Assembly (NCBI GenBank): GCA_028824015.1
Contig: JAPPFC010000017.1
Coordinates: 141,945 to 205,944, forward strand
DNA from: a bacterium
GTDB taxonomy: Bacteria > Actinomycetota > Acidimicrobiia > Spongiisociales > ZC4RG35
Reading direction: 5' to 3'
Length of the DNA: 64,000 nucleotides
Shown: positions 1 through 64,000 of the stretch, piece after piece
Layout of the letters: every line of letters starts with the position of its first letter
How positions within the stretch are numbered: the stretch's first letter is position 1
The notes under the pieces: model-generated
What the model saw: the letters and a program-made list of their open reading frames with translations, nothing else
What the model was told of the DNA's origin: nothing
The model's database searches: none
Program-made: the position numbers and the translations under genes

Positions 1-178
1 GGGGGCCGGCAGCGTGTCCAGGGATGTCAACCGGCCGGCTCGCACCCATGCGGAGAGTTGCCGGTTGGCATGAGGCCGGCGCGCCCTGGCTGCTCTCTTT
101 CTCCGTCGCATCTGCTCCATCACTGCAGAGAGCACCGCCGCCTCGTATTCTCCGGCTCCGCCCCGAATTTCGAACCGC

Positions 179-592
179 TCAATCATCGGAGGATTCCACC
201 AACTCGATCAGCGTTCCCGCCAGGTCGCGGGGGTGAACGAAAGCTATCCGGGTGCCCCCGCCTCCCGGCCGGGGTTCGGAGTCGACCAGCCTTGCTCCCT
301 GGGCTTTCAGGTGGTCCAGGGCGGCGTTGATGTTGGCCACCGCCCAGGCGAGATGATGCACCCCCTCTCCCTTCTTGGTCAGGAACCGACCCACCGGCGT
401 CTCGGGTCCGAGCGGCTGGAGGAGTTGGATGAATGATCCCCCCAGGGGGATCATCGCCTCTTCCACGCCCTGGGAAGCAACGGTCTCCCGGTACAGGGGC
501 GTTATGCCGTACTTCTCCCGGTACTCGTCCAGCGCATGGTCGAGATCATGGACGGCGATGCCCACATGGTCGAGATTCAGCAGTTTGATCAA
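179..592 (-). CDS. mce: methylmalonyl-CoA epimerase (VOC/glyoxalase family)
   Basis: 137 aa; N-terminal LDHVGIAV motif and overall glyoxalase-fold pattern typical of methylmalonyl-CoA epimerase. Confidence 0.75.
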   Translation of the reverse strand: MIKLLNLDHVGIAVHDLDHALDEYREKYGITPLYRETVASQGVEEAMIPLGGSFIQLLQPLGPETPVGRFLTKKGEGVHHLAWAVANINAALDHLKAQGARLVDSEPRPGGGGTRIAFVHPRDLAGTLIELVESSDD

Positions 593-860
593 GTCGCTTC
601 CTATCAGGCCCGGAGACTCTTAGACACTCGAGAAGGCCCGCGGGTTACCGGAACGGCTCCGGAATGTTCCTCGAAGTGGGAGGACTCTTCGCCAACTATC
701 CTTCGCGAGTGATGAGTGTCAGGAATCCGGTCAGACGCCCGGTCCCTCAGACCTCGCGTGCTCCCCTACCTGGAAGGACTCGCAATCCTCGGGCCGGAGG
801 CGGGATGGAGCACCCGACCGCCGGCGCCGGTCGGACGCTCGCATCGGCGGGAGAGTTGCA

Positions 861-1838
861 GTGACGGTCTCAGGCTTCGACCAGAACTACGCTCTCGATC
901 TGACCCAGGTGACGGAGCGGGCGGCGATCGCTGCCGCTCATTGGCAGGGAAGGGCTGACAAGGAAGCAGTCGATCAGGCCGCGGTGGACGAGATGCGCCT
1001 GCGTCTCAACGCCATCCGCCTGGACGGTGTGGTGGTGATCGGGGAGGGCGAGAAGGACCGCGCTCCGATGCTTCACAACGGAGAACGGGTGGGAAGCGGG
1101 AGCGGCGCGCGGGTGGATATAGCTGTCGACCCGGTGGATGGCACGGCTCTCACCGCCCGAGGCGGACCGGGGGCCCTGTCGGTGATCGCGGTCGCAGAGC
1201 GCGGGACCATGTTCTCGCCCGGGAGCCTGGTTTACATGGACAAGCTGGCCGTGGGACCGGAGGCGGCCGGGGTGATAGACCTGGAGGCTCCGGTCAGCCA
1301 CAACCTGGAGCAGGTGGCCCGCGCCAAGGGCCTCGACCTCGACCAGTTGACGGTGATCGTCCTGGAACGTCCCCGCAACCAGCAGTACATAAGAGAGATT
1401 CGAGAGGTAGGGGCCCGGATCCGCTTGATAGGAGACGGGGACGTCTCCGCCGCGATAGCCGCGGCCCGTCCCGAGACGGGTATCGATGTGCTGATGGGAA
1501 TCGGAGGCTCACCGGAGGCGGTGATCGCTGCCGCAGCCATCCGGTGCATGGGAGGAGAGATCCAGACCCGGCTGTGGGCGGGCACCGACCAGCAGCGGGA
1601 GTACGCGGCCGACCATGGTCTGGACCTGGACCGTGTGATGACCACCGTTGACCTGGTGGGGGGAGATGAGGCCTACCTGGCCGCCACCGGGGTGACCTCC
1701 GGCGAGTTCCTGCGGGGCGTGGATTTCGGACATGATCAAGCCGTCACCCACAGCGTCACCATGGAGGCCAGCACCGGGACGATCCGATACATCACCACCT
1801 ACCACAGCCTGGCGCGAGAGCAGGGCATTAGGCGGTAG
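861..1838 (+). CDS. glpX: fructose-1,6-bisphosphatase class II
   Basis: 325 aa, GTG start; VVIGEGEKD, DPVDGT and MGIGGSPEAV blocks characteristic of GlpX. Confidence 0.85.
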   Translation: MTVSGFDQNYALDLTQVTERAAIAAAHWQGRADKEAVDQAAVDEMRLRLNAIRLDGVVVIGEGEKDRAPMLHNGERVGSGSGARVDIAVDPVDGTALTARGGPGALSVIAVAERGTMFSPGSLVYMDKLAVGPEAAGVIDLEAPVSHNLEQVARAKGLDLDQLTVIVLERPRNQQYIREIREVGARIRLIGDGDVSAAIAAARPETGIDVLMGIGGSPEAVIAAAAIRCMGGEIQTRLWAGTDQQREYAADHGLDLDRVMTTVDLVGGDEAYLAATGVTSGEFLRGVDFGHDQAVTHSVTMEASTGTIRYITTYHSLAREQGIRR

Positions 1839-1943
1839 GACGCAGGCCGGTCCCCCGGCGGGGTCAGAGGGAGACGTGATGAGCAACGGGATCGCCGGAG
1901 TCGCGTTCCCTGACTCTTGGGCATGCCGGGGTTTCAGCCCACC

Positions 1944-2645
1944 TTATGACACAGGCCCGAGGCGCCCGGAGGGCGAAGCCTTACCGTCCAGGGTGTCCAG
2001 ACCCGCCCTTCTAAGGGCCGCAAGCAGTCCGTCTGCGAAGAAGTGATCCAGATCAGCGCCGGCCCCAAGGGCCTGTTCTCCATGGTGATTGATCAGAATG
2101 CAGGTACTTCCGGCTTCCCGGGCCGCGGCCAGGTCGTCATCGGTGTCGCCCACCATCACCACCCGGTGTGAAGGGACTCCGGCGGCCGCGGCCTCGAGGT
2201 GATTGCCGAACAGCCCGACCTTGCTCCCGCCGGAGAGTCCCCGGAGGCCGTCGATGCGTGTGAAATAGTGGGCGATGCCGAGTTTGTGAACCAGGGCGTT
2301 CAAGGGATCGTGGGGATACAGCGAGAGAATCGACTGGGTTGCGCCGCTCCGGGCCACTGCCTCCAGCGCTCGGAGTGCTTCGGACGCCATCCCGGAAAGA
2401 TGCAGGCTGGCGACGTATGACACCTCAAAGCGATGGTTGATCCTCTCCCACTCAGAGTCCGTAATGTCCCGCCCCAGCACCCGGCGGTAGAACAGCGGCA
2501 ACGGGCGGGTGAACATCCTGATGTATTCGGGGAGTCCGAGCGCGGGGGCCCCGACTTCCCCGAGGGCGGCATTGACGGCGAGATGCACCTGTGGCAGATC
2601 GTCCCACAACGTTCCGTTCCAGTCCCATACCACATGATCGGCCAT
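1944..2645 (-). CDS. HAD-family hydrolase (phosphatase)
   Basis: 233 aa; N-terminal WDWNGTL (HAD motif I variant) and C-terminal GDTDDD (motif IV). Confidence 0.7.
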   Translation of the reverse strand: MADHVVWDWNGTLWDDLPQVHLAVNAALGEVGAPALGLPEYIRMFTRPLPLFYRRVLGRDITDSEWERINHRFEVSYVASLHLSGMASEALRALEAVARSGATQSILSLYPHDPLNALVHKLGIAHYFTRIDGLRGLSGGSKVGLFGNHLEAAAAGVPSHRVVMVGDTDDDLAAAREAGSTCILINHHGEQALGAGADLDHFFADGLLAALRRAGLDTLDGKASPSGRLGPVS

Positions 2646-2886
2646 TCCCCCACCGAGGATATTGCCGATCGACGGCGTGCAGGCAAATCACCCGATGGCG
2701 GCCCCAGGAACGCCGCACCCCGGTCGGAGGCTCCCTGTGGCTGCGCCGGTCCCCCTTCCTGGCACAGGACCATTGGCACGTTGGAACCGCTGATATATGA
2801 TTGGTGCTGTCACGTTAGGTCAATCGGTGGAGATTCAGGTGAATACCGGAACGGGCGGACGGGGCCGGCCCCGTCTCGGCGGTTCG

Positions 2887-5307
2887 ATGGTGGTTGCAGG
2901 GGTTCTGGGCTTGGTCCTGGGGGTTTTCGGTCCGGTGGGAGCGGATGGAAGGGGCGCATTCGGAGATGACGACGGTGACCCGCACGAACCGGCCATCGAT
3001 GCCCTGGCCGACGTGGGGGTCTTCACCGGTACCGAGTGTGGGGAGAACGCCTTCTGTCCCTCCGAGGAACTCTCCCGCCGGGTGATGGCGGTCTGGCTGG
3101 TCCGCCTCCTGGAGGATGACCCGCCCGCGCCGGCGGCGTCCCCAGGGTTTGAGGATGTGGGACCATCCCAGTGGTGGGCGCCATACGTCGACCGGCTGGC
3201 TGGATTGGGGATAACCCGGGGGTGTGCAACCGATCCGGACCGTTTCTGCCCCGAGGCTCCGGTCACACGGGGGCAGATGGCGACCATGATGACCCGCGCC
3301 CTCGATCTGCCACCCGCGGGAGAGGCGGGCTACGTGGACACGGCAGGGAGCATCCACGCCGCCAGCATCGACTCGTTGGCGGCCATCAGCGCCACGGTCG
3401 GATGCGCCGCCCATCCGGACCGGTTCTGTCCGGATGCGCCCTTGACCCGTGGAGAGATGGCCACTGTCCTGGCCCGGTTCTTCGGTTTGATCCCATTTCC
3501 GGAGTTCGACCCGCTGCCGGATCCGGATCCGCACCGGATCGCATTCACCAGGTATGACACCCGAGGCCAGGATGACGACATCGTGGTGATGGATTCGGAT
3601 GGCGGCAACTCTCGGGTGCTGGTCCACGGGGAGAACCCGATGTGGTCGCCGGACGGCTCCCGCATCGTGTATAACAGCAAGGGCCGGGTCTTCCTGATAG
3701 GCGCCGACGGGAGTAATCGCCGGCACCTCGGGAACGGGCGGTTGCCCTCGTGGTCGCCAGACGGGACCCGGGTGGCATTTGTGTCGAGGGGAGACCTCTT
3801 CGTGGTGAACTCGGACGGGACCGGCTTGTTGCAACTCTCCGTGGGTCGGTCCATCGACGACTTCCTGGCATGGTCCCCGGACGGGGAGCGAATCGCATAC
3901 CACAGTCACCCTCAGGGCAGTGTCAACGCCGAGATCTACCTGGTGAGTGCCGATGGTACGGATGACCGGCAGTTGACCGACAACGAATACAGTGATTGGG
4001 CCCTGGCCTGGTCTCCCGACGGCGCCACGATCGCCTTCTACAGCCACGGAGACATCTTCCTGATGGATGCGGACGGCGGGAACCAGCGACTGCTGATACA
4101 CGGCGGGTTCCCGGCCTGGTCGCCCGACGGCGAACGGATTGCGTTCTCCCTGCACGGAGAGGTATTCGTGGTGAATGCCGACGGCACCAACCAGCAGCAG
4201 GTCACTTACGACGCCATCTTTGACCAGGATCCCGTCTGGTCGCCTGATGGCGAACACCTCGCCTTTCAGGGTATCCGGGGCGGTGACAACGAGATATACG
4301 TGGTGGCTCTCGAGAGCGGGGAACGCCGACGGCTCACCGACAATCACATAGAGGAAAGCGGCCAGGTCTGGTCCCCCGACGGATCCACCATCGCCTTCAC
4401 CAGGTCCTATCGGAGTGAGGTCTTCGTTGTGTTTGACGACGGCACAGACCAGTGGCAACTCACCTACAACAATGACAATGACACCGATCCGGTGTGGTCT
4501 CCCAATGGGCAGTGGATCGCCTATGTGGGAGCCAGGGGCGGGGATAGCGAGATCTTCGCGGTGGATCCGGTTAGTCGCAGCCACTACCAGGTAACCGACA
4601 GTGACTACTTCGTTTCGAGTCCGACCTGGTCCCCGGACAGCTCCAGAATCGCCTTTACGAGTCGGGGAAGGGGTTTCGACTCGGAGATCTTTGTGGTGGG
4701 TGATGAGGGTCGGTACGTCAGACAGGTCACCGACGACCTGAGTTCGGTGGCGGCTATGACATGGTCAATGGACGGCAGTGAGGTCCTCTTTGCCAATGCA
4801 CGAGGTCGGCATCCGGGATTGTTCGTGGTCAGTGAAGATGGGGCGAACCTCCGAAAGGTGGCGGACGACAATTACGGTTCCCCACGGGGGATGGTTTGGT
4901 CGCCGGACCGCACCCGCATCGCGTTCGCAGGGTTCCGGGGCGGTGACTACGAGATCTTCGTCATGGATGCCGACGGCGCCAACCTACAACAACTCACTGA
5001 TAACGATGCGGACGACACCGAGCCGGCTTGGTCACCCGATGGGTCCCGGCTCGCATTTGTGAGCGACCGGGACGGTGATGAGGAGATCTTCGTTGTCTAC
5101 CCCGACGGGAGCTACCGTCGCCAACTCACCTACAACGAAGCATCAGACCACAGTCCGGCGTGGTCGCCGGATGGGTTCTACATCGCCTTTGTCGGAGATG
5201 CGGATGGCGACGACGAGATCTATGTGGTGGATGCGGACAGAGGCTATCTGGCGCAACTCACTCACAACCACTACGCCGACCGTTCTCCCACCTGGATGCC
5301 CAAGTAG
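2887..5307 (+). CDS. exported surface protein: three N-terminal SLH-like repeats followed by ~17 tandem PD40/TolB-type beta-propeller repeats
   Basis: Internal ATG at 2887 precedes a hydrophobic signal-like segment. Three ~55-aa repeats each carry C-x5-6-FCP...TRG(E/Q)MA. These are followed by many repeats of WSPDG-x-x-IAF spaced ~45 aa apart. Confidence 0.75.
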   Translation: MVVAGVLGLVLGVFGPVGADGRGAFGDDDGDPHEPAIDALADVGVFTGTECGENAFCPSEELSRRVMAVWLVRLLEDDPPAPAASPGFEDVGPSQWWAPYVDRLAGLGITRGCATDPDRFCPEAPVTRGQMATMMTRALDLPPAGEAGYVDTAGSIHAASIDSLAAISATVGCAAHPDRFCPDAPLTRGEMATVLARFFGLIPFPEFDPLPDPDPHRIAFTRYDTRGQDDDIVVMDSDGGNSRVLVHGENPMWSPDGSRIVYNSKGRVFLIGADGSNRRHLGNGRLPSWSPDGTRVAFVSRGDLFVVNSDGTGLLQLSVGRSIDDFLAWSPDGERIAYHSHPQGSVNAEIYLVSADGTDDRQLTDNEYSDWALAWSPDGATIAFYSHGDIFLMDADGGNQRLLIHGGFPAWSPDGERIAFSLHGEVFVVNADGTNQQQVTYDAIFDQDPVWSPDGEHLAFQGIRGGDNEIYVVALESGERRRLTDNHIEESGQVWSPDGSTIAFTRSYRSEVFVVFDDGTDQWQLTYNNDNDTDPVWSPNGQWIAYVGARGGDSEIFAVDPVSRSHYQVTDSDYFVSSPTWSPDSSRIAFTSRGRGFDSEIFVVGDEGRYVRQVTDDLSSVAAMTWSMDGSEVLFANARGRHPGLFVVSEDGANLRKVADDNYGSPRGMVWSPDRTRIAFAGFRGGDYEIFVMDADGANLQQLTDNDADDTEPAWSPDGSRLAFVSDRDGDEEIFVVYPDGSYRRQLTYNEASDHSPAWSPDGFYIAFVGDADGDDEIYVVDADRGYLAQLTHNHYADRSPTWMPK

Positions 5308-5329
5308 CTGGAACCCGGGGTGGGGGTGA

Positions 5330-5611
5330 TCAGAAGGGGGCCTCTCCCAAACCCGCCACGCTCATCTTGATGAACGGCCCCCGTTCGGAACCGATAGCGG
5401 GGCTGACCTGAGCCAGCGACCGGACGCCATGTGATGTCTCGACCAAAGCGGTCAAGCTCTTGCGGTCCAGGCAGGATCCCCTTGAGACGGTGAGTACGCC
5501 CTCCCAGGTTCGCCGCTCCAGGTCGGTGATTTGGAGGGCGGCGGCGCCGATGTCCAGCAGGTATCCGTTAGGGTCCATTACCCGCAGGGTTCCCTGGTAG
5601 AAGTCGCTCAC
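5330..5611 (-). CDS. hypothetical small protein downstream of hspR
   Basis: 93-aa ORF starting 12 nt after the hspR stop on the same strand; no recognisable motif. Confidence 0.3.
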   Translation of the reverse strand: MSDFYQGTLRVMDPNGYLLDIGAAALQITDLERRTWEGVLTVSRGSCLDRKSLTALVETSHGVRSLAQVSPAIGSERGPFIKMSVAGLGEAPF

Positions 5612-5623
5612 GAGATAGTGAGA

Positions 5624-6082
5624 CTAGCCGTTGTCCGGACCGCCCCGGTCGGGCAGGTTCTGGTAATAGATGCGTCGCAGGCCCTCCAGTTCACCGGAGA
5701 CCGCACCCAACCGGTCGTCCAACTCGCGGATCTTGGAACGCAAACGCTCGTTCTCCGCCTCCAGTTGGGCCGCCCGCCCGGCGGTGGCTGCCAGGACCTC
5801 TCGTTGACGCCTCCGTCTTTTCTGCTCTTGGCGCAGTGCGGAGAGTTCGGCCTGCAGCTCTATCACCATCTTCACCCCTTCCAGGTTGAGTCCGGCCGAG
5901 GTGAGTTCGCCGATGAGGAGAAGCCGCTCGATGTCCTGCTGTGAATAGCGGCGGGTGCCGCCCTGGGTCCGGTAGGGCGCCACCAGGCCTCGCCGCTCGT
6001 AGATGCGCAGCGTCTGGGGATGCATGCCCGACAGCCTGGCGGCCACCGAGATCACGAACACCGCTTCCTGACCACCGCTCAT
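5624..6082 (-). CDS. hspR: heat-shock transcriptional repressor HspR (MerR family)
   Basis: Internal ATG at 6082 overlaps the dnaJ stop (ATGA). The MerR-type HTH (VFVISVAARLSGMHPQTLRIYERRGL) and a coiled-coil C-terminus match HspR. The ORF-track entry 5624..6613 is over-extended into dnaJ. Confidence 0.8.
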   Translation of the reverse strand: MSGGQEAVFVISVAARLSGMHPQTLRIYERRGLVAPYRTQGGTRRYSQQDIERLLLIGELTSAGLNLEGVKMVIELQAELSALRQEQKRRRRQREVLAATAGRAAQLEAENERLRSKIRELDDRLGAVSGELEGLRRIYYQNLPDRGGPDNG

Positions 6083-7200
6083 GCTTTCACCTCGAAGTGG
6101 GAGCGTATATCCTTGCGGTCCAGTTCGGCGAGGCTTTCCAGGAGCCGTCGTTGCTGCCGGGAGAGACGCCGGGGGATCTCGACCCGAGCTTCCACCAGCA
6201 GGTCTCCCGCCTTGCCCTTCCGGGCGGGCGCCCCCCTGCCTCTCAGCCGGAAGGTCTTTCCGTTGGGCGTACCGGGGGGAATGCGCAGCTTGACCGGTCC
6301 ATTCAAGGTGGGGACCTCGAGGGTGGCGCCCAGGGCGGCCTCGGCGTAGGTGAGGGGCAGCACCAGGTTGAGATGTTTGCCATTCCGTTCGAACAGGGGG
6401 TGCCGTCCCACTTCGACTCCCACCACCAGGTCGCCTGCGGGCCCGCCCGATCGGCCGGGAGCACCCCTCCCTCGTATCCTTATGCGGCCTCCGTCCTTCA
6501 CGCCGGGCGGAACCTTGACCCGCACCTGGCGGGTCCGGTGGCGTGCGCCGCTCCCCCGACAGCCCGGGCAGAGATCCTTGATCGTCCTCCCCGATCCCTG
6601 GCAATGGGGGCACGGTCGGCTGAAGGAGAAGAACCCCTGGTTCTGGACGGTCGTTCCCTGGCCTGAACAGGTCGGGCAGATCTCGGGTTGGGTCCCGGCC
6701 CGGGCTCCGGTTCCCCGGCAGTCCCGGCAGGGCGCCGGTCCCTTCACCGCGATCGGTTTGGTGACGCCCTTGAGTGACTCTTCGAAGGTGAGTCGGAGTT
6801 CGGCGGTGAGGTCCGCGCCTCTTCTCGCGCCCGCCTGCTGTCCCGCCCTTCCGAAGAGGTCCCCGAATCCTCCCATGCCTCCCAGGAGGTCTTCGAGGTT
6901 GACCTGGCCGCCGAAGGGGCCGCGGTGACCGGTTCCCGCCCCCGGGAAATGTTGGTACCCACCCGATTCCACCAGCCGGCGGACGTCGTCGTACTCCTTA
7001 CGGCGTTCGGGGTCGGAGAGAACCGAGTAAGCCTCTGAGATCTCCTTGAACTTCTCCGCCTTGGTCTGGTCGCCGGGGTTGGCGTCGGGATGGTAGCGAC
7101 GAGCCAGCTTCCGATAGGCGCGCTTGATCTCCTCGGGAGGGCTGGACTGTCCAACCCCCAGAGTCTGATAGAAGTCCTTGTCTACCCAGTCACGGTTCAT
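6079..7200 (-). CDS. dnaJ: chaperone DnaJ
   Basis: 373 aa; J domain with HPD (RRYHPDANPGD), Gly-rich linker and four CxxCxGxG zinc-finger repeats. Confidence 0.9.
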   Translation of the reverse strand: MNRDWVDKDFYQTLGVGQSSPPEEIKRAYRKLARRYHPDANPGDQTKAEKFKEISEAYSVLSDPERRKEYDDVRRLVESGGYQHFPGAGTGHRGPFGGQVNLEDLLGGMGGFGDLFGRAGQQAGARRGADLTAELRLTFEESLKGVTKPIAVKGPAPCRDCRGTGARAGTQPEICPTCSGQGTTVQNQGFFSFSRPCPHCQGSGRTIKDLCPGCRGSGARHRTRQVRVKVPPGVKDGGRIRIRGRGAPGRSGGPAGDLVVGVEVGRHPLFERNGKHLNLVLPLTYAEAALGATLEVPTLNGPVKLRIPPGTPNGKTFRLRGRGAPARKGKAGDLLVEARVEIPRRLSRQQRRLLESLAELDRKDIRSHFEVKA

Positions 7201-7824
7201 TTATTCCGCGTCGTTCTCTCTGGTTACCTCCACCAGGGCTGCTCGTAGGAGCCGTCCATCCAGTCGATACCCGCGGCGCACCTCATTCGAGACTATCACT
7301 TCCCCGTCTCCCGGCGGTGGCGCATTGATCGGCTGGTGCAGATCGGGGGAGAAGCTCTCCCCGGCGGCTGGAATCATCTCCAGGCCCTGGCTCTGCAGTG
7401 TTGACAGCAGGAGTTCGTAGGTGGCCCTCATCCCCGATAGAACGCTCTGGTCCTTCTCTGAGGGGGCTTCCAGGACGAGGGCGGCGTCGAAGCTGTCCAG
7501 AACGGAAAGTAAGGAGGAGATCGTCCGGGCAGTGGCCTGGGAGGCAACAGTGGACTGCTCCCTGCGCATGCGCTTTCGGTAATTGTCCAGGTCGGCCAGC
7601 GCCCGCAGGTGGGACTGGTGGGCCTGGTCCGCTCTTTCCTCGGCCTGTCGGAGAGCCTCCAGCACGAACCCCAGCGCCTCGGCGGGGTCTGCGGGGAGGC
7701 CCTCCAGCCCGACCGGGAGGGTAGCGTCGGTTTCCGGGGTCGCCTCGACGGTGGCCTTTTCGGCTGCTTCCACCGTCGGGCGGCCGGTCGAGTCGTCAAC
7801 GTCGCGGTGCGAGTCGGCCATCAC
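7201..7824 (-). CDS. grpE: nucleotide exchange factor GrpE
   Basis: 207 aa; [13 protein letters not shown] core motif of GrpE; lies between dnaK and dnaJ. Confidence 0.85.
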
Positions 7825-9641
7825 TCCTCCTCGTCCTCCACGATCTCGGCCTCCACCACATCATCGTCGTCGACGTCGGCGGCCTGCTCCTGTTCGGCCT
7901 GGGCGGCTGCCTGCTGGTACAGACGGGTCGCCATCTCCTGGCTGGCTGCGATCACCGCTTCCATCTTCTCCCGCACGGCCGCGGAGTCGGCGTTCTGGTT
8001 CTCCAGCACCGCCCGGAGGTCGGAGAGCGCCGTTTCCAGGGCGCCCTTCTCCTCTTCGGTGAGTTGCTCGCTCTGCTCCTCCATGAGCTTTTCGGTCTGG
8101 TGCACCAGTTGGTCGGCCTGGTTGCGAGTCTCCACGGCCTCTCGCTTCTTCCGGTCCTCTTCCTCGTACTGCTCGGCGTCCTGCACCATCCGGTCGATCT
8201 CGTCCCGGTCCAGGGCGGTCCCGCCCGTGATGGTCATGGCCTGCTGCTTGCCGGTGGCCAGGTCCTTGGCGGACACGTTGACTATCCCGTTGGCGTCGAT
8301 GTCGAAGGTGACCTCGATCTGGGGAATTCCCATGGGGGCCGGGGGGATGCCGGTCAGGAGGAACTTCCCGAGGCTCTTGTTGTCCATGGCCATGGCCCGC
8401 TCGCCCTGCAGGACATGAATCTCCACCGAGGGCTGGTTGCTCTCCGCCGTGGTGAAGATCTCCGAGCGGCGGGTGGGGATGGTGGTGTTGCGCTCGATCA
8501 TCTTGGTCATCACCGATCCCTTGGTCTCCACCCCCAGGGTCAAGGGTGTGACGTCCAGCAACAGGACGTCCTTCACGTCTCCCTTGAGCACCCCGGCCTG
8601 GATCGCCGCTCCGGCGGCCACAACCTCGTCGGGGTTGACTCCCCTGTGAGGCTCGCGGCCGGACAGCTTCTGCACCAACTCGTGTACGGCGGGCATCCGG
8701 GTGGACCCGCCCACCAGCACCACATGATGAATGTCTCCGGTATTCACCCCTGCATCCTTGACGGCTGAGAGGAAAGGTCCCTCGATGCGCTTGAGGAGTG
8801 ACTCCGAAAGCTTCTGGAACTCCGAGCGGGTCAGTTTGTACTGGAGGTGAAGCGGTCCCGCCGAGGTGGCGGTCACGAAGGGGAGGTTGATCTCGGTCTC
8901 GGCCACGGTGGACAGTTCGATCTTGGCCTTCTCGGCGGCCTCCCTGAGTCTCTGGGCGGCCATACGGTCGGCAGAGAGATCGACGCCGTGCTCGTCCCGG
9001 AAGCGGCGGACCAGCCAGTCGACGACGGCCTGGTCCCAGTCGTCACCCCCCAGGCTGGTGTCCCCGCTGGTGGACTTCACCTCGAACACTCCGTCGCCGA
9101 TCTCCAGAATGGAGACATCGAAGGTGCCGCCGCCAAGGTCGAAGACCAGGATGGTCTGGTCGTTCTCCTTGTCCAGGCCGTAGGCGAGGGAGGCTGCGGT
9201 GGGCTCGTTGATGATACGCAGGACGTTCATCCCCGCGATCACGCCCGCTTCCTTGGTGGCCTGCCGCTGGGCGTCGTTGAAGTAGGCGGGGACGGTGATG
9301 ACCGCATCGGTCACCGGACCCCCGAGATAGGCTTCGGCGTCCCGCTTGAGCTTGAGCAGCACCCGGGCCGAGATCTCCTGTGCCCGGTAGGTCTTCTGCT
9401 CGGCCTCGATGGACCAGTCGGTACCCATTTGTCTCTTCACCGAGCGCACCGTCAGGTCCGGGTTGGTGATGGCCTGTCGCTTGGCGACCTCCCCCACCAG
9501 GATCTCTCCGTCCTTGAAAGCCACCACCGACGGGGTGGTGCGCGACCCCTCGGCGTTGGCGATGATGACCGGATCGGCGCCGTCCAGGGCGGCGATCACG
9601 CTGTTAGTGGTTCCGAGGTCTATTCCGACTGCGGATGCCAT
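7821..9641 (-). CDS. dnaK: chaperone DnaK (Hsp70)
   Basis: 606 aa; [16 protein letters not shown] and [10 protein letters not shown] signatures; acidic EEEVD-like C-terminus. Confidence 0.95.
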
Positions 9642-9793
9642 ATCTCTTGTCCTCCGTCTTTCGATTTGAAGTGCGAGTCTCGAGCCGAGGCCCGACCCGC
9701 TTGGTTGTCTACTTAATACAACCTAACAAGAGGGGTATCATATTTCCACAACATCATATTATCAAATCGACCTGTTGGAGGGCGTGATGGGCG

Positions 9794-10198
9794 TCAGTCG
9801 GTGGGTCTCAACTCCAATGAACAGGAGTTGATGCAATAACGCATGCCGTCGGGTCCGGGGCCATCCGGGAAGACATGTCCCAGGTGACCTCCGCAAGCCT
9901 TGCAGAGGACCTCGGTGCGGACCATGCCATAGGAGTGGTCGACCCGGGTCTCGATCCGGTCGGGATCCATTGCCTGGTAGAAGGAGGGCCAGCCGGTGCC
10001 GGAGTCGAACTTGGTGTCGGAGTCGAACAACTCCATTCCGCACCCCGCACAGGAGTAGGTTCCCGAGTCCTTGGTATTCCAGTACGTTCCGGTGAACGGG
10101 CGCTCGGTGGCCCCCTCCCGCAGCACGCGGTATTGCATCGGGTCCAGGCGTTCCCGCCACTCGGCTTCGGTTTGGGGGAGGGTGGTTTCTTCGCTCAT
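9794..10198 (-). CDS. msrB: peptide-methionine (R)-S-oxide reductase MsrB
   Basis: 134 aa; paired CxxC zinc motifs and the GWPSF / HLGHVF SelR signature. Confidence 0.85.
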   Translation of the reverse strand: MSEETTLPQTEAEWRERLDPMQYRVLREGATERPFTGTYWNTKDSGTYSCAGCGMELFDSDTKFDSGTGWPSFYQAMDPDRIETRVDHSYGMVRTEVLCKACGGHLGHVFPDGPGPDGMRYCINSCSLELRPTD

Positions 10199-10408
10199 AT
10201 CCGGGACTCTACAAGGGTCAGGAGCCGGTTGTTCTACTCGTTGCGTCCTTCCGTACTTTGGGCTACATCCATTAGCGGATGAGGAAGGGCGCGAATGCTC
10301 TTCATCAGTGGGACCTCTTGTACGTCGACATTCGTGCGCTTGAGTCCGGCTCGCTCCATTTTGATGCCCACCTTGCAGATATCGTGACCTATATTTATCA
10401 TCTCCTCA

Positions 10409-12259
10409 ATGGCTGTTGACGTCCAACAAATCACTGGTATTGCTCGCTCTGTGAGTCAGCTTCTCTCCAACAGCCGGTACGGTCTCGACTTCTACCAAAG
10501 GGAATACACATGGAGGGAGACCGAGGTCGGCGAACTCGTGGATGACCTGGTCGGGCGCTTCCTCGACGAGTTCGACCCAAGTCATGAGCCGACGCAGGTA
10601 CTCTCGTATCGGCCCTATTTCCTCGGCCCGATTGTGACAGCCCAGCGCGACGGCGTTCGGTATCTAGTAGACGGACAGCAGCGAATCACAACACTCACCC
10701 TGCTGCTGATCCATCTCCGTCACGCCTTGACTCTAGAACACCCAAAAGACAGCGGTGCGCTCAACTCTCTCATTTTTTCTTGGCAGATAGACAAAGAAAC
10801 GTTCAATCTTGATGTTGATGAGCGGCATGCGTGTATGTCGGCGATCCTGGAGGGCATTGAATTCGATTCCCATGAACAATCGGAGTCCGTCCGGAATATC
10901 TGGGACAGGTACAAGACCATCGAAGAGCGATTTCCTCATCAGGATCTAAAGGAAAAAGCACTTCCCTTCTTCACCAATTGGCTTCAGCACAGGGTGATTC
11001 TGGTTGATATCGGCGCGGTGGACCAGGATATGGCTCTTGAGATATTTGAGACTATGAACGACCGGGGGCTACGCCTCACCAACACTGACATGTTGAAGAG
11101 CTACCTGCTGGCGCGGGTCCGAGACGAGGACCAGATTCGGAAGTTGAACGACCTCTGGCGTCGCAGAACCACTGAGTTGGCCGACGCTGAAAAAGATGCC
11201 CCCGCCGAGTTTATGAAGGCTTGGCTTCGCGGTAACTATGCGGAGTCCCAGCGTCAGCGCAAGGCGAAAGCGGCGCCCGGCGACTTTGACATCATCGGGA
11301 CGGCCTTCCACAAATGGGTCCGGGACCATGCTGAGATGATCGGGCTCAAACGGACGCCAGACTTCAGGCGGTTTGTCGAATACGAATTCGATGGGCTCAG
11401 CCGCCGCTATCTACAGCTTCTCGATGCTTGTCATGACCTCAAGCCGGGACTAGAAGCTGTTTTCTACAATGCCGGAAACGGGTACACCCTGCAGCTCCCG
11501 GTGATTCTGGCAGCTATTACACCAGAGGACAACGACGCCGCCTTTCGAGAGAAGGCGGCTTTGGTCGCAGGAGCGCTCGACATCTTCGTGGCTCGTCGGA
11601 TGGTGAATTACCGCTATTTCGGATATAGCACGGTCGTGTACACGATGTTCAACCTCATGAAAGACATACGAAATCGTGCCACCGATGTGGTGAGGGAGAT
11701 TCTCACTGGGTGGCTAGCGGGTGAAAAGGAGCGGGTAGAGGGAATCCGGCATCTTCGACTCACTCAACGCAACCGTCGACACATCCACTATCTGCTGGCG
11801 CGGGTGACATCCTGGCTTGACAGCGAAATGGGGAAGGGTATACCGACCTTTCCCGACTACGTGAACCGGCATAGCAAGGATCCCTACGAGGTCGAGCACA
11901 TCTGGGCCGATCACTTCGAGTGGCACGAATGCGAATTCGACAACACCTATGAGTTCGGCGAACACCGCAACAAGATTGGGGACCTCCTGCTACTCCCCAG
12001 AAGCTTTAACCGCAGCTATGGCGATATGCCATATTGCCAGAAGGTTGATCACTATAACTCCCAGAACCCACTGGCTCGGTCGCTGCACCCATTGGCATAC
12101 CAAAACAATCCCAACTTCCTTGGGCTCATCAACACCTACAATCTCCCCTTCAAGCCATATCCATGTGCCTTCACCAGGACCGACATTGATGAGCGCCAAG
12201 AGTTGTACCGGAATCTGGCTGAGGTGATATGGGATCCTGCGCGCCTCGGCCTTGGCTAA
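10409..12259 (+). CDS. DUF262 (ParB-like NTPase) + DUF1524 (HNH-like nuclease) protein; GmrSD/type IV restriction-like defence nuclease
   Basis: 616 aa; the N-terminal YQREYTW and DGQQRITTL motifs are DUF262 hallmarks and the C-terminal EVEHIW...H...N region is DUF1524-like. Local GC is clearly lower than the flanks. Confidence 0.75.
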   Translation: MAVDVQQITGIARSVSQLLSNSRYGLDFYQREYTWRETEVGELVDDLVGRFLDEFDPSHEPTQVLSYRPYFLGPIVTAQRDGVRYLVDGQQRITTLTLLLIHLRHALTLEHPKDSGALNSLIFSWQIDKETFNLDVDERHACMSAILEGIEFDSHEQSESVRNIWDRYKTIEERFPHQDLKEKALPFFTNWLQHRVILVDIGAVDQDMALEIFETMNDRGLRLTNTDMLKSYLLARVRDEDQIRKLNDLWRRRTTELADAEKDAPAEFMKAWLRGNYAESQRQRKAKAAPGDFDIIGTAFHKWVRDHAEMIGLKRTPDFRRFVEYEFDGLSRRYLQLLDACHDLKPGLEAVFYNAGNGYTLQLPVILAAITPEDNDAAFREKAALVAGALDIFVARRMVNYRYFGYSTVVYTMFNLMKDIRNRATDVVREILTGWLAGEKERVEGIRHLRLTQRNRRHIHYLLARVTSWLDSEMGKGIPTFPDYVNRHSKDPYEVEHIWADHFEWHECEFDNTYEFGEHRNKIGDLLLLPRSFNRSYGDMPYCQKVDHYNSQNPLARSLHPLAYQNNPNFLGLINTYNLPFKPYPCAFTRTDIDERQELYRNLAEVIWDPARLGLG

Positions 12260-12290
12260 CACACCTTAACTTGGGTAGCTGACTTTTCGA

Positions 12291-12740
12291 TCATTTGCTG
12301 AGCGATTCAAGGACCCGGACCAGGTGATCCAGCAGGGCTCTCTGGCTGGAGGCCACACTGACTCTGGCTTCGGGGACCGAGAACCACTGCGCACGGTCTA
12401 TTTCGGGAAACTCCCGGGTTATTCCCGAGCGGGGCGGCCACTCCATGGAGAACAACCCGGGCTGGAGGGCGTCGGGGTCGAAGTCAGCTTCCACCGCCCA
12501 GATGCTCATGATCTGGTTGGCGGCTTTGACCTCGGGCAGTGGCAGCCACGGGTCCGGTGGCGCCTTCCAACCCGTCTCTTCCTCGAATTCACGGGTGGCG
12601 GTCTCCAGGAGGGTTTCGCCTTGGTGGCCTCTTCCCTTGAAGACGGTCCAGGCTCCCTGGTCGCGCCTGGCCCAGAACGGGCCACCATAGTGGCCGAGCA
12701 GCACTTCCACGGCGCCGGAGGAGTTCCGCCGGTAGATCAA
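12291..12740 (-). CDS. NUDIX hydrolase
   Basis: 149 aa; Nudix box GETLLETATREFEEETGW. Confidence 0.8.
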   Translation of the reverse strand: MIYRRNSSGAVEVLLGHYGGPFWARRDQGAWTVFKGRGHQGETLLETATREFEEETGWKAPPDPWLPLPEVKAANQIMSIWAVEADFDPDALQPGLFSMEWPPRSGITREFPEIDRAQWFSVPEARVSVASSQRALLDHLVRVLESLSK

Positions 12741-12794
12741 TAGTCCGGCACTGATTCGAGGAGCTATGTCGATCTTCTCTCTTCTGGTCCGCTC

Positions 12795-13307
12795 TCAGGT
12801 CGACAACGCCGCCAGGATCTCCGGAAAAGCGGCTTCGGCAAGAGACTGCATCTCCTGGTCGCTGCGGTCCTGGATGGGATGGGACGTCAGCACCCTGCGG
12901 GGATGCAGACCCAGGGCCTCTCCCTGGGCGTCGGCTGCCTGCGCGAAGCGTTCTGAGGCCACGAAGACTCCCGGAACGCCGCGGTCTTCCAGATCAACGA
13001 GGTCGTGCACACTGCACGACGCGCACGAGCCTCAGTCGGCCAATGCCTCGACCACCGCGGTGCACTCGGCGGCGATCTGCTGGCGCAAATCCAATGGGGC
13101 CGGTTTGGAGAAGGTGGGCTTGCGGTAGTGCTTCACCGACACCCCCCTCTCAGAGAACAGTTCATCCAGCCTCTTGATGAACACGTCGCCTCTCGGCTTG
13201 GATATGTCCAGCAAGGCCACTGTCCCCTCTCCCAGGTCCGGAAGTCGGGGACTGAGTTGTCGCTTCTGGACGGTTCGTTCGCTGGTCGGGTCCAACAATG
13301 CGGTCAT
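12795..13307 (-). CDS. putative selenoprotein with U-G-S-C redox motif (in-frame TGA at 13032..13034 read as Sec)
   Basis: ORFs 13032..13307 and 12795..13010 are in the same frame (both ends are 2 mod 3), separated only by a TGA. Read-through gives ...EALAD-U-GSCASCSVHDL... A 7-bp stem-loop lies 12 nt downstream of the TGA. Confidence 0.5.
13002..13020 (-). promoter_or_regulatory. candidate bacterial SECIS stem-loop (GUCGUGC-AGUGU-GCACGAC) directing Sec insertion at the upstream UGA
   Basis: Perfect 7-bp inverted repeat gtcgtgc/gcacgac with a 5-nt GU-containing apical loop. It starts 12 nt 3-prime of the TGA on the coding strand, the geometry expected for a bacterial SECIS element. Confidence 0.4.
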
Positions 13308-13317
13308 ATGATCCCCC

Positions 13318-14781
13318 TTAGCTGTCGATGGCGACGGTGGTCATCTGCGAACTGGCTGCGCCGCCGATCCAACCGGAGATTATCGCCGAGAACATCCCGG
13401 CGTCTCCTCCGGCGTGGACGAACCACAGGCCTTCGGTGGTGTATTTCGCGAAGTCTTTCCCTCTGGTGGCCACATGTGGCGGCATGCCCTCGGCTACTCC
13501 GCCGGCTCCCGCCGCCAGTTCGGCTCCCGGGAGGGTGAGCAGTGAATGAATCTCCCGGCGCAGCCGGTTCTTGGACCAGCCCGCCTCTCGGAAGATCCGA
13601 GCGTGTTCGGGAGAGACCACCACTATCGCATCGGTCATCCCTGCTAGCTTGGGATGGCCGACCATGCGCAACTGCAGTGCGAAAGTCCTGGCCAGAGATT
13701 CGGGGTTGCGGGACTTCTGGTCCACGATCTCGATCGGCCCGTGGCCGGCGAACAGGGTCACCGCCGAATCGTCGGGAGAGAATCCCCGCTCCACGGAAAG
13801 GGACTCCCAGGGTGACGCCTCCTCGTCTTCGGGGAAGCAGAAGGAGAGCTTTCCCGGGCTTCCCAACGCGGCGCGGTCCACACCGCCCGGTCGGGAACCA
13901 CCCACATTCCTGACCACCAGATTGAGGGCTCGTCCGATGGTCAGGTTGGCCCGGTTGCCTGGCCCCAGGGCATTGATGCCGGAGTTCATCCCTATCCGGC
14001 GGCGGATCGGTCCGTTCACCACCATCACCGGGCCGGTGAAGTAGGTGGTGGCCGAGATGCCGTGGATGTTGAAACGGCTGGTGGCCGCCGCTTTCACCGC
14101 CGCCAGCACCACCGGCAGGTATTCGGGCAGACAGCCTGCCATCACCGCGTTGATCGCCACCTTCTCGACGGTGCACTCGACCAGGTCGGGAGGGAGTACG
14201 CACACCACCTCCCCCGGGAGCCGGGAGGTGCCCTCCAGCATTCTGGCCACCCGTTCCTCGGTCGGGGGCGTCACGGGGAGGCCGTCCGTCCACCCGCGGG
14301 CGAAGGCCGCTTCCACAGGATCTTCGGAGCTTCCCAACTCCACCCGTCGCGAGGAGAGCCGGTGGGGGGAGTGGCGCCGCATCAGACGCTCGTGAACCTC
14401 GGGGAGCATGGTGTCGGAGCCGCAGCCCGGCCGTTGAGCCGGGAGTTTCGCTCCCAGACCCTGAATCCGGGTCACCCGCTCCCAGCCGGTCCTCAGCCAA
14501 CCCGGCTCCTCATCCACGACTTCCCCGTCTTCTATCCGGTAGATGGTGGGGGTGGTCTCGGTCTGAAGTCTCCAGGAGACATCCAGTTCCCGGTCGTGAA
14601 GAACCTCGAACCCGGACGGGAAGTCGGCCCGATCCTGGGAGACCACCGCCAGGAGCTGTTCGCCCGCGGCGAGTTCGGCCAGGACCGGCACCACCATGTG
14701 GCAGGTCTCGCAATCGTCCTTCACCACCGCCAGGAGCCCGCTGGTGATGGGAAGGGACATGGTGGGCTGATCGCTCATCAA
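13318..14781 (-). CDS. uncharacterised protein with N-terminal thioredoxin-like CxxC (CETC) domain
   Basis: 487 aa; N-terminal VVKDDCETCHMVVPVL resembles a thioredoxin-fold CxxC; the remainder has no motif I can name; sits immediately upstream of the selenoprotein candidate. Confidence 0.5.
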   Translation of the reverse strand: MMSDQPTMSLPITSGLLAVVKDDCETCHMVVPVLAELAAGEQLLAVVSQDRADFPSGFEVLHDRELDVSWRLQTETTPTIYRIEDGEVVDEEPGWLRTGWERVTRIQGLGAKLPAQRPGCGSDTMLPEVHERLMRRHSPHRLSSRRVELGSSEDPVEAAFARGWTDGLPVTPPTEERVARMLEGTSRLPGEVVCVLPPDLVECTVEKVAINAVMAGCLPEYLPVVLAAVKAAATSRFNIHGISATTYFTGPVMVVNGPIRRRIGMNSGINALGPGNRANLTIGRALNLVVRNVGGSRPGGVDRAALGSPGKLSFCFPEDEEASPWESLSVERGFSPDDSAVTLFAGHGPIEIVDQKSRNPESLARTFALQLRMVGHPKLAGMTDAIVVVSPEHARIFREAGWSKNRLRREIHSLLTLPGAELAAGAGGVAEGMPPHVATRGKDFAKYTTEGLWFVHAGGDAGMFSAIISGWIGGAASSQMTTVAIDS

Positions 14782-14824
14782 GATGACTCTACAAACGCCG
14801 CCGCTGTGACGAGGAGCGAAGGTG

Positions 14825-15397
14825 TTAGCTGATCGCTCCCTCGACTCGGAGGAGGCGTCGCTTTCGCTCGGCGCCCCCTAATCCGTAGTGGCCGATCCGG
14901 CCGTTTGAGAGCACCACCCGGTGACAGGGGATCACCAGGGGGACCGGGTTCCGGGCCATGGTCTGTCCCACCGCCCGGGCGGCGCCGGGACGACCGGTGC
15001 GGCCGGCCAGCCATCCGTAGGAACGGGTCTCCCCGCGGGGGATGGCCGCGGTCTCCTCCAGGACCTGCCGCTGGAAAGCGGTGACGGAGCGGAAGTCCAC
15101 CGGGAGACTCCCCGGGGTGCCTTCGGCCAGGGCCTGCAGGATCAGCCTCTCCCAGTCACGGGGCGGCCGAGCCTCCAGGAGCTGTCTCCGGAAACGCTCC
15201 GCAAAGCGATCCTCGAATCCGTCGGTGAAGAGGTCCACCGCCGATACGCCCAGGGGGTTGAACGCCACCACCACCGATCCCAGGGGCGATTCGAACACCG
15301 AGAAGCCGTCGGAAAGGCCGGTTCCCAGCGCTACTCCGCCCGACACGCTGCCGGGCGCTGCGACCGTGAGTCGTTCCAGTTCTCTCTCCAAGGTCAT
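14825..15397 (-). CDS. ogt: methylated-DNA--protein-cysteine S-methyltransferase
   Basis: 190 aa; C-terminal active-site PCHRVV and HTH region typical of Ogt/MGMT. Confidence 0.8.
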   Translation of the reverse strand: MTLERELERLTVAAPGSVSGGVALGTGLSDGFSVFESPLGSVVVAFNPLGVSAVDLFTDGFEDRFAERFRRQLLEARPPRDWERLILQALAEGTPGSLPVDFRSVTAFQRQVLEETAAIPRGETRSYGWLAGRTGRPGAARAVGQTMARNPVPLVIPCHRVVLSNGRIGHYGLGGAERKRRLLRVEGAIS

Positions 15398-15930
15398 CCG
15401 CCTACCTCCTTGTTCGTCTCTTCTTCGATGGCCGACCGCAGTCGGGCCAGTCCCCGCCGGACGTCACTGCGGACAGTACTGGCCGGCCTGTCGGTCGCCT
15501 CCGATATCTCCCGGTAGGAGAGTCCCGCCACATGGCGCAGGATCACCGCCCGGCGCTGGGCCGGGGGCAGGAGCGCCCACCGGCGACGCCAGGCTCGGGA
15601 GTCGGGTGGCTCCGACTGGGTGTAGCCGACGTCCTCCAGTCTGACCGGGACGGGACGCCGAGCCGAGGCCCGGACGTCGTTCCGGAACAGGTTGAGGGCG
15701 ATGGTCCATATCCACCCTCGTAAACGCATATCGCGGATCCGCTCGGCCGGATAGGACTGGAGCGCCAGATAAGCCCGGATGAAAGTCTCCTGGGTGAGGT
15801 CTTCGGCCCGATGATGATCTCCCGCCAGTTGCCGGAGGCCGCTGAACACGCCGTTCTGCAGCCGGGCCACCAATTGCGGGAAGGACTCATCCAAGTCGGA
15901 TGCCAGTTCCGTCGCCAAGTTGTCGGCCAT
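15394..15930 (-). CDS. ECF-subfamily RNA polymerase sigma-70 factor
   Basis: 178 aa; region 2 (DLTQETFIRAY) and region 4 HTH (LSYREISEATDRPASTVRSDVRRGLARLR); stop overlaps the ogt start (ATGA). Confidence 0.8.
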   Translation of the reverse strand: MADNLATELASDLDESFPQLVARLQNGVFSGLRQLAGDHHRAEDLTQETFIRAYLALQSYPAERIRDMRLRGWIWTIALNLFRNDVRASARRPVPVRLEDVGYTQSEPPDSRAWRRRWALLPPAQRRAVILRHVAGLSYREISEATDRPASTVRSDVRRGLARLRSAIEEETNKEVGG

Positions 15931-16052
15931 CTACTTAAATAACACCTGTCAATCCCGCCGCGTTGCACTTGTGGACAATAAACCGTGCCTGTGTGGCGGG
16001 GGAGGTGGAAATGGATGACGGATCACGTTGACGGATAAGCTACCGTGACTCG

Positions 16053-17063
16053 GTGATGGCCGCAGAAGTCACCACGGTGGAGATCGCCGGCGAGAATGTA
16101 CGGATCTCCAGCCCCTCCCGGGTGGTCTTTCCCCAGCAGGGATGGACCAAGCTCGACGTCGTCAAGCATTTCGCAGTGTGCGCGGAAGGAGCCCTTCGGG
16201 GGGTCGCCAACCGACCGACCATGCTCAAGCGCTACATGAAAGGGGTGGATCAGCCTCCCATCTATCAGAAGCGGGCTCAGAGAAGAACCCCTTTCAAGAC
16301 CGTTGACATCCGGTTCCCCTCCCAGCGGCCGGGCGTCATGAACGTGCCAACCACCGAGGCCGACATCGTCCGTTTTGCTCAGCTGGGGTGTCTGGACCTT
16401 CACCCCTGGCCGGTCCGGGCCGACGACATCGACCATCCCGACGAGTTGAGATTCGACTTCGATCCGACTCCGGGATTCGGGTTCGGGGACGTGAAGGAGG
16501 CGGCCTTGGCAGCGCATGATCTGCTGGAGGAAGTGGGCCTGAGGGGATGGCCCAAGACTTCGGGGAGTCGGGGTATCCACGTCTATGTGCGGATAGAACG
16601 TCAATATGACTTCCACCACACCCGCCGGGCGGTCCTGGCCTTCGCCAGAGAGTTGGAGAGGCGTCTCCCCGGTCTGGTCACAACCAGGTGGTGGAAGGAG
16701 GAACGCAGGGGCATCTTCTTGGACTACAACCAGAACGCCCGGGACAAGACCGTTTCGTCCGCCTACGGGGTGCGTCCCACGGGTTATGTCTCTGCTCCTC
16801 TAACTTGGGCCGAGTTGCCCGACGTGGAGATCGAAGACTTCCCGATGGACCGCTTCGCCGACCGCTACCGGGCGGTGGGTGACCTGTCGGAGGGGATAGA
16901 TCAGTCAGCCGGCGAGATCCACACTCTCCTGGAGTGGGTGGTTCGTGACGAGGAGGAGTACGGCCTGGGAGACGCGCCCTGGCCTCCCCACTATCCCAAA
17001 CAGCCCGGAGAACCTCCCCGGGTCCAACCCTCCCGCCAACGGCGGGCCGACCACGAATACTGA
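16053..17063 (+). CDS. stand-alone LigD polymerase (primase-polymerase, NHEJ) domain protein
   Basis: 336 aa; SGSRGIHVYV motif and the overall pattern of the LigD Pol (AEP superfamily) domain; no ligase or nuclease domain attached. Confidence 0.8.
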   Translation: MMAAEVTTVEIAGENVRISSPSRVVFPQQGWTKLDVVKHFAVCAEGALRGVANRPTMLKRYMKGVDQPPIYQKRAQRRTPFKTVDIRFPSQRPGVMNVPTTEADIVRFAQLGCLDLHPWPVRADDIDHPDELRFDFDPTPGFGFGDVKEAALAAHDLLEEVGLRGWPKTSGSRGIHVYVRIERQYDFHHTRRAVLAFARELERRLPGLVTTRWWKEERRGIFLDYNQNARDKTVSSAYGVRPTGYVSAPLTWAELPDVEIEDFPMDRFADRYRAVGDLSEGIDQSAGEIHTLLEWVVRDEEEYGLGDAPWPPHYPKQPGEPPRVQPSRQRRADHEY

Positions 17064-17312
17064 GGCGCCCCGACCGAACCAGGGTGGGAAGACCCGCCCA
17101 TGGAAACCTGCTTTGCTTCTCACAGTTTGGGAAACATTCAGCGGCCCGAAGGTTGACTCTGTCACACCGAGGGAACACATTAACTGAAGCCAAAGCACCA
17201 AGAGGGTCCGTGCCGGCGCCGTTCGGACCGCCTCGAGGGATCAAATCTATTGGGCGGGAAGCCCTGTTCCACCCTGGATGGACCTTGTCTACCCCGCCAA
17301 GGTGGTGGAGGC

Positions 17313-17345
17313 GGGGGTGGGCCCAAAGGGGACCCCCGTTTTTCG
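17313..17345 (+). terminator. candidate intrinsic terminator (GC-rich hairpin GGGGGT...ACCCCC followed by TTTTT)
   Basis: Sequence gggggtgggcccaaaggggacccccgttttt; lies in a 310-nt intergenic gap about 250 nt past the LigD-Pol stop. Confidence 0.35.
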
Positions 17346-17374
17346 CGACTTTTCGTTAGTTGTCGGAGGGGCGT

Positions 17375-17953
17375 TCAGACCTGACCGCTGTTGGGGAAGT
17401 CTTGGTGGCTGCGGCTGGCCGTGGGTCCCGTCTGGCCCTGGTATTTGGAGCCGATCACCCCGCTGCCGTAGGGATTGTCGGCCGGGGTGGTCATCTGATA
17501 GAAGCTGATCTGTCCGATGCGCATCCCCGGATAGATGGCAATGGGAAGCTGGGCGACGTTCGAGAGCTCCAGGGTGAGGTGCCCGTTGAAACCGGGGTCC
17601 ACGAACCCGGCCGTGGAATGGATCAGCAGACCCAGCCGCCCCAGGCTGGACTTTCCCTCCAGTCGGGCTACTACATCATCTCCCAGCCGTACCCGTTCAA
17701 GGGTGGCCCCCAGGGCGAACTCCCCGGGATGGAGGATGAAGTGGTGATCCGGATTCACCTCATGGATAGAGGTGAGGTCCTCCTGAGGTTGGCGGGGATC
17801 TATATGCGGATAGAGATGGTTGGCGAAGACCCGGAAAGCCGCCGCCACCCTGAGGTCCACGCTGGAAGGTTGGACGTGAGACTCCTCGTAGGGGTCGATC
17901 TCGATCCGTCCTTCCGCCAGAGCTTCCTTTATGGATCGGTCAGAGAAGATCAC
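17375..17953 (-). CDS. dcd: dCTP deaminase
   Basis: GTG start at 17953 gives [12 protein letters not shown], matching the Dcd N-terminus; the ORF-track start at 18031 is probably an over-extension. Confidence 0.85.
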
Positions 17954-18043
17954 GGTACTCCTCACTCCGGGAACGATCACCTTGCAACTGTGGAGTCGAT
18001 GGCGGCGGAGGGCCCGCCGCCAACGCGTCACAGAATGACACCC

Positions 18044-21000
18044 TTACCCACCTCCATAGGAGCCGGCGGCGGGCACTCGGACGATCTCCACGCGGCCTTC
18101 CCTGCCGTAGAGAACCGCAGCCAGGGACCTTACCGAGGCCAGGGTGACCGCATCCAGTTCCTCCAGGGAACTCTGGGCAGTTGGCAAATGGGCGTCGTTT
18201 AGGTACAGCCTGCTGATGAGGGCGTTGAGCAGGGCGCCGTTGCTGGGCACGCTGTAGTCAGCCCGGGCTACGGTCTTGGCTTGCTCCAGTTCTTCTGCGG
18301 TAGGTCCGTTGGCTACCAGATCGGCCAGGATCGAGAGGACCCGGTTGTATGCAGCCTCGTAACCGTCGGCATCGACCGTGAAAAACACGTTGGAAAAAAA
18401 CGTGGGCCGGGGAGTCAGGCCTGTTTGGATCGAGACCCCCGCAACATAGGAGGCGCCCAATTCCTGACGGACGAACCGGGTTAGGCGATCATCGAGGATC
18501 GATTCCAACACACGGCCATTGACTCGAACGGAAGGAGAAGCGGAAACCTCGACGTCGTGATACATCTGCAGCACGGCGGTCATGTCTGCGGTTACAGGGA
18601 TCTCCCGCCGCACCAACTCGGTGGGGGCGGGTCGGTGACGGTCCACGAAGGTGTCGGAATCGCCGGCCGGGAGGGTCCCGATATAATGGCGGGCCAGCCG
18701 CTCCACCTCCGCGGCGCTGGTATCTCCCACCACCGCCAGCATCATGTCGTCCACCTCGCCCAGGCGTTCCTGGTAGTAGCTGAGGAACGTCTCGGCGCTC
18801 AGGGTGGCCAACTGTTCCCGGGTGGCGTAGGGGTGGTGCCACTCGGCGCCGAAGCGGGCCTCGTTGTAGGCCACCCACGCCTTCCAAGCGGGATTCACTT
18901 CGGCAAACGAGGTGCGGATGGCGGTGCTGTTGAAGGCCTGGCCGAAGGCGAGATCGTCCACCCGTGGAGCAGTGACCGCCAGGTGCAGGAGTTGGAACAG
19001 CGTCTCCAGGTCTTCGGGGTTGGCGGCGCCGTCGAAGCCCTCGTCAGTTTCACCGATGACAGCCCCCAGCGATGCGGTGCTCTCTCCGAGGAACCGGTCC
19101 ATTTGCAGTTTGCTCAGATCACCGAAACCACTTCCGAATACCGCTTCCACCGCCCGAAAGGCCAGCGCCCGCGCGCCCGGATAGAGGGTTGACCACCCTC
19201 CCAGGGACCGCGCCCGGATGTTGACCGTCGCCTCTTCTATGTCGGAGTAGACGAACACCACGCGGGCTCCGTTGGCGAATTCCCACTCGGTGGCGTCCAG
19301 CACGGCCAGTGTCCGGGTGGCGACCGGATTCACCGGCTCGGGGACCTCCATCAACCTGTCGATCTCGGGCTCGATGGGCGGCGGCTCGCTGCGGGGCGCG
19401 GCCCCATCCACGGCGGCTTCCAGGGCGGCCGGGGTAGGCACGCTGGCCGCGTCGGGACCCACTGCCAGGACAATCAGGCCCGCCCGGTTCATCAGCCAGC
19501 GGAAGTGATCGGTCAACTCTCCAGCGGTAACACCCTCCAAAAGGGCTGAGAGCCGGTCATGGCGTTCCTGCGGCGCACTTATGTCCACCCCGGACAGGAA
19601 GTGGGAGACGTAACGCTGCGCATACTCACCGTCCCTGGTTGAGGGCGCATTGTCCAGTTGGTACTCCAGAGAGGTGGCGAACGCCTCGGTGGCGCGGGCC
19701 ACGTCGTCGTCGTTGAAACCGTAACGCTGGACCGTCTGCAACACCGAGACGTAGTCTCTCGAGGCCGAGTCAAGGTTCTCGCCCTGCCAGTTGGTGCCGT
19801 AGTATCGCAGGCCCTGGTTGTGGTTGAACGCATAGAACTCGGGCACATCGACCTGGGTCAGTTCACCGCGGTAGAAGGCATCCTCGAGTCGGTTCTGGAC
19901 CATGGTTGCGGCCAGGCTCTCCAACATGAGTAGACGGTCCCCGCCGACGGTGGCGTAGTCGAAAGTCGGGATCGCGATGTCGAGGGAGATGAAGGACAAT
20001 CCGTATTCGTCGTCCGTCACCACGTCGTAGGAGGACGCCGGGTCAGGGATGATCTCGTCAAGGGAGAAGTCCGGCGCGGTACCGGGCTCTATCGATCCGA
20101 AGTGCTGCTCGACCAGGGCGAAGAGCTCGTCGGCGGGCCGGTCACCGACCACCACGATCGCCATGTTCGACGGCACGTACCAGGTCTCGTAGAACTCCCG
20201 GAGGTCCTCGGCCGTGGTGGACTCGAGGGCGGCCACCGTCCCGATCGGGTAGTAGCCCTCATACGGTGTTCCCATGGTGTACACCCGGTCGAATTCGGCT
20301 GAGATACTGCCGCTGGCAGTGGCGGTCCGGAACCGCAACTCATCGATGACCACCCCACGCTCCGAATCCACCGCCTCCGGTTCGATGAGAGCCGCGTGGC
20401 CCATCTGCGACAGAATGTGCATCGCAGTGTTGACATTCTCGGCAGGATCCGTGGTGACCGTGATGTCGTAAACCGTCTGGTCGTACCAGACACCGGCGTT
20501 GAGGTCGGGACCGAATTCCACCCCGAGCGAACGCAGGGTGGCGTTGAACTCCTCGGCCGTGTAGGCCTCGGTTCCCCGGAAGAGCATGTGCTCCACAAAG
20601 TGGGCCATTCCCAAACCCTGCTCGGGCTCGTTGATGGACCCTGCTTTGACCGCCAGTCTCAGCGACACGCTGTTGCCGGGTTTGTCGTTCTGCTGCACGT
20701 AGTAGGTGTAACCGTTGTCGAGAGTGCCGACCCGGACCGCCGGATCGGTCGGCAGCGGAGTCGAGTCCAGCGCAGGTTGGTAACCGGGCCGGGCCACCAG
20801 ACCTGTGGCACGCGCCAGGAAACTTGCCATCTGGCCCCGGGTCACCGCCCGGGAGGGACAGAACAGGTAAGGGTCGGCGGAGCAACCGGTGGTCAGCCGG
20901 GCGGCGGCCAGAGCGTTGATGTCGGATGCGTCTTCGACGCCGTCCAAGTCACCGAACCCGACGTAGCCGGTTGGTTGGAGGTTGAAGGCGCGGACCAGGA

Positions 21001-21442
21001 CTGTGGCGATCTCGGCCCGGGTGATGGCGTCCTCGGGACAGAAACCGAGCGGATCCTCCGAGCACGCCTCCATGATGCCCAGGTCGACCAACCTCTCGAT
21101 GTGGGGGGCAGCCCAGGCTATCCCGTCGTCCAGGTCGGCGAACCGCCTGGTCGCCGCTTCCTGATCAGTATTGAAGCCGAACCCGTAGGCGGCCCTGGAG
21201 ACCCACACCGCCGCCGCCCAACGCGTCACCGGCTCTTCGGGACAGAAGTTGCCGTCTTCGCAATCGGTGTCGATCAGGAGCCCTATGGCCTGCAGGGCTT
21301 CGATCGCCGGCGCGTGGGCCGTCTGAGGGGAAACATCGTCATAGGTGCCTGCATCGGCAGCGACAACCGGGTTGGCCACGAGTGTCGCAAGGAGTGTCAG
21401 GGCAACGAAAAGGGTAAGCAGCCGGGAAGATCGAACCACCAC
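18044..21442 (-). CDS. exported SLH-anchored M16-family zinc peptidase (insulinase-like, two M16 units)
   Basis: 1132 aa; signal-like N-terminus; three SLH-like repeats with C-x-FCP...TR(A/G)(E/Q) motifs; inverted zinc motif HFVEHMLF (HxxEH) and M16 domain pattern. Confidence 0.8.
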   Translation of the reverse strand: MVVRSSRLLTLFVALTLLATLVANPVVAADAGTYDDVSPQTAHAPAIEALQAIGLLIDTDCEDGNFCPEEPVTRWAAAVWVSRAAYGFGFNTDQEAATRRFADLDDGIAWAAPHIERLVDLGIMEACSEDPLGFCPEDAITRAEIATVLVRAFNLQPTGYVGFGDLDGVEDASDINALAAARLTTGCSADPYLFCPSRAVTRGQMASFLARATGLVARPGYQPALDSTPLPTDPAVRVGTLDNGYTYYVQQNDKPGNSVSLRLAVKAGSINEPEQGLGMAHFVEHMLFRGTEAYTAEEFNATLRSLGVEFGPDLNAGVWYDQTVYDITVTTDPAENVNTAMHILSQMGHAALIEPEAVDSERGVVIDELRFRTATASGSISAEFDRVYTMGTPYEGYYPIGTVAALESTTAEDLREFYETWYVPSNMAIVVVGDRPADELFALVEQHFGSIEPGTAPDFSLDEIIPDPASSYDVVTDDEYGLSFISLDIAIPTFDYATVGGDRLLMLESLAATMVQNRLEDAFYRGELTQVDVPEFYAFNHNQGLRYYGTNWQGENLDSASRDYVSVLQTVQRYGFNDDDVARATEAFATSLEYQLDNAPSTRDGEYAQRYVSHFLSGVDISAPQERHDRLSALLEGVTAGELTDHFRWLMNRAGLIVLAVGPDAASVPTPAALEAAVDGAAPRSEPPPIEPEIDRLMEVPEPVNPVATRTLAVLDATEWEFANGARVVFVYSDIEEATVNIRARSLGGWSTLYPGARALAFRAVEAVFGSGFGDLSKLQMDRFLGESTASLGAVIGETDEGFDGAANPEDLETLFQLLHLAVTAPRVDDLAFGQAFNSTAIRTSFAEVNPAWKAWVAYNEARFGAEWHHPYATREQLATLSAETFLSYYQERLGEVDDMMLAVVGDTSAAEVERLARHYIGTLPAGDSDTFVDRHRPAPTELVRREIPVTADMTAVLQMYHDVEVSASPSVRVNGRVLESILDDRLTRFVRQELGASYVAGVSIQTGLTPRPTFFSNVFFTVDADGYEAAYNRVLSILADLVANGPTAEELEQAKTVARADYSVPSNGALLNALISRLYLNDAHLPTAQSSLEELDAVTLASVRSLAAVLYGREGRVEIVRVPAAGSYGGG

Positions 21443-21588
21443 AGAAATCCTCCAACGGAAGGGGTCAGGAATGGCTACATAGGGTACTACGCAAAACGGT
21501 TATCGAACCATCGAGATCGGTGGGACCGCTGGAAGATGCCGGTGGGAAACCCGAACGCAGGTCTCGCAAAGAACAGAACCGAGAAGAG

Positions 21589-21659
21589 AGCGGGTGAGGG
21601 GAATCGAACCCCCACTCCGAGCTTGGGAAGCTCGTGTTCTGCCATTGAACTACACCCGC
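21589..21659 (-). tRNA. tRNA-Gly (anticodon CCC)
   Basis: Manual cloverleaf: acceptor stem GCGGGTG/CACCCGC, D arm GTTC..GAAC, anticodon stem CGAGC/GCTCG with loop TTCCCAA, T-loop TTCGATT, discriminator U, no encoded CCA. Confidence 0.8.
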
Positions 21660-21714
21660 CGGCCAAGAGTTCCTTAGTCTAGAGAGGCGCCCCAAGCGTG
21701 TGGGGAGGAGGGCC

Positions 21715-22563
21715 TCAGGACCCGGCGGACGGGAACGTGTACTGGAACACCCCGCCGGTGCGGACCATCTCGGCGGCGATGGCGTCGGCGTGTTCTATGA
21801 ACCGGCGGAGCATGGCGTTGACCTGGTCGGGAACGTCCTGTAGGGCCTTGTGCCCGGAGCCCACCGTCTTTCCGATCACGACCTGGGGACAGAGTTCCCT
21901 CAGCCAGTCGAAGTCCACGCCGGGCTGGCCGCAGTCGATGTACAGATAGGGCGCCTTCACCTTGGGCAGCACCGGGACGGGGTCGAACCGGGTCATGGTC
22001 TGCCAGCCGTTGACCAGCACGAAGTCAGGGACGGCCGCCATCCTCTCCATGAAGTCCTCCGCATGAGCGGGGTCGGTGGAGAGATAGGCGGCGCCGATGA
22101 AGGTGAACAGCGCTTCCCGAAGGGGGCCTCCATGGACCATCAGATGATTGAAAGGGTCGATGTAGTTCTTGGTCCACCCCGGGGCGTTACTGGGCGAGTC
22201 GAGGCTGGCTATCGCCCCCACCAGGTCGGGGTGCCGGGCGGCGGCGCTGATCACCACCTGTCCTCCCATGCTCTGGCCGATCAGAACCGGTTTGTTCAAT
22301 CCAAGGTGGCGAATCAACTCGGCTACATGGTCGGCATGTTCGTACATGCTGACATACCGATCAGACTGGTCGCTCTCGCCCGTGTTGCCAATCAGATCGA
22401 CAGCGATGCAGCGGTGGCTGGGAGAGAAGTATTCCTCCTGGAGTCCGAATCCTCCCCGGCTGCCGTACACGCCGTGTACGAAAATTATCGCCGGATCACC
22501 CGAGCCGATCTCGTGGTAGGCCATCCGTTCGCCGCCCGCGGTGGTGAACCATTTGGTGTCCAT
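21715..22563 (-). CDS. alpha/beta-fold hydrolase
   Basis: 282 aa; HG oxyanion motif (IFVHGVYGS) and nucleophile elbow GQSMGG. Confidence 0.75.
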   Translation of the reverse strand: MDTKWFTTAGGERMAYHEIGSGDPAIIFVHGVYGSRGGFGLQEEYFSPSHRCIAVDLIGNTGESDQSDRYVSMYEHADHVAELIRHLGLNKPVLIGQSMGGQVVISAAARHPDLVGAIASLDSPSNAPGWTKNYIDPFNHLMVHGGPLREALFTFIGAAYLSTDPAHAEDFMERMAAVPDFVLVNGWQTMTRFDPVPVLPKVKAPYLYIDCGQPGVDFDWLRELCPQVVIGKTVGSGHKALQDVPDQVNAMLRRFIEHADAIAAEMVRTGGVFQYTFPSAGS

Positions 22564-22623
22564 CTGGCAGGTCAGTCTACCTCCGGCGGCCCCTCAGGGT
22601 CGCTTGACAATCGACGAGAGCCG

Positions 22624-23742
22624 TCAAACCCCGATGGCCACCCTTCGGCCCTCGCGGCTCGAGGTGATGACCGCATCAATTATCCGGTGGAGGCCCACTC
22701 CGTCATCGAAGTCGGGGCGGAAGCGTCGTCCCTCCCGGATGGAAGCGGCGAAGTCCTCCAGCGCTCTTGCCACGTTGTAGCCGGAGTCGCGTTCGGTCAG
22801 CGTCGTCTCCGAGAAAAACTCGCCGGGGATCTCCACCTGCTCGAGATGGTCCGTCTCGCTGCTTCCGACGGAGACTTTCAAGGGCCCCACTGACAACCTG
22901 ACGGGGCTGAACTGGTAGTAGGAGGGCGCTCCCAGGAGGATCTGTCCCTCTTCTCCAAGGATTCGCAGGGAGTATCCGAGAGGAGGAGATGTGGTGTTCG
23001 AGGCGTACGCAGTCCCGATGACGCCTCCTTCCAACTCGGCGATGGCCATCACCGTGTCGGCGGTCTTCCACTCGAAGGTCCCCCCCTCGCTGAACACCCC
23101 CGGCGGCGAGAGGGTCATCTGGCGGCCGGAGATGTTCACCACGTCTCCCAGGATGAACCGCACCGAGTCCATCACATGGCCGAACGCCACGAACAGCGCT
23201 CCGCTTGCCTCCTCATGACGCACCAGCCAAGCCCGGTCGGAGTCCACTTCGAACTTGGAGAGCATCTGGGAGACGACGAAGGAGAGTGGACGGCCGATGG
23301 CGCCGTCGGCCAGGAGCTTTCGCGCCCACCCGACCGCCGGGGCGAAGCGGCCCTGCAGGCCCACCGCGGTGGGAATCCCTCCTTGCGCCGCCGCAGCCGC
23401 CATCTCCAGTCCCTCGGCGGTGTTCAAGGCCAGGGGCCACTCACAGAAGACCGGCTTTCCGGCGCGGAGAGCCGCCATGGACAGCGGATGGTGAAGGCGG
23501 GGCCGGACCGCAACCGTCACCAGGTCCACATCGGGGTCGTCGCACAGGTCTTCTATGCCCGCGTACCATTTGCGGGCGCCCCACTTCTCGGCGGCCGCCC
23601 TGGCGGTCTCCTCCCGGGTGGTGCAGACCGCCTCCAACGTCATTCCGGGAGAAGATTGGATGGCCGGCAGATGGGCCCGGTCGCCGAAGCCGGGCGGGCT
23701 GGCGCCCACCACTCCCACTCGAACTGGTTGGTTGTTGCTCAT
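22624..23742 (-). CDS. Gfo/Idh/MocA-family NAD(P)-dependent oxidoreductase
   Basis: Internal start MSNNQPVRVGVVG gives a Rossmann GxGxxG N-terminus; EWPLA motif; the ORF-track start at 23844 overlaps hyuB. Confidence 0.8.
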   Translation of the reverse strand: MSNNQPVRVGVVGASPPGFGDRAHLPAIQSSPGMTLEAVCTTREETARAAAEKWGARKWYAGIEDLCDDPDVDLVTVAVRPRLHHPLSMAALRAGKPVFCEWPLALNTAEGLEMAAAAAQGGIPTAVGLQGRFAPAVGWARKLLADGAIGRPLSFVVSQMLSKFEVDSDRAWLVRHEEASGALFVAFGHVMDSVRFILGDVVNISGRQMTLSPPGVFSEGGTFEWKTADTVMAIAELEGGVIGTAYASNTTSPPLGYSLRILGEEGQILLGAPSYYQFSPVRLSVGPLKVSVGSSETDHLEQVEIPGEFFSETTLTERDSGYNVARALEDFAASIREGRRFRPDFDDGVGLHRIIDAVITSSREGRRVAIGV

Positions 23743-23794
23743 CGTGAAGCCCTTTCCGCTATTTCGCCTGTGCCGACCGGAGGCGTGGTCCCGA

Positions 23795-25531
23795 CTATAA
23801 GAGACCCCGACGCTCCGATCGGAGCGCCTCGGTGGCACTCTCATCCATCTGATAGTCCTCCGGGAGGCGGACCATCCGTTCGGCCGGTCCCGTGTAGCGG
23901 ATCACCACCCCGTAGTCCCGCTGCGCCCCGGCCACCGAGACGTATCCGTCCACCACGTCGGCCAGCACCATGGCGGGGTCTCGGTCCAGCGGATCGCCGA
24001 AACCCCCGCCGCCGGGAAGGTTGAGTTGCACTCGCTGATCCGGCCGGAGCGTCAGCAGCGCCTTGGGCTGGCCCCTCTCCTGGCCGGCGAGGAGAAACTC
24101 CCCTCGTGCGCCCGGTCCGCCTCCCAGCATCCCCTCGGGTGGATGGTTGATCCGGTCCACCATGGCCGAGACCGTCCATGCCTCCTCGGTGCGACATCCC
24201 ATCTCGGTGTACTGTCCAAGACCCCCCCGGTAGCGGCCCGGCCCTCCGGAGTCGGGACGGAGTTCCCGGCGGTGCTGGATCAGCGACGAGAGGGTCTCCA
24301 CGGCTTCGGCGGGCACGCCCGCCACCCCGCTGGGGAAACCGGTCGCGCTGAGGCCGTCCTTTCCGGCCCGGGCGCCTCCGCCTCCGCACTGGAAGAGACT
24401 GAAGGTGAACAGGTCTTGCTGGTCGGCAGGCCGGCCCCGCCAGACGCTGATCCAGATCGGGTCGGATCCGGCCGCCATCAGGGGCAATGCCTCCGCCAGC
24501 GCCCCGAAGATCACGCCCGGCAGGAAGTGTCCCAGGATGTGGCGCGAAGCCACCGCGGCGGGCGGTCGGCAGTTGAGGATGGAGCCGGGGGGAGCGGAGA
24601 CATGCACCGGCCGGAAAGCGCCCTCGTTGTGGGGCACCTCGGGGCTGACCGCCGCCTTCATGGCGAAGGAGGCGTAGGCGTGGGTGTAGTTGAAGACCAC
24701 ATTGATCCCTCGCCTGCTCTGGGGCGAGGAGCCGGCGAAGTCGATGTGGATATCCCGGTCCTCGACTACTACCGCCACTTTGATCCTGATCGGTTCCTCG
24801 AACCCGTCGCTCCAGGTCTCGTGCTCGTAGCGGCCGTTCGGGATGGTCTCGATCGACCGGCGCATCGCCTCCTCGGAGCGGTCCATTATCTCACGGGCGA
24901 CCGGATCGATGGAGTCCAGGTCGAACTCATCCATGAACTCGAGGAGCGCGCGGGCGCCCACCTCGTTGCTGGTGGTCTGGGCGTACAGGTCGCCAACCGT
25001 CTCGTCGGGAGTGCGCACGTTGGCCCGGATCAGCCTGATGAGATCCCGGTTGATCTCGCCTGCCCGGAACAGTTTCATGATGGGCAGTCGCAGTCCCTCC
25101 TCATAGACCTCGCGGGCCTCGGCGGAGAGGATCCTGCCTCCTATGTCTGCCGCGTGGCAGGTGTTGGCGAAGTACCCGACGATCCTCCCCCCCCGGAACA
25201 CCGGGGTGGCGACGGTGATGTCGTTGATCTGCCCGGCGGTCATCCACGGGTCGTTGGTGAGGAGCACATCGCCTTCAACCAGCCGATCGGGAGGGTATTC
25301 GGCCAGCAGATGACGCATCCCGGTGGCCATGGCGTTGATGTGGCCCGGGGTGCCGGTGAGCGACTGGGCCACCATGGCGCCTTCGGTGTTGAACACCCCG
25401 CAGGCCAGGTCCTGGGTCTCGCGGACGATGGTGCTGAACGCGGTCCGCATCAGGGCCACCTGCTGTTCGTTCACCACCGAGAGGAGCCTGTTCCACAGAA
25501 CTTCCAAGAAGATGGGGTCCATCCCGCTCAT
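23795..25531 (-). CDS. hyuB: hydantoinase B / 5-oxoprolinase family protein
   Basis: 578 aa; family-typical N-terminus (DPIFLEVLWNRL...) and length; directly downstream of hyuA with a 4-nt overlap. Confidence 0.85.
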   Translation of the reverse strand: MSGMDPIFLEVLWNRLLSVVNEQQVALMRTAFSTIVRETQDLACGVFNTEGAMVAQSLTGTPGHINAMATGMRHLLAEYPPDRLVEGDVLLTNDPWMTAGQINDITVATPVFRGGRIVGYFANTCHAADIGGRILSAEAREVYEEGLRLPIMKLFRAGEINRDLIRLIRANVRTPDETVGDLYAQTTSNEVGARALLEFMDEFDLDSIDPVAREIMDRSEEAMRRSIETIPNGRYEHETWSDGFEEPIRIKVAVVVEDRDIHIDFAGSSPQSRRGINVVFNYTHAYASFAMKAAVSPEVPHNEGAFRPVHVSAPPGSILNCRPPAAVASRHILGHFLPGVIFGALAEALPLMAAGSDPIWISVWRGRPADQQDLFTFSLFQCGGGGARAGKDGLSATGFPSGVAGVPAEAVETLSSLIQHRRELRPDSGGPGRYRGGLGQYTEMGCRTEEAWTVSAMVDRINHPPEGMLGGGPGARGEFLLAGQERGQPKALLTLRPDQRVQLNLPGGGGFGDPLDRDPAMVLADVVDGYVSVAGAQRDYGVVIRYTGPAERMVRLPEDYQMDESATEALRSERRGLL

Positions 25532-27648
25532 TCTCCGACGTCCCCTACGCCTGGTGTCACCACCAGGTTCAATTGAGAGTCCACCCGGATGCGGGCCCCC
25601 GGGCCCACCACCGCGGTCGACTCCCGTTCCTCGATGATGGCCTGCCCGGTCATCTCGTCGCCCGGCCTCAGCAGGTAGCGGTCGTAAACCGGCGTGTCCC
25701 GATAGTCCGAGTACTCCGGGAAGTAGGCCGGTCTCATTCCCTTCAGTGCGCCCCGGTCGGCAGGAGGCGGGTCACCGGTCGGTTGGTGGATGCTGGGCGC
25801 CGGCCCGGAACTCACCACCCTCCAGGTGAGCGCCTCCAGTCCTACTGCGGGGCCTGACCGTCCGTAGAGCTCCCGATAGACCCGGTCAAAGCTCTGCTGC
25901 AGGGGCAGTTCGTCATCCTCTCCCAAGGACCCTCCGGGTACCGGGACCCGAACCTCGTGGCCCTGTCCTATGTAACGGATGTCGACGCTGCGGGCGTGGG
26001 TGATCTCATCCGGGACCACCCCCGATGCGGTCAGCAGTTCGGTTCCCTGCCTTTCGAGATAAGCAAACAGCCGGTTGAGGTACTCCCAGTCGAGGTCGTC
26101 CAACCGGGCATAGTGGGATTGGACGAAATCGAATGCCAGGGGAGCGACCAGGAAACCCAACGCCGAGGTGACCCCGGCGGAAGGGGGGAGGACCAGAGAG
26201 GGGCTGCCGGTCAGTTCCGCAACCCGGTATCCGTGCACCGGCCCCGCCCCCCCGAAGGCGGCCAGCGGCAACGACCGGGGACTCTTGCCCCGCTCCACGA
26301 CATGCACGCGGGCGGCGTTGGCCATGTTCTCATTCACCAATTGGTGGATCCCCCACGCCGCCTCGGTCACCGACAGCCCCATCGGTCCGGCGATCCGGGC
26401 CTCGATGGACCGGCGGGCCGCTTCGGCGTCGAGTTCCATGCGGCCGCCCAGGAAGTAGTGAGGATCGAGGTATCCGAGGACCAGGTCGGCATCGGTGACG
26501 GTCGGCTGGGTCCCGCCCAGGCCATAGCACACCGGTCCCGGGTCCGATCCGGCCGACTCCGGTCCGATCTTTAGCAGTCCGAGTGGGTTGATCCGGGCGA
26601 TCGAGCCTCCTCCCGCCCCGATCTCGATCATCTCGATCACCGGCACCTTCACCGGCAGACCCGAGCCCTTCCGGAACCGGTACCGCCGGTCGACCTCGAA
26701 GTCGTATGTGACTGCCGGACGCCGGTCGGCGATCACGCACAGCTTGGCGGTGGTGCCCCCCATGTCGAAGGAGAGCAGGTTGTCCACCCCGGCGTCCGCA
26801 CCGAGGGACGCGGCCGCCAGCGCCCCTGCGGCCGGGCCGGATTCCAGCAGCCGGATGGGGAAGCGGGTGGCGGTATCCACGGTGGCTATACCACCCGACG
26901 ACAGCATCACGAAGAAGGATCCCTCGAACCCCAGATCGGAGAGGCGGCCCTCCAATCCCGACAGGTATTGCTCGGCGAGGGGCTGGACGTAGACGTTGGC
27001 GATGGTGGTGGAGGCGCGTTCGTATTCACGGATCTCAGGTGCCACCTCCGATGAGATCGAGACCCGCATCCGGGGAGCGGCGCGGTTCACTGCCCGGCGA
27101 GCGGCGCGTTCGTTGGCGGGATTGGCGAAACTGTGGAGAAAGCTGATCGCCACCGCTTCGATCCCCCGCTCGGCCAACTCGGCGGCGAGGGCCTCCACAA
27201 ACTCCTCGTCAACTTCCCGAAGCATCTCGCCCCCCGCCGCCATCCTTTCGGGAACGTCGAATCGAAGATGGCGAGGGGTGAGGGGAACGGGCATCTCCAG
27301 GAACAGGTCGTAGAGTTCGTAGCGGTGCTCCCGTCCGATCTCCACCGAGTCCCGGAAACCCCGGGTGGCCAGCAGAGCGGTGCTGGCGCCCTTGCGCTCG
27401 ATGATGGTGTTGGTCACCAGAGTGGTCCCATGCACCAGGTGCCTGACGTCCGACGCCCGAAGGCCTGATCTGTCAAGAGCCCGGACCAGGACTTCTTCCA
27501 CTCCCCGGGAAGGATCGTCGGGGGTGGTCAGGACCTTGCCCACCACCGTCTCTCCGGACAGGTCGTCGATCAACATCAGATCGGTGAAGGTGCCTCCGAT
27601 GTCAACCCCGATGCGAAAAGTGGCCGCTGGCGAGCCGGATGTCTTCAT
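25528..27648 (-). CDS. hyuA: hydantoinase A / 5-oxoprolinase family protein (ASKHA fold)
   Basis: 706 aa; N-terminal IGVDIGGTFTD actin-like ATPase motif typical of HyuA. Confidence 0.85.
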   Translation of the reverse strand: MKTSGSPAATFRIGVDIGGTFTDLMLIDDLSGETVVGKVLTTPDDPSRGVEEVLVRALDRSGLRASDVRHLVHGTTLVTNTIIERKGASTALLATRGFRDSVEIGREHRYELYDLFLEMPVPLTPRHLRFDVPERMAAGGEMLREVDEEFVEALAAELAERGIEAVAISFLHSFANPANERAARRAVNRAAPRMRVSISSEVAPEIREYERASTTIANVYVQPLAEQYLSGLEGRLSDLGFEGSFFVMLSSGGIATVDTATRFPIRLLESGPAAGALAAASLGADAGVDNLLSFDMGGTTAKLCVIADRRPAVTYDFEVDRRYRFRKGSGLPVKVPVIEMIEIGAGGGSIARINPLGLLKIGPESAGSDPGPVCYGLGGTQPTVTDADLVLGYLDPHYFLGGRMELDAEAARRSIEARIAGPMGLSVTEAAWGIHQLVNENMANAARVHVVERGKSPRSLPLAAFGGAGPVHGYRVAELTGSPSLVLPPSAGVTSALGFLVAPLAFDFVQSHYARLDDLDWEYLNRLFAYLERQGTELLTASGVVPDEITHARSVDIRYIGQGHEVRVPVPGGSLGEDDELPLQQSFDRVYRELYGRSGPAVGLEALTWRVVSSGPAPSIHQPTGDPPPADRGALKGMRPAYFPEYSDYRDTPVYDRYLLRPGDEMTGQAIIEERESTAVVGPGARIRVDSQLNLVVTPGVGDVGE

Positions 27649-27785
27649 GAAAGCGTCAAGCGAGGGAGGGTCGGGGAATCGGAACTGAATTCAGGTTACT
27701 GCCCCGGGTGTTTGGGGCTCATCAGGGTATTCGGATGGGTGGATCCAAAGCCGGATCCAGGTAGGGGGCTGGCACATAGTCTGGG

Positions 27786-28685
27786 GTGGGAATGACCTCG
27801 TCACCGAATCCCACCTCCCTGTCCCGGCGCCCCGGCTTGGGTTTCGCCATGGCGTTGACGGGCGGAGTCCTGTTCGGTATCGCCGACACCGTGGCGGCCA
27901 GCCTCTTCTCAAAGATCAGTCCGGCCGAACTGAACCAGTACCGGCTGGTGCTGGCGGCGGTCTTCATCTCCGCCATCGCGGCTCGAAGGGGCCTGACGCA
28001 TCACGGGGGGATGCTCGGGTGGCTGGTGCTTCAAGGGATCATCACCGCGGTGATCACCTTTGTCTTCTTCGTGGCGGTCGAACGCCTGGGAGTGGGACCG
28101 GGGATCACCATCCAGTATCTGGGACCGATCCTGATGCTGATGTGGCGGCGTTTCGTGCAGGATCTGGCGGTGCCGATCACCGGCTGGATGGGAGCGGCGG
28201 CGGCCGTGGTGGGAATCGGGCTGATAACCGGCGCCTTCACCGCCGACTACGCCGATGCGATAGGGGTGGCGGCCGGTTTGGCGGCTGCAGTGTCCTACGC
28301 CGCGCTCACCATCGTGGGCGAGAAGCTGGGGAAGACCCTCCATCCGCTCACGTACAGTTCCTACAGCCTGACCGTTGCGGCGGTGATCTGGCTGGCGATT
28401 CTGCCGGTGAGAGTCCCCCAACTCTCGATCGCCGGCTGGCTGGGAGTCGGTTGGGTGTCGATCATCGCCATGGGGATCGGGTACCTGCTCCTGATGAGTT
28501 CCCTACGCCACATCAGTCCCGGCCCGATGGGAGTGGCCGCCACCTCCGAGCCGATAGTGGGCACACTGACCGCCTGGGTGGCATTGAGCCAAGCGCTGTC
28601 CCTGGTGGAGACGGCCGGCGTGACGCTGACTGCCTTGGGGATTGCTGTAGTGCATTGGAGCATCCGCAGGACCCCCGGTTTCTAA
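27786..28685 (+). CDS. DMT-superfamily (EamA-like) transporter
   Basis: 299 aa, ~10 predicted TM helices in two EamA-like halves. Confidence 0.75.
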   Translation: MGMTSSPNPTSLSRRPGLGFAMALTGGVLFGIADTVAASLFSKISPAELNQYRLVLAAVFISAIAARRGLTHHGGMLGWLVLQGIITAVITFVFFVAVERLGVGPGITIQYLGPILMLMWRRFVQDLAVPITGWMGAAAAVVGIGLITGAFTADYADAIGVAAGLAAAVSYAALTIVGEKLGKTLHPLTYSSYSLTVAAVIWLAILPVRVPQLSIAGWLGVGWVSIIAMGIGYLLLMSSLRHISPGPMGVAATSEPIVGTLTAWVALSQALSLVETAGVTLTALGIAVVHWSIRRTPGF

Positions 28686-28742
28686 GCGAGAACCACCCGA
28701 TGCCTGATCGTGGCGGGACCCAACGGTTAGTTCCCTACCTGG

Positions 28743-29435
28743 TCACCTGCCCATTGTCGAGGGGAGGGCGCTCCCCTTTAGGAACTTCACGCCAAGCATG
28801 ACGAACCAGGCCACCCAGGGGAAGTAGCAGGCTCTGGCCACACTGATCATGGCAGGGCTCGCTCCGGTCTGGCCGATGATGAAGGCGACTAGGGCAAGGA
28901 GCGAGACCGCGGCGATCACCAGAGCTGCATTCCTACTGAAACCGGGAGGATGTATGCCCGACATCCCCAGGCTGAAGGCGAGGACCCCGGTTGAGACCAC
29001 GACGCCCGAGAGGAGCGTGATGGCCGAATCCACTCTGTAGATAGGGATCGCCTGCTGAATACTCTGTTCAATGTCGATTGAAGTCTGGGCGAGGACGTGA
29101 GTCAGCCCGGCCGTGAGAATCCAGCCGGTGGCGCCCATCACCACGCACAGAATGCTCAGGCGTGACAGGGCGGCTGCCATCGTCTCTCCCTGGATCACCC
29201 GATTGACTCCTGCCAACCCGAAAAGCATCATCACCAGGCCCGGCGGCACCAGGAGCGCGGAGATGTGAGCCAATTCGCGGTTCGACGCAAGAGCGGTGAT
29301 AGTCCCAACGGCGTCGCCTATCTCTACGGGATCGATGAGTATCCCTCCCGGCTCCAGCAGAAAGAACAGCAACGCCAGCACAGGCCCCACAATCAGTCCC
29401 AGAGCTTCCAGTTTGTTGATTGTCTTCGTTGCCAT
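28743..29435 (-). CDS. hypothetical integral membrane protein
   Basis: 230 aa, multiple hydrophobic helices, no recognisable motif. Confidence 0.5.
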   Translation of the reverse strand: MATKTINKLEALGLIVGPVLALLFFLLEPGGILIDPVEIGDAVGTITALASNRELAHISALLVPPGLVMMLFGLAGVNRVIQGETMAAALSRLSILCVVMGATGWILTAGLTHVLAQTSIDIEQSIQQAIPIYRVDSAITLLSGVVVSTGVLAFSLGMSGIHPPGFSRNAALVIAAVSLLALVAFIIGQTGASPAMISVARACYFPWVAWFVMLGVKFLKGSALPSTMGR

Positions 29436-29606
29436 GGCTCTACCTCCTCAGGAAGAGTGTCGCCTTCTCGTTTCCAGTTACCGTCTTGCCCTTCCATCAA
29501 ATATATCCGACCGTAGAGTCCCAGCCTGTCCTATGGTCGGTTTTGGCTACTTTGTCACATCGCCCTTATAGCCTGTGCAGCGGGGTTTGAAGGAGGTCCC
29601 CTTTAA

Positions 29607-29945
29607 ATGGAGCGCGTAGACATTACGGAGTTGATCGCCCGGGCTCCCTGGCGGGAAGCGGTGACATATCGGAAGACCTGGCCTCACGAGTACGTGGTGA
29701 TCAAGAAGGACGGACAGCAAGCGCTGCTGGATGCGTTCTGTGCCCGGATCACCGCCGGGGAGGGCGTGGAATGCTGGTTCTTCCACCAGAAGCGCAAGTA
29801 CCTGTTCCTCGGGGGCTACAAGTATTGGACGATGACGGATTGCCCTGACATAGACCTCGAGAAAGACGACTACGTACTTAACCGGGCGCCCCTATACCGG
29901 GATCGCCGCGACTTCGTGATCCAACCCGGCGACAGGGGCATCTGA
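29607..29945 (+). CDS. hypothetical small protein upstream of fic (lower GC)
   Basis: 112 aa, good coding appearance, strong upstream GGAGG-like RBS (gaaggaggtcccc), no motif recognised. Confidence 0.45.
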   Translation: MERVDITELIARAPWREAVTYRKTWPHEYVVIKKDGQQALLDAFCARITAGEGVECWFFHQKRKYLFLGGYKYWTMTDCPDIDLEKDDYVLNRAPLYRDRRDFVIQPGDRGI

Positions 29946-30036
29946 AGGGAGCCAAACCCCGTGAGGTTCCACTTGCCTCATCCTTGACATCAATGCGGAC
30001 ACTAGAGTGGTCAAAACAACATGCTGTTAAGAAAAG

Positions 30037-31242
30037 GTGCTTATGCGCTCCTATTTGAATTCACATCCATGGATCACCTTCGAAGCCACAGACATCAACT
30101 CCCTCCATCCCAGGATCTGGATGCTCTTGGGCGAGGCGCGGTCCAAGTGCGAGCATCTTGCGGGAACTCCGCTCCAACCTGAGGTAGCAAAACACTTCTA
30201 CGAGGTAGCGCTGATCAAGGGGGCACAGGCGACCACGGCGATCGAGGGGAACACCCTCACCGAGGACCAGGTAGCCGGAATCCTGCGGGGGACCTTCCGC
30301 GCTCCCCCGTCTCGTGCATATCAGGAGCGGGAAGTCAAGAATGTGCTTGAGGCTCTGACCACTATCGCCCAACAGGTCGTGGACGGTGGTCTTCCCACCA
30401 TCACCAGCGAGTTGATCTGTGACTTCAACCGTCGGGTGTTGGAAGGCACTCAATACGAACCAGACGTTGTGCCCGGACGGATACGTGACTACCCGGTCGG
30501 CGTGCTGGATTACCGGGGCGCGCCGCCGGAGGACTGCCAGTACCTGGTCGACCGTCTGGCTGAATGGCTGGAGAGCGCCACATTCCGCTCAGAGGATGCT
30601 GAGATCCGATTTGCCCTGGCTGTTGCCTGCGCGGTCTACGCTCATCTTTACCTAGCGTGGCTGCACCCCTTTGGAGACGGAAACGGACGGACAGCCAGAC
30701 TTCTCGAGTTCTTGATCCTGGCAAGGTGCGGAATGCCGCTTCCGGTGGCTCATCTTCTATCGAACCACTACAACCTGACCCGAGACGAGTATTACCGTCA
30801 ACTGGCCGCAGCCAGCAGGACCCAGAAGACCCACGAATTCCTGGGCTATGCGATACAAGGACTGGTCGACGGCATTCGAGAACAAATCGAACAAGTGCTA
30901 CAGCAGCACTTCCGCGTGACCTGGCTCAACTTCGTGCATGAGACCATGAGGCAGTTCCCGTCGAGTCCGGCGCGAGACCGCCAAAGATCCCTGGTGCTCG
31001 CCATGCCTTCTGATGAGGAGATCCCCAAGAGGAACCTTCCCGAACTCACCCCGAAGCTTGCGCGTCTCTACGCCACGAAGGGACCCCGCACCTTGAGCCG
31101 CGACCTGAACAGGCTTCTGAGCGTCCAGTTGGTCGCCAAAGGACCCAAGGGATGGAGATCAAACGACAGAATTATCAGGGCCTTCCTGCCTCCGACGGCA
31201 GAATCCGTGACGGGGCTGGCGTTACCCGCTCCCATCTCCTGA
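30037..31242 (+). CDS. fic: Fic/Doc-family protein (class II, self-inhibited AMPylator-type)
   Basis: 401 aa; canonical FIC motif HPFGDGNGRTARL; an N-terminal inhibitory-helix-like TTAIEGN fits (S/T)xxxE(G/N). Confidence 0.8.
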   Translation: MLMRSYLNSHPWITFEATDINSLHPRIWMLLGEARSKCEHLAGTPLQPEVAKHFYEVALIKGAQATTAIEGNTLTEDQVAGILRGTFRAPPSRAYQEREVKNVLEALTTIAQQVVDGGLPTITSELICDFNRRVLEGTQYEPDVVPGRIRDYPVGVLDYRGAPPEDCQYLVDRLAEWLESATFRSEDAEIRFALAVACAVYAHLYLAWLHPFGDGNGRTARLLEFLILARCGMPLPVAHLLSNHYNLTRDEYYRQLAAASRTQKTHEFLGYAIQGLVDGIREQIEQVLQQHFRVTWLNFVHETMRQFPSSPARDRQRSLVLAMPSDEEIPKRNLPELTPKLARLYATKGPRTLSRDLNRLLSVQLVAKGPKGWRSNDRIIRAFLPPTAESVTGLALPAPIS

Positions 31243-31298
31243 CTCTGAGGAGAGTTCTGGCCCAGCTTTGTCCGGTGACTGTGCTCTTCTGCGTAGAG

Positions 31299-32195
31299 TC
31301 AGCCGACCATGTACCGGTGCGCTAACGAGTCGGCTATGGCGACACCGAACAGGAGCGCCAGATAGGCGATCGAGAACACATATAGAGCCTTGGCTCCCTC
31401 GATGCCATCCTCTCTCGCCAGTCGTACTGCCCGGACGATAAACCCCCCACCCAGGGCCAGAGCGCCGCTCAGGTAAATCCATCCGACCGCACCGGTTGCG
31501 GCGAAGGATGCAGAGAATGCGACCAGCACCACGGTGTAGAGCAGGATCTGGCGCTTGGTTTCCGCCAGGGTGGAGACGACGGGCAGCATCGGGATCCCGG
31601 CGCGGGCGTAATCGTCCTTGATCAACAGGGCGAGAGCCCAGAAGTGGGGTGGCGTCCACAAGAAGATGATCGCGAAAAGGTAATAGGCGGGAAGTTCAAG
31701 TGTTCCCGTCACCGCCGCCCATCCCACCAGAGGCGGAACGGCGCCCGCTGCACCTCCGATCACGATGTTCTGGGGTGTGGTCCGCTTGAGGCCCTTGGTA
31801 TAAACGAATATGTAGATGAGGGTGCCGCTGATGGCGAGAACGGCGCTGAGGACGTTGACGAAGAGAGCCAGGATCGCGAAAGCAGCCAGGTTGAGAGCAA
31901 TTCCAAAGACGAAAGCCTGCCGTTGCGAAACCCTGCCGCTGGCTACCGGGCGACGGTGGGTCCGTTGCATTCTCTGGTCTATGTCCCCTTCCAGACTGTG
32001 ATTGAGGGCATTCGCCCCACCCGCCGCCAGATAACCGCCCACCACAACCAGGGCGGCCAGGAGGGGATCGGGCCAGCCCTCCGATGCCAGGAACATGCTG
32101 CCCACCGCAGTAATCAGTAACAAGAAAATGATTCGGGGTTTGGTCAGGGCGACATAGTCCCGCAGTACGCGGGATACGGGACTCCCAGAGTCCAT
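31299..32195 (-). CDS. ctaB: protoheme IX farnesyltransferase (heme O synthase)
   Basis: UbiA-family TM protein; internal ATG at 32195 (MDSGSPV...LTKPRII) overlaps the ctaA stop (ATGA); the ORF-track start at 32636 is over-extended. Confidence 0.85.
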   Translation of the reverse strand: MDSGSPVSRVLRDYVALTKPRIIFLLLITAVGSMFLASEGWPDPLLAALVVVGGYLAAGGANALNHSLEGDIDQRMQRTHRRPVASGRVSQRQAFVFGIALNLAAFAILALFVNVLSAVLAISGTLIYIFVYTKGLKRTTPQNIVIGGAAGAVPPLVGWAAVTGTLELPAYYLFAIIFLWTPPHFWALALLIKDDYARAGIPMLPVVSTLAETKRQILLYTVVLVAFSASFAATGAVGWIYLSGALALGGGFIVRAVRLAREDGIEGAKALYVFSIAYLALLFGVAIADSLAHRYMVG

Positions 32196-33250
32196 CAGGC
32201 TGCGGTCCTCCCTCGTTTGGTCCTCACCCGGAAGGTTCCGGGATCGAAGTGGACCGCCATCATCAACACCATTGACACCCACGACAAAGTGGCGAACGTC
32301 AGATGCAGAGCCGCTATGAAAGGGGATGAACCCAACCACGCCGTAAACGCCCCTACTCCTATCTCGATCATCAGGAAACCGGCGGTGAGCACCGCCATCC
32401 AGCGCAGTTGCGCCAACGCCACTCCCCGTTTCCATGCCGCGATGCAGGCGCGAAAGACGAACACAGCCACGATCGCCACCATGTAGCGGTGGATCATGTG
32501 GATCAGGAAAGGAGTACCGGCAGGGTTGCGCTCGCCCAGGCAAAGCGGCCATCCGGAGCATATGGCTCCATACCCGACCCCCACCATGTAGGAACCGTAG
32601 AGGATGACCACCAGCAAACCGGCCAAGCCGGCCCATGCCATGGTCCGATCCCGTCTGGAAGCCTTGCTCTCAAGACTCTGTGAACGTCCGGGTTGGTCAC
32701 CCGGAGGACCGGCCAACCAGGCAATGGCGAGCGCGGCCACGGTCAGTTCGGCCAACCCAAGGTGGATCAGACGTGTCCACCAGGAGAGTTCGCTAAGGAC
32801 AGTGAGGCCACCCAGGATCGCCGCGGCGACCACCAGCACCATGCTCGCGCTCATGGCAAGCATCACCGGTTTCGATGTCCGGTAGTGCCGCCACGCCAGC
32901 ACCAGTGAAGCCAACACCAGGAGTCCCACCGCAGTCGCCACCAATCGGTGCGTGAACTCGAGCCAGATGTGGTAGTCGAACGGCGGGATGATCTGTCCGT
33001 GACAGAGCGGCCAATCAGGACACGCATCCCCCGAACCGGTAACCCGGACCACCCCACCCAGAACGATCTGTGCTATAGCCGCGATCAGGCTGAGCAGCGT
33101 GACTATCCGGTATCTTGCCTGACCGGCATGGGTACCGACTGCAACCTGCGGCATGACTGACTCGCTCCGGAATTCAAAAGGGGATTCTCTCGGAACGATC
33201 CCGAGCTTCCAGGACAGCCCTCCAGTAGCCACCGGATCGAATCCCTGCAC
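32195..33250 (-). CDS. ctaA: heme A synthase (COX15/CtaA)
   Basis: GGVVRVTGSGDACPDWPLCHG motif and multi-TM pattern; true start may be the internal Met at about 33154. Confidence 0.8.
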   Translation of the reverse strand: MQGFDPVATGGLSWKLGIVPRESPFEFRSESVMPQVAVGTHAGQARYRIVTLLSLIAAIAQIVLGGVVRVTGSGDACPDWPLCHGQIIPPFDYHIWLEFTHRLVATAVGLLVLASLVLAWRHYRTSKPVMLAMSASMVLVVAAAILGGLTVLSELSWWTRLIHLGLAELTVAALAIAWLAGPPGDQPGRSQSLESKASRRDRTMAWAGLAGLLVVILYGSYMVGVGYGAICSGWPLCLGERNPAGTPFLIHMIHRYMVAIVAVFVFRACIAAWKRGVALAQLRWMAVLTAGFLMIEIGVGAFTAWLGSSPFIAALHLTFATLSWVSMVLMMAVHFDPGTFRVRTKRGRTAA

Positions 33251-33321
33251 ATTTTAGTCTGTTTGCTAAAGCGGCCTCCTCAATGTCGGGCGAGGGCCAA
33301 TACAGGTACCGGGGTATGGAC

Positions 33322-33603
33322 CTACTCACCCAAAAGAGGAACGGGACCGTTCAGTGATCCCCGGTAGAACTCCTTGAAACGTTGGGCAGAGAATTGGTGA
33401 AGTGCCTTGACGCGCTCCCGTTCTTCGGCAGGAAAAGCGCACTCTTTCATGATGTCATCTACGGTGCTGGTCAGAAAGTCGAACCAGACCAGTCGGTCCT
33501 CGACGTAGTGCCCGACCGCGAAGGTGGTGTCGTGAGGATCGTAGGGGCCATGTCTGTCGATGAGGTCGCTCATCTCCCACCCCATCTCCTCGTCCTTATC
33601 CAA
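33322..33603 (-). CDS. hypothetical small protein
   Basis: 93-aa ORF, acidic, no motif recognised. Confidence 0.3.
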   Translation of the reverse strand: MDKDEEMGWEMSDLIDRHGPYDPHDTTFAVGHYVEDRLVWFDFLTSTVDDIMKECAFPAEERERVKALHQFSAQRFKEFYRGSLNGPVPLLGE

Positions 33604-33729
33604 CCTTGTGTTCCTTCCGGTCGGCGGTCGGTCTATCTAGGCGCGCCTTCTTCACATCCCCGATCCTAAGGCGATTGGCAATGCCTGTGGCGGAGAGTGT
33701 GACGGGAAAGCTAGCCAGCTTGCATCGCT

Positions 33730-34797
33730 CTATTCGTCTTGGCCCAACGCGGACTGGAACGCCCGCAGTGTTCGGTTATCGAAGCAGACGAAGCGGATTG
33801 ACTGCACATCGGTTGGGGTCCAGCGGACCATGTTCACGGCGATTCTTGCCGCCTCCTTGAGCGGGTAGCCGTGGGCGCCGGTGGCGAGGGCCGGGAAGGC
33901 CACGCTCTGGGCGCCTACCTCGTCGGCGCGGGCTAGGGCCTCGCGGTAGCACGACTCCAGGAGCACGGGCTCGCCTCGGTTTCCGCCCCTCCATTGCGGC
34001 GTGACGGTGTGGATCACCCAGCGGGCGTCCAGCCAGTAGCCGGGGGTGACCTTGGCGCGGCCGACGGGGCAACCACCGAGCGTCTTGCAGTGGGCGAGGA
34101 GTTCCGGGCCCGCTGCTTTGTGGATAGCCCCGTTGACTCCGCCTCCATAGGACAGCCTTGTATTGGCGGGGTTGACGATGGCGTCCACATCTTCGGCTGT
34201 GATGTCGCCGAGTACGGCTTCGATGGTGGGTCCGCTATACCCGACTATCGGGAGCGAGATGGGTATTGGTTCCCCGGATACGTGGACTATCAGGTCCCTG
34301 AGAAAGTCGCGCTCTCCGATCGGGTCAAACTCCTCCGGGCTGTAGCGGCGGGGATCGCTTTCGACCCTCGCCGAGGTGGGCATGAAGCCGGTCTCGTCGG
34401 TCCAGCTGAACCCTTTGGCTGCGAAGGTCACCTCATAGATGCCATAACCGGTCCAACTCCGGTGAAGGAACAAACGGTTGTCCTCCATGAAAGCCAGCCA
34501 CTTGTCGTTCATGTCGATGGGCCTGTATCCCTTGGCGATCTCCTGCATCTCCTCTCGGGAGAGGATCATCTCCGGTGGCGGGATTGTGACCGGCGCTCTG
34601 ATAGGGGAGACACACAAGCAATGGTCATCGTGTGTGTCACCCTCCGAGCAGGATCCCCAATCGTTCCTGCCGAAGACCCGCTCGGGTGGTCCCTCCGGTC
34701 CCCACAGCGCCATGCTGAACAGGCTCGGCGGTGGTCTCTCCGGACCGTCGGAGCCGCCGTTGGCCTCTCCTCCTTCGTCCGATGGTTCCTCTGCCAT
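33730..34797 (-). CDS. two-domain protein: uncharacterised N-terminal domain fused to C-terminal MacroD-type macro domain (ADP-ribose binding/hydrolase)
   Basis: Start taken at internal ATG 34797 (MAEEPSDEGG). The C-terminal ~170 aa (LGDITAEDVDAIVNPANTRLSYGGGVNGAIHKAAG...) is a typical macro domain. The N-terminal ~180 aa is unassigned. Confidence 0.65.
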   Translation of the reverse strand: MAEEPSDEGGEANGGSDGPERPPPSLFSMALWGPEGPPERVFGRNDWGSCSEGDTHDDHCLCVSPIRAPVTIPPPEMILSREEMQEIAKGYRPIDMNDKWLAFMEDNRLFLHRSWTGYGIYEVTFAAKGFSWTDETGFMPTSARVESDPRRYSPEEFDPIGERDFLRDLIVHVSGEPIPISLPIVGYSGPTIEAVLGDITAEDVDAIVNPANTRLSYGGGVNGAIHKAAGPELLAHCKTLGGCPVGRAKVTPGYWLDARWVIHTVTPQWRGGNRGEPVLLESCYREALARADEVGAQSVAFPALATGAHGYPLKEAARIAVNMVRWTPTDVQSIRFVCFDNRTLRAFQSALGQDE

Positions 34798-34912
34798 GCT
34801 CTCACTCCGTTTTCCTGCTTCTGCTCTGTTCTCTACTCTCGATTCAAGCACCCCCCTGTGACACTTTCCACACGGAACCGGTCGCAACGTGATAGGGGGT
34901 AGGGTGTAGACG

Positions 34913-35764
34913 GTGACGACATCGGTGACGATCACGGGCACGGGGATGCCGGTCCCGTCGCCGGAAAGGGCGGGGCCGGGGGTCTTGGTGCGGTCACGGG
35001 GAGCCGCACTGCAGTTCGATGCGGGTCGGGCCACCACTATGCGCTTGGCTGCTGTAGGTGTGTCGCCGGTCGATCTCGACGCAGTTTTCGTCACCCATCA
35101 CCACAGTGATCATGTCAGCGGCCTGGATGACCTGGTGATGTCTCGCTGGATAATGGACCGGCTGGATCAGGTGCCGGCCCTTCCGATTCTGGCCCCGGAG
35201 GGACCTGCCACCGACTTCTTGGAACGGATACTCGACCCCTGGGAGCACGATTTGGCCGTCCGGAGTGCACACACCGAGCGGGGCACCTATCCCGGTTACG
35301 AGGTCAGGCCCTTCGAGGCTGAGGACTCGCTGGTAGAGGTCTGGTCCCAAGGGGACGTTCGGGTGACAGCCGGACCGGTCCGTCATGAGCCGGTGACGCC
35401 GGCCGTGGGTTACCGGGTCGAGACGCCGGACGGGGTGGTGGCCGTCAGTGGAGACACCCTGGTGTGTCCGGAGGTGGCGGTACTGGCCGAGGGCGCCGAC
35501 GTGCTGGTCTACGAGGCGATGCGATTCGACCTGATCCGGGCCCTGCCGGACCACCTGCACTTCGTGCTTGACTATCACGCCGACACGATGCTGATCGGCG
35601 CCCAGGCGCAAGAACTTGAGATACCGACGCTGGTCCTGACGCACCTCATTCCAGAACCTATCACCGATGAGGATCGGCAGGGCTTCGTGGATGATGTCCG
35701 CCGAGGAGGCTTTGCAGGGCAGGTGATCGTCGCCGATGACCTCACCTCAGTCAATTTGGGATAG
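34913..35764 (+). CDS. MBL-fold metallo-hydrolase
   Basis: 283 aa; THHHSDH metal-binding motif. Confidence 0.8.
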   Translation: MTTSVTITGTGMPVPSPERAGPGVLVRSRGAALQFDAGRATTMRLAAVGVSPVDLDAVFVTHHHSDHVSGLDDLVMSRWIMDRLDQVPALPILAPEGPATDFLERILDPWEHDLAVRSAHTERGTYPGYEVRPFEAEDSLVEVWSQGDVRVTAGPVRHEPVTPAVGYRVETPDGVVAVSGDTLVCPEVAVLAEGADVLVYEAMRFDLIRALPDHLHFVLDYHADTMLIGAQAQELEIPTLVLTHLIPEPITDEDRQGFVDDVRRGGFAGQVIVADDLTSVNLG

Positions 35765-35861
35765 CTCTCCATGGGTCCCGCGGGTTGTCACTGGACCCTC
35801 CCCATATGAGGGCTTCTGGCAGTCGACTGGGACTTGTCTGCTGTTACTCTGAAAAGAGCAA

Positions 35862-36611
35862 ATGAGCAGCGCCATGGAATCGAACAAGGACTCTCCGTCT
35901 TCGCCGCGCCAGGGTCGGGGTTTGGTCCGAAGGATTGGCGACGGCATCGGGGTGGAAGAGAGGGTCCTGGTCCCGGCTCGTAGGGTCGGGCGTTTGGTTC
36001 GTTCGTTTGGCAGCAGTGTGGAAGGGGATGAGCGGCTTCCATTCCCGGCTCGTAGGGTCGGGAGCCTGATCCGCTGGTTGGGCGACAGCGTCGAGTGGGA
36101 TGACCCGGTATCGGACCGAGAGGTAATCGACGCCAGGGAGTTCCGCAATGCCTGCGGGCAGTTCATGACCGGGGTGAATGCGGTAACGGCCATCGATCAG
36201 GAGTCTGTCCTGGCCGCACTGGTGGTCAATTCCTTCACATCGGTCTCTCTCGATCCTCCCCTGGTGCTGGTATGCATCGACAGGGACACCAACAGCTACA
36301 ACGTCATGTCCACCGCCACCCGGTATGCCGTGCACGTCCTCTCGGCCGACCAGGAGTCGGTGTCGAGACGATTCACCCGCAGCGACCTCTCCGGCGAAGA
36401 GAAGCTCGACGGGGTTTCCTGGTCGCCGGGCCTGGGAGGGGTACCTCTCCTCTCCGACTACATAGCGCGGTTCGAATGCCGGATAATCGCAGGCTATGAC
36501 GGCGGCGACCACGTGATTTACCTGGGGGAGGTGGAGAGGATGGAGACGGCTGACACCGACCAGCGCGCCCTGGGGTATTTTCGAGGGAGCTATTACCACT
36601 ACCCGGAGTGA
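35862..36611 (+). CDS. flavin reductase-like (NAD(P)H:flavin oxidoreductase) domain protein with repeat-bearing N-terminal extension
   Basis: C-terminal ~160 aa match the flavin reductase domain (GVNAVTAIDQ...; SFTSVSLDPPLVLVCI). The N-terminal ~85 aa carries three degenerate ARRVGxLxR repeats mirrored by a 19-nt DNA direct repeat. Confidence 0.65.
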   Translation: MSSAMESNKDSPSSPRQGRGLVRRIGDGIGVEERVLVPARRVGRLVRSFGSSVEGDERLPFPARRVGSLIRWLGDSVEWDDPVSDREVIDAREFRNACGQFMTGVNAVTAIDQESVLAALVVNSFTSVSLDPPLVLVCIDRDTNSYNVMSTATRYAVHVLSADQESVSRRFTRSDLSGEEKLDGVSWSPGLGGVPLLSDYIARFECRIIAGYDGGDHVIYLGEVERMETADTDQRALGYFRGSYYHYPE

Positions 36612-36736
36612 GTTCAGCCTCAGCGCTCTATTGATTCAGCCGAAGACCATCCCTTCCCTCCCAAACGCGAAGCAAGGCCGGGCGTTGCGCCCGGCCTTGC
36701 TCAGTCGAGGGGTTCTTTAGTTACGAGAGCTGTAAC

Positions 36737-37903
36737 TCAGCAGTCGAGGACGATCCACTCGTCGACCTGATCCACCATCCGGACCGGTCCGTCGGCGGTG
36801 ACCAGGACGTTGTCGGCGATACTGATCCCGCCCAGCATGGCGCCCTTCTCGGGATCGGGGATCGAGACGGCCGGGTGGGTGTTGATGATCATGTTCTCCT
36901 GCATGATCCGCTCCTTACCCGGTATCCACGGGGGTTCCAGCGAGTCGACGCCGATCCCGTGGGCGGTGAAGGAGTTGATGCTCCTCGCCGGGGGATAACC
37001 CCAGGCTTCGTAGCACTTATCGCGTGCGGCGAGAACGGTGTCGGAAGACTCTCCGGCCTTCATTGCCTGCACCACGGCGTCGAAGCTCGCCACCCGCATC
37101 TCCCAGAACTTCTGTTGCTCTGCAGTCGGAGGCTTGAAGCTGTACACCCTACGGACCTCGACCCAGTATCCCGAGGGGCCTCCCCACTCCAGGTCGATCA
37201 CCATGATGTCATCCTTCTCGATCACTCCCCGGGTTCCCGGCCCGAAACACTCGAAGGGCGCGCGGCCCATGAGGGCGATCCCCTCCATGCAGCCCAGTTG
37301 ACGCGCCAGCCGGTGCGCCTCGGAGAGAACATCGAGTTCCTCGACTCCGGGGCGTATCTCCGCCTCGATTCCCCTGAATACCTGGCGGACCAGCTTGCCG
37401 GTCTCGTAGGTGGCGTCGATCTCCTCCTGGCTCTTTATCATCCGGACGTCGTCGAAAAGGTCGGTGGCGTCCTGCCAGGTGGCGTTGGGGAGGGCGTTGC
37501 GCATGTCGTTGTAGTCCCCAACGCAGGTGATGTCGACCAGTCCCACTACGCCAATGGTTCCCTTGGCCAGTCCAAGATCGGAAAGGACCTCTCCGATCCC
37601 CGCTCCCGCGTTGTCGGGTTGGCGGTAGTCGTTGAGCCATCTGCCCTGCATGGCGTAGCCGGTGCCCCAGAGCGGATCCACCACGAATGTGGCCTCGCCG
37701 GAGGAGGGGAAAACCACGAAGCCACGGCCTGCCCACTGGAAGATGTCGCTCACATACTGGACCCGTCCACGTACGAACTCGTCGCCGCGGCTGCAGATAA
37801 CCCAGGCATCATGGCCGGCGGCGGCCATGACTTCCCGGAGGGCGGCATAGCGTCGGGCGCGCTCGGCATCTGAGGTGATGTGGCTTACGGGGACTTGTGT
37901 CAT
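36737..37903 (-). CDS. M24-family creatinase/Xaa-Pro peptidase-like hydrolase (paralog 1)
   Basis: 388 aa; creatinase-N-like domain + pita-bread fold; paralogous to 53477..54640 and 56602..57768. Confidence 0.8.
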   Translation of the reverse strand: MTQVPVSHITSDAERARRYAALREVMAAAGHDAWVICSRGDEFVRGRVQYVSDIFQWAGRGFVVFPSSGEATFVVDPLWGTGYAMQGRWLNDYRQPDNAGAGIGEVLSDLGLAKGTIGVVGLVDITCVGDYNDMRNALPNATWQDATDLFDDVRMIKSQEEIDATYETGKLVRQVFRGIEAEIRPGVEELDVLSEAHRLARQLGCMEGIALMGRAPFECFGPGTRGVIEKDDIMVIDLEWGGPSGYWVEVRRVYSFKPPTAEQQKFWEMRVASFDAVVQAMKAGESSDTVLAARDKCYEAWGYPPARSINSFTAHGIGVDSLEPPWIPGKERIMQENMIINTHPAVSIPDPEKGAMLGGISIADNVLVTADGPVRMVDQVDEWIVLDC

Positions 37904-38164
37904 GGTGCTCTCCTTGTTTCTGGGCTAGCGCTTGTCAGTTGATAATAGTTGCGGTGTCAGATGCGACTTCTCCAAGAGTGGGGGGAGTTAAAAGGCGTGT
38001 CCACGGGGCCTGCGGGCGGTTGTTTGGGGCGTTATCCTTACTGAAAAGCGCTTCGAAACTTCTGCCCTGCCGCCCGGATGGGCAGCGCGTGGAAAGGACC
38101 GGCTATCTCACCTGCAAAAGTAAAGACCAAGGGCGAGAACTTCACACGTCTCACCGGTGAGTGG

Positions 38165-39232
38165 ATGACGCCGCGCCGCCGCTTTTTGTCCGCGCTGTAC
38201 GGCGGGCGGGTCGACAAGGTCCCTGCCATGACACTCAGTTCGGTGGTAACCCTTGATGCAATGGAGATCGTCGACTCTTGGTTCCCTGAAGCGCATCTCG
38301 ACGCGGAGAAGATGGCCCGCCTGGCGGCCACCGCCCACGAGGAACTCGGTCTCGACACGATCATGCCGGTGTTCCATTCCCAACTCGAAGCCGACGCCCT
38401 TGACGCGGCCACCTGGTGGGGGACCGTGGACAACTGGCCGGCCACCAACGATCATGTGTTAACCGACCCCGAAGACTTCAAAATCCCATCCGACTACCTG
38501 AAGCGGCCGTCGTTCAAAGCGGTGCTCGGCGCCATCAGGCTGCTCCGGAAGCGTTACCCCGACGTGGGGATCGTGGGGAAGGTCTATGGCCCGTGGTCGG
38601 TTGGGTACCACTTGGTGGGAATCGAGAATTACCTGATGGATACGATCCTCGACCCCGACAAGATCCGCCGTTACCTCGAAGTGATGCTTCCTGCCTGCAT
38701 GATGTCGGCCCACGCTCAACTGGAAGCGGGCGCCGATGCCATCATGTGGGCGGATCACGCCAACCGGGAACTTGTCAGTCCCGAGACGTACCGAGACTTC
38801 CTCCTGGAGATGCACAAGGAAGTCACGGTGGAGATGGGCGGGCCCAGCATATTCCATTGCTGTGGGGAGACGACCGACCGGATCGACTATTTCGCCGAGG
38901 CTGGCTGGGACTGTTTCCACTTCGAGTCCCAGGTGGATCCCCATGTCGCCAAGGAGATCGCCGGGGACCGCATGTCCCTGATGGGCAACATCAACAATCC
39001 GACCACCCTGTTCAGCGGCACTTACGAGGACACCTACGAGGCGTGCATGAAGGTGCTGGAAGCCGGGATCAACGGGATCGCCCCGGAGGGTTCTGTGCCG
39101 CTCGGCACCAAAATTGACGTGCTCAGGGCACTGGCTGACTCGGTCCGCGACTATTCTGACACGCATAGGCCGGACGGGCGGCTGGTGGTTCACAATCCCC
39201 CACCGGCAGACCACGCGGCTGAAACAGACTGA
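38165..39232 (+). CDS. UroD-family methyltransferase (MtaA/O-demethylase MT I-like, substrate:corrinoid)
   Basis: Internal start MTPRRRFLSALYGGRVDKVP matches the URO-D/MtaA N-terminus; the ORF track begins at 38078. Confidence 0.75.
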   Translation: MTPRRRFLSALYGGRVDKVPAMTLSSVVTLDAMEIVDSWFPEAHLDAEKMARLAATAHEELGLDTIMPVFHSQLEADALDAATWWGTVDNWPATNDHVLTDPEDFKIPSDYLKRPSFKAVLGAIRLLRKRYPDVGIVGKVYGPWSVGYHLVGIENYLMDTILDPDKIRRYLEVMLPACMMSAHAQLEAGADAIMWADHANRELVSPETYRDFLLEMHKEVTVEMGGPSIFHCCGETTDRIDYFAEAGWDCFHFESQVDPHVAKEIAGDRMSLMGNINNPTTLFSGTYEDTYEACMKVLEAGINGIAPEGSVPLGTKIDVLRALADSVRDYSDTHRPDGRLVVHNPPPADHAAETD

Positions 39233-39281
39233 TAAAATGCCTGGCGCAACCCCACTTTGATATCCAGCCCCTTCTTTTTCC

Positions 39282-40031
39282 ATGGCCCAACTATCTGACA
39301 TAGCCAACGAGTTCATCCGCTTGGAGATTGAGGAGTTCCTCGAACGGCCCGAAGAGATAGAAAGGAATGTGGCGCTCTTCAACCGGGTATCGCCGGCCAT
39401 GCAGGACATCGCCGCAGCCCTGATCGATGGAGACGACGTCACCGTCGATCGGCTGACCAGGGAAGCATTGGATGGGGGAGTCGGAGCCCTCGAGATCATG
39501 GACGACGGGCTCATCGCCGGGATGGGGATAGTCGGAATCAAGTTCCGTGAGGGATACGTGTTCGTCCCGGAAGTTCTGGTGTCGGCCCGGGCGATGAAAG
39601 CCGGGATGGCGCACATCGAGCCGATCCTGGCCGCCTCCGGCGTGGAGCCGATCGGCACGGTGATCATGGGCACCGTCCAAGGCGATCTGCACGACATCGG
39701 CAAGAACCTTTGCATCATGATGCTGCGTGGCGGTGGTTTCACGGTGATCGACCTCGGCGTCAACACCTCCCCGGCGGAATTCGTCGCCGCGGTGGAAGAG
39801 CACCGCGCTCATCTGATCGGCATGTCCGCTCTGCTGACCACCACGATGCCGAACATGGCCAAAACGGTGGAGGCTTTCAAGGACGCCGGCCTGCGGGAGT
39901 CGGTGCGGTTCATGGTCGGCGGCGCTCCGGTCACCCCGGAGTTCGGCAAGGACGTGGGCGCCGACGGCTACGGTAAGGACGCGCTGGCCTGCGTGGAGTT
40001 GGCCAAGAAACTAGCCGTCGAGGTCAACTGA
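39282..40031 (+). CDS. cobalamin-binding corrinoid protein (MtaC/MtmC-like)
   Basis: 249 aa; B12-binding DxHxxG motif (DLHDIGKN) and Rossmann-like B12-binding domain after an N-terminal helical cap. Confidence 0.8.
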   Translation: MAQLSDIANEFIRLEIEEFLERPEEIERNVALFNRVSPAMQDIAAALIDGDDVTVDRLTREALDGGVGALEIMDDGLIAGMGIVGIKFREGYVFVPEVLVSARAMKAGMAHIEPILAASGVEPIGTVIMGTVQGDLHDIGKNLCIMMLRGGGFTVIDLGVNTSPAEFVAAVEEHRAHLIGMSALLTTTMPNMAKTVEAFKDAGLRESVRFMVGGAPVTPEFGKDVGADGYGKDALACVELAKKLAVEVN

Positions 40032-40043
40032 ACAGCACGGGCA

Positions 40044-40385
40044 ATGTCCGATTCCGAGAAGCAGGCCTTCCAGGAGCGGCTGGACCGCATGGCTGCAATC
40101 TTCGCGGACATAGTTTCCCACGCTGAGGAATCCTCCCGCACCCGCTGTCCCTATCGCGACCGCCACGATCTCTGCACCGCTATGTTCCGATGCCGCAACC
40201 AGGCGCCCGTGGCCGACCGCGACTCGGACGAACTTGTCTGTACCCACGACGGCACCTTCGATTACCGCACCGCCTGGGAATCCAATCCCCGAGCCTACGA
40301 GCGGACCCGGGAAAAGATAGTCAGGATCAAACAGGATGCGGAAGAGCGACGGAGACGCCGTTCCGGGGAGGACCCGATCCGGTGA
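40044..40385 (+). CDS. small Cys-containing protein of unknown function embedded in the methyltransferase cluster
   Basis: 113 aa; cysteines spaced CPY...C...C...C; tightly packed between the corrinoid protein and the activase, with its stop overlapping the activase GTG start. Confidence 0.4.
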   Translation: MSDSEKQAFQERLDRMAAIFADIVSHAEESSRTRCPYRDRHDLCTAMFRCRNQAPVADRDSDELVCTHDGTFDYRTAWESNPRAYERTREKIVRIKQDAEERRRRRSGEDPIR

Positions 40386-42061
40386 GCACCGTCGCCCATG
40401 GCGCGGAGACGCGGCCCCTTGTTGTCGGCAACACCATCTTCGACCATGCTGACGATTTGGGAGTCGAAGTGCCCACGTCGTGCCTGCGCAGGGGGGAATG
40501 TCACGAATGCGTGGTGGAGATAAGCGAGGGGATGGGAGCGCTGACGGAGCGGACCGAGACCGAGCGGTTCCTGCGAGGTGACTTCCGCCTTGCGTGCCAG
40601 GCCCGGGTCGTGCGCGAAGACCTCCCCGTCAGATTCGCACCACTTCGCAGACAGCCGAGGATCCTCGAGGCCAGCCGCCTGCGGGACCGGGGGCGCGGCG
40701 ACTTCTGTCCGGCCGTGACCCGGGTCGGCGACGAGGTCAGATACGGGGACATGGTGCTCGACCGCTACCGGGGCGCCATCTGCGGCCTGGCGGTGGATCT
40801 CGGCACTACCACGGTGGTCCTCGAGTTGGTGGATCTCGAATCGGGTACCACATTGGGGGTGGCCGGCTTCGAGAATCCCCAGCAGTTCGGCGGCAGCGAC
40901 GTGATGAACCGCATCTCCTACGAGGCCCGACCGGGGGTTGCCGGCGAACTCCAGAATGCCGCGGTGGCGGCCATCAACCGGGGCACCCGGGACCTGGCAC
41001 GCCGGGCCGGTCGGCGCGTCCCGCACGTATACGAGATCGTGGTGGCGGGCAACTCGACCATGCGGGACATCCTGTTCGGCATGAGCGTGCAGAGCATCGG
41101 GGAGATGCCGTACAAGTCCCTGACCGAGCACGAGTACCTGGCCGGGCGCCGACCTCACACCGCGGTGGTGGCCGACAGCAGGAGTTTGGGATTGCGCGCC
41201 AACCGCCGGGCCAAGGTGTATGGGATTCCACTGGTGGCCAGCCATGTGGGCGCCGATGCGGTGGCGTGCGTGGAGACGGTTCGATTGGGTGAGGAGGGAC
41301 GGACCGAGATGCTGGTCGACATGGGCACCAACACCGAGGTCGTGCTAAGCCATGGGGGCAGAATGTGGGCGGCCTCCTGTCCCGCAGGCCCGGCGTTCGA
41401 AGGCGGTCTGGTCACCTACGGGATGCGCGCCTACGACGGGGCCGTCGAGTCTATTACGGTGTCCGGGGACGGGACCGCGTCTTCCTACCGGACCATCGGG
41501 GACGAACCGGCGGTGGGCATCTGCGGTTCGGGTCTGGTTGACCTGCTGGCTGGGCTCCGCAGGCAGGGTCTGATGACCGAACGGGGCGCCTTTCCTCATG
41601 ATCGGAAGTTGTCCGACATCGACGTGATACCCGAGCGTGGCATCACCTTCTCGCGAGAGGACGCTAGCAACCTTGCCCAGGCCAAGGCTGCCAACTACTG
41701 CGGACAGTTGATCGTGATGCGCACCGCAGGAGTGGAACCCGCCGAGATCGACCGGTTGTACCTGGCGGGAGGGTTCGCCACTTATCTGGATGTGAGCGCC
41801 GCCATCGAGATCGGGCTCATCGCACCGGTGGCGATCGAAAGAGTGGTAAAAGTGGGCAACGCGGCGGTCGAAGGCGCTCGCGCCCTGCTGCTGTCGAAGA
41901 AGAAGCGACGCTGGGCGGAGGAGTTGACCAAGCAGGTCACCCACATAGAACTGGAAACCACCCCGGATTTCTTCGACATCTTTGTCGAAGGCTGCCAGCT
42001 AAAACCGATGCCTCCTGTTTTTGCGGGTCCTGAACCGGTGGCCCAACCGGTGCGATCATGA
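40382..42061 (+). CDS. RACo-like corrinoid reductive activase (N-terminal [2Fe-2S] ferredoxin + ASKHA ATPase)
   Basis: GTG start at 40382 (GTGA overlap); plant-type ferredoxin Cys pattern (C-x4-C-x2-C...C); large ASKHA-type domain (DLGTTTVV, DMGTNTEV); length matches RACo/RamA-type activases. Confidence 0.75.
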   Translation: MSTVAHGAETRPLVVGNTIFDHADDLGVEVPTSCLRRGECHECVVEISEGMGALTERTETERFLRGDFRLACQARVVREDLPVRFAPLRRQPRILEASRLRDRGRGDFCPAVTRVGDEVRYGDMVLDRYRGAICGLAVDLGTTTVVLELVDLESGTTLGVAGFENPQQFGGSDVMNRISYEARPGVAGELQNAAVAAINRGTRDLARRAGRRVPHVYEIVVAGNSTMRDILFGMSVQSIGEMPYKSLTEHEYLAGRRPHTAVVADSRSLGLRANRRAKVYGIPLVASHVGADAVACVETVRLGEEGRTEMLVDMGTNTEVVLSHGGRMWAASCPAGPAFEGGLVTYGMRAYDGAVESITVSGDGTASSYRTIGDEPAVGICGSGLVDLLAGLRRQGLMTERGAFPHDRKLSDIDVIPERGITFSREDASNLAQAKAANYCGQLIVMRTAGVEPAEIDRLYLAGGFATYLDVSAAIEIGLIAPVAIERVVKVGNAAVEGARALLLSKKKRRWAEELTKQVTHIELETTPDFFDIFVEGCQLKPMPPVFAGPEPVAQPVRS

Positions 42062-43083
42062 GCCGTCGGCGGTTCACGGTCATCGGCGAGAACGTCCACA
42101 CCAGCCGCATCGTTCTCCGCAAGGGCAAACGGTTCGCCACTCACGGGGGAGTCGAGGGGGTCAAGTTCGTGTCGGTTGACGGCGCTCCGGGTCTCTTGGT
42201 CATATCGGAGACCATGCGGGCAAGCCAGGCTTACGACGAGGGTCGCATCAAGCACATCGCGTTGGCTGTCGAGACGGCCATGGCCGGCGGCGACGGGGCG
42301 CCGACGGGCTGTGAGTACCTGCGGCGGGTGGTGTTCGACCAGGAACAGGCAGGCGCCCACTACCTGGACGTGAACGTCGATGAGATATCACTCAAGACCG
42401 AAGGACAGCGCCAGGCCATGGAGTGGCTGGTCGGCTACGTTCGGTCGTTGACAGCCCTTCCGATCTCGGTCGACTCCTCCGACATCACCGTGATAGAGAC
42501 CGGTCTGTCCGTGACAACCGGGACCGGTGATGGGAGACCGATGCTCAACTCGGCTTCCCTGGAACGGGCCGAGGCCGTCGAACTGGCCGTCGAGCACGGA
42601 GCGAGGGTGATAGTCACGGCCGCCGGCGCCGCCGGCATGCCGTCGGACGCCGCCGAGCGGATCGACAACGCGTCGCAGATGGTCGAAGCGGCCCTCGGGG
42701 TGGGAATCGCCATGGGAGACATCTTCGTGGATCCGCTGGTGTTCCCCATATCGGTGGATGGGTCCTTCGGGTTGCACACCCTCGACGCCATCCGCGAGAT
42801 CCGGCGCCGATTCGGCCCCGAGATCCACATCACAGGAGGCATGAGCAACGTCTCCTTCGGGATCCCCGCTCGTAGGTTGATGAACACCGTGTTCATCAAC
42901 CTGGCGGTCGAGGCCGGAGCGGACAGCGGCATCATCGACCCGGTCATGAACCCACTCTCCGCCGTGTTCGCCGCCGACCGCAACTCGGCGCCCTACCGGT
43001 TGGCCGAGGACGTCTTGCTGGGCCGGGACGAGCACTGCATGAATTACATCAGGGCATGGCGCAAAGGCGCCCTCAACCCGTAA
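42058..43083 (+). CDS. pterin-binding methyltransferase (methyl-corrinoid:tetrahydrofolate MT II, MtrH/MetH-pterin-domain-like)
   Basis: 341 aa; VIGENVHTSR N-terminus and DHPS-like TIM-barrel pattern; ATGA overlap with the activase. Confidence 0.75.
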   Translation: MSRRRFTVIGENVHTSRIVLRKGKRFATHGGVEGVKFVSVDGAPGLLVISETMRASQAYDEGRIKHIALAVETAMAGGDGAPTGCEYLRRVVFDQEQAGAHYLDVNVDEISLKTEGQRQAMEWLVGYVRSLTALPISVDSSDITVIETGLSVTTGTGDGRPMLNSASLERAEAVELAVEHGARVIVTAAGAAGMPSDAAERIDNASQMVEAALGVGIAMGDIFVDPLVFPISVDGSFGLHTLDAIREIRRRFGPEIHITGGMSNVSFGIPARRLMNTVFINLAVEAGADSGIIDPVMNPLSAVFAADRNSAPYRLAEDVLLGRDEHCMNYIRAWRKGALNP

Positions 43084-43216
43084 TCGAATTGGCGGCGGCG
43101 CATCCTCGCTCGCCCCGTGTCCCGGTGCTGGGAGGCGCATGTCCGAATTGGTCTGCAACGGGGTGTCCCGGCCACCGGGGCCGGAACACCCCCTCGCATG
43201 AGGTGGGCGGCGTCTC

Positions 43217-45229
43217 CTACTTGGCCGGTATCTTCAGCACCCAGCCAACCCGAATCAGGTCCGGCTTGGTAAGGGCCCGACCGTCGGCCTGTGTAACTCC
43301 TTGGTTGAGTTCGAAGATCTCCATCCAGCGGTTCTCGTCGCCGAGATGCGTCATGGCGATCTTCCGCAGGTAATCACCTGCCTGAACCGTGATCTCGAAC
43401 GTCTCGGGCTCCGGTTCCAGGGCGACGATCCGGCCGGCCCCGTCGGTCGGGTAGGCGGCCGCCGTGATCGTTCCTCCCAGGTCGACGGAGATGTAGTTGG
43501 CCAGGGCCTGCTGATAGCTGACGCCCAGCTTGGTGAAGTCGATGTCAGCCAGCGGGTAGCAGTCACCGCCGTTGGCGAGGAAGTCGATGGTTGCCAGCAC
43601 CACCGGATCGCCCGGCACGACCTGTCCGTCGGTCACGATCACGGTCCCGTCGTTCAGTGTCACCTCCCGCACCCGCTCGCCGGGGTTGCCGCTCAGAGAA
43701 CAGTCACCGCCGCGGGCGATCTCCCGCGCCGGAGCGGACGGGTCGTAGATGAAAGTGAACCCCGAGACCTGGGCGAACTGGCCCCCGGCGCGGGGTATCC
43801 GGTCCACCGCCTGTTCAAGTAACACCCGGAAGACCTCTCGCGGGACATCGCCGACCACCACGAAGTTCCTGAACGGAGCGATGTCCCAGGTGGTTCCGGT
43901 TGTGATCTCCCCTGCCGGGATCACTGAGTCGTTGCGGATCCCTCCTCCGTTCTGGACGGCCACATCCGGCGGGGCGAGCCCGAACTCATCGGCCAGGTTG
44001 GCAGCCGTGGCTCGCAGGGCGTCCGCCATCAGGTTGCCCCCGTTGGTGGCCCTGGTGCGCACTCCCGAGCGGCGCCCGTCCAGTTCCACCTCGCTCGTCC
44101 CGATCACCTCGGCGTCGATGAGGCCCACCGCCTCGGTCAGAGGCTCGATCACGTTGGCCTGGACCACCGGGTCCGGTACAACGTCGAAGCCAACCCCGAC
44201 CGAGCGGCCCTCGGCATCGGTGACCTTGCCGTCGGCATCGAACGTCACGTTCAATTCGCCGATACAGCGATACCCGCCGGGAGCGGTGATGACCGGCACC
44301 GTGGCGCCCGAGGCGTCAGTCGCTTCGATCGGGTAGGGCGCCACCGCATCCGTTTCGGGAAGGCAGGTGTCGCCCTCGTTGCGGAGCAGGTCGTCTCCTC
44401 CTCCGGCGATCACGACGTCCACGCCCGAGAGGCTCCCCACCAACTCGATCTCCTCAGCCACGTCCTGAAGATGGCTGACCAGGATGATCTTGTTCACCCC
44501 CTGGCCGGTCAGGCTCTCCACTTGTGCCATCACGGCCGGCAACACCGGGGACACCGCGGCGTTGCGAGGGGTGGAGATGTTTGGCAGCATCGGGGTGACC
44601 GCCCCGATCACGCCGATCCGCTCGCCACCGGTCTCTATGACCGTGCTGGCGGCGATCAGTCCCTGGTCCACCAGCGCCTGCAGGGCGGGTTCGCCCGAGA
44701 AGTCCATGTTGGCGGATAGGAACGTGACCGGCGGGGAGAAGCCGTTCACGAACCGGGCGGTCACCTCGGGTCCCAGGTCGAAGTCGTGGTTGCCCAGAGC
44801 CATCGCGTCATAGATTCCGCTCAGAGCTATCGAGTCATAGAGGGGACCCTCCCGGCCCAGGGAGACCCCCAGCTCCTGGGAAGCCAGGAAGTTGTCTCCC
44901 GACGTCAGGATCACCAGGCCCGCGCCGGTGGCGCCGGCTTGGAGTTGCTTCATCAGGGCGACGAAACGGGCCACGCCAGGATCGGCGTTCCCGTCGGGGA
45001 GGAGCTTGGACTCCCCGTCGTTGTTGTGCAGGATGGTGAGGGTGAAACCTCCACCGTCATCGGTTTCCTGGGCGCCTGCGGGCGCCGACACCAGAGTCCC
45101 GGTTATCAGCACCAAGGCGAACAGGACGATGAACCGCCGTCCGGGCCGAATGTTTGCCATGCTCGCTCCCTGTAGGTTTGTTTGCGTCAGGAGTGAGGAT
45201 ATATGGGCGCCAGGAACTCCGATCCGCAA
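43217..45229 (-). CDS. secreted bifunctional metallophosphatase / 5'-nucleotidase with C-terminal LysM domain
   Basis: 670 aa; signal peptide; calcineurin-like GNHDFD motif; 5'-nucleotidase C-terminal domain; terminal LysM (GDYLRKIA...). Confidence 0.8.
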   Translation of the reverse strand: MRIGVPGAHISSLLTQTNLQGASMANIRPGRRFIVLFALVLITGTLVSAPAGAQETDDGGGFTLTILHNNDGESKLLPDGNADPGVARFVALMKQLQAGATGAGLVILTSGDNFLASQELGVSLGREGPLYDSIALSGIYDAMALGNHDFDLGPEVTARFVNGFSPPVTFLSANMDFSGEPALQALVDQGLIAASTVIETGGERIGVIGAVTPMLPNISTPRNAAVSPVLPAVMAQVESLTGQGVNKIILVSHLQDVAEEIELVGSLSGVDVVIAGGGDDLLRNEGDTCLPETDAVAPYPIEATDASGATVPVITAPGGYRCIGELNVTFDADGKVTDAEGRSVGVGFDVVPDPVVQANVIEPLTEAVGLIDAEVIGTSEVELDGRRSGVRTRATNGGNLMADALRATAANLADEFGLAPPDVAVQNGGGIRNDSVIPAGEITTGTTWDIAPFRNFVVVGDVPREVFRVLLEQAVDRIPRAGGQFAQVSGFTFIYDPSAPAREIARGGDCSLSGNPGERVREVTLNDGTVIVTDGQVVPGDPVVLATIDFLANGGDCYPLADIDFTKLGVSYQQALANYISVDLGGTITAAAYPTDGAGRIVALEPEPETFEITVQAGDYLRKIAMTHLGDENRWMEIFELNQGVTQADGRALTKPDLIRVGWVLKIPAK

Positions 45230-45292
45230 CCGGTGGGCTGGGCCTCAGAGGCCGATCTGACCCGGGACGGCCAGGACCTCGGCAGGCAGGCG

Positions 45293-46681
45293 CTAAGTGG
45301 CGGAAGCCTGGGTCTCGGTGACGTTGCGGGGAGGACCGTCCGGGGAGACGAGTTTGCCTCCCGGCCCTTCCGCGACTTGACCCTTGTCGTAGACAACGCG
45401 GCCTCGAGACAGCGTCGTGAGGATCCGTCCGGAGAGGTCCAGTCCGTCATAGGCCTTGCCGCTTCCGCCGGATCGGCTGAGGAACCGGGAGGAGTGGGCG
45501 GTGATCCGCGCCTCGGGATCCACCAACACCAGGTCGGCTTCCGACCCGGGGGAGACCGTCCCCTTGCGGGGATAGATGCCGAACAGCTTGGCGGGATTGG
45601 CGGTCATCACCTCCACGGCCCTGGTCAGGGGAAGCCGACCGGTTAGACCGGCGTCGAGCATGGTCGGGACCAGCATCTCCAGGGAGGGGATCCCCTGCCC
45701 GGTGGTGGCGAAGTCGGCGGCTGCTTTCTCCTCGGGCGTGAATGGGGCGTGGTCGGACGCCACCACCGACAGCGACCCTCCGTTCAGCGCTTCCCACAAA
45801 TATGCAACGTCCTCGGGAGGGCGGAGCGGCGGGGCCACTTTCACGAAATTGCCGAGCTTGGGGATCAGGGACTCGTCGAACAGCAGATAGTGAGGGCAGG
45901 ACTCGGCGGAGAGGTCGACGCCCAACGCTTGGGCTGCTTCTACCTCTTCTGTGGCCATACGGGAAGTGATGTGGACGATGTGGGCGGGTATGCCGAGGTC
46001 CCGGATGGCGGTGGCCACCAGGCCCACCGCCGCCGCCTCCACCATGGGAGGACGGGAGGGATGTCCGAACCGGTCCGGGTCGAGGCTGAAACGCTCGATG
46101 AACTGCTGGCTCTCGGCATGCACCGCGCAACGCAGGCCGGTTGCGCCCACGGTCCGCAGGCAATCATAGATCTCTTCGGGCCCCGACGCCCACAGGCCCT
46201 CGAAGTCCACCATGCGGTGGGCCGGCGGGGTGTGGGTGAAGAGCTTGAACCCGATCGCGCCCAATTCGGCCATCGCCTCCGCCCGGGCCGGGTCGGTTGT
46301 CCCGGCGCCGCCGTACAGGGCGAAGTCGACCAGGCTTTCGGATTCTCCCAGATCCCGTCGCAGTTCAAATGCCTCGGGAGTGCTGCACGGAGGGTTGGAG
46401 ATCGGCATCTCGAAGAGCGTGGTGACCCCCGCCGAGGCGGCGGCCCGCGACTCCGACGCGAAGGTGGCCCGTTCGGGGTTGCTGGGCGCCCGGCAGTGGA
46501 AATGGGCATCCACCGCGCCGGGAATCACCAGCAGCCCCGAGGCATCGATCTCGCGCCGGGCCGCTCCCAGAGCGCCGGTCGGGGAGACCTCGGTGATGAG
46601 CTCGCCCTCCACGCCGACGTCAGCCGGACGCGAACGACCGTCGCTCACCACCGTCCCCCCGATGATTCTCAGATCAAGCAC
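45293..46681 (-). CDS. cyclic amidohydrolase (dihydropyrimidinase/allantoinase/dihydroorotase superfamily)
   Basis: 462 aa; metal-binding DAHFH motif and D-hydantoinase-like length. Confidence 0.75.
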   Translation of the reverse strand: MLDLRIIGGTVVSDGRSRPADVGVEGELITEVSPTGALGAARREIDASGLLVIPGAVDAHFHCRAPSNPERATFASESRAAASAGVTTLFEMPISNPPCSTPEAFELRRDLGESESLVDFALYGGAGTTDPARAEAMAELGAIGFKLFTHTPPAHRMVDFEGLWASGPEEIYDCLRTVGATGLRCAVHAESQQFIERFSLDPDRFGHPSRPPMVEAAAVGLVATAIRDLGIPAHIVHITSRMATEEVEAAQALGVDLSAESCPHYLLFDESLIPKLGNFVKVAPPLRPPEDVAYLWEALNGGSLSVVASDHAPFTPEEKAAADFATTGQGIPSLEMLVPTMLDAGLTGRLPLTRAVEVMTANPAKLFGIYPRKGTVSPGSEADLVLVDPEARITAHSSRFLSRSGGSGKAYDGLDLSGRILTTLSRGRVVYDKGQVAEGPGGKLVSPDGPPRNVTETQASAT

Positions 46682-46715
46682 TGATCTGTCTTATGTTGTC
46701 CTTGGCGAGCTTGGG

Positions 46716-48002
46716 CTAGGCCAGGCGATACTCGAGCTGCGGGCTGGGGCCCCAGTGGCTCTTCATGTCGCCGACGTCCCGTCCGGCTTGGGCGTAGCCG
46801 CCCTCCGACGAGATGGCCAGCATTCCACGGACATAGACCTTCTTGACATCGCCCACGGCGTTGAGGTCGGCGAGCGGATCGCCTCCCAAAGCCACGATGT
46901 CGGCGATCTTGCCCGGCTCCACTCTGCCCAGGTCCTCTTCGAGGCCCAGCACCACCATGGCGCGGCTGGTTGCCGCGTTGAGAACGTCCCTGGCGTCGGG
47001 GACCACCCCGATCTTCACCATGAACTTCATCTCCTCGACGATGGCGTAGTGGGGCACCGCCGGGCTTCCGGCGTCCGTGCCGAATATGATCCGGCCACCG
47101 GCCTTGGCGAAGTTGATGTTGCCCTCGAAGCGGGCTGTGTCATGCATGCTTGCCTTGCGGGCCTTGAGGTCGGTCTCGCTCATCCCGTACAGGTGGCCGA
47201 ACAGTGCCTGCTGCACATTGGGGGAGTAGGTGGTGACGATGGGGATGTCCTTTTCCACCAGCTTCTCGATGGTCTTCATGGTCATCTGACCACCGTGCTC
47301 CACGCAGTCCACCCCGGCCTCCACCACCCGGTCGATGGCGTGGTCGAAAGTGGCGTGAGCGGTGACCTTCATGTTGTTCTGATGCGCTTCTTCGCACATG
47401 GCTTGCAACTCTTCGAAGGTGAACTGCTCTCTCACGTGGGAGCCCATGATCTTGATCCACTTGGCGCCGGCCTTGAACTGCTCCCGGATGGCCTGGCGAA
47501 CCCCGTAGATCCCGTCGGCTTCCCGACAGACCCACCAGGTGTGGCCGCCGGTGGTGCAGATCGCCCGTCCGTTGGGGAACAGGCGGATCCAGGGCGCCCA
47601 GCCGTTGTCGATGGCGTACTTGGCGTCGACGTTGGCATTGTTCATGCCCAGGTCGCGGATGGTCGTGACCCCCGCGGAGAGGGTGCGGTGGATGTTCATT
47701 ATCGCCTTCATGGCGTTGACGGCGGGGGACTCATAGCCCTGCATCTCCAGGTCGTGGGTGCCGTCCCAGCCCAGGTGAACGTGGAGGTTCGCCAGGCCCG
47801 GGATGAGCCACATGCCAGATACGTCCACCACGTTGTCGCCCGGTTGGGGGTCCGACGCTCCTACCGCTACGATCCGCTCGGCCTCGATGGTTACGTCCTG
47901 TTGCTGGGAAGGCGTGTCGTCGTCGAGATTGACTACGACGCCACCTTTGAGAATTGTTCTCACGGGTTGGTTCCTTTCTATATCGTGGTCAGATTCTTCC
48001 AT
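46716..48002 (-). CDS. amidohydrolase-family metal-dependent hydrolase
   Basis: 428 aa; HVHLGWD metal-binding motif and amidohydrolase_1 pattern. Confidence 0.75.
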   Translation of the reverse strand: MEESDHDIERNQPVRTILKGGVVVNLDDDTPSQQQDVTIEAERIVAVGASDPQPGDNVVDVSGMWLIPGLANLHVHLGWDGTHDLEMQGYESPAVNAMKAIMNIHRTLSAGVTTIRDLGMNNANVDAKYAIDNGWAPWIRLFPNGRAICTTGGHTWWVCREADGIYGVRQAIREQFKAGAKWIKIMGSHVREQFTFEELQAMCEEAHQNNMKVTAHATFDHAIDRVVEAGVDCVEHGGQMTMKTIEKLVEKDIPIVTTYSPNVQQALFGHLYGMSETDLKARKASMHDTARFEGNINFAKAGGRIIFGTDAGSPAVPHYAIVEEMKFMVKIGVVPDARDVLNAATSRAMVVLGLEEDLGRVEPGKIADIVALGGDPLADLNAVGDVKKVYVRGMLAISSEGGYAQAGRDVGDMKSHWGPSPQLEYRLA

Positions 48003-49371
48003 GGCGCCGTAGGGCGGTCCCCACCGCGGCCAGGTTGGTAAGGGTCAGTTCCGAGTAGTTGCGGGAGATCATCACTCCCCCCGCTCCGCCTGCCAGGGAG
48101 GCGTCCACCATGTCCTCCACGTCTGGGGGGTTGATGGCGCGATCCACCGTCTCAACGCCCAGGCCGATGCCGGGATAGACCTGAACATCCGGGCCCACCG
48201 CCTCCACGTGCCGCCTGGTGAACTCTTTGACGTACTCAGGGCTGAATCCTGCGGCCGGGAGGTCCTCGTAGGGAGCCTCGTCCAAGCCGAGGATCTTGTA
48301 GAGGATCGGCGTCCACTCCGACGGCGAGGCGTCGCCCAAGATGGTCTGACACATCTTGTTGACGAAACTGACGAACCGCGCACCGCCGGGTGCGTTGTAG
48401 AACACCGGCTTCAGCCAGTCGGCGTACAGCTTGTACTCGGCCGGATCGAAGGCTGCCCGGAGCAGGGGGTTGAACGTGTTGATCATCTGCCAGATCCCGA
48501 AGCCCACCTGGTACTGGGGGCCGAAGAAACGGATCTGTCCGGAGATCTCCCGGTAGAGGCCCTTGTGTCCGTCCCACCAGAGCTTTTGCCATTGCAGGAC
48601 CTCGGGGTACTCGAAGAGGTGGCGGAGGAAGGTGATCAGCTTGCCGTCGGGTGGCTCATGGCCGCCTCGCACCGCGGTGAGATAGTCATAGATCCTCCGG
48701 TAACCCTCGGCGGCCCGTCCGGCGTCGATGTTCCGGCGATGGGCCTCTGAGCGGCAGTGGACGCAGAAGCAGGTAGGCACTTCGGCCGAGACGATCATCG
48801 ACGAGAGCGGGTCCTCGCGCTCGATGCCCCACATAACCCCGTTCAGGTCGTACTCGTTGAGCCAGTTGTCGATGACGCCGAACCACCAGTTCTTGTAGTT
48901 GGGGTTGTGGAAGCAGGGGCGGGTGTCCTTGCGGCCCCACGCGTCGATCTCCAACACCTGGGAGAACCCCGGCTGCCACAGAGGCTTGGGTCTGGCATGA
49001 GCGGTCTCGCAGTAGTAGGTGAAGACCTCCATGCCCCGTTCCTTTGCGGCGGGGATCACGTCTCCGAGGATGTCCCAGCCCTCGTAGAGAGGATCGGGAG
49101 CGGTGAAGTCCTTGATCGTGGTGCCGTGGTAGTACTTGGGGTCGGGCGGGAAGAACGCCCCGCCCTGCAGGTTGTCGGGTTCCTGCCCACCGTGGTCGGG
49201 GTAGTCGCCGCTGCCGGAACGCCCGGCGTTGCCCCGCGCCCAGGAGAGGGCGGAGATGAAGATGGCGTTCACGCCGGCCAGTTCGGTGAAGATGTCGAGG
49301 GTCTCCTCCACCCCTTCGTCGATGAAGCTGATTCCCCCTACCTGCATACCGACAAATGTCTTCTCGCTCAT
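47989..49371 (-). CDS. conserved hypothetical protein (~460 aa) within the amidohydrolase cluster
   Basis: Internal start MSEKTFVGMQVGG at 49371 overlaps the stop of the upstream dehydrogenase (ATGA); no motif recognised. Confidence 0.5.
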   Translation of the reverse strand: MSEKTFVGMQVGGISFIDEGVEETLDIFTELAGVNAIFISALSWARGNAGRSGSGDYPDHGGQEPDNLQGGAFFPPDPKYYHGTTIKDFTAPDPLYEGWDILGDVIPAAKERGMEVFTYYCETAHARPKPLWQPGFSQVLEIDAWGRKDTRPCFHNPNYKNWWFGVIDNWLNEYDLNGVMWGIEREDPLSSMIVSAEVPTCFCVHCRSEAHRRNIDAGRAAEGYRRIYDYLTAVRGGHEPPDGKLITFLRHLFEYPEVLQWQKLWWDGHKGLYREISGQIRFFGPQYQVGFGIWQMINTFNPLLRAAFDPAEYKLYADWLKPVFYNAPGGARFVSFVNKMCQTILGDASPSEWTPILYKILGLDEAPYEDLPAAGFSPEYVKEFTRRHVEAVGPDVQVYPGIGLGVETVDRAINPPDVEDMVDASLAGGAGGVMISRNYSELTLTNLAAVGTALRRHGRI

Positions 49372-50369
49372 CCTGGTACTCCATTCCGTCGGCGGATGAC
49401 CCGTCCGGCGGAGCCCAGTTCCAGGGCCACCGTGTCGCCGGCGGGCGTCCCGGCGGTGTGGGGGGTCATCAGCAGGTTGGGGGTGCTCCGGAGAGGACTG
49501 TCCGGGAGGATGGGCTCCCACCAGAACACGTCGAGGGCGGCGCCCGCCAGATGCCCGCTGTGAAGCGCGGCCATCAGGGCGTCCTCGTCCACCAGGCGCC
49601 CGCGGGCGGTGTTGACGAAGAAGGAGCCCTCGGGCATCAGGGCGAACTCCCGAGCGCCCATCATCTTCTCGGTCTCGGGGGTGAACTTGTTATGGAGCGA
49701 GACGCAGTGTGACTCGGCCAGGAGCTCGTCGAAGGGAAGGTAACGGATTCCCAGTTCGGCCTCTTCCTCGGGCGAGAACCTGTTTCGCTTGTAATACACG
49801 ACATCACACCCGAACGCCACCAAAAGCTTGGCCGCCACCCGTCCGATGCCGCCTACGCCCACCAGGCCCACTGTCTTGCCCAGCACGGCCTCGAACAACT
49901 CGAGGCCCACCCAGTTGTAGGAGTAGTTGATCTGGTCGGTGACGAACGGCTCCATTCCATCCACGATCACCCCGTCCATCAGCCGCTCGTAGGCGGTGGG
50001 CAGGCGTTTGAAGAGCGCCAGGATCATCATCACGGCGTGCTCGGCCACGCTGGTGGGCCCGGGGGACACGACGCCCTCGGTCCAAATCCCCATGGAGTCA
50101 CAGACCGCCGGGGAGACGGTGGCGCCACCCGAGTCGATGGTGACCACGCCCCGGAGAGAGGAGAGGCCGGCCAGTTGGTCGTCGTCGAGGCTCGTCTCCC
50201 GCAACACCAGGTAGTCGGCCTGGCCTATGGTCCCCGACGCGAGAGCGTCGGTGAGTACCGTGGCGCCCTCGGGGAGGGCATGCTGGAGGGTCGCCACCTG
50301 GGCGGCTGTGAACTCTTCGACTATTGCTACTGCGGGTCCACTCACTTGTCGGCCAGACAGTCGTTCCAC
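49368..50369 (-). CDS. D-isomer-specific 2-hydroxyacid dehydrogenase (NAD-binding)
   Basis: 333 aa; GKTVGLVGVGGIGRVAAK Rossmann motif and catalytic R/E/H pattern. Confidence 0.8.
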   Translation of the reverse strand: MERLSGRQVSGPAVAIVEEFTAAQVATLQHALPEGATVLTDALASGTIGQADYLVLRETSLDDDQLAGLSSLRGVVTIDSGGATVSPAVCDSMGIWTEGVVSPGPTSVAEHAVMMILALFKRLPTAYERLMDGVIVDGMEPFVTDQINYSYNWVGLELFEAVLGKTVGLVGVGGIGRVAAKLLVAFGCDVVYYKRNRFSPEEEAELGIRYLPFDELLAESHCVSLHNKFTPETEKMMGAREFALMPEGSFFVNTARGRLVDEDALMAALHSGHLAGAALDVFWWEPILPDSPLRSTPNLLMTPHTAGTPAGDTVALELGSAGRVIRRRNGVPG

Positions 50370-51544
50370 AGTTGCGTGAACTTCTCCATGGCTAAGGCCA
50401 GTTCATCGCGTGGAGCCAGATAGGAGATGCGGATGTACTTGGCCGCGCCTTCGGAGAAGGCCCTGCCGGGGGAGAAGATGATCCCGTATTCGGTTGCCTT
50501 GGCGGCGAACTCGCCCGCATCCATTCCCGATCCGGCGACGTTGGCGAAGAAGTAGAACCCGCCCTGGGGCTCTCCGTAGGTGACGCCCAACTTGTCGAAG
50601 GTGTCCCTCATCATCTGCCGGCGGTGGTGGTACTCCTCCATCATCTCGTCCAGGAAGTCCTGGGGTCCGTCCAGGGCAGCCAGTGCGGCGTGCTGGGAGG
50701 GCAGGTTGGTGGAGATGCTGAGGGAGTGGCGCGGTTCGGTGGCGGCCAGGATGTAGTCGGCCGGTCCGGCCATGTATCCCACCCGGAAGCCGGTCATGCT
50801 ATAGGCCTTGGAGAAACCGTTGATGGTGATGGTCCGCTCCCACATGTCCGGCAGGGTGGCGAAGCTGACGTGCTCGAAGCCGTCGTAGACCACCTTCTCG
50901 TACAGTTCGTCGGAGATCACCACCAGGTCCGGATGGTTCCGCACCAACTCCGCAATCCCCTCGAGGGTCTCACGGGTGAGCACTCCGGCGGTGGGGTTGT
51001 TCGGGGTCACCAGCACCAGAACCTTGGAGCGGTCGGTGATGCACGACTCGATGATCTCGGGATTCAGCTCGAAGTTGTCTTCTTCCACCGTGGGCACGTA
51101 GACGGGCTTGCCTCCGGCCATGGTGATGTTGGTGGGGTAAGCCATGTAGTGGGGGTTGGCCAGAAGAACCTCGTCCCCGGGGTCGCAGAGGGTCTGGAGG
51201 CTGACGGCCATCGACTCCTGGGCGCCGGCGGTGACCAGGATCTCGCTCTCGGGGTTGTACACCAGTCCGTTGTCCCTCTTGAACTTGCGGGCGATGGCCT
51301 CGCGCAGCTCGATCATTCCTCCCGGCGGGGTGTAGCCGATGTGGCCCGTGTCCAGGCAACGCTTGGCGGCTTCGATGATGTGGGCGGGAGTCGGAATGTC
51401 CGGCTCCCCCCTCACCAGGCGGATGACGTTCTCGCGCTGCGATGCTTCCCGCACTACCCGGAGGTATGGGGACTCCTGGCCCTCTCGGATTCGCAGGATG
51501 CGTTCGGCGACCGCGTTTCTTAGTTTCGTTTGGCTCATTGGCAC
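50342..51544 (-). CDS. class I/II PLP-dependent aminotransferase (AspC-like)
   Basis: 400 aa; PLP-lysine motif SKAYSMTGFRVGY. Confidence 0.85.
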   Translation of the reverse strand: MPMSQTKLRNAVAERILRIREGQESPYLRVVREASQRENVIRLVRGEPDIPTPAHIIEAAKRCLDTGHIGYTPPGGMIELREAIARKFKRDNGLVYNPESEILVTAGAQESMAVSLQTLCDPGDEVLLANPHYMAYPTNITMAGGKPVYVPTVEEDNFELNPEIIESCITDRSKVLVLVTPNNPTAGVLTRETLEGIAELVRNHPDLVVISDELYEKVVYDGFEHVSFATLPDMWERTITINGFSKAYSMTGFRVGYMAGPADYILAATEPRHSLSISTNLPSQHAALAALDGPQDFLDEMMEEYHHRRQMMRDTFDKLGVTYGEPQGGFYFFANVAGSGMDAGEFAAKATEYGIIFSPGRAFSEGAAKYIRISYLAPRDELALAMEKFTQLWNDCLADK

Positions 51545-51615
51545 TCCATCTCTGATGCGTCGGTTCTCGGGTGGGTGTTCTAACAGATTCGGACTATTCG
51601 GATTGTGTGGGGTGC

Positions 51616-52548
51616 TCAGCCTCCCAACTCGGCGTAGCGGCGCATTCCCTCCGCTATGCCCATCGGGTTCCAGCCGAGTTCAGCCCGGGCCTTGTCGCAG
51701 GAGATGGTGGTGGGCCGGTCGGGGGTGGCGTCCACCAGCGTCTCGGCGTTTTCGTCCACCACGACTCCGAAGGAGTCCTGGGCTGCCGCCAGCACGTCGC
51801 TGAAGGGTATGGCCTCTCCGGAGGAGAAGGCGAAGGAGCGGCTATCCATGGTTCCGGAATAGAAACGGTGTGCGGCCTCGGCGACATCGTCCACGAAAAC
51901 CCAGTCGCAGCGGTCGTCCAGTCCGATGACCCGTACCGGCGCCCCGTCCAGGGCGGCGTCCGCCAACTGTTTTGCCTGGGTGACGAACGGGCGGGTGTCG
52001 CGGAACTCCTCGGCAGGGCCGTACATGGAGGTGGGACGGATAGCGCCGGCGTCGAACCCGAACATCACGGCGTACCGGTAGAGCATGATCTCGGCGGCTA
52101 TCTTCGCCGAGCCGTACAGAGAGAAACCGCCGTCGGCGTCGTCTTCGGTGAGTACCTCTTCCACGGATTGGTTGTAGACGCCGGCAGAGGAGATGAAGAG
52201 GAATTTGCTCAACTGCTCTTTTCGGGCGAACTCCAGTGCGTTGAGAGTCCCGATCAGGTTGACTGAAACCAGGCCGGCAGGGTTGCCGAACGCCTCTTGC
52301 ACGCTGGGAGTGAGCGCCGCAGCCTGGACTATCCCTTCCACCGGCCCGGTGGTCTCGGTGGACCAGGCATCCGGGTCTGCAACGTCCAGGACCACATATT
52401 CGACGCGGTCTTCGGGAGTGTCCGAACGGGGAACGAACTGATCGGGCGGAAGGATATCCGCGGCAACCACATGATCCCCACCCCGGGCGAAAGCCCGGAC
52501 CAGCGCCCTGCCGAAAAACCCCGCCGCTCCCGTCACCAAAACTCTCAT
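51616..52548 (-). CDS. NAD-dependent epimerase/dehydratase (extended SDR)
   Basis: 310 aa; N-terminal VLVTGAAGFFG. Confidence 0.8.
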   Translation of the reverse strand: MRVLVTGAAGFFGRALVRAFARGGDHVVAADILPPDQFVPRSDTPEDRVEYVVLDVADPDAWSTETTGPVEGIVQAAALTPSVQEAFGNPAGLVSVNLIGTLNALEFARKEQLSKFLFISSAGVYNQSVEEVLTEDDADGGFSLYGSAKIAAEIMLYRYAVMFGFDAGAIRPTSMYGPAEEFRDTRPFVTQAKQLADAALDGAPVRVIGLDDRCDWVFVDDVAEAAHRFYSGTMDSRSFAFSSGEAIPFSDVLAAAQDSFGVVVDENAETLVDATPDRPTTISCDKARAELGWNPMGIAEGMRRYAELGG

Positions 52549-52674
52549 CTCTCTGTGTTCATCCCTTCTCCTGCGCGGGTGCGCGGGTTTGTAACGCTCT
52601 TTCCGGAAATCGGCCCAAGGGCGCCGACAGCCGAACCGTGCTAAATATACTTACTAAAACTTGGAGTCGCGCTA

Positions 52675-53412
52675 TTGCAGCGGGAGACTTTCTTTGCGTA
52701 CCGACCAGCTAAATCCAGGAAGGCAAGAGACTTGAATCTGCACGATCCTTTTTACGACCTGTTCCCCCGGCCCTCCTTTGCTTCCATAGCTCCGGGAAAG
52801 ACCGCCCTCCTCACCATCGACCTGCAGTATCTGGATGCGCATGCCGACGGGTGGATAGGACGGATCGCCACCGACGCCGGCAAGCCCGAGATAATGCAGG
52901 AGCGGTGGGACAACATCAACGCCATCCTGCCCAACGTCAGAAGGTGCCAGGACGCCTTCCGGGCTGCGGGTGAGGAAGTCATCCATGTTCGGGTGGCCTA
53001 CCGCACCGGCGACGGCCGGGACGCCGGGAAGGCATTCATGCCGGACGCCGATATCGAGCCGGTGCCCCGTGAAGGGTGGGACGACGATCTCCTGCCGGAG
53101 GTGGCGGAACAGGGCGACGAGATGATCTTCTCCAAGACCTCCGCCAGCGTCTTCAATTCCACGGATATCGACAAAGTCCTCAAGCGCATGGGGATCACCC
53201 ACCTGGTCATCACCGGAATAGTGACCGAGGGTTGCGTCGAACTCTCCGCCCGCGACGCGGCCGACCGGGGGTACACGGTGTCGCTGGTAAACGATGCCTG
53301 CACCTCTTCAACCAAGGAGCTTCACGACAATGCCCTCGTCAGGATGACCGACGGGGGGTTCATCGCCTCCCGGACCACCGACGAGATATGCGGGGAGCTT
53401 GAAAACCTGTAA
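52675..53412 (+). CDS. isochorismatase-family cysteine hydrolase (RutB-like amidohydrolase)
   Basis: 245 aa; TALLTIDLQ start of the fold and catalytic Cys in TGIVTEGCVE. Confidence 0.8.
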   Translation: MQRETFFAYRPAKSRKARDLNLHDPFYDLFPRPSFASIAPGKTALLTIDLQYLDAHADGWIGRIATDAGKPEIMQERWDNINAILPNVRRCQDAFRAAGEEVIHVRVAYRTGDGRDAGKAFMPDADIEPVPREGWDDDLLPEVAEQGDEMIFSKTSASVFNSTDIDKVLKRMGITHLVITGIVTEGCVELSARDAADRGYTVSLVNDACTSSTKELHDNALVRMTDGGFIASRTTDEICGELENL

Positions 53413-53476
53413 TAATCCGCCGCCTAACCCCTGGCGTCCAAGAACCGGCGCCGGTTGACGAAGGAGCGAAGAAGAA

Positions 53477-54640
53477 ATGGCAGAAGGAACCGTAACCCAT
53501 ATTTCCTCTCCCGCTGAGCGGGAAAGGCGTTATCGAGTACTGCGCGAGGCCATGGCCGCGGAAGGCATGGATGCGTTGATCATCTACAGCCGCGCCGATG
53601 AGTTCATGAGAGGCCGCATCCAGTACGTGAGCGATGCCTTCCAGTGGGCCGGATGGGGGATCATCGTGCTTCTCCCCAAGGGCGATGGCATCTACGTCGG
53701 CGATCCCCTGTGGGGAGGCGGACGGGTGGCCCTGGCCGGCTGGGTCGACGACATTCGAGCCACCCAGCACCCCGATACCGAGATCGCCGGCATTCTCTCC
53801 GACCACGGTTACACGAGCGGGAAACTCGGAGTAGTGGGTTTGGCCGACATCGTCACCTACGCGCACATGCGCTCCTTCCAGAAGACTCTCAGCGGCTTCA
53901 CCCTGGTGGACGCCACCGACCTCTTCGATGACATCCGCGCCGTCAAGAGCCCCGAGGAGATGGAGAACCTGCGGGAGACTTCACGGATCCTCAAGCAGGT
54001 GTTCAACAGCCTCGAAGCCCACCTGCGTCCTGGGGTCCTCGAGATCGACGCGATGGCCGAGGCCGAGCGACTGGTTCGCCAGTATGGCTGCCTGACCGGG
54101 ATCGCCCAGATCGCCCGCCCGCCCTTCAAGTCCTACACCTTCGGGATGTTCGCCGAGATAGATCGCAAGGACATCATCTCCATAGACCTGGAGTGGGGAG
54201 GCCCCTCCGGCTATTGGCTGGAGTTGCGACGCAATTACAGCTTCGGAGAGCCCTCCGACCAGGTCAAACGCTTCTTCGAGTACCGGTTGGAGTGTTTGGA
54301 CGCCTGCATAAATGCGATGAAGACCGGCAACTCCTCCGACGACGTACTGGTGGCCCGCGACCGGGTGAACGACAAGTACGGCTATGGCGGACGGGAGTCG
54401 GTGGGCTACACCGCTCACGGCATCGGTCTGGACTCCCTGGAGCCCCCGTGGTCGCCGGGGAAGGAGCGGATCATGGAGACCGACATGGTGATCAATCTCC
54501 ATCCCCACATGAGCTTCAGCGATCCGGCCGAAGCCCTGGCGGTTTCGGGCATCTCGCTCTCCGACAACATCCGGGTGACTCCCACCGGAGGCGAGCGGCT
54601 CACGGAGTGGACAGACGTACTGGTCGACCTGGATGCCTAA
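53477..54640 (+). CDS. M24-family creatinase/Xaa-Pro peptidase-like hydrolase (paralog 2)
   Basis: 387 aa; near-collinear with paralogs 1 and 3 (shared HISSPAERxRRY...VQYVSD N-terminus). Confidence 0.8.
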   Translation: MAEGTVTHISSPAERERRYRVLREAMAAEGMDALIIYSRADEFMRGRIQYVSDAFQWAGWGIIVLLPKGDGIYVGDPLWGGGRVALAGWVDDIRATQHPDTEIAGILSDHGYTSGKLGVVGLADIVTYAHMRSFQKTLSGFTLVDATDLFDDIRAVKSPEEMENLRETSRILKQVFNSLEAHLRPGVLEIDAMAEAERLVRQYGCLTGIAQIARPPFKSYTFGMFAEIDRKDIISIDLEWGGPSGYWLELRRNYSFGEPSDQVKRFFEYRLECLDACINAMKTGNSSDDVLVARDRVNDKYGYGGRESVGYTAHGIGLDSLEPPWSPGKERIMETDMVINLHPHMSFSDPAEALAVSGISLSDNIRVTPTGGERLTEWTDVLVDLDA

Positions 54641-55724
54641 CCGAGCGGCGCTGGTGGTGTCGCCTGGGGAGATCGAGATCACCGAGATCGAGATCGGTCC
54701 TCCCCGAGCGGGGGAGGTGATCCTCCGGATGCAGGCGGCCGGGGTGTGCGCCACCGACTACAAGGTGGCCGCAGGCCGCCATGGCCCCCGCATGTCTCGC
54801 TATCCGATGCTGCTGGGCCACGAAGGGGCGGGCGTGGTGGAGGAGGTGGGTCCGGGCGTGACCCATCTGAAGGTGGGCGACCGGGTGGCGACAGGGTGCC
54901 GGGTGCAATGCGGCGCCTGCTCGATGTGCCGGCGCAACGACCCGAGACGGTGCCGGGACTCCTCGCCCCGGGCCCCACAGGTCACCCTTGCCTCCGACGG
55001 TTCGCCGGTTGAGGTACCCATGGGTCTCGGGATGTACGCCGAGCGGATCGGGGTGGACGCCATGGCCACCTTCCCAGTCTCCGACGGGATGCCCATGACT
55101 TCTGCCTCGCTGCTCGGGTGCGCGGTGATGACCGGGGCGGGCGCCGTCTTCAACATCGCCAAGGTGTGGCCGGGGGCTACCACGGCGGTGATCGGGTGCG
55201 GCGGCATCGGACTCTCTGCCGTGCAGGGCGCCCGGATCGCCAACGCTTCCAAGGTGATCGCAGTGGACCTCTCCGATCAGAAACTCGAATGGGCGCGGGC
55301 GCTGGGCGCCACAGACGTGGTGAACGCGGCTTCCGAAGACCCCGTCGAGGCGGTGCGGCGGATCACGGGCGGCCTCGGAGTGGACTTCTCCTTCGAGGCG
55401 GTGGGGGCCAAGGTCTGCGTGGAACAGTGCATAGAGATGCTGGCTCACGGGGGTACCGCCACCCTGATCGGGGGCAACCCACCCGGTGTGATGGCCTCCT
55501 TCGACCCGGCGGCCTTCTCCCGCAGCGCCCTGACGCTCCAGAACACCCACGGAGGCGGGGGAATACCGGCCCATGACTTTCCCGTGTTGGACTCCCTCTA
55601 TCAGCAGGGAAGCCTCGATCTGGACTACATGGTCACCCACACCGTCCCCCTGACCCAGGCCGCACAGGGCTTCCGCAACCTGGAGGCGGGTTCGGCGATC
55701 CGCACCGTGGTGGTCCCCGATTGA
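54633..55724 (+). CDS. zinc-dependent alcohol dehydrogenase (MDR family)
   Basis: 363 aa; GHEGAGVVEEVG zinc motif and GxGxxG. Confidence 0.85.
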   Translation: MPNRAALVVSPGEIEITEIEIGPPRAGEVILRMQAAGVCATDYKVAAGRHGPRMSRYPMLLGHEGAGVVEEVGPGVTHLKVGDRVATGCRVQCGACSMCRRNDPRRCRDSSPRAPQVTLASDGSPVEVPMGLGMYAERIGVDAMATFPVSDGMPMTSASLLGCAVMTGAGAVFNIAKVWPGATTAVIGCGGIGLSAVQGARIANASKVIAVDLSDQKLEWARALGATDVVNAASEDPVEAVRRITGGLGVDFSFEAVGAKVCVEQCIEMLAHGGTATLIGGNPPGVMASFDPAAFSRSALTLQNTHGGGGIPAHDFPVLDSLYQQGSLDLDYMVTHTVPLTQAAQGFRNLEAGSAIRTVVVPD

Positions 55725-55793
55725 TCCTTGTCCTTTGCCAGTTGATGAATGTGGAATCCACCACCCTGCAAGGTAATTACATTAGTGTAGTTT

Positions 55794-56390
55794 ATGATTG
55801 ACTCTATGTCTGTATTGACTGCTACTCGACGCCACCAGCTACTTAGAATCTTGAAGGAGAAGGGTTATCGCAGGCTGCCGGAGCAGGTCAAGCTGGCATC
55901 CGGTGAGTGGTCATTCGATTTTATTGATGGTAAGAAGGCCCTTGCTAAGTGGAGCGATCTCCGAGTCGCATGCGAGGCCATTGTCGAAGAAGTTTCAGAG
56001 GCCGGCCATCAGTTCGACGCGGTCGGTGGCCTAACTTTGGGTGCTGATGCTCTTGCTGTGGGAGTTGCTGCCGTCAGTGACACCAAGTGGTTTTTTGTTC
56101 GCAAAGAGCCAAAGAAACGCGGCACGCGACGTTTGATAGAGGGAGCTTCCCTTGGCAAGAAAGACAGAGTTCTCTTGGTCGACGATGTGGTGACAACAGG
56201 AGGGTCGATTTTCAATGCTCTAAAGGCAATTGAAGAAACGGAGGCCAAAGTCGTTGCGGCAGTAACGCTCGTGGATCGGGGAGATTCAGCAGAGCCGCGG
56301 TTCAAAGAAAAGGGTATTGCATACTTTCCCATGGCGAACTACAAGGATCTGGAAATCGAACCGGTTCGTTCTAAACGAGTCATTCAGTGA
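55794..56390 (+). CDS. type I phosphoribosyltransferase, orotate-PRTase (PyrE)-like, in a low-GC insert
   Basis: 198 aa; PRPP-binding motif VLLVDDVVTTGGS and an upstream KKRG...IEG block as in OPRTases. The gene and the ~70 nt upstream are markedly AT-richer than the flanks. Confidence 0.75.
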   Translation: MIDSMSVLTATRRHQLLRILKEKGYRRLPEQVKLASGEWSFDFIDGKKALAKWSDLRVACEAIVEEVSEAGHQFDAVGGLTLGADALAVGVAAVSDTKWFFVRKEPKKRGTRRLIEGASLGKKDRVLLVDDVVTTGGSIFNALKAIEETEAKVVAAVTLVDRGDSAEPRFKEKGIAYFPMANYKDLEIEPVRSKRVIQ

Positions 56391-56601
56391 ACCAGGCGGG
56401 GCGGGGATGTGCCTGGAAACCTCGTCCGGTCAGTCCGTTGTGTGGGAGCCGATAGAGGGGTGAGTGGCGTCCCGCCCTCGTAACATATAACGACACACAC
56501 CCTTTTTTACCGAGGAGCCTCCCAGAGAGAGCCTTGAGGTGATGGGCATCGGTACCGAAGCCCGGCAATAGAGCCCCGGGCACCAAAGGAGCTGAATAGA
56601 C

Positions 56602-57768
56602 ATGGCAAAAGGACCTGTAAGCCACATTTCCTCTCCCGCTGAGCGGGCGAGACGTTACAGAGCGCTGCGCGAGGCTATGGCCGGAGCGGGCATCGACGCC
56701 CTGGTCATCTACTGTCGCGGCGACGACTTCATGCGAGGCCGCGTCCAGTACGTGAGCGACATCTGGCAGGCGGCCGGATGGGGGATCGTGGTGCTTCCCG
56801 CCAAGGGCGAGCCCTCCTACATAGGCGATCCTCTTTGGGGAGGCAAACGCATGGCGACGATGGTGAACTGGATCCAGGACGCCCGGCACACCCAAACCCC
56901 CGAAGTGGAGATCGCCGGGATTCTCTCCGACCACGGCTACTCGAATGGAACGATCGGCATGGCGGGGCTGGCGGACATCACCACCTATGCGCTCATGAGC
57001 GGTCTGGGAAAGTTGGCGCCTGGCGCCACCCTGGTGGACGCCACCGACCTCTTCGACGACGTCCGGATCAAAAAGAGCCCCGAGGAGATGGAGAACCACC
57101 GGGAGACCTCGAGGATTCTCGAGCAGGTGTTCCGCAGCCTCGAGGCCCATATACGCCCCGGGGCCCTCGACATCGACGTCATGGCCGAGGCTCACCGGCT
57201 GGTCCGCCAGTATGGCTGTCTGACCGGGATCGCCCAGACCGGCCGTACCTCCCCCAGGGCCCTTACCGAGGGGAGGCACGCCCCGTACGAACGGGGCGAA
57301 TACCTCTCCATAGACCTGGAGTGGCAAGGCCCATCCGGATACTGGTTGGAGTTGAGACGCAATTACTGCTTCGGGAAGCCCTCCGATGAGGCCAAGCGCT
57401 TCTGGGAGATTCGATGTGAGGTCTTCCAGGCTTGCATAGACGCGATGAAGAGCGGCCACTCCTCCGATGACGTCCTGGCGGCCCGCGACCGGGTCAACGA
57501 CAAGTACGGCCTCGGAGGCCGGGAGTTGGTGTCTTACAGCGCCCACGGTCTTGGCACGGACTCCCTGGAGCCCCCGTGGTCGCCGGGGAAGGAGCGGCTC
57601 ATGGAGACCGACATGGTGATCAATCTCCATCCCCACTCGACCTTCAGCGATCCTGCTGCCTACCAGTCTGTGTCCGCTCTCTCGCTTGCCGACAACATAC
57701 GGGTGACTCCCACCGGCGGCGAGCGCCTCACGTACGCCGAAGACGTACTCGTCAACCTGGATGACTGA
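56602..57768 (+). CDS. M24-family creatinase/Xaa-Pro peptidase-like hydrolase (paralog 3)
   Basis: 388 aa; paralog of the other two, with a short insertion (TGRTSPRALTEGRHAPYERGE). Confidence 0.8.
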   Translation: MAKGPVSHISSPAERARRYRALREAMAGAGIDALVIYCRGDDFMRGRVQYVSDIWQAAGWGIVVLPAKGEPSYIGDPLWGGKRMATMVNWIQDARHTQTPEVEIAGILSDHGYSNGTIGMAGLADITTYALMSGLGKLAPGATLVDATDLFDDVRIKKSPEEMENHRETSRILEQVFRSLEAHIRPGALDIDVMAEAHRLVRQYGCLTGIAQTGRTSPRALTEGRHAPYERGEYLSIDLEWQGPSGYWLELRRNYCFGKPSDEAKRFWEIRCEVFQACIDAMKSGHSSDDVLAARDRVNDKYGLGGRELVSYSAHGLGTDSLEPPWSPGKERLMETDMVINLHPHSTFSDPAAYQSVSALSLADNIRVTPTGGERLTYAEDVLVNLDD

Positions 57769-57861
57769 GGGAGCGCCACCGTTGGCGGCCCCCGTCCGAG
57801 TCGAGGTCACCGCCATGGCGTTCCGGCACACGGCTCGTCCCGATACGAAGGAGGCTCCGAG

Positions 57862-58251
57862 GTGAGCATCGAGGCGATCAACCCCGACGGCCTGTCCGAG
57901 CCTCCCGAGCCCTACTCCCACGCGGTCCGGGCTGGCGACACCGTCTACCTGGCCGGTCAGGTGGCGTTCGACTCCTCGGGTGAGATCGTGGGCGAGACCA
58001 CCGGAGAGCAGGCCGAACAGATCTGGGGCAATATCGCCGAGATCCTGGAGGCGTGCGGGGGATCGGTGGCCAACATCGTGAAGATCACCTACTTCTGCCA
58101 GGACATCCGGGAGTTGCCCGAGGAGATGGAGGTACGCCGGCGGGTGTTCGACGGGGGTCCCTATCCGGCGGTCACCGCCTGCCAGGCGGCTGCTCTGGGC
58201 CTGCCGGGCCTCAAGCTCGAGGTGGACGTCATCGCCGTCATTCCACAGTGA
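57862..58251 (+). CDS. ridA: RidA/YjgF-family reactive-intermediate deaminase
   Basis: 129 aa, GTG start; VYLAGQVA...KITYF pattern of the Rid family. Confidence 0.8.
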   Translation: MSIEAINPDGLSEPPEPYSHAVRAGDTVYLAGQVAFDSSGEIVGETTGEQAEQIWGNIAEILEACGGSVANIVKITYFCQDIRELPEEMEVRRRVFDGGPYPAVTACQAAALGLPGLKLEVDVIAVIPQ

Positions 58252-58433
58252 GCGCCATCGGTCCCGAGGAGATGGCCGCCATGCTCTCGGCGGTCGGGCT
58301 GAATCCTGACGACTGGGAATCGGCGGAGTTGGCAGACATGCTCGAGAGCCAGAAGGCCGGGATCGACTCGCTGCGGGAGCGGTTGGATCAGACGGACGAA
58401 CCTGCGCTGCGGTTCGACCCGCGATGGGAATGA
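58248..58433 (+). CDS. small GatC-like (AtzG-like) protein, probable partner subunit of the downstream amidase
   Basis: 61 aa from GTG 58248 (GTGA overlap with the ridA stop); ends by overlapping the amidase start (ATGnnnnTGA). Its size, acidic helical character and position mirror GatC/AtzG partners of amidase-signature enzymes. Confidence 0.35.
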   Translation: MSAIGPEEMAAMLSAVGLNPDDWESAELADMLESQKAGIDSLRERLDQTDEPALRFDPRWE

Positions 58434-59842
58434 GTCCTCCGGGGGTCATAGCCGCACTGAGCCGACAGATCCGGTCCGGCGAGGTGTCGGCCCGAGAGGT
58501 TGCCGATGGGTCCTTGTCGGCCGCGGAAGACCTCAATCCGCAGTTGCAGGCCTTTGTGGTCATCGACCATCGCGGTGCCCGGGAAGCCGCCGATCTGGTT
58601 GACCGCCGCCTTGCCCAGGGGATCGACCCAGGTCCCCTGGCAGGCATCCCGGTGGGCGTTAAAGACATAATCGACATGGCCGGACATCCCACTCGATGTG
58701 GCTCTCCCGCCTATGCGGATGCGCGGCCCGCAGAGCGTGACGCACCGGTGGTGGACCGCCTCCGAGCGGCGGGGGCTGTGATCGTGGGCAAGACCACCAC
58801 CCATGAACTGGCTTGCGGGGTGGAGTCCCCACCGGCCTCCAACCCCTGGGACACCGGGCGGATCCCGGGAGGTTCCAGCGGAGGATCGGGAGCGGCGGTG
58901 TCGGCAGGCATAACGGCCGCGGCCCTCGGGAGCGATACCGGCGGATCGATCCGGATCCCCGCCTCCCTGTGCGGGACAGCCGGACTGAAGGGAACCTACG
59001 GGAGAGTTCCCCGCAGCGGAGTGGCGGCCCTCAGTTGGTCGCTCGACCACATCGGACCCCTGGCGCCCACTCCCGCCGACTGCATCCTCGTCCAGTCGGT
59101 GATCTCGGGTTTCCATCCTTCCGATCCCACCACCCTGGCCGACCGTCCCCCTGACGGCTACCCCGTCTCGGATGTCGGCTTGGAAGGCGTGCGGCTGGGC
59201 GTGATCGAGCGTTACCGGGGCCCGCTGATCCAACCGGCGGTGAGCGAGGCTTTCGAAGCGGCGGTCGGGGTGCTGGCCGACATGGGAGCGGAAGTCCTGC
59301 CGGTCGAGGTCCAGGAACTCGACATGGTGATGGAGGTGGAATACGCGGTGTTCAGCGCCGAAGGGGCCGCCTACCACCAGAGGCTGCTGGCAGAAGCGCC
59401 ACACTTGATCGACTCCGGGATAGGGGCGCTCCTGGCGACCGGGCTGATGATGCCCAGCGAGCGATACTTGACGGCTCTGAGGGCAAGAGGACGCATCCGG
59501 CAGGGAGTACGCGAGTGCTTTGAAGCGAACCGCCTCACCGGGATGGTCATGCCCACCCTGGCGGCCACCGCCGCTCTGAAGGACCAGGATTCCTTCGACT
59601 ACGGAGGGCCGAGCGAAGCTGTGATCTCGGCCTATGTGCGGACCACCGCTCCCTGGAACCTGACCGGCCTGCCCGCCTTGTCGGTCCCCTGTGGGTTCGA
59701 TCCCGCCGGGCTTCCCATCGGGCTGCAGATCATCGGCCGCCCACTGGCGGAGACCGAGATCTCCCGCGTCGGACAGGCATACCACACGGCTGCCGCCTGG
59801 GACCTGGTCCCGCCCATCTCCGCCGGTGGATCGGCCGCGTAG
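58424..59842 (+). CDS. amidase-signature (AS) family amidase (GatA/AtzE-like)
   Basis: 472 aa; AS motif GGSSGGSGAAV and catalytic Ser-cisSer-Lys context. Confidence 0.85.
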   Translation: MGMSPPGVIAALSRQIRSGEVSAREVADGSLSAAEDLNPQLQAFVVIDHRGAREAADLVDRRLAQGIDPGPLAGIPVGVKDIIDMAGHPTRCGSPAYADARPAERDAPVVDRLRAAGAVIVGKTTTHELACGVESPPASNPWDTGRIPGGSSGGSGAAVSAGITAAALGSDTGGSIRIPASLCGTAGLKGTYGRVPRSGVAALSWSLDHIGPLAPTPADCILVQSVISGFHPSDPTTLADRPPDGYPVSDVGLEGVRLGVIERYRGPLIQPAVSEAFEAAVGVLADMGAEVLPVEVQELDMVMEVEYAVFSAEGAAYHQRLLAEAPHLIDSGIGALLATGLMMPSERYLTALRARGRIRQGVRECFEANRLTGMVMPTLAATAALKDQDSFDYGGPSEAVISAYVRTTAPWNLTGLPALSVPCGFDPAGLPIGLQIIGRPLAETEISRVGQAYHTAAAWDLVPPISAGGSAA

Positions 59843-59865
59843 GGGTTACGCTCCTTCACCAGGCA

Positions 59866-60681
59866 ATGGAGATACCAGAATTTCGACCGCTGGGGACCGG
59901 AGAGGTCATCCGCTTCTCTTGGGATCTCTACAGGAGGCGGTTCGGGAGCCTGATCGGAGTCAGCCTCACCCTGTTGGCCATTCCCTCGCTTCTCCAGTGG
60001 CTTCCCGGCGTCGGCTTGATGATGAGCATCCTGCTGGTGTTTGCGGAACTCCTGGCCATCGGGGCATTCATACGGATCGTGGCTTCCCATTGTGTCGACC
60101 TTCACTTCTCGGCTGCCGAAGCCATACGGATGGCCTGGAGACAGTACGGGAACATGCTCCTGATGGCGGTGGTCTTCGGGTTGACCGTGGCCGCGGTTGC
60201 TGCCGTCATGACCATGATCGGCTCAGCCATCCTGGCCGTGGTGGCTCCCGGCTTCGCCGCGGAGGTGAGTTCCTACGGCGACGACCCCTTCTCAATGCCG
60301 GCCGAGACCTTGCTGCCGTTCCTTTTGTGGACCTTCGTGATGGTCCTCCCCGCAATCTGCTTGGCGATGACCTGGTGGGTGGCTCCCATGGGCTTGACGG
60401 TGGAGGGTGCGGGGGCCATCCCCAGCCTGGTGCGGTCATGGAAGCTGGTCTTGCCGAACCTGTGGCGAACCATCAAGGTCCTCTTGCTGGCGCTGCTGGT
60501 GGTGGCATTGCCTTTTCTGGTCCTTTACCGGGTCCTTCCCTACCACTGGGCGGTCTTGTTGCTCAACGTGTTCGGCTTGCCCTTCTCCTGGGTGGTGGCG
60601 ACTGTGCTCTACCTGGATCTTCGAGTGCGATCGGAGAATCTAGATCCCGGAGACCTGCATCAGGAACTGATCGACGGTTGA
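59866..60681 (+). CDS. hypothetical polytopic membrane protein
   Basis: 271 aa, ~6 hydrophobic helices. Confidence 0.5.
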   Translation: MEIPEFRPLGTGEVIRFSWDLYRRRFGSLIGVSLTLLAIPSLLQWLPGVGLMMSILLVFAELLAIGAFIRIVASHCVDLHFSAAEAIRMAWRQYGNMLLMAVVFGLTVAAVAAVMTMIGSAILAVVAPGFAAEVSSYGDDPFSMPAETLLPFLLWTFVMVLPAICLAMTWWVAPMGLTVEGAGAIPSLVRSWKLVLPNLWRTIKVLLLALLVVALPFLVLYRVLPYHWAVLLLNVFGLPFSWVVATVLYLDLRVRSENLDPGDLHQELIDG

Positions 60682-60765
60682 GTTGAACCTCGAGGAGATT
60701 CTCGAACAGAGGATCTTGGGCAGGCGGCTCGTCATGCCGGCAAGCCGCCTCTTTGTGGCTATGCC

Positions 60766-61014
60766 ATGGTGCAAACTGTGTGTATGAGGCGTATACATCT
60801 CTATTTGGAGCCGGACCTTGATGAGGCTCTGTCAGCCGAGGCCACTCGGTTGGGGACATCCCGGTCTGCCTTGGTCCGCGACGCGGTCCGGGCTTCGCTG
60901 GAGGCTTACTTCGATACTCCCGGCGATGCAGTTGACGAGTTGATTGGTGGTCTGGACGTCGATCCCGATGACGATCTCGATTGGGTCATATACGCGCCCC
61001 AACAAAGCCCCTGA
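60766..61014 (+). CDS. ribbon-helix-helix (CopG-like) putative type II antitoxin, orphan
   Basis: 82 aa; RIHLYLEPDLDEAL...SRSALVRDAV is a classic RHH; no toxin ORF downstream. Confidence 0.55.
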   Translation: MVQTVCMRRIHLYLEPDLDEALSAEATRLGTSRSALVRDAVRASLEAYFDTPGDAVDELIGGLDVDPDDDLDWVIYAPQQSP

Positions 61015-61050
61015 AACCAACGCGCCGCCGTTCCGGGCTGGTTGTATCCG

Positions 61051-62310
61051 TTAGCCGCCTTCGGCGAACTTCACGAGGGTCGTGGCGACTTCCTCCACTT
61101 GGGATTCGGTGATCTGGGGGAAGCAGGGCAGTCCCAGCATCCGCGACGCGGTGTATTCTGCGGTCGGCAACGAGCCCGGCCCGAGTCCCATCCAGCGGTA
61201 GGCGGGATGGAGATGGAGGGGCGGGTTGTAGATCAGCCGGGCGGGAATGCCCCGTGAGTTCAGGTAATCCTGGGCCTCGTCGCGATTGTCGACCATTGCG
61301 TTGTAGGCGAAGTAGACATGCTTGGCCCATGGTTCCTCGTGGGCGGCAATCACCGGGGTTCCCTCGAAGATCTCCCGGTAGAGGGCGGCAGCCCGTCGAC
61401 GGCCCGCGATCCGGTCGTCCAGGGTGGGGAGCTTGGCTCTCAGGATCGCCGCCTGGATGGTGTCGAGACGCTGATTGAAGCCTTCCTCGAGCACCGTCCA
61501 TTTGCCTCCGGTCAGGTCTCCGGGAAAACGCGGCACGCGGGGCGCATGGCCGTAATTGCGGAGTACGCGGATTCTCTCAGCCATGTCGGGATCGTTGGAG
61601 ACGATCATCCCTCCGTCGCCATAGCCTCCCAGGATCTTTCCCGGCGCCACGCTGAAGCACCCGAGCGGGCCGTAGGTCCCCATCCGTCGGCCCTTGTACT
61701 CGGCGCCGATGGCGAGGCAGGCGTCTTCGATCACCGTTATGCCATGGTGATCGGCGATCTCCATGATGGGGTCCATGTCGGCAGGGTGGCCGAACAGGTG
61801 CACGGGGAGGATCACCTTGGTGCGGGGAGTGATGTATCGCTCCAGCTTCTCGGGGTCCATGTTGAAGGTGTCGGGAGTGGTATCCGCCAGCACCACCTTC
61901 GCTCCGGCATGGGTCACCACCGAGGCGGTTGGATTGTCGGTGTTGGGGACGGTGATCACCTCGTCACCCGGCTGCAGGTCCATCGCCTCCAGGGCGAGAT
62001 GCAAAGAAGCAGTGCCCGAACCCACTCCCATGGCGAACCGGGCGTTCTGGTACTCGGCGAACGCTTCCTCGAAAGCCTCCAACTCCTCGCCGAGGACGTA
62101 GTTGCCGCTGGCCAGTACTCGCATAATCGCCTCGTCGATCTCGGGCTTCAGCGACTGGTATTCGGCGGCCAGATTGCTGCTGGGGACTGCCAAGGGGTGC
62201 TCCTCTGTCGGTTGGATATGCGAAATGTTAGCCCTGGGCAGGTTGCCCGGGCAATGGAAAGCACCATGCTCTGCCTGGATCTCGGGCAGGGAACAAGGAG
62301 ACTCGGCCAT
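61051..62310 (-). CDS. DegT/DnrJ/EryC1/StrS-family PLP-dependent (sugar) aminotransferase, copy 1
   Basis: PLP-lysine context SVAPGKILGGYGDGG; ~80% identical to copy 2; the true start is probably downstream of the ORF-track start. Confidence 0.8.
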   Translation of the reverse strand: MAESPCSLPEIQAEHGAFHCPGNLPRANISHIQPTEEHPLAVPSSNLAAEYQSLKPEIDEAIMRVLASGNYVLGEELEAFEEAFAEYQNARFAMGVGSGTASLHLALEAMDLQPGDEVITVPNTDNPTASVVTHAGAKVVLADTTPDTFNMDPEKLERYITPRTKVILPVHLFGHPADMDPIMEIADHHGITVIEDACLAIGAEYKGRRMGTYGPLGCFSVAPGKILGGYGDGGMIVSNDPDMAERIRVLRNYGHAPRVPRFPGDLTGGKWTVLEEGFNQRLDTIQAAILRAKLPTLDDRIAGRRRAAALYREIFEGTPVIAAHEEPWAKHVYFAYNAMVDNRDEAQDYLNSRGIPARLIYNPPLHLHPAYRWMGLGPGSLPTAEYTASRMLGLPCFPQITESQVEEVATTLVKFAEGG

Positions 62311-62422
62311 GGGCTGCCGGCCCTACGAAACTCGCCCGGCTCCAAGATCCGTCACGCTCGGGCCGAGCAAACCTATGGCGTCAGGAATTCGATGCCCAGG
62401 CTCTCGGCGCCGGCAGCCACCG

Positions 62423-62698
62423 TCAATGCCGTTCCGCTCCACGCATCTCCTCGAGCGCTGCCGACAATGTAGGAGACGCGGGCCGGCACTCTGCGGGAGG
62501 GGGCAGATCACTGAGCCTCCGGCGGGATTGCCGGGCCCTACCGGCTTGGATGAGGGCCTCGACACGGTTGTCTGAGATAGGCACCATTTGAGCGACTGGG
62601 CGGCCTCGAACCGTAATCTTCACGGAGGCTCCTGCCGCAACTCTGGCCACCACCGTCGAAGCATTCTGCTTCAGTGCCCGGATCCCAACTTCATCCAT
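62423..62698 (-). CDS. Phd/YefM-VapB-like putative type II antitoxin, orphan
   Basis: 91 aa; N-terminal ALKQNASTVVARVAAGASVKITVRGRPVAQMVP is typical of Phd/VapB antitoxins; no PIN/toxin ORF in the 112 nt before the next gene. Confidence 0.55.
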   Translation of the reverse strand: MDEVGIRALKQNASTVVARVAAGASVKITVRGRPVAQMVPISDNRVEALIQAGRARQSRRRLSDLPPPAECRPASPTLSAALEEMRGAERH

Positions 62699-62818
62699 GT
62701 GCTACATTGTTGCACGAAACCTCTGAGCGATCATGCCAAATCTGGATGTGGTCGCCGGAAAATGTCCACCACAGTGGGACAGCGGGGCCGGCGACCTGTT
62801 GCCGACCGCTCGAGTGCG

Positions 62819-63988
62819 TCAGCCGGCGCCCAAGAACTCCAGGAGCGTTGCCGCGGCCTCCTCCACCTGCGACTCGGTGATCTGGGGGAAGCAGGGTAGC
62901 CCGATCATCCGGGAGGCGGTCTTCTCAGCCACGGGAAAGGATCCCGGGCCGAGACCCATCCACCGAAAGGCCGGGTGGAGGTGCAAGGGAGGGTTGTAGT
63001 ACAGCCTGGTGGCCACCCCCCGCGAGGCGAGGTATTCCCGTGCCTGGTCGCGAACCCCTTCGGGGACCATCGCGTTGTACGCAAAGTAGACGTGACGGGC
63101 CCAAGGCGCCTCGTGGACGGCCGTAACCGGAGTGTCCGCAAAGAGGGTCCGGTAGAGGGCGGCCGCTCGCCGCCGACCTGCGATGCGGTACTCCAGGGTG
63201 GGAAGCTTGGCGTTGAGGATGGCCGCCTGGATGGTGTCGAGACGCTGGTTGAACCCTTCCTCCAGCACCTTCCATCCGCTTCCTCCGGTCAGGTCCTTCC
63301 CGGACAATCGCAGGCCCGGCGCATGACCGTAGTTTCTGAGCACCCTGATGCGGTCGGCCAGGTCGGGGTCGTTGGTCACCACCATCCCCCCGTCTCCGTA
63401 GCCTCCGAGGATCTTGCCCGGCGCCGTGCTGAAGCATCCCAGCGGCCCGAAGGTCCCCGTGCGCCTTCCCTTGTACTCGCCGCCCACCGCCAGCGCCGAG
63501 TCTTCCAGCACCAGGATCCCGTGCCGGTCGGCGATCTCACAGATCGGGTCCATGTCGGCAGGATGCCCGAACAGGTGGACCGGGATGATCACCTTGGTGC
63601 GAGGAGTGATCTTTTCCTCGAGCTTCTCCGGGTCCATGGTGAAGGTGTCTGCGGTGGTGTCAGCCAGGACCACCTTCGCCCCGGTATGCGTCACCGCCGA
63701 AGCGGTGGGGTTGTCGGTGTTGGGAACGGTGATGACCTCGTCCTCGGGTCCCAGGTTCAAGGCGGCCAGAGCCAGATGTAAAGACGCCGTACCCGACCCC
63801 ACCCCCATCGCATACCGGGCGCCCACATAGCGGGCGAAGGCCTCTTCGAAGGCCTCGAGTTCGTCGCCAAGCACGTAGTCGCCGCTGGCCAGCACCCGCC
63901 CCACGGCCTCGTCGATCTCTGTCTTCAGTGACCGGTACTCCGCGGCCAGATCGGTCATGGGCACTACCAAGACAGACTCCTCAGTCAA
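62819..63988 (-). CDS. DegT/DnrJ/EryC1/StrS-family PLP-dependent (sugar) aminotransferase, copy 2
   Basis: 389 aa; STAPGKILGGYGDGG; tandem paralog of 61051..62310. Confidence 0.8.
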   Translation of the reverse strand: MTEESVLVVPMTDLAAEYRSLKTEIDEAVGRVLASGDYVLGDELEAFEEAFARYVGARYAMGVGSGTASLHLALAALNLGPEDEVITVPNTDNPTASAVTHTGAKVVLADTTADTFTMDPEKLEEKITPRTKVIIPVHLFGHPADMDPICEIADRHGILVLEDSALAVGGEYKGRRTGTFGPLGCFSTAPGKILGGYGDGGMVVTNDPDLADRIRVLRNYGHAPGLRLSGKDLTGGSGWKVLEEGFNQRLDTIQAAILNAKLPTLEYRIAGRRRAAALYRTLFADTPVTAVHEAPWARHVYFAYNAMVPEGVRDQAREYLASRGVATRLYYNPPLHLHPAFRWMGLGPGSFPVAEKTASRMIGLPCFPQITESQVEEAAATLLEFLGAG

Positions 63989-64000
63989 GTTGCTACTGAG

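Follow-up and report, generated by a model that had tools for sequence, protein, structure and literature searches.

[quoted passage not shown] The equivalent residues are needed for defence in HEC-06 (bioRxiv 10.1101/2024.01.29.577857), DndI (PMC11662687) and GrwA (PMC12137116), as well as in BrxU. Modified DNA is attacked by GmrSD, BrxU, GrwAB and HEC-type proteins (bioRxiv 10.1101/2024.01.29.577857; PMC12137116), while SspE and DndI read phosphorothioate (PT) marks of the host and have their genes next to those of the PT-writing enzymes (for DndI, see PMC11662687). DndI is, moreover, toxic to PT-deficient cells (PMC11662687). Within the GmrSD-like family, it is the genetic context that decides the target.

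A protein of this family is encoded in a bacterial DNA segment of 64,000 nucleotides (GCA_028824015.1 JAPPFC010000017.1:141945-205944), which is referred to as the window in the following. It is an uncharacterised member of a well-known kind of nuclease, and probably a solitary type IV-like restriction enzyme of the GmrSD family whose gene has long resided in a variable slot. Membership in the family and a role in defence are nearly certain; judged from the solitary context alone, specificity for modified DNA is somewhat favoured.

Gene and protein architecture

The GmrSD-family gene is an intact open reading frame (ORF) on the plus strand (10409–12259) that encodes 616 amino acids, arranged as a DUF262 NTPase/sensor domain, an alpha-helical linker and a DUF1524 His-Me nuclease domain. 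It lies in a segment (10199–12290) that extends exactly from the start codon of msrB to the stop codon of a NUDIX hydrolase gene. The former (9794–10198, minus strand) codes for a peptide-methionine (R)-S-oxide reductase (Pfam SelR, 7.1e-51; NCBIfam TIGR00357 MsrB, 7.5e-53) and bounds the slot on its left as a conserved flank, with 79–99% amino acid identity across all relatives and the dnaK-grpE-dnaJ operon directly past it. The latter (12291–12740, minus strand; Pfam NUDIX, 6.5e-11) forms the conserved right flank (71–99% amino acid identity in relatives). Upstream of the GmrSD gene, a 5' intergenic region of 210 bp (10199–10408, plus strand) is part of the variable cassette and presumably holds a promoter, with a leader that is short or lacking. 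Downstream, the GmrSD and NUDIX genes converge, and the 31-bp spacer (12260–12290) that separates their stop codons marks the right edge of the variable segment. Neither a sigma-70 consensus nor a terminator was detected in the intergenic parts. An antisense ORF of 66 amino acids (10234–10434) was rejected as a gene because the alleles of this region differ by indels, so that the ORF is not preserved. Searches against Rfam returned no family; the lone match, RAGATH-20, lies inside the ORF and is sub-threshold (29 bits vs a gathering score of 101).

The N-terminal DUF262/GmrSD_N domain, a ParB-like NTPase fold, comprises residues 15–234 (10451–11110, plus strand) and matches the full profile (positions 1–199) of Pfam PF03235 with an E-value of 5.9e-31 and 108.6 bits (cut-off 33.2). 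It contains the stretches FYQREYTW (residues 28–35) and VDGQQRITTL (residues 87–96), which include the QR motif (Q30 R31, 10496–10501) and the DGQQR motif (residues 88–92, 10670–10684), and is completed by the FxxxN motif (F213 to N217, 11045–11059). An all-alpha middle region (residues 235–453; 11111–11767, plus strand) follows, for which AlphaFold2 predicts helices H225–H448 with a pLDDT mostly >85. The DUF1524/GmrSD_C His-Me finger nuclease domain (residues 454–559; 11768–12085, plus strand) matches Pfam PF07510 with an E-value of 5.4e-7 and 30 bits (gathering cut-off 23). It harbours the sequence VEHIWA with E496 and H497 (11894–11899), followed by N521 and N534 (the latter at 12008–12010). 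The 616-residue protein with DUF262 hallmarks and a DUF1524 C-terminus that the earlier note had described is thus borne out by the ORF, the motifs and both Pfam domains, each above its cut-off in the HMM search; NCBIfam holds no model for it.

In an alignment of 54 homologs (58–89% identity), Q30, R31, D88, G89, Q90, Q91, R92, F213 and N217 are invariant, as are the nuclease residues E496 and H497 (EHIWA) and N534, and N521 is conserved in ≥90%. The AlphaFold2 model calculated from this alignment (mean pLDDT 88.3, pTM 0.77) displays a mixed alpha/beta N-domain and an all-helical middle region, while a strand (493–497), a second strand (526–530) and a helix (531–537) around H497 and N534 make up a beta-beta-alpha element. 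Foldseek searches of this model against the PDB yielded three significant families alone (E 3e-11 to 2e-5), namely DndI, BrxU and SspE. DndI (9jfl; E 3e-11, TMq 0.53), the effector of the IscS-DndBCDE-DndI system, comes closest among the solved structures when the full length is considered, followed by BrxU (7p9k; E 2e-8, TM about 0.28) and SspE (6jiv; E 3e-8, TM about 0.27). The low TM values of 0.27–0.28 imply that the domain arrangement differs from that of BrxU and SspE. Sequence similarity to every characterised or solved member is weak and mainly N-terminal (phmmer against the PDB, E 1e-5 to 1e-7).

A comparable picture emerges from the PADLOC models, with HEC-06 as top match (3.5e-35), followed by 'Orf5', SspE and mREase_IV. 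The HEC-06 models (PDLC04155 and PDLC04157) align residues 5–278 of 616 with profile positions 4–277 of about 560 and hence fall short of a full-length match; the C-terminal half of the protein is therefore not recognisably HEC-06. The match to the SspE models is N-terminal as well (2.6e-16), and that to mREase_IV covers residues 15–107 alone (1.7e-7). Beyond these models, the number of representative clusters (50% identity) is 519 with a threshold of E ≤ 1e-30 and rises to 2070 when this is relaxed to E ≤ 1e-10. Full-length relatives number in the thousands, some of them with an extra PF18755 domain, and plasmids from many phyla encode full-length homologs with 33–43% identity. Homologs from Deinococcus radiophilus and Ralstonia solanacearum (~40% identity) reside inside type I restriction–modification (RM) operons and thus match the embedded-defence pattern described for GmrSD-like proteins by Payne et al. 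(bioRxiv 10.1101/2024.01.29.577857). The protein is clearly a member of the GmrSD superfamily, and none of the characterised members is its ortholog. Its relatives add a large uncharacterised branch to the GmrSD-like defence nucleases. Assignment to a defence nuclease resembling GmrSD, SspE and BrxU, as had been proposed from the sequence, is upheld by the Foldseek matches to DndI, BrxU and SspE, the PADLOC match to HEC-06 and the homologs in type I RM operons.

Predicted mechanism and target

By homology, the N-terminal ParB-like DUF262 domain would bind and hydrolyse NTP and serve as a sensor or regulator that gates the DUF1524 nuclease. A helical linker would join it to this C-terminal domain, whose His-Me (beta-beta-alpha-metal) centre is predicted to nick or cut DNA. 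The target may be invading phage or plasmid DNA carrying a modification that is absent from the host, corresponding to a type IV-like mode of restriction. Both the NTP-regulated nuclease activity and the role in defence are ascribed to the protein by analogy with its characterised relatives.

A type IV-like mode appears most likely because no DNA-modification gene is linked to the GmrSD gene. Among the PADLOC matches listed for the 49 ORFs of the window (25 of 36 families, E ≤ 1e-5), there is neither a Dnd/Ssp modification protein nor a methyltransferase; apart from those of the GmrSD protein itself, the listed matches comprise SoFic, PDC-S04 and PDC-S24. Likewise, no cognate modification enzyme is linked within 10 kb in any of the eight syntenic loci described below, where the neighbours within this distance are housekeeping genes (dnaK-grpE-dnaJ, msrB, NUDIX, UGSC and similar). 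The gene is thus as solitary as the single-gene arrangement suggested by the earlier note.

Among the alternatives, a PT-sensing effector of the DndI/SspE type that depends on dnd/ssp genes elsewhere in the genome fares best, yet it is unlikely. Such a protein could either attack DNA without host PT marks, as DndI does, or, in the manner of SspE, be switched on by such marks in the host. This would be in line with DndI being the best structural match (TM 0.53 vs 0.27–0.28 for BrxU and SspE) and with the N-terminal similarity to the SspE models. Also, Y29 aligns with Y25 of DndI, a residue with a role in PT sensing (PMC11662687), but DUF262 domains in general have an aromatic residue in the YQR motif. 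Moreover, dnd/ssp modification genes adjoin the genes for DndI and SspE, whereas the neighbours in the eight syntenic loci are housekeeping genes. No dnd/ssp modification gene adjoins the GmrSD gene of the window within 10 kb, so that the adjacency typical of SspE and DndI is not seen, and no Dnd/Ssp modification family is among the PADLOC matches listed for the whole 64-kb window. The toxicity of DndI in PT-deficient cells also fits poorly with a single-gene cassette that moves between lineages, and a swappable cassette of one gene is for this reason better explained by type IV-like than by DndI-like restriction. Two points leave PT sensing some probability: of the solved structures, DndI matches best, and the search for dnd/ssp genes covered the window and the syntenic loci only.

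Occupancy and descent of the msrB–NUDIX slot

The slot between msrB and the NUDIX gene is occupied by a GmrSD gene in seven other Acidimicrobiia lineages (eight with the window), with identical position and orientation. Relative to the window protein, the amino acid identities are 98% in L001/L002, 88% in L003, 88–89% in L004, 71% in L085, 70% in L088, 71% in L092 and 70% in L093. A search for the exact sequence of the window protein matched no contig, and the nearest record (P0001, GCA_028820285.1) is 98% identical. In L004, two IS21 copies are located between the GmrSD and NUDIX genes, and in L093, a gene for an AAA_16 ATPase is found between msrB and the GmrSD gene. Across the other occupied loci, the distance from the GmrSD gene to the NUDIX gene varies between −4 and 82 bp. 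Outside the slot, a 69%-identical homolog (P0014) is encoded as a solitary gene in an unrelated context in a member of the Acidimicrobiaceae (L089).

Relatives that lack the gene were found by a genome scan seeded with a neighbouring protein of 487 residues, which yielded related Acidimicrobiia metagenome-assembled genomes whose DnaK is 89–93% identical to that of the window. In three of these, L005, L006 and L007, msrB and the NUDIX gene are neighbours and the GmrSD gene is absent. A gap of 318 bp with the relic of a pfkB sugar kinase gene is present in L005, while the slot of L006 holds an intact pfkB. In L007, the gap of 382 bp contains an 85-residue relic of an AAA_16 gene (59% identity, E 5e-28), the counterpart of the gene adjoining GmrSD in L093, and the alignment of L093 with L007 is continuous from msrB into this relic. 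The relic indicates that, as far as the alignment tells, the absence in L007 goes back to a secondary deletion and not to a site that was never occupied. No relic of a GmrSD gene was detected in the gaps of L005–L007, and none of pfkB or AAA_16 in the slot of the window. About the first 20 bases of the 5' region beside msrB are conserved in the gene-less relatives. Beyond these bases, the sequences are too diverged for exact insertion edges to be placed by alignment with the gene-less slots of L005 and L007. An empty msrB–NUDIX site, which the earlier note had proposed to look for in related genomes, exists insofar as L005–L007 lack the gene, but that of L007 looks like a secondary deletion. 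Conversely, presence at this locus in all relatives, which the same note had set against a recent arrival, holds for the seven other lineages and fails in L005, L006 and L007.

In comparisons of the window with L003 and L004, the GmrSD gene displays dS values of 0.66 and 0.48, respectively, with dN/dS of 0.10–0.13, and dS of the flanking housekeeping genes ranges from 0.12 to 0.78. As the synonymous divergence of the gene is comparable to that of its flanks, it was present in the common ancestor of the window lineage, L003 and L004. These values indicate co-descent with the flanks under purifying selection. The situation is different for L004 and L085, which are sister taxa according to their flanks: dS of the GmrSD gene is saturated (4.9; 68% amino acid identity), whereas the flanks differ by a dS of 0.16–0.41 and are 94% identical at the amino acid level. 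A sliding comparison of both loci (200 bp) gave identities of 0.88–0.98 in dnaK and msrB, 0.36 in the 5' intergenic region, 0.60–0.71 in the gene and 0.89–0.96 in the NUDIX gene, with sharp breaks at the start codon of msrB and the stop codon of the NUDIX gene. Likewise, the nucleotide identity of the 5' intergenic region to the L085 and L088 alleles is 0.34–0.40, while that of msrB is 0.82–0.92. These patterns indicate that the whole cassette, including the 210-bp upstream region, was replaced by a diverged allele in L085, for which recombination within the conserved flanks is the simplest route. For the alleles with 68–71% identity, rapid evolution of the protein at the locus itself was considered and rejected, since their synonymous sites are saturated although the segment is otherwise young and those of the flanks are not saturated.

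A tree of the flanks (10 proteins, 2499 columns) has the topology ((L003,((window,L001),(L004,L085))),L088), with L005–L007 outside. In a tree of the five right-hand genes, L092 and L093 group with the GmrSD-less L007, L005 and L006, so that presence and absence of the gene are interleaved across the tree. In the family tree, the alleles residing at this locus cluster (the window group, P0006/P0008 and P0007/P0010), and five deep alleles all occupy the same slot. This fits a gene that was acquired at the slot long ago and later exchanged among members of the clade; gene and flank trees are simple neighbour-joining trees with long, poorly resolved deep branches, which renders counts of gains and losses uncertain. 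Thus, the gene is a long-time occupant of the msrB–NUDIX slot, with an age equal to that of the species group, and not a recent insertion. At the level of sequence, the comparisons establish its domain architecture, intact catalytic motifs, purifying selection and conserved position, and they reveal a variable slot in which the gene is inherited vertically in the sub-clade of the window, while at least one close relative has received a deeply divergent allele and others have lost the gene.

The earlier note had instead proposed that the gene is a single-gene defence islet recently acquired by horizontal transfer. Such a new insertion, which would stem from a lower-GC donor, now appears quite improbable. 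The starting point of the note, a GC content visibly below that of the surroundings, is confirmed: the gene has 0.546 and the window 0.636 (z = −3.4), and all of the 15 stretches of 1851 bp with the lowest GC in the window overlap the locus. The absence of the gene from L005, L006 and L007, the sharp boundaries of the segment and the cassette replacement documented for L085 would also agree with a recent transfer. However, residence of the gene in the same slot of seven other lineages, with an allele shared by L003 and L004 at a dS like that of the flanks, contradicts it for the lineage of the window, and the five deep alleles that share the slot and cluster in the family tree also speak against it. 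Signs of integration are not found either: the only tRNA is located at 21588, no direct repeats or att-like sequences bracket 10199–12290, and the segment contains no ORF for a recombinase or integrase.

The base composition itself points in the same direction. GC1/2/3 of the gene are 0.61/0.37/0.66, compared with roughly 0.67/0.47/0.80 in its neighbours. The protein is rich in K, N, Y, F and L and poor in G, A, P and V, and when it is recoded with the codon preferences of the host, a GC content of 0.597 results (host CDS mean 0.649). About half of the deficit is therefore due to amino acid composition. Synonymous codon choice, measured as per-codon likelihood, is mildly atypical (z = −1.3, rank 5 of 42 genes), and a phosphoribosyltransferase gene, a UbiA gene and a gene of unknown function are among those that deviate more. 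Of the compositional anomaly that a codon-usage scan was expected to uncover, the GC dip was thus recovered, but atypical codon choice only to a mild degree. Furthermore, GC is low in every allele whatever its age (0.51–0.56 vs 0.63–0.66 in the flanks). Being common to all alleles, low GC is a lasting feature of the gene and does not reveal when it arrived; the lesson for annotation is that an acquisition cannot be dated from low GC alone.

A housekeeping nuclease for DNA damage or repair that acts on damaged or aberrantly modified host DNA and has no role in defence would be compatible with purifying selection, a position conserved over a multi-species clade and a neighbourhood rich in repair and nucleotide-sanitising genes (msrB, NUDIX, Ogt/MGMT-like, LigD primase-polymerase, dCTP deaminase), but it is very improbable given that the gene is dispensable in three relatives, that an allele with saturated dS was swapped, that the L089 homolog is found in an unrelated context, that distant homologs are embedded in plasmid RM operons and that all characterised relatives are defence proteins.

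Returning to a long-resident defence gene, a tentative extension, possible though not the likelier case, is that the locus carries a trans-species allelic series. At least four to five deep alleles (68–74% amino acid identity, saturated dS) might be maintained by frequency-dependent selection and exchanged between species via flank recombination, with each allele recognising a particular phage DNA modification. If this were true, the persistently low GC would reflect family-wide composition or continued exchange and no single foreign origin.

Comparison with known defence systems

Bacterial chromosomes contain variable defence slots that are flanked by core genes, such as the hsd-mcr-mrr 'immigration control region' of E. 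coli and other core defence hotspots. The msrB–NUDIX slot resembles these in the presence or absence of genes between core genes, in its alternative occupants (pfkB, AAA_16 and IS21) and in allele replacement mediated by the flanks. It differs in that it holds mostly a single gene, and mostly alleles of one family, instead of a changing mix of systems. As a natural case of a defence slot that takes up one gene between core genes, it is a clean one: the gene was lost in some relatives, other occupants and IS insertions are found, and one replacement is well bounded. This picture is what is expected of defence loci and raises no new mechanistic question.

With regard to the protein, DndI shares the DUF262 ATPase with a DGQQR motif, the DUF1524 HNH nickase and a similar length of 596 residues (PMC11662687). 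In contrast to the window protein, with which it has 14–15% identity, it is encoded beside dndBCDE/dndFGH, host PT marks prevent self-cleavage, and it is not a type IV enzyme. BrxU and SspE belong to the same family (Foldseek E about 2e-8), although the profile match to BrxU is marginal (E 0.0044); unlike the window gene, BrxU occurs within BREX systems and SspE together with sspABCD. HEC-06 is, like the window protein, a GmrSD-like single protein, and its DGQQR motif and E-H pair (EHICP, corresponding to EHIWA here) are required for defence (bioRxiv 10.1101/2024.01.29.577857). It was validated by Payne et al. and found to be embedded in Hma systems (bioRxiv 10.1101/2024.01.29.577857), whereas the window gene is located among housekeeping genes. 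Finally, the GmrSD type IV enzymes (Eco94GmrSD and EcoCTGmrSD) have very low sequence similarity to the window protein, and their substrate is glucosyl-hmC DNA. Yet, they possess the same two domains with QR, DGQQR, FxxxN and His-Me motifs and, like the window gene, are encoded as a single polypeptide of ~600 residues that is solitary and without a cognate methyltransferase.

A UGSC family gene with an in-frame TGA and its upstream neighbor

The UGSC family gene of the window (12795-13307, minus strand) was called as two small ORFs of 91 aa and 71 aa, which are a single gene interrupted by an in-frame TGA. This codon is directly followed by the residues GSC ('...EALAD*GSCASC...'), and the identical ORF split was called in all relatives. 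Because the TGA together with GSC would spell the U-G-S-C motif, the gene product is, judged from its sequence, very likely a selenocysteine-containing protein.

Directly upstream, on the same strand, lies the gene for a 487-aa protein (13318-14781) that carries a CxxC motif at its N-terminus ('DDCETCHM') and for which no Pfam match was found. Its relatives (53-83% identity; found in L005-L084) are spread over many phyla, among them Myxococcota and Proteobacteria. In all tabulated loci (L001-L012 and L029), which comprise Acidimicrobiia as well as Acidobacteriota and Chloroflexota records, the UGSC gene comes after the gene for the 487-aa protein. The two genes may form a conserved module.

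Variable gene content on both sides of the NUDIX gene

The interval between the UGSC and NUDIX genes is a second variable spot, adjoining the slot between msrB and NUDIX that harbors the GmrSD nuclease gene. In some relatives, it contains a gene for a vWA-domain lipoprotein-like protein of roughly 600 aa (L005 12659-14587, L007 12852-14624, L092 8678-10363) or a fragment thereof (L006 11993-12823), and in L005 and L006 also a HAD hydrolase gene. The vWA-domain gene is absent from the window, where UGSC and NUDIX are 54 bp apart.

The msrB-NUDIX slot itself has further occupants. In L004, the GmrSD gene is separated from NUDIX by an insertion (12087-16461) of two tandem IS21-type elements, each consisting of an rve transposase and an IstB ATPase, and a 162-aa ORF; the GmrSD product of this locus is called 13 aa shorter. 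Only in L093 does a gene for a 388-aa AAA_16 ATPase (4761-5927, minus strand), with a probable C-terminal DNA-binding region, lie between msrB and the GmrSD gene; a relic of its last 85 codons is retained in L007 (~15600-15850), which lacks GmrSD. A PfkB-family sugar kinase gene fills the slot in L006 (14175-15251, minus strand), with a relic of roughly 65 codons in L005 (~15907-16093) and no trace found in any GmrSD-bearing locus.

Other atypical or variable genes of the window

A gene for an 836-aa SLH-domain protein with many PD40/beta-propeller repeats (2797-5307, plus strand) was found in the window and in L001/L002, and is missing from the HAD-FBPase interval in L003, L004, L085 and L088. 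The phosphoribosyltransferase-domain gene (55794-56390, plus strand) displays the lowest GC content of the window (0.513), and in synonymous codon usage it is by far the most atypical gene there (z = -3.5). It is a better candidate than the GmrSD gene for a recent arrival from a foreign source. A Fic-domain protein gene (30037-31242, plus strand) resides in a lower-GC stretch (~28.7-32.6 kb), in which the surrounding genes show a GC content of 0.59-0.61 and atypical codon usage, and its product matches the SoFic defence model of PADLOC (5e-50).

Follow-up and report, generated by a model that had tools for sequence, protein, structure and literature searches.

Class II Fic AMPylases such as SoFic of Shewanella, EcSofic of E. 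coli and human FICD combine a catalytic motif with an N-terminal inhibitory motif, in which a Glu is conserved, and a C-terminal domain. EF-Tu is reported as an AMPylation target of SoFic (bioRxiv 10.64898/2026.07.09.737422). Class I Fic proteins occur in pairs, VbhT-VbhA and FicT-FicA, with a small co-oriented ORF immediately upstream of Fic. Among anti-phage nucleases, the DUF4268 proteins MdgA and MdgB have been validated as modification-dependent systems; the accessible text of the report describes them as single genes and mentions neither an upstream accessory gene nor an N-terminal fusion domain (bioRxiv 10.1101/2025.02.28.640651). The locus analysed here touches on all three. Its Fic protein has the catalytic motif, the inhibitory motif and the C-terminal domain of class II, it lies behind a small co-oriented ORF as in the class I pairs, and the small ORF belongs to a family whose usual partners are nucleases of the MdgA/MdgB (PDC-S11) kind.

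The window, the whole 64,000-nt stretch of DNA that was analysed, contained the following features.

29589-29596, + strand: Shine-Dalgarno sequence GAAGGAGG of the small ORF, 10 nt 5' of its ATG, read from the sequence.
29607-29945, + strand: small ORF of 112 aa, characterized by homologous clusters, dN/dS, an AF2 model, neighbours and natural fusions.
29946-29983, + strand: lineage-specific spacer past the stop codon of the small ORF, starting AGGGAG (blastn and alignment against the related loci L001 and L044).
29952-31295: indel segment of 1,344 bp with Fic as the sole gene inside (blastn of the window against L001).
29984-30042, + strand: conserved 5' region accompanying Fic in all contexts (alignment of 13 Fic upstream regions).
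29984-29989, 29996-30001 and 30008-30013, + strand: hexamer repeats TTGACA, CGGACA and TGGTCA, respectively, in the Fic 5' region.
30043-31242, + strand: Fic ORF, class II and SoFic-like, probably 399 aa from ATG 30043 (Pfam, PADLOC and PDB matches).
30232-30252, + strand: TTAIEGN, the intramolecular inhibitory-helix motif (S/T)xxxE(G/N) (regular expression; aligned to the TVAIEGN helix of FICD).
30664-30699, + strand: Fic catalytic motif HPFGDGNGRTAR (regular expression; aligned to HPFIDGNGRTSR of FICD).

The small ORF and Fic have the same orientation and are separated by 91-97 nt, an interval in which no terminator-like site was predicted on the + strand. Downstream, only ~56 bp lie between the Fic stop (31242) and the ctaB stop (31299). 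A search of the window for a PD-(D/E)xK + DUF4268 nuclease, or a remnant of one, was negative.

The Fic ORF matched Pfam PF02661 (E = 2e-15; 57.9 bits, cut-off 24). Residues 208-219, HPFGDGNGRTAR, satisfied the pattern HxFx(D/E)GNGRxxR of the Fic/Fido superfamily, and TTAIEG (residues 64-69) was located N-terminal to the Fic core in the same chain. Since the inhibitory motif is present in cis, the protein was assigned to class II. A sequence-only reading of this DNA had proposed a self-inhibited class II Fic protein with a canonical motif, which the alignment of both motifs to FICD confirmed. It had also proposed a C-terminal extension of ~150 aa; the extension exists and is kept in homologues, although it measures ~170 residues past the Fic core. 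The PADLOC SoFic model PDLC03963 matched nearly the full length (E = 5e-50 over residues 25-372) and so covered this extension up to residue 372. In contrast, the score against the NCBIfam SoFic equivalog NF046030 was far below its cut-off (48 versus 550 bits), and on this basis the protein is classified as a SoFic-like class II AMPylase and not as a SoFic orthologue. The PDB matches were FICD (5e-17) and SoFic (6e-6), the latter spanning the Fic core only. The 7,970 homologues, typically ~390 aa long, begin at the position of ATG 30043, whereas the ORF list starts at GTG 30037; the length is therefore probably 399 aa rather than 401. The subfamily belongs to Actinomycetota/Acidimicrobiia and has its own conserved operator-like repeats in the 5' region. 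By analogy with SoFic, the protein may be a growth-arresting (abortive-infection) enzyme held off by its own inhibitory glutamate, and the same analogy would give it anti-phage activity. It is of a known type and alone adds little, being a further SoFic-like protein of class II among defence genes.

The small ORF, which the sequence-only reading had correctly described as a co-oriented 112-aa frame with a strong ribosome binding site and no recognizable domain, is a real gene. It represents a new, unannotated and uncharacterized family of unusually strong conservation, with 1,558 homologous clusters at 90% identity in many phyla (75-96% identity for the top 120); clustering at 50% identity gave 454 representative clusters. 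Homology was full-length, and all family motifs (APWREA...WPHEY...YLFxGxYKYW...LNR..LYRDRRDF) were present in the protein of the window. W15, E28 and W74 were invariant in the family, and the C-terminal tail LYRDRRDFVIQPGD.G was nearly so. The family dN/dS was 0.04-0.15. No match was found in Pfam, NCBIfam, PADLOC or PHROGs, nor in PDB sequences with phmmer and a profile search, and 18 diverse members gave none in Pfam even at a lax E ≤ 10. The AF2 model (pLDDT 83) had no fold match in the PDB with Foldseek (best E = 0.4, TM < 0.3), so that the remote-homology and structure search recommended earlier yielded no relative there. Its predicted architecture would be a compact alpha/beta domain of ~95 residues followed by a conserved, flexible Arg/Asp-rich tail. 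An HTH, a WYL domain or another DNA-binding fold was not detected. A metal site at H27/C45/C56/C79 was considered and rejected, as diverse members do not retain the cysteines. A hidden DNA or RNA element in the region of the C-terminal tail was also rejected, as synonymous variation there is normal; the conservation sits at the protein level.

A phage origin of the small gene found no backing in IMG/VR, where no locus was found, or in 50,697 phage genomes, where no match was found. A plasmid origin had no more behind it than a single distant family member that was plasmid-borne. A structural relative was encoded by an uncultured virus (BFVD A0A516LRX9, E = 6e-6). The isolate names suggest that many carriers are metagenome-assembled genomes of sponge or coral symbionts.

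The window and L001, a ~95%-identical relative, were collinear over 24003-29951 and 31296-33257 (blastn), with homology ending at 29951. L001 keeps the small ORF and lacks only the Fic segment, 66 bp replacing the 1,344 bp that are present in the window, L044 and L087. The edges of the indel showed no flanking or terminal repeats and no target-site duplication, and no integrase or transposase was found near it. The earlier statement that the pair was inserted beside ctaB holds for Fic and fails for the small ORF, which L001 retains. Across the 13 aligned upstream regions, the ~60-bp 5' region of Fic was kept in at least 8 different contexts, and the same comparison found nothing common past the Fic stop codon. 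In close relatives, Fic occupied sites between EamA and a membrane gene, between Macro and MBL, between an AMP-ligase and McrBC, and others; its neighbours were defence genes (McrBC, DndB/SNF2, AbiEii, HicB, TIR). Judged from these comparisons, Fic is a self-contained gene that moves alone with its ~60-bp 5' region and arrived here recently. In 10 of 10 copies elsewhere, TAGTAGAGT or TAGTAATGT ends 6-8 nt 5' of the start codon. The three copies behind the small gene carry TAAGAAAAGG or TAAGGAGAGG in place of this -10-like element, the window having the Shine-Dalgarno-like TAAGAAAAGG where TAGTAGAGT is usual. Judged by these sequence patterns, Fic behind the small gene appears to have exchanged a -10-like element for a Shine-Dalgarno-like sequence, from which we infer co-transcription, Fic now probably being expressed from the transcript of the small gene.

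Elsewhere, the small gene was accompanied by other effectors. A defence-type enzyme gene was located within 600 nt of it in 55 of 80 loci, nearly always downstream and co-oriented; a 56th locus had an uncharacterized 230-aa ORF at the partner position, and in the remaining 24 no recognizable effector adjoined the small gene. The commonest partner was a PD-(D/E)xK nuclease with DUF4268 (PADLOC PDC-S11), and partner genes matched PDC-S11 (2e-73), PDC-S26 or PDC-S09, or were Cas4-like. The gap was 18-28 nt in most DUF4268-type loci; gaps of this size, with order and orientation fixed, were seen in ~30 loci. More than 40 diverged clusters consisted of the small domain fused to a PDC-S11 nuclease, and further fusions joined it to a PDDEXK_4 nuclease, to DUF4268 alone and to an ADP-ribosylglycohydrolase. 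In a model of a natural fusion with the nuclease (pTM 0.54), the linker was disordered and the docking was not confident. Small protein and nuclease co-diverge (Mantel r = 0.81, reached in none of 2,000 permutations), which could partly reflect shared host phylogeny. Clusters of the small protein contained mixed partner types, and its tail was invariant with any partner. A conserved third gene was sought upstream of the small gene and not found, this position being occupied by housekeeping genes or, in one phylum, by HTH-M78. The latter is the arrangement in Gemmatimonadota, where the HTH-M78 gene is divergently oriented. A distant family member in Butyrivibrio adjoins a WYL regulator and McrBC.

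Three loci (L002, L085 and L086) share the hydantoinase-EamA backbone of the window and contain the small gene followed by a DUF4268 nuclease. In L077, a C-terminal nuclease remnant is located 23 nt past the small gene. Four states of the same place were thus observed among the closely related genomes compared: nuclease, nuclease remnant, empty and Fic. The best overall explanation, to which we assign a probability of roughly 0.6, is that the locus represents a single slot in a defence islet with fast turnover and not a two-gene element. In the Acidimicrobiia lineage of the window, the ancestral partner of the small gene would have been a DUF4268 nuclease, which was deleted in some relatives and, in the branch that includes the window, gave way to Fic. 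Fic would have come in with its own ~60-bp regulatory region.

In other genomes, the small gene heads a two-gene unit and is followed by a stand-alone immune effector, usually a NucS-like PD-(D/E)xK nuclease with DUF4268 of the MdgA/PDC-S11 kind. Its product may serve as a partner-agnostic sensing or regulatory accessory to whichever effector is co-expressed with or fused to it, and would bind an invariant ligand or nucleic-acid feature via the W15/E28/W74/Y73/R93 surface. Taken furthest, the small protein would be a new and very strongly conserved accessory immunity domain, a plug-in sensor or regulator spread horizontally across at least 8 phyla or classes with interchangeable effectors (at least 5 nuclease families, a nucleotidyltransferase, an ADP-ribosylglycohydrolase and, here, a Fic AMPylase), and the locus would be a nuclease-to-Fic swap with rewired Fic expression signals. 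We put this forward tentatively, at somewhat less than even odds.

The sequence-only reading had taken the small ORF and Fic for a mobile two-gene module in a lower-GC islet. As one co-evolved unit, they might form a toxin-antitoxin pair, with Fic under the control of the small protein. The genes are indeed co-oriented and closely spaced without a predicted terminator, the pair recurs in L044 and L087, co-expression is suggested by the Shine-Dalgarno-like change, which is located upstream of Fic in just these copies, and some SoFic genes have a small antitoxin, AS1 (PMC12249575). However, linkage fails in both directions: Fic was beside the small gene in 1 of 80 small-gene loci, and the small gene beside a Fic homologue in 1 of 20 Fic loci, from a near-identical genome, so that the small ORF is not conserved with Fic homologues elsewhere, an outcome which the sequence-only reading had itself named as refuting its proposal. 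The pairing is confined to one shallow lineage (window, L087, L044), and L001 lacks Fic alone. AS1 has 47 aa and is encoded downstream of EcSofic, where the present locus offers only the ~56 bp before the ctaB stop. The motif (S/T)xxxE(G/N), of which Fic bears its own copy, was absent from the small protein of the window and from all 18 diverse members; its occurrence in 3 of 37 close members looks incidental. The small protein of the window groups with copies that have a nuclease as partner, and changes specific to Fic are absent from it. The base composition of the two genes is unremarkable as well. The GC content of the span is lower than that of the window (58.2% versus 63.6%), which lends the islet weak support, but the membrane gene (60.5%) and ctaB (60.9%) flanking it are nearly as low. 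Among 48 long ORFs, neither the small ORF (GC z = -1.17, GC3 z = +0.50) nor Fic (GC z = -1.35, GC3 z = -0.54) was an outlier, both staying below 1.4 in absolute z and within the spread of host genes; the true compositional outliers of the window were 10409-12259 and 55794-56390. A mobile module is therefore very improbable. With its co-oriented position, its distance, the absence of a predicted terminator and the Shine-Dalgarno-like change, Fic partly resembles a downstream effector (typically directly behind the small gene at 18-100 nt, or fused to it), but the pairing belongs to one shallow lineage and Fic is autonomous elsewhere. Functional interplay between the small protein and Fic is a candidate at most, given the shallow pairing and a gap that exceeds the 18-28 nt usual with nucleases.

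Two other explanations concern the small protein and its partners in general. It may act independently of any neighbour, because no recognizable effector adjoins it in 24 of 80 loci and purifying selection continues to act on the copy that stands alone in L001 (dN/dS 0.09). It would then be a stand-alone protein that accumulates in variable or defence regions, adjacency being mechanistically meaningless. That its sequence shows no adaptation to the kind of partner, and that it is far more conserved than any partner (mean identity 76% versus 52%), fits this explanation. We nevertheless consider it unlikely, since the tight gaps in fixed order and orientation and the independent old fusions with at least 3 partner architectures would be difficult to account for if no function were shared. 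Less likely still is an antitoxin- or immunity-like brake, or a CapRel-style sensing pseudo-antitoxin, that keeps the effector inactive until infection and may restrain Fic here. An upstream small gene with a downstream toxic enzyme is the typical type II toxin-antitoxin layout, the C-terminal tail is conserved yet flexible, and the fused versions resemble fused toxin-antitoxin defence proteins; the viral structural relative could be a captured anti-defence copy. Against this, one nearly invariant protein is unlikely to be a specific inhibitor of at least 7 unrelated enzyme folds, MdgA-type nucleases and SoFic function as single genes in E. coli, arms-race interfaces are not typically under strong purifying selection, and the DNA-binding fold typical of type II antitoxins was not detected. 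A defence slot with turnover of the gene behind a conserved accessory gene remains the preferred explanation.

The main value of the locus is the small ORF, a family without a model in Pfam, NCBIfam, PADLOC or PHROGs and without a solved structural relative. The family is under housekeeping-level constraint (dN/dS ~0.1, mean identity ~76% across phyla) and is consistently linked, with support from fusions, to validated types of anti-phage nuclease that were described as single-gene systems. The locus is also a clean natural case of a chromosomal slot that stays fixed while its defence genes turn over. Compared with known systems, Fic resembles SoFic in its defence-gene neighbourhood and single-gene behaviour; unlike the SoFic gene followed by AS1, it has no antitoxin gene downstream, and no ORF fits into the available space. 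The locus differs from the class I pairs in that the small protein has no inhibitory motif, which Fic carries in cis, and in that the pair is not conserved elsewhere. One conserved gene ahead of many unrelated effectors is also the arrangement of BrxR/WYL and CapH-CapP-type HTH + M78 systems; the small protein differs from these in having no HTH or WYL domain and in being also fused to effectors, as transcription factors rarely are. Should the small domain modulate these nuclease effectors or target them, defences of the MdgA/PDC-S11 type have an overlooked second component.

The 112-aa small ORF and the Fic gene downstream of it were located in a window with a GC content of about 63.6%, originating from an Acidimicrobiia-like MAG. 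The closest public relatives of the window were locus L001 ('bacterium RHO1_bin_22') and locus L044 ('Acidimicrobiia bacterium SB0665_bin_24'). The features of interest were as follows:

Left of the small ORF, divergent: membrane protein of 230 aa, no Pfam match
29607-29945, +: small ORF of 112 aa, GAAGGAGG located 10 nt upstream of the ATG
30037-31242, +: Fic ORF, with the start used in homologues at the ATG at 30043
33322-33603, −: ORF of 93 aa, no Pfam match
33730-35094, −: Macro-domain ORF of 454 aa
34913-35764, +: MBL-fold ORF

An EamA transporter gene and hydantoinase A/B genes were found to the left of the membrane gene. To the right of Fic and convergent with it were ctaB (UbiA family) and ctaA, followed by the 93-aa ORF and the genes for the Macro-domain and MBL-fold proteins. 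Judged from the start shared by its homologues (ATG at 30043), the Fic protein is most likely 399 aa long. The Macro ORF was probably over-called at its N-terminus, since its homologues comprise only 260–358 aa.

A sequence-only reading had proposed that the small ORF and Fic form a compositionally distinct, mobile two-gene module. Three independent tests, namely comparison with L001 and linkage counted from either gene, were concordant in showing that this module is not real. Composition did not set the two genes apart either: among 48 long ORFs, the pair was unremarkable in GC (z-scores of −1.17 for the small ORF and −1.35 for Fic) and GC3 (+0.50 and −0.54), and the GC of ctaB and the membrane gene was almost as low. 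In a genome scan that yielded 80 loci with relatives of the small protein, Fic was present within 6 kb in one (L044, from a close Acidimicrobiia relative); likewise, only one of 20 loci with Fic homologues (39–98% identity) contained the small gene, and the genome type of this locus (L087) was virtually that of the window. L001 shared approximately 95% nucleotide identity with the window and was collinear with it over 24003-29951 and 31296-33257, but 1,344 bp of the window, comprising Fic and its spacers, corresponded to 66 bp in L001, where the small ORF was intact. Neither direct nor inverted repeats were found at the junctions of this indel. The adjacency of the two genes in the window is recent, and the interest of the locus lies with the small ORF rather than with the pair.

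Elsewhere in the window, a GmrSD-type (DUF262/DUF1524) type IV restriction enzyme gene (616 aa; 10409-12259, +; GC 0.546, z = −2.8) was a much stronger compositional outlier than the small ORF and Fic. The lowest GC of the window (0.513, z = −3.8; GC3 0.513) was that of a phosphoribosyltransferase-domain ORF (198 aa; 55794-56390, +), which may be a recent acquisition.

Clustered at 90% identity, homologues of the small protein gave 1,558 groups, of which the best 120 were 75–96% identical to it; at 50% identity there were 454 representative clusters. They were encoded in Acidimicrobiia, Dehalococcoidia and other Chloroflexota, Gemmatimonadota, Alpha- and Gammaproteobacteria, Acidobacteriota and Spirochaetia; many of the isolate names (RHO, APA, CAR, SB06xx, Plut) resemble those of sponge or coral symbiont projects. 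The high identity reflects constraint on the protein, because dN/dS relative to the window copy was 0.04–0.15 with mostly saturated synonymous sites. Among diverse members, W15, E28 and W74 were invariant and P14, P26, L40, F58, F67, Y73 and R93 nearly so, with no conservation of cysteines. The C-terminal tail, LNRA.LYRDRRDFVIQPGDTG, was nearly invariant across phyla, and its synonymous sites varied normally. The window copy clustered with nuclease-partnered and orphan copies and carried no Fic-specific changes.

That the small ORF lacks a recognisable domain was borne out by searches of Pfam, NCBIfam, PADLOC and PHROG, none of which gave a family match. In the AlphaFold2 model (pLDDT 83, pTM 0.78), the alpha/beta core was predicted with confidence and the tail was not. 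Foldseek found no relative in the PDB; the only credible structural relative was an unnamed viral protein of 93 aa in BFVD (A0A516LRX9; E = 6e-6, TM 0.58/0.68, 21% identity). IMG/VR contigs and sequenced phages yielded no copy of the small protein. A distant member (WP_013283156.1, 111 aa; hhalign probability 96%) was encoded on the Butyrivibrio proteoclasticus megaplasmid pCY186 (NC_014390.1 138612-138947, locus L088), located past the genes for McrB, McrC and a WYL-domain protein, with a 107-aa ORF and a gene for a HIRAN-domain protein after it. This was the only member found in a replicon of a cultured organism and offers a tractable experimental system.

Neighbours were counted as genes that matched a set of partner queries and lay no more than 600 nt from the small gene. 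Such a gene was present in 56 of the 80 loci, nearly always downstream and co-oriented, and 55 of these were recognisable enzymes.

Neighbours of the small gene in 80 loci
NucS-like PD-(D/E)xK + DUF4268 protein, ~320 aa: 32 loci
Long PDDEXK_4 protein: 7 loci
Short PDDEXK_4 protein: 7 loci
NucS_C protein: 3 loci
Cas4/PDDEXK_1-like protein: 2 loci
Pol-beta-type nucleotidyltransferase: 2 loci
EEP nuclease: 1 locus
Fic: 1 locus
Unknown 230-aa protein: 1 locus
No recognised neighbour: 24 loci

In most DUF4268-type loci, 18–28 nt separated the small gene from its partner. In PADLOC, the neighbours were assigned to PDC-S11 (2e-73), PDC-S26 or PDC-S09, which are phage defence candidates consisting of a single gene, or were Cas4-like. 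According to a preprint, the DUF4268 nucleases MdgA and MdgB are, by experiment, single-gene, modification-dependent anti-phage systems (bioRxiv 10.1101/2025.02.28.640651). In the 32 loci with a DUF4268 partner, this partner and the small protein co-diverged (Mantel r = 0.81, reached in 0 of 2,000 permutations), the small protein much more slowly (mean identity 76% versus 52%). Natural fusions lent further support to the link with effectors: in more than 40 diverged clusters (45–87% identical, 425–453 aa) the small domain was joined to a PDC-S11 nuclease, and others joined it to a short PDDEXK_4 nuclease, to DUF4268 alone or to an ADP-ribosylglycohydrolase. In the model of one fusion (m5ecdc0caf7ca, P0136), both parts were folded and connected by a disordered linker of 27 residues, without confident docking (pTM 0.54). 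Foldseek assigned a NucS fold to the N-terminal part of the partner and a YbjN/type III secretion chaperone fold to DUF4268 (residues ~280–439; matches to 6vu7, 5fr7, 1jyo and 3kxy, E = 5e-4 to 1e-2). This predicted fold may bear on substrate or partner recognition by DUF4268 nucleases.

Upstream neighbours were unrelated housekeeping genes, except in Gemmatimonadota. Here, seven Gemmatimonadota/Longimicrobiales loci (L027, L034, L035, L040, L045, L047 and L056) contained a divergent gene, at about 4.7–6.0 kb in each, encoding a fused HTH_3 and Peptidase_M78 (ImmA/IrrE-like) protein, which might regulate the small-gene/effector unit in response to damage.

The small gene encodes a constrained, effector-associated and effector-fused domain, and we infer that it acts as a partner-agnostic accessory. 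An antitoxin-like brake was given lower weight: the enzymes neighbouring this one near-invariant sequence have seven or more unrelated folds, which makes a specific inhibitor of each partner improbable. Lower weight was also given to a small protein functionally unrelated to its neighbours; 24 loci had no recognised neighbour, and the fusions connect the domain to effectors. As a partner-agnostic accessory, it might bind a host factor, a feature of nucleic acids or some invariant ligand, which fits the aromatic and acidic invariant residues and the Arg/Asp tail. The domain is N-terminal in the fusions, as would suit a module for sensing, targeting or regulation. The libraries searched contained no model for the family or for the way in which it is systematically coupled to defence nucleases of the single-gene type, and a limited literature search found no description of it.

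Three loci (L002, L085 and L086) shared the hydantoinase–EamA backbone of the window and carried the small gene with a DUF4268 nuclease. In L085 and L086 the gap between the two was 7 nt and Phd/YefM-PIN genes came next, with an additional MunI-like/Dam-type restriction-modification pair in L085 and an MM-CoA mutase gene following in L086. In L077, only a C-terminal nuclease remnant was left, 23 nt past the small gene. The effector slot comprised 66 bp in L001 and was occupied by Fic in the window, L087 and L044; no nuclease remnant was found in the window. The most economical reading of these arrangements is an ancestral unit of small gene and nuclease, whose effector slot would have been emptied or refilled while the small gene was kept each time. 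The L001 filler (6346-6411) and the 3' end of the L002 nuclease gene (~7300-7350) had a 12-nt string in common (GAGAAGATCATG), a faint hint that the final codons of a deleted nuclease gene may survive in the filler. L085 and L086 were near-identical copies close to the two ends of one 2.73-Mb contig (~2.71 Mb and ~0.11 Mb), spanning hydantoinase to Phd/PIN with different genes beyond; either the segment is truly duplicated, or the chromosome is circular and the ends of its assembly overlap.

Fic is self-contained and moves independently. In close relatives, it was located between the EamA and membrane genes (L081, copy 1), between the Macro and MBL genes (L081 copy 2, L090, L091), after an AMP-ligase gene and adjoining McrBC (L082), or beside DndB/SNF2 (L083) or AbiEii, HicB and TIR genes (L084). 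An alignment of 13 upstream regions showed that approximately 60 bp before the start codon were kept in every context, and no such conservation was found downstream of the stop codon. This region (29984-30042 in the window; L081-L094) contained three TGGACA/TGGTCA-type hexamers followed by the −10-like element TAGTAGAGT, ending 6–8 nt upstream of the start codon. Leaderless transcripts are common in Actinomycetota, and an element so near the start codon is compatible with one; the region looks like an operator with a leaderless-type promoter, whose repeats could possibly be bound by the C-terminal domain of Fic itself. The −10-like element was kept in 10 of 10 copies outside the window's lineage. 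It was replaced by the SD-like TAAGAAAAGG or TAAGGAGAGG only in the three copies that follow the small gene, those of the window, L087 and L044. This replacement, and the absence of a terminator-like site on the + strand between the two genes, suggest that Fic came to depend on read-through from the small gene after arriving there.

A Macro-domain gene was divergently upstream of Fic in L081, L090 and L091, separated from it by one gene in L092 and by 3.7 kb in L094, and an Apyc1-like MBL-fold gene was often downstream of Fic in close relatives; in the window, the two were adjacent without Fic between them. The partnership that matters more may be a functional one of Fic with Macro (modification and its reversal?). 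Homologues of the 93-aa ORF also adjoined Fic (L082 3505-3825, L087 10003-10335, L089, L093, L094; 77–92% identity, one diverged copy 48%), divergent and upstream in L082, L093 and L094 and as two downstream copies in L089; they adjoined McrBC in L082 and L087. It looks like another small gene travelling with the defence neighbourhood of Fic.

The assignment of Fic to class II was upheld: the protein matched Pfam Fic (E = 2e-15), contained HPFGDGNGRTAR at residues 208–219, and its TTAIEG at residues 64–69 aligned with the inhibitory helix of human FICD (TVAIEGN). The gene adds one more member to a known kind: it encodes a class II Fic and carries its own regulatory region along. Its family comprised 7,970 proteins at E ≤ 1e-10, the best 120 of which were 67–98% identical to it; named sources were Acidimicrobiia, Actinomycetes or Mycobacteriales. 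The PADLOC SoFic model covered residues 25–372 (E = 5e-50), but the protein appears SoFic-like by architecture and not an orthologue, because its score with the NCBIfam SoFic equivalog model was only 48 bits, where the cut-off is 550. By analogy with SoFic, for which a 2026 preprint names EF-Tu as the target (bioRxiv 10.64898/2026.07.09.737422), it would be an autoinhibited AMPylase arresting growth upon infection. E. coli EcSofic is accompanied by a 47-aa antitoxin, AS1, encoded downstream (PMC12249575), whereas the approximately 56 bp between the stop codons of Fic and ctaB leave no space for an AS1-like gene in the window.

Follow-up and report, generated by a model that had tools for sequence, protein, structure and literature searches.

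A putative corrinoid-dependent methyl-X:tetrahydrofolate methyltransferase module with an MtaA-like enzyme in an aerobic Acidimicrobiia symbiont

Positions 38078-43083 of the window, by which we mean the whole 64,000-nucleotide stretch of bacterial DNA that was analysed, carry five co-directional genes on the plus strand, in the order MT1-CoP-Cys4-RACo-MT2, raising the question of which methyl group such a set would move, in which direction and in what kind of organism. An earlier note on this DNA had placed open reading frames at exactly these positions, assigning the UroD-like enzyme (MT1) to the substrate side and the pterin-binding enzyme (MT2) to the folate side, and the present analysis agrees on both points. 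The set contains a corrinoid carrier with a DxHxxG motif, a methyltransferase II and an Fe-S/ASKHA activase, three of the features by which a methyl-X:tetrahydrofolate system is recognised. The sequence makes it probable that the set works as a self-contained module for corrinoid-dependent methyl transfer from a donor X to tetrahydrofolate, in an uncultured, aerobic Acidimicrobiia sponge symbiont.

Gene layout, conservation and host

The overlapping stops and starts described previously are real at two junctions, each spanning 4 nt: GTGA at 40382-40385 between Cys4 and RACo, and ATGA at 42058-42061 between RACo and MT2. The remaining junctions within the module are gaps of 49 nt and 12 nt. Upstream, an intergenic stretch (37904..38077), presumed to be the promoter region, separates MT1 from a divergent M24 gene; it is conserved in part among close relatives. 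A sigma-70 consensus, a terminator and Rfam elements, the cobalamin riboswitch among them, were looked for there and not detected. The start of MT1 is uncertain, being either ATG 38078 or ATG 38165; the 29 codons upstream of Met30, in which the variation is of synonymous type, specify a conserved peptide, GENFTRLTGEW.

Proteins 83-96% identical to MT1 are encoded at 37 MAG loci of sponge- and coral-derived Acidimicrobiia / Ca. Spongiisociaceae, and the region shares 93% nucleotide identity with a MAG, L001. These matches support a sponge- or coral-associated Acidimicrobiia (Ca. Spongiisociaceae) as the likely host, in keeping with the high-GC actinobacterium proposed before. The window also encodes CtaA and CtaB, the heme A and heme O synthases, which points to an aerobic, oxygen-respiring organism. 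Genes for a transporter, MTHFR, FolD or PurU were not found within the 64-kb window.

The five-gene order is kept in all 37 of the Acidimicrobiia loci, with differing flanks. In Chloroflexota, where some versions of the module carry DUF1638, about 25 loci again bring MT1, CoP, MT2 and RACo together. An MTHFR gene adjoins MT2 in three loci (L085 and the Chloroflexota loci L037 and L049).

Components of the module

Family assignments were made from Pfam and NCBIfam profile matches with E-values far beyond chance. MT1 (38078..39232, plus strand), the proposed substrate-side methyltransferase I, matches the URO-D profile (PF01208) with an E-value of 8.7e-56, and among solved structures MtaA is matched at E 1.6e-45, whereas genuine uroporphyrinogen decarboxylases reach only E 2.7e-7. 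An assignment as uroporphyrinogen decarboxylase (HemE) was rejected on the same values and on a TIGR01464 score of 40 bits against a cutoff of 303. Along 326 aa, MT1 is 31% identical to Methanosarcina mazei MtaA (4AY7; E 2e-52), which exceeds the published threshold for an MtaA-like protein (Mlp), set at an identity above 25% with a characterised soluble coenzyme M methyltransferase (PMC10418091). The corresponding NCBIfam models are near misses (226.6 against a cutoff of 235.4 for TIGR01463 mtaA_cmuA, and 241.5 against 244 for PRK06252), and NCBI names the homologues of MT1 "MtaA/CmuA family". These comparisons place MT1 among the MtaA-like enzymes, in the soluble coenzyme M methyltransferase (SCMT) branch of the UroD superfamily.

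CoP (39282..40031, plus strand) is a predicted His-on corrinoid (B12) carrier with a cap and a Rossmann domain, B12-binding_2 (PF02607) and B12-binding (PF02310). Its DxHxxG histidine ligand is intact as DLHDIG, and the SAL and GG motifs are likewise readable in the translation. Neither this check of the histidine ligand nor the comparison of MT1 with genuine uroporphyrinogen decarboxylases, both proposed in the earlier note, went against its reading. The best solved relative is the Moorella corrinoid protein 1Y80 (E 3.6e-61), identity to the O-demethylase corrinoid protein Dhaf4611 is 47%, and the best NCBIfam match, MtgC_2, stays under its cutoff. MT2 (42058..43083, plus strand), the putative pterin-binding methylcorrinoid:tetrahydrofolate methyltransferase (methyltransferase II), matches Pterin_bind (PF00809) at E 1e-23 and scores 199 bits with PRK07535, short of the cutoff of 259. 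Its best solved relatives are 4O0Q, 4O1E and 4O1F (E 2.3e-34), which we take to be the methyltransferase II of the Desulfitobacterium hafniense O-demethylase, followed by the AcsE/MeTr and MetH pterin domains.

The RACo-type ATP-dependent reductive activase (40382..42061, plus strand) combines Fer2, Raco_middle and RACo_C_ter domains (PF00111, PF17651, PF14574; E down to 3.8e-69) and matches 3ZYY/4C1N at E 6e-67, chains deposited as "iron-sulfur cluster binding protein" and presumably RACo itself. The SCLRRGECHEC...LACQ cysteine pattern and the DLGTTT and DMGTNTE motifs appear in the translation, and the [2Fe-2S]/ASKHA activase named in the earlier note is confirmed. The open reading frame spans 40190-42061, and the true start is likely GTG 40382, a codon that overlaps the stop of Cys4 and that an alignment with a fused protein, P0233, puts at the linker of that protein. 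Cys4 (40044..40385, plus strand) is a 113-aa, four-cysteine protein that has no match in Pfam or NCBIfam; C35, C44, C50, C66 and H68 are invariant. In P0233 and other representatives, from other lineages, Cys4 is fused to the N-terminus of RACo, which argues for an accessory role with the activase. It is a small accessory protein without earlier description, proposed here to be a detachable N-terminal module of the activase.

The metal site of MT1 and the methyl donor

MT1 carries its metal-site motifs as HCC...PEG, where the anaerobic relatives have HxC...PEC. The canonical His-Cys-Cys (HxC...C) zinc set is therefore incomplete: HxC is kept, and the position of the third zinc cysteine (PGC in MtaA, PEC in relatives) is occupied by glycine, not by a carboxylate. 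Among the MT1 homologues, 81 combine HCCG with PEG, 19 HICG with PEC and 5 HCCG with PEC, and none has PEG without the extra cysteine beside the histidine, so that the loss of the third cysteine is found only together with this new one. Vicinal Cys261 may thus substitute for the missing ligand, and the covariation may reflect one single evolutionary event. A near-invariant glutamate lies beside the missing cysteine; since the same glutamate is present in the PEC relatives, which retain the cysteine, it is probably no substitute for the lost ligand. Altogether, the metal site appears rearranged and not lost, with a set of one histidine and two cysteines seemingly retained.

His-Cys-Cys sites have been associated with S/Se methyltransferases, and cysteine-to-carboxylate changes with O-methyltransferases (PMC10418091). 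The rearranged cysteine pattern of MT1 would favour sulfur-type over oxygen-type chemistry. Because MT1 falls in the S/Se-methyl SCMT branch and seemingly keeps the His/two-Cys set, we slightly, and tentatively, favour as donor a methylated sulfur compound (methanethiol, dimethylsulfide or some other methylthio compound); an O-methyl compound would be a possible donor, a donor of another kind rather unlikely, and a methyl halide improbable.

We infer that methyl groups flow from donor to folate. In the proposed cycle, MT1, as an MtaA-like enzyme with a zinc-type TIM barrel, would transfer the methyl group of a small methylated donor to the Co(I) corrinoid on CoP, and the group would finally be handed to folate. 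Accidental oxidation of the cofactor to Co(II), expected to be frequent in an aerobe, would be countered by RACo, re-reducing it with ATP and its [2Fe-2S] cluster, and Cys4, as a split-off metal-binding module of the RACo N-terminus, would assist this re-reduction.

Alternative readings and related systems

The neighbouring genes had previously been taken to hint at a methylated N- or O-compound, a suggestion that proves weak. The supposed creatinase-like neighbour is the M24 hydrolase (36737..37903, minus strand; PF00557, PF01321), whose closest solved relatives are prolidases (E 1.5e-18) and not creatinase, and which fits no specific NCBIfam family. Its membership of the system is uncertain: it adjoins the module at all 15 loci of the window's subclade, and it is absent beside the module in the sister Acidimicrobiia clade and in Chloroflexota. 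The distance to the hydantoinase and amidase genes is 10-15 kb. Quite different neighbours, sugar-type genes, accompany the module in the sister Acidimicrobiia clade and in soil Chloroflexota; some of them are shared across the two phyla at identities comparable to that of MT1 (Zn-ADH 50-52%, an arabinose-isomerase-like protein 52%, MR_MLE 69%), along with PTE lactonase, SDR, GFO_IDH_MocA, LacI and a sugar ABC transporter; none of these occurs in the window's own subclade. Since the flanks are not conserved with the module, the substrate hints that they offer are weak.

The earlier note had matched the whole architecture to the O-demethylases of anaerobes, and much of that likeness stands. The D. 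hafniense Dhaf4610-4612 system with its activating enzyme, the Odm/Vdm systems of A. dehalogenans and Moorella MtvABC share with the module a four-part logic of methyltransferase I, corrinoid protein, pterin-binding methyltransferase II and ATP-dependent RACE/RACo activase, and it is in O-demethylase or acetogen systems that the best solved relatives of CoP, MT2 and RACo are found. On an O-demethylase reading, which we regard as doubtful, tetrahydrofolate would receive a methyl group that MT1 cleaves from an ether, either a methoxylated aromatic or a sugar or cyclitol carrying an O-methyl group. This reading draws on the architecture, on the D. hafniense O-demethylase components as closest solved relatives of CoP and MT2, and on the missing third cysteine with its neighbouring near-invariant glutamate; as to the latter, the glutamate also occurs in PEC relatives and the lost cysteine is always paired with a new one beside the histidine. 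The part of the earlier match that fails is MT1 itself, which belongs to a different UroD branch: compared with a Dhaf4610 sequence taken, with slight OCR noise, from the supplement of PMC9930637, it is only 19% identical across 152 aa (E 0.002), whereas its full-length identity to MtaA is 31%, and an aromatic O-demethylase methyltransferase I of the OdmB/VdmB/MtvB/Dhaf4610 type was rejected on this basis. The host, too, is an oxygen-respiring Acidimicrobiia, unlike the anaerobes that carry those systems, and the module has the additional Cys4 protein. As for a sugar or cyclitol ether, the sugar-type genes of the sister clade and the soil Chloroflexota speak for it, and their absence from the window's own subclade speaks against it. 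A literature search found no corrinoid-dependent sugar O-demethylase, and we know of none.

A dehalogenase-type system for chloromethane or bromomethane, a counterpart in separate proteins to the CmuA/CmuB system that aerobic methylotrophs use, is quite unlikely. The two would share aerobic corrinoid-dependent methyl transfer to tetrahydrofolate through an MtaA/CmuA-family methyltransferase, a corrinoid protein and a pterin methyltransferase, and the family label of the MT1 homologues agrees with this; a self-contained, transporter-less module in variable neighbourhoods would also suit a C1 substrate that permeates membranes and whose leaving group does not have to be catabolised. Against it, CmuA of M. 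extorquens CM4 has only 24.8% identity to MT1 (E 1e-6) and fuses the methyltransferase and corrinoid domains that are encoded here by two genes, MT1 and CoP. On pCMU01, moreover, cmuA is flanked by folD, purU and cob genes, none of which occurs here. A Cmu chloromethane dehalogenase proper was thus rejected.

The direction of transfer could also be reversed, which we rate as unlikely: MT2 would load CoP from methyl-tetrahydrofolate and MT1 would methylate a thiol or another acceptor, as MtaA does with coenzyme M, or the CoP, MT2 and RACo core might act as a split methionine synthase together with a homocysteine methyltransferase encoded elsewhere. The characterised relatives MtaA and MtbA do run from methyl-corrinoid to thiol (PMC10418091), and the Ruegeria pterin enzyme MtgD reportedly works in both directions, serving with MtgC both demethylation and methionine synthesis (PMC12478193). 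Besides, a marine contig (L090) links a related URO-D gene and CoP (63% identity), Cys4 (48%) and RACo (44%) to a homocysteine S-methyltransferase, with no pterin enzyme found alongside on that contig. Because this acceptor enzyme is already present, however, the URO-D enzyme there must stand on the donor side, and a search of the window and the related loci gave no PF02574-like gene. The MTHFR gene beside MT2, seen in some Chloroflexota, fits either direction and is typical of C1 oxidation, as with metF2 in Ruegeria.

The closest characterised relatives of MT1 are MtaA, MtbA and MtsA of methanogens, M. mazei MtaA having the conserved HxC. Unlike these enzymes, MT1 occurs in a host that is no methanogen and makes no coenzyme M, is paired with a folate methyltransferase, and has glycine for the third zinc cysteine with an extra cysteine beside the histidine. 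The type 1 mlp clusters described in the preprint of Kountz and Balskus, for which methyl-sulfur or methyl-selenium substrates have been proposed, likewise combine MtaA-like proteins, a corrinoid protein and a bacterial-type activase; they hold two or three Mlps, lack an H4folate methyltransferase and occur only in obligate anaerobes (PMC10418091). The module was rejected as such a cluster, which would require at least Mlp2 and Mlp3 and an obligately anaerobic host, given its single URO-D gene, its pterin methyltransferase and the CtaA and CtaB genes of the window. That aerobic marine bacteria can possess corrinoid methyltransferases together with reductive activators is exemplified by MtgBCD of Ruegeria (PMC12478193). 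The MtgBCD(E)/split MetH systems of Ruegeria and Phaeobacter are equally modular, with pterin and corrinoid subunits and the reactivators RamA and DUF1638, and differ in having the MttB-family MtgB where the module has a UroD-type donor enzyme, and DUF1638 where it has Cys4.

Most likely, then, the system is of a kind already known, in a version that has an MtaA-like donor enzyme, a folate methyltransferase and Cys4 in an aerobe. If this reading is true, an aerobic sponge symbiont would strip methyl groups from a small compound and pass them to folate using an enzyme of methanogen type.

Gene layout, host and conservation of the module

Five plus-strand ORFs at 38078-43083, at exactly the positions given in the earlier note, make up a corrinoid-dependent methyltransferase module. 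MT1 (38078-39232), an MtaA-like methyltransferase of the UroD superfamily, matches Pfam URO-D with an E value of 8.7e-56, and is followed by the corrinoid protein CoP (39282-40031; B12-binding_2 and B12-binding), in whose translation the motifs DLHDIG (DxHxxG), SAL and GG are readable. Next come Cys4 (40044-40385), a four-cysteine protein of 113 aa that matches no Pfam or NCBIfam model, the [2Fe-2S]/ASKHA reductive activase RACo (ORF 40190-42061; Fer2, Raco_middle and RACo_C_ter) and the pterin-binding methyltransferase MT2 (42058-43083; Pterin_bind). RACo most likely starts at GTG 40382, since this codon forms a GTGA overlap with the Cys4 stop and falls at the linker when aligned with a homologue in which Cys4 and RACo are naturally fused. 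An ATGA overlap joins RACo to MT2, and the other intergenic gaps measure 49 nt and 12 nt. The MT1 start codon is ambiguous between ATG 38078, which has no Shine-Dalgarno sequence, and an internal start, because an invariant GGAAAGGA lies just within the annotated 5' end and is followed by a conserved coding stretch (38089-38165). A start at ATG 38165 was dropped, the codons upstream of it being conserved as coding sequence. No Rfam element, including the cobalamin (B12) riboswitch, was found near the operon, and scans for sigma-70 promoters and intrinsic terminators at the operon gave nothing exceeding shuffled expectation.

The window is chromosomal, with a GC content of 62-67% and a strong GC3 codon bias, and its genes include dnaK-grpE-dnaJ, glpX, CtaB (heme O synthase) and CtaA (heme A synthase), the last two of which indicate that the host respires oxygen. 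A scan covering one genome per species recovered 335 loci with relatives of MT1. The best 37 of these (83-96% identity) all belong to Acidimicrobiia / Candidatus Spongiisociaceae MAGs, mostly from sponge or coral, and one of the related loci, L001, matches the region with 93% nucleotide identity. A second tier (62-68%) consists of Chloroflexota, including Limnocylindria and soil Chloroflexia, and a third (47-56%) of Moorella, Desulfosporosinus, Thermoanaerobacterium, Negativicutes and others.

The order MT1-CoP-Cys4-RACo-MT2 is retained in every Acidimicrobiia locus long enough to show it, while the flanking genes differ between clades. In the window's subclade, a divergent M24 hydrolase lies upstream and amidohydrolases lie downstream; in the sister Acidimicrobiia clade, the flanks carry a PTE lactonase, an SDR, a Zn-ADH, an arabinose-isomerase-like protein, a dimethylformamidase-like pair, a P450 and others. 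The Chloroflexota version places MT1-CoP opposite MT2-RACo on the other strand, with DUF1638 after CoP in place of Cys4 in nine loci, and an MTHFR with DUF5981 adjoins MT2 in three loci, namely L085 and the Chloroflexota loci L037 and L049 (variants of the DUF1638 or MTHFR type are noted at L085:3667-4437 and 7000-8562). Thus, given the conserved order and co-occurrence despite changing flanks, the four catalytic components are a unit conserved across two phyla, whose accessory protein differs by phylum.

In soil Chloroflexia and the sister clade, the module is accompanied by sugar-type genes (L016:2678-8409, L039:300-9922 and L081), which encode an arabinose-isomerase-like protein, Zn-ADH, PTE lactonase, SDR, MR_MLE, GFO_IDH_MocA and a sugar ABC transporter. 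The cross-phylum identities of some of them (50-52% for Zn-ADH, 52% for the isomerase-like protein and 69% for MR_MLE) are comparable to that of MT1 itself and suggest that a larger island was co-transferred. Within Acidimicrobiia, RACo identity to the window (40382-42061) falls to 48-57% in loci L006-L014, where MT1 remains at 92-95% and CoP at 88-93%, reflecting either much faster evolution or exchange of the activase.

Further features of the window were recorded alongside. A low-GC island at 10409-12259 (about 55% vs about 64%) encodes a 616-aa protein in which a DGQQR motif and an HNH-like C-terminal region are visible by eye, a combination typical of DUF262/DUF1524 (GmrSD-like) restriction proteins, and a flanking ORF (9794-10198) looks MsrB-like by eye. 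Two long ORFs with good codon bias, at 47989-49521 (510 aa) and 13318-14781 (487 aa), have no Pfam match; the former is likewise without an NCBIfam match and recurs downstream of the module across the window's subclade with 85-100% conservation.

Family placement and metal site of MT1

MT1 is closest to the MtaA type among the enzymes compared, sharing 31% identity over 326 aa with M. mazei MtaA (4AY7; E 2e-52), and its best NCBIfam models fall just under their cutoffs (methylcobalamin:CoM methyltransferase, 241.5 vs 244; MtaA/CmuA, 226.6 vs 235.4). By their defining tests, the module belongs with none of the aromatic O-demethylase MT I enzymes, type 1 mlp clusters, Cmu or HemE. A genuine uroporphyrinogen decarboxylase was rejected on a hemE score of 40 bits against a cutoff of 303, and a CmuA orthologue on an identity of 24.8% (E 1e-6) to CmuA of M. 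extorquens CM4. Orthology with aryl O-demethylase MT I was likewise rejected, MT1 sharing 19% identity over 152 aa (E 0.002) with the D. hafniense aryl methyl ether MT I Dhaf4610, whose query sequence, taken from the supplement of PMC9930637, carries slight OCR noise. These identities agree with the placement of MtaA-like proteins (Mlps) by Kountz and Balskus, in whose preprint Mlps are about 17% identical to OdmB and VdmB and form one branch with the soluble coenzyme M methyltransferases (SCMT), apart from the aromatic O-demethylases (PMC10418091). To judge from its sequence, MT1 is an “Mlp” as defined there. Type 1 mlp clusters are restricted to anaerobes, encode two or three Mlps and have no folate methyltransferase (PMC10418091), and the module departs from that class on Mlp number, folate methyltransferase and host.

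Among more distant relatives, the Moorella protein P0090 (55% identity to MT1 in the match listing, 53% in the alignment) sits in a URO-D-MFS-URO-D arrangement. More generally, the relatives from Moorella and Negativicutes are encoded in the order URO-D-MFS transporter-(corrinoid protein)-URO-D, accompanied by a PucR-like regulator (L086:8001-11550, L087:4835-9023). From gene layout we infer that these relatives, including P0090, correspond to the “solitary mtaA” genes of Moorella, which have no assigned role. The true acetogen MtaA is a protein of 29.7 kDa.

In MtaA, the metal is held by the His and Cys of an HxC motif together with the Cys of a PGC motif. MT1 keeps HxC in FHCCG (38855-38866) and carries PEG (39083-39091) at the position of PGC. 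A change from Cys to carboxylate is typical of O-demethylases (PMC10418091), and such a change, with the oxygen chemistry it would imply, was considered for MT1; that inference was dropped since PEC is seen in relatives. In the alignment, anaerobic relatives read HICG...PEC, so the Glu is ancestral and only the Cys was lost in MT1. Among the best 120 homologues, HCCG is paired with PEG in 81, HICG with PEC in 19 and HDCG with PEC in a single sequence, while five combine HCCG with PEC, hence both cysteines, and may be intermediates; PEG without the extra Cys beside the His was found in none of the 120. This pattern suggests relocation of a metal ligand, in which the vicinal Cys would have been gained first and the PEC Cys lost afterwards, and MT1 has thereby probably retained a soft His plus two-Cys site. 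Because the motif-bearing sequences are related, the covariation may represent a single evolutionary event and is suggestive rather than proof.

The putative accessory protein Cys4

Across all Acidimicrobiia loci, Cys4 retains 55-100% identity, and its invariant positions include C35, C44, C50, C66 and H68 as well as the motif RCPYR..D.CTA..CR.Q...C.H.G..DYR.AW. It was absent from the Chloroflexota loci in the profile search. It has no Pfam, NCBIfam or structural match, and its AlphaFold model (pLDDT 84.7) consists of a small Cys-rich knot between two long helices. An exhaustive profile search returned 198 representative proteins, several of which are N-terminal fusions to Fer2 and RACo domains; P0233 (L088:925-2868), for instance, unites Cys4 and RACo in a continuous chain of 647 aa, and its gene immediately follows that of a corrinoid protein. 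These fusions and the GTGA overlap argue that Cys4 is a detachable module of the activase. We infer that it would bind a metal (Zn or an Fe-S cluster) and serve in electron input or docking. Cys4 constitutes a new domain family without prior description, and gives concrete access to the organisation of Co(I) reactivation.

Methyl flow, candidate substrates and significance

A marine contig of 31% GC (L090:1682-6987 and L091), reached through a distant homologue of Cys4, has the order homocysteine S-methyltransferase (PF02574), unknown gene, URO-D, CoP, Cys4 and RACo, the last four being 37% (with HICG/PEC), 63%, 48% and 44% identical to their window counterparts. Since a homocysteine acceptor enzyme is already present and the contig has no pterin enzyme, the URO-D protein there must be the donor side, and the locus looks like a direct methyl-X-to-methionine system. 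By homology, the donor-specific MT I of the window's module would be MT1, with MT2 as the acceptor side. The MTHFR beside MT2 in some Chloroflexota loci parallels Ruegeria metF2, which is induced with MtgBCD (PMC12478193), and both are consistent with oxidation of the methyl-THF product. Reverse methyl flow through the module is possible. In the tblastn search there was neither a homocysteine S-methyltransferase nor an MTHFR within the window.

As to the donor, we slightly favour a methyl-sulfur (or methyl-selenium) compound, because MT1 lies in the SCMT branch and probably has a metal site of one His and two Cys. That the module is self-contained, lacks a transporter and occurs in variable contexts suits a small permeant molecule, for instance methanethiol, DMS or a methyl halide. 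An O-methyl or methylthio sugar-like substrate is also possible, given the sugar-type oxidoreductase, lactonase and dehydratase neighbours in the sister clade and Chloroflexota. In the HxC/PEC group, which is more distant, three lineages carry a D-2-hydroxyacid dehydrogenase gene immediately behind the module.

The neighbouring genes from which the earlier note drew substrate hints proved poor guides: the creatinase-like gene is an M24 prolidase-like hydrolase linked to the module only in the window's subclade, and the hydantoinase A/B (23795-27648) and amidase (58424-59842) genes are distant from it. Creatinase and the DMSP lyase DddP were rejected for the M24 neighbour, which fits no specific NCBIfam family and has prolidases as its nearest relatives; a DddP match comes from the second M24 paralogue alone, at 29 bits vs a cutoff of 600. 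The window holds three such paralogues (creatinase/prolidase by Pfam; 36737-37903, 53477-54640 and 56602-57768) and is dense in amide and N-heterocycle hydrolases, among them hydantoinase A/B, allantoinase- or hydantoinase-like and Xaa-Pro-dipeptidase-like amidohydrolases, the amidase and RidA, with 45293-48002 in the same set.

The module would work like the O-demethylase / methyl-X:THF systems of anaerobes, to which the earlier note had likened its architecture, and resembles both the aerobic MtgBCD / split-MetH and Cmu systems. Its overall architecture would not surprise a specialist; what sets it apart is the coupling of an Mlp-type MT I to a folate methyltransferase, the aerobic host, the rearranged metal-ligand pattern and an activase with a new accessory domain. 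Literature searches on the lineage name and on sponge symbiont corrinoid methyltransferases yielded no description of the cluster in the searchable literature. As of the 2023 preprint, no role had been assigned to Mlps outside methanogens, and the single Mlp family it treats occurs in anaerobes only, without a folate methyltransferase (PMC10418091).

We tentatively propose, as a possibility we consider rather less than even, that the module is an unrecognised aerobic route by which methyl groups of small or volatile methylated sulfur compounds, or of methyl halides, would directly enter the folate C1 pool in sponge-symbiont Acidimicrobiia and soil and freshwater Chloroflexota. In such a route, an enzyme of the MtaA type in which one Cys ligand has been relocated would act with a Cys4-equipped activase, whose metal module would help to sustain Co(I) chemistry in oxygen-respiring cells. 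The lineage, the enzyme branch, the Cys4 domain and the possible trace-gas substrate merit experimental follow-up, and the HCC/PEG ligand relocation poses a testable structure-function question. Through the module, an Mlp-type enzyme is linked to THF in oxygen-respiring members of two phyla, among them sponge symbionts of high abundance and Chloroflexota common in soil. Should the methyl donor prove to be a sulfur compound or a halide, the module would represent a new sink for climate-relevant trace gases and would increase the B12 dependence of these communities.
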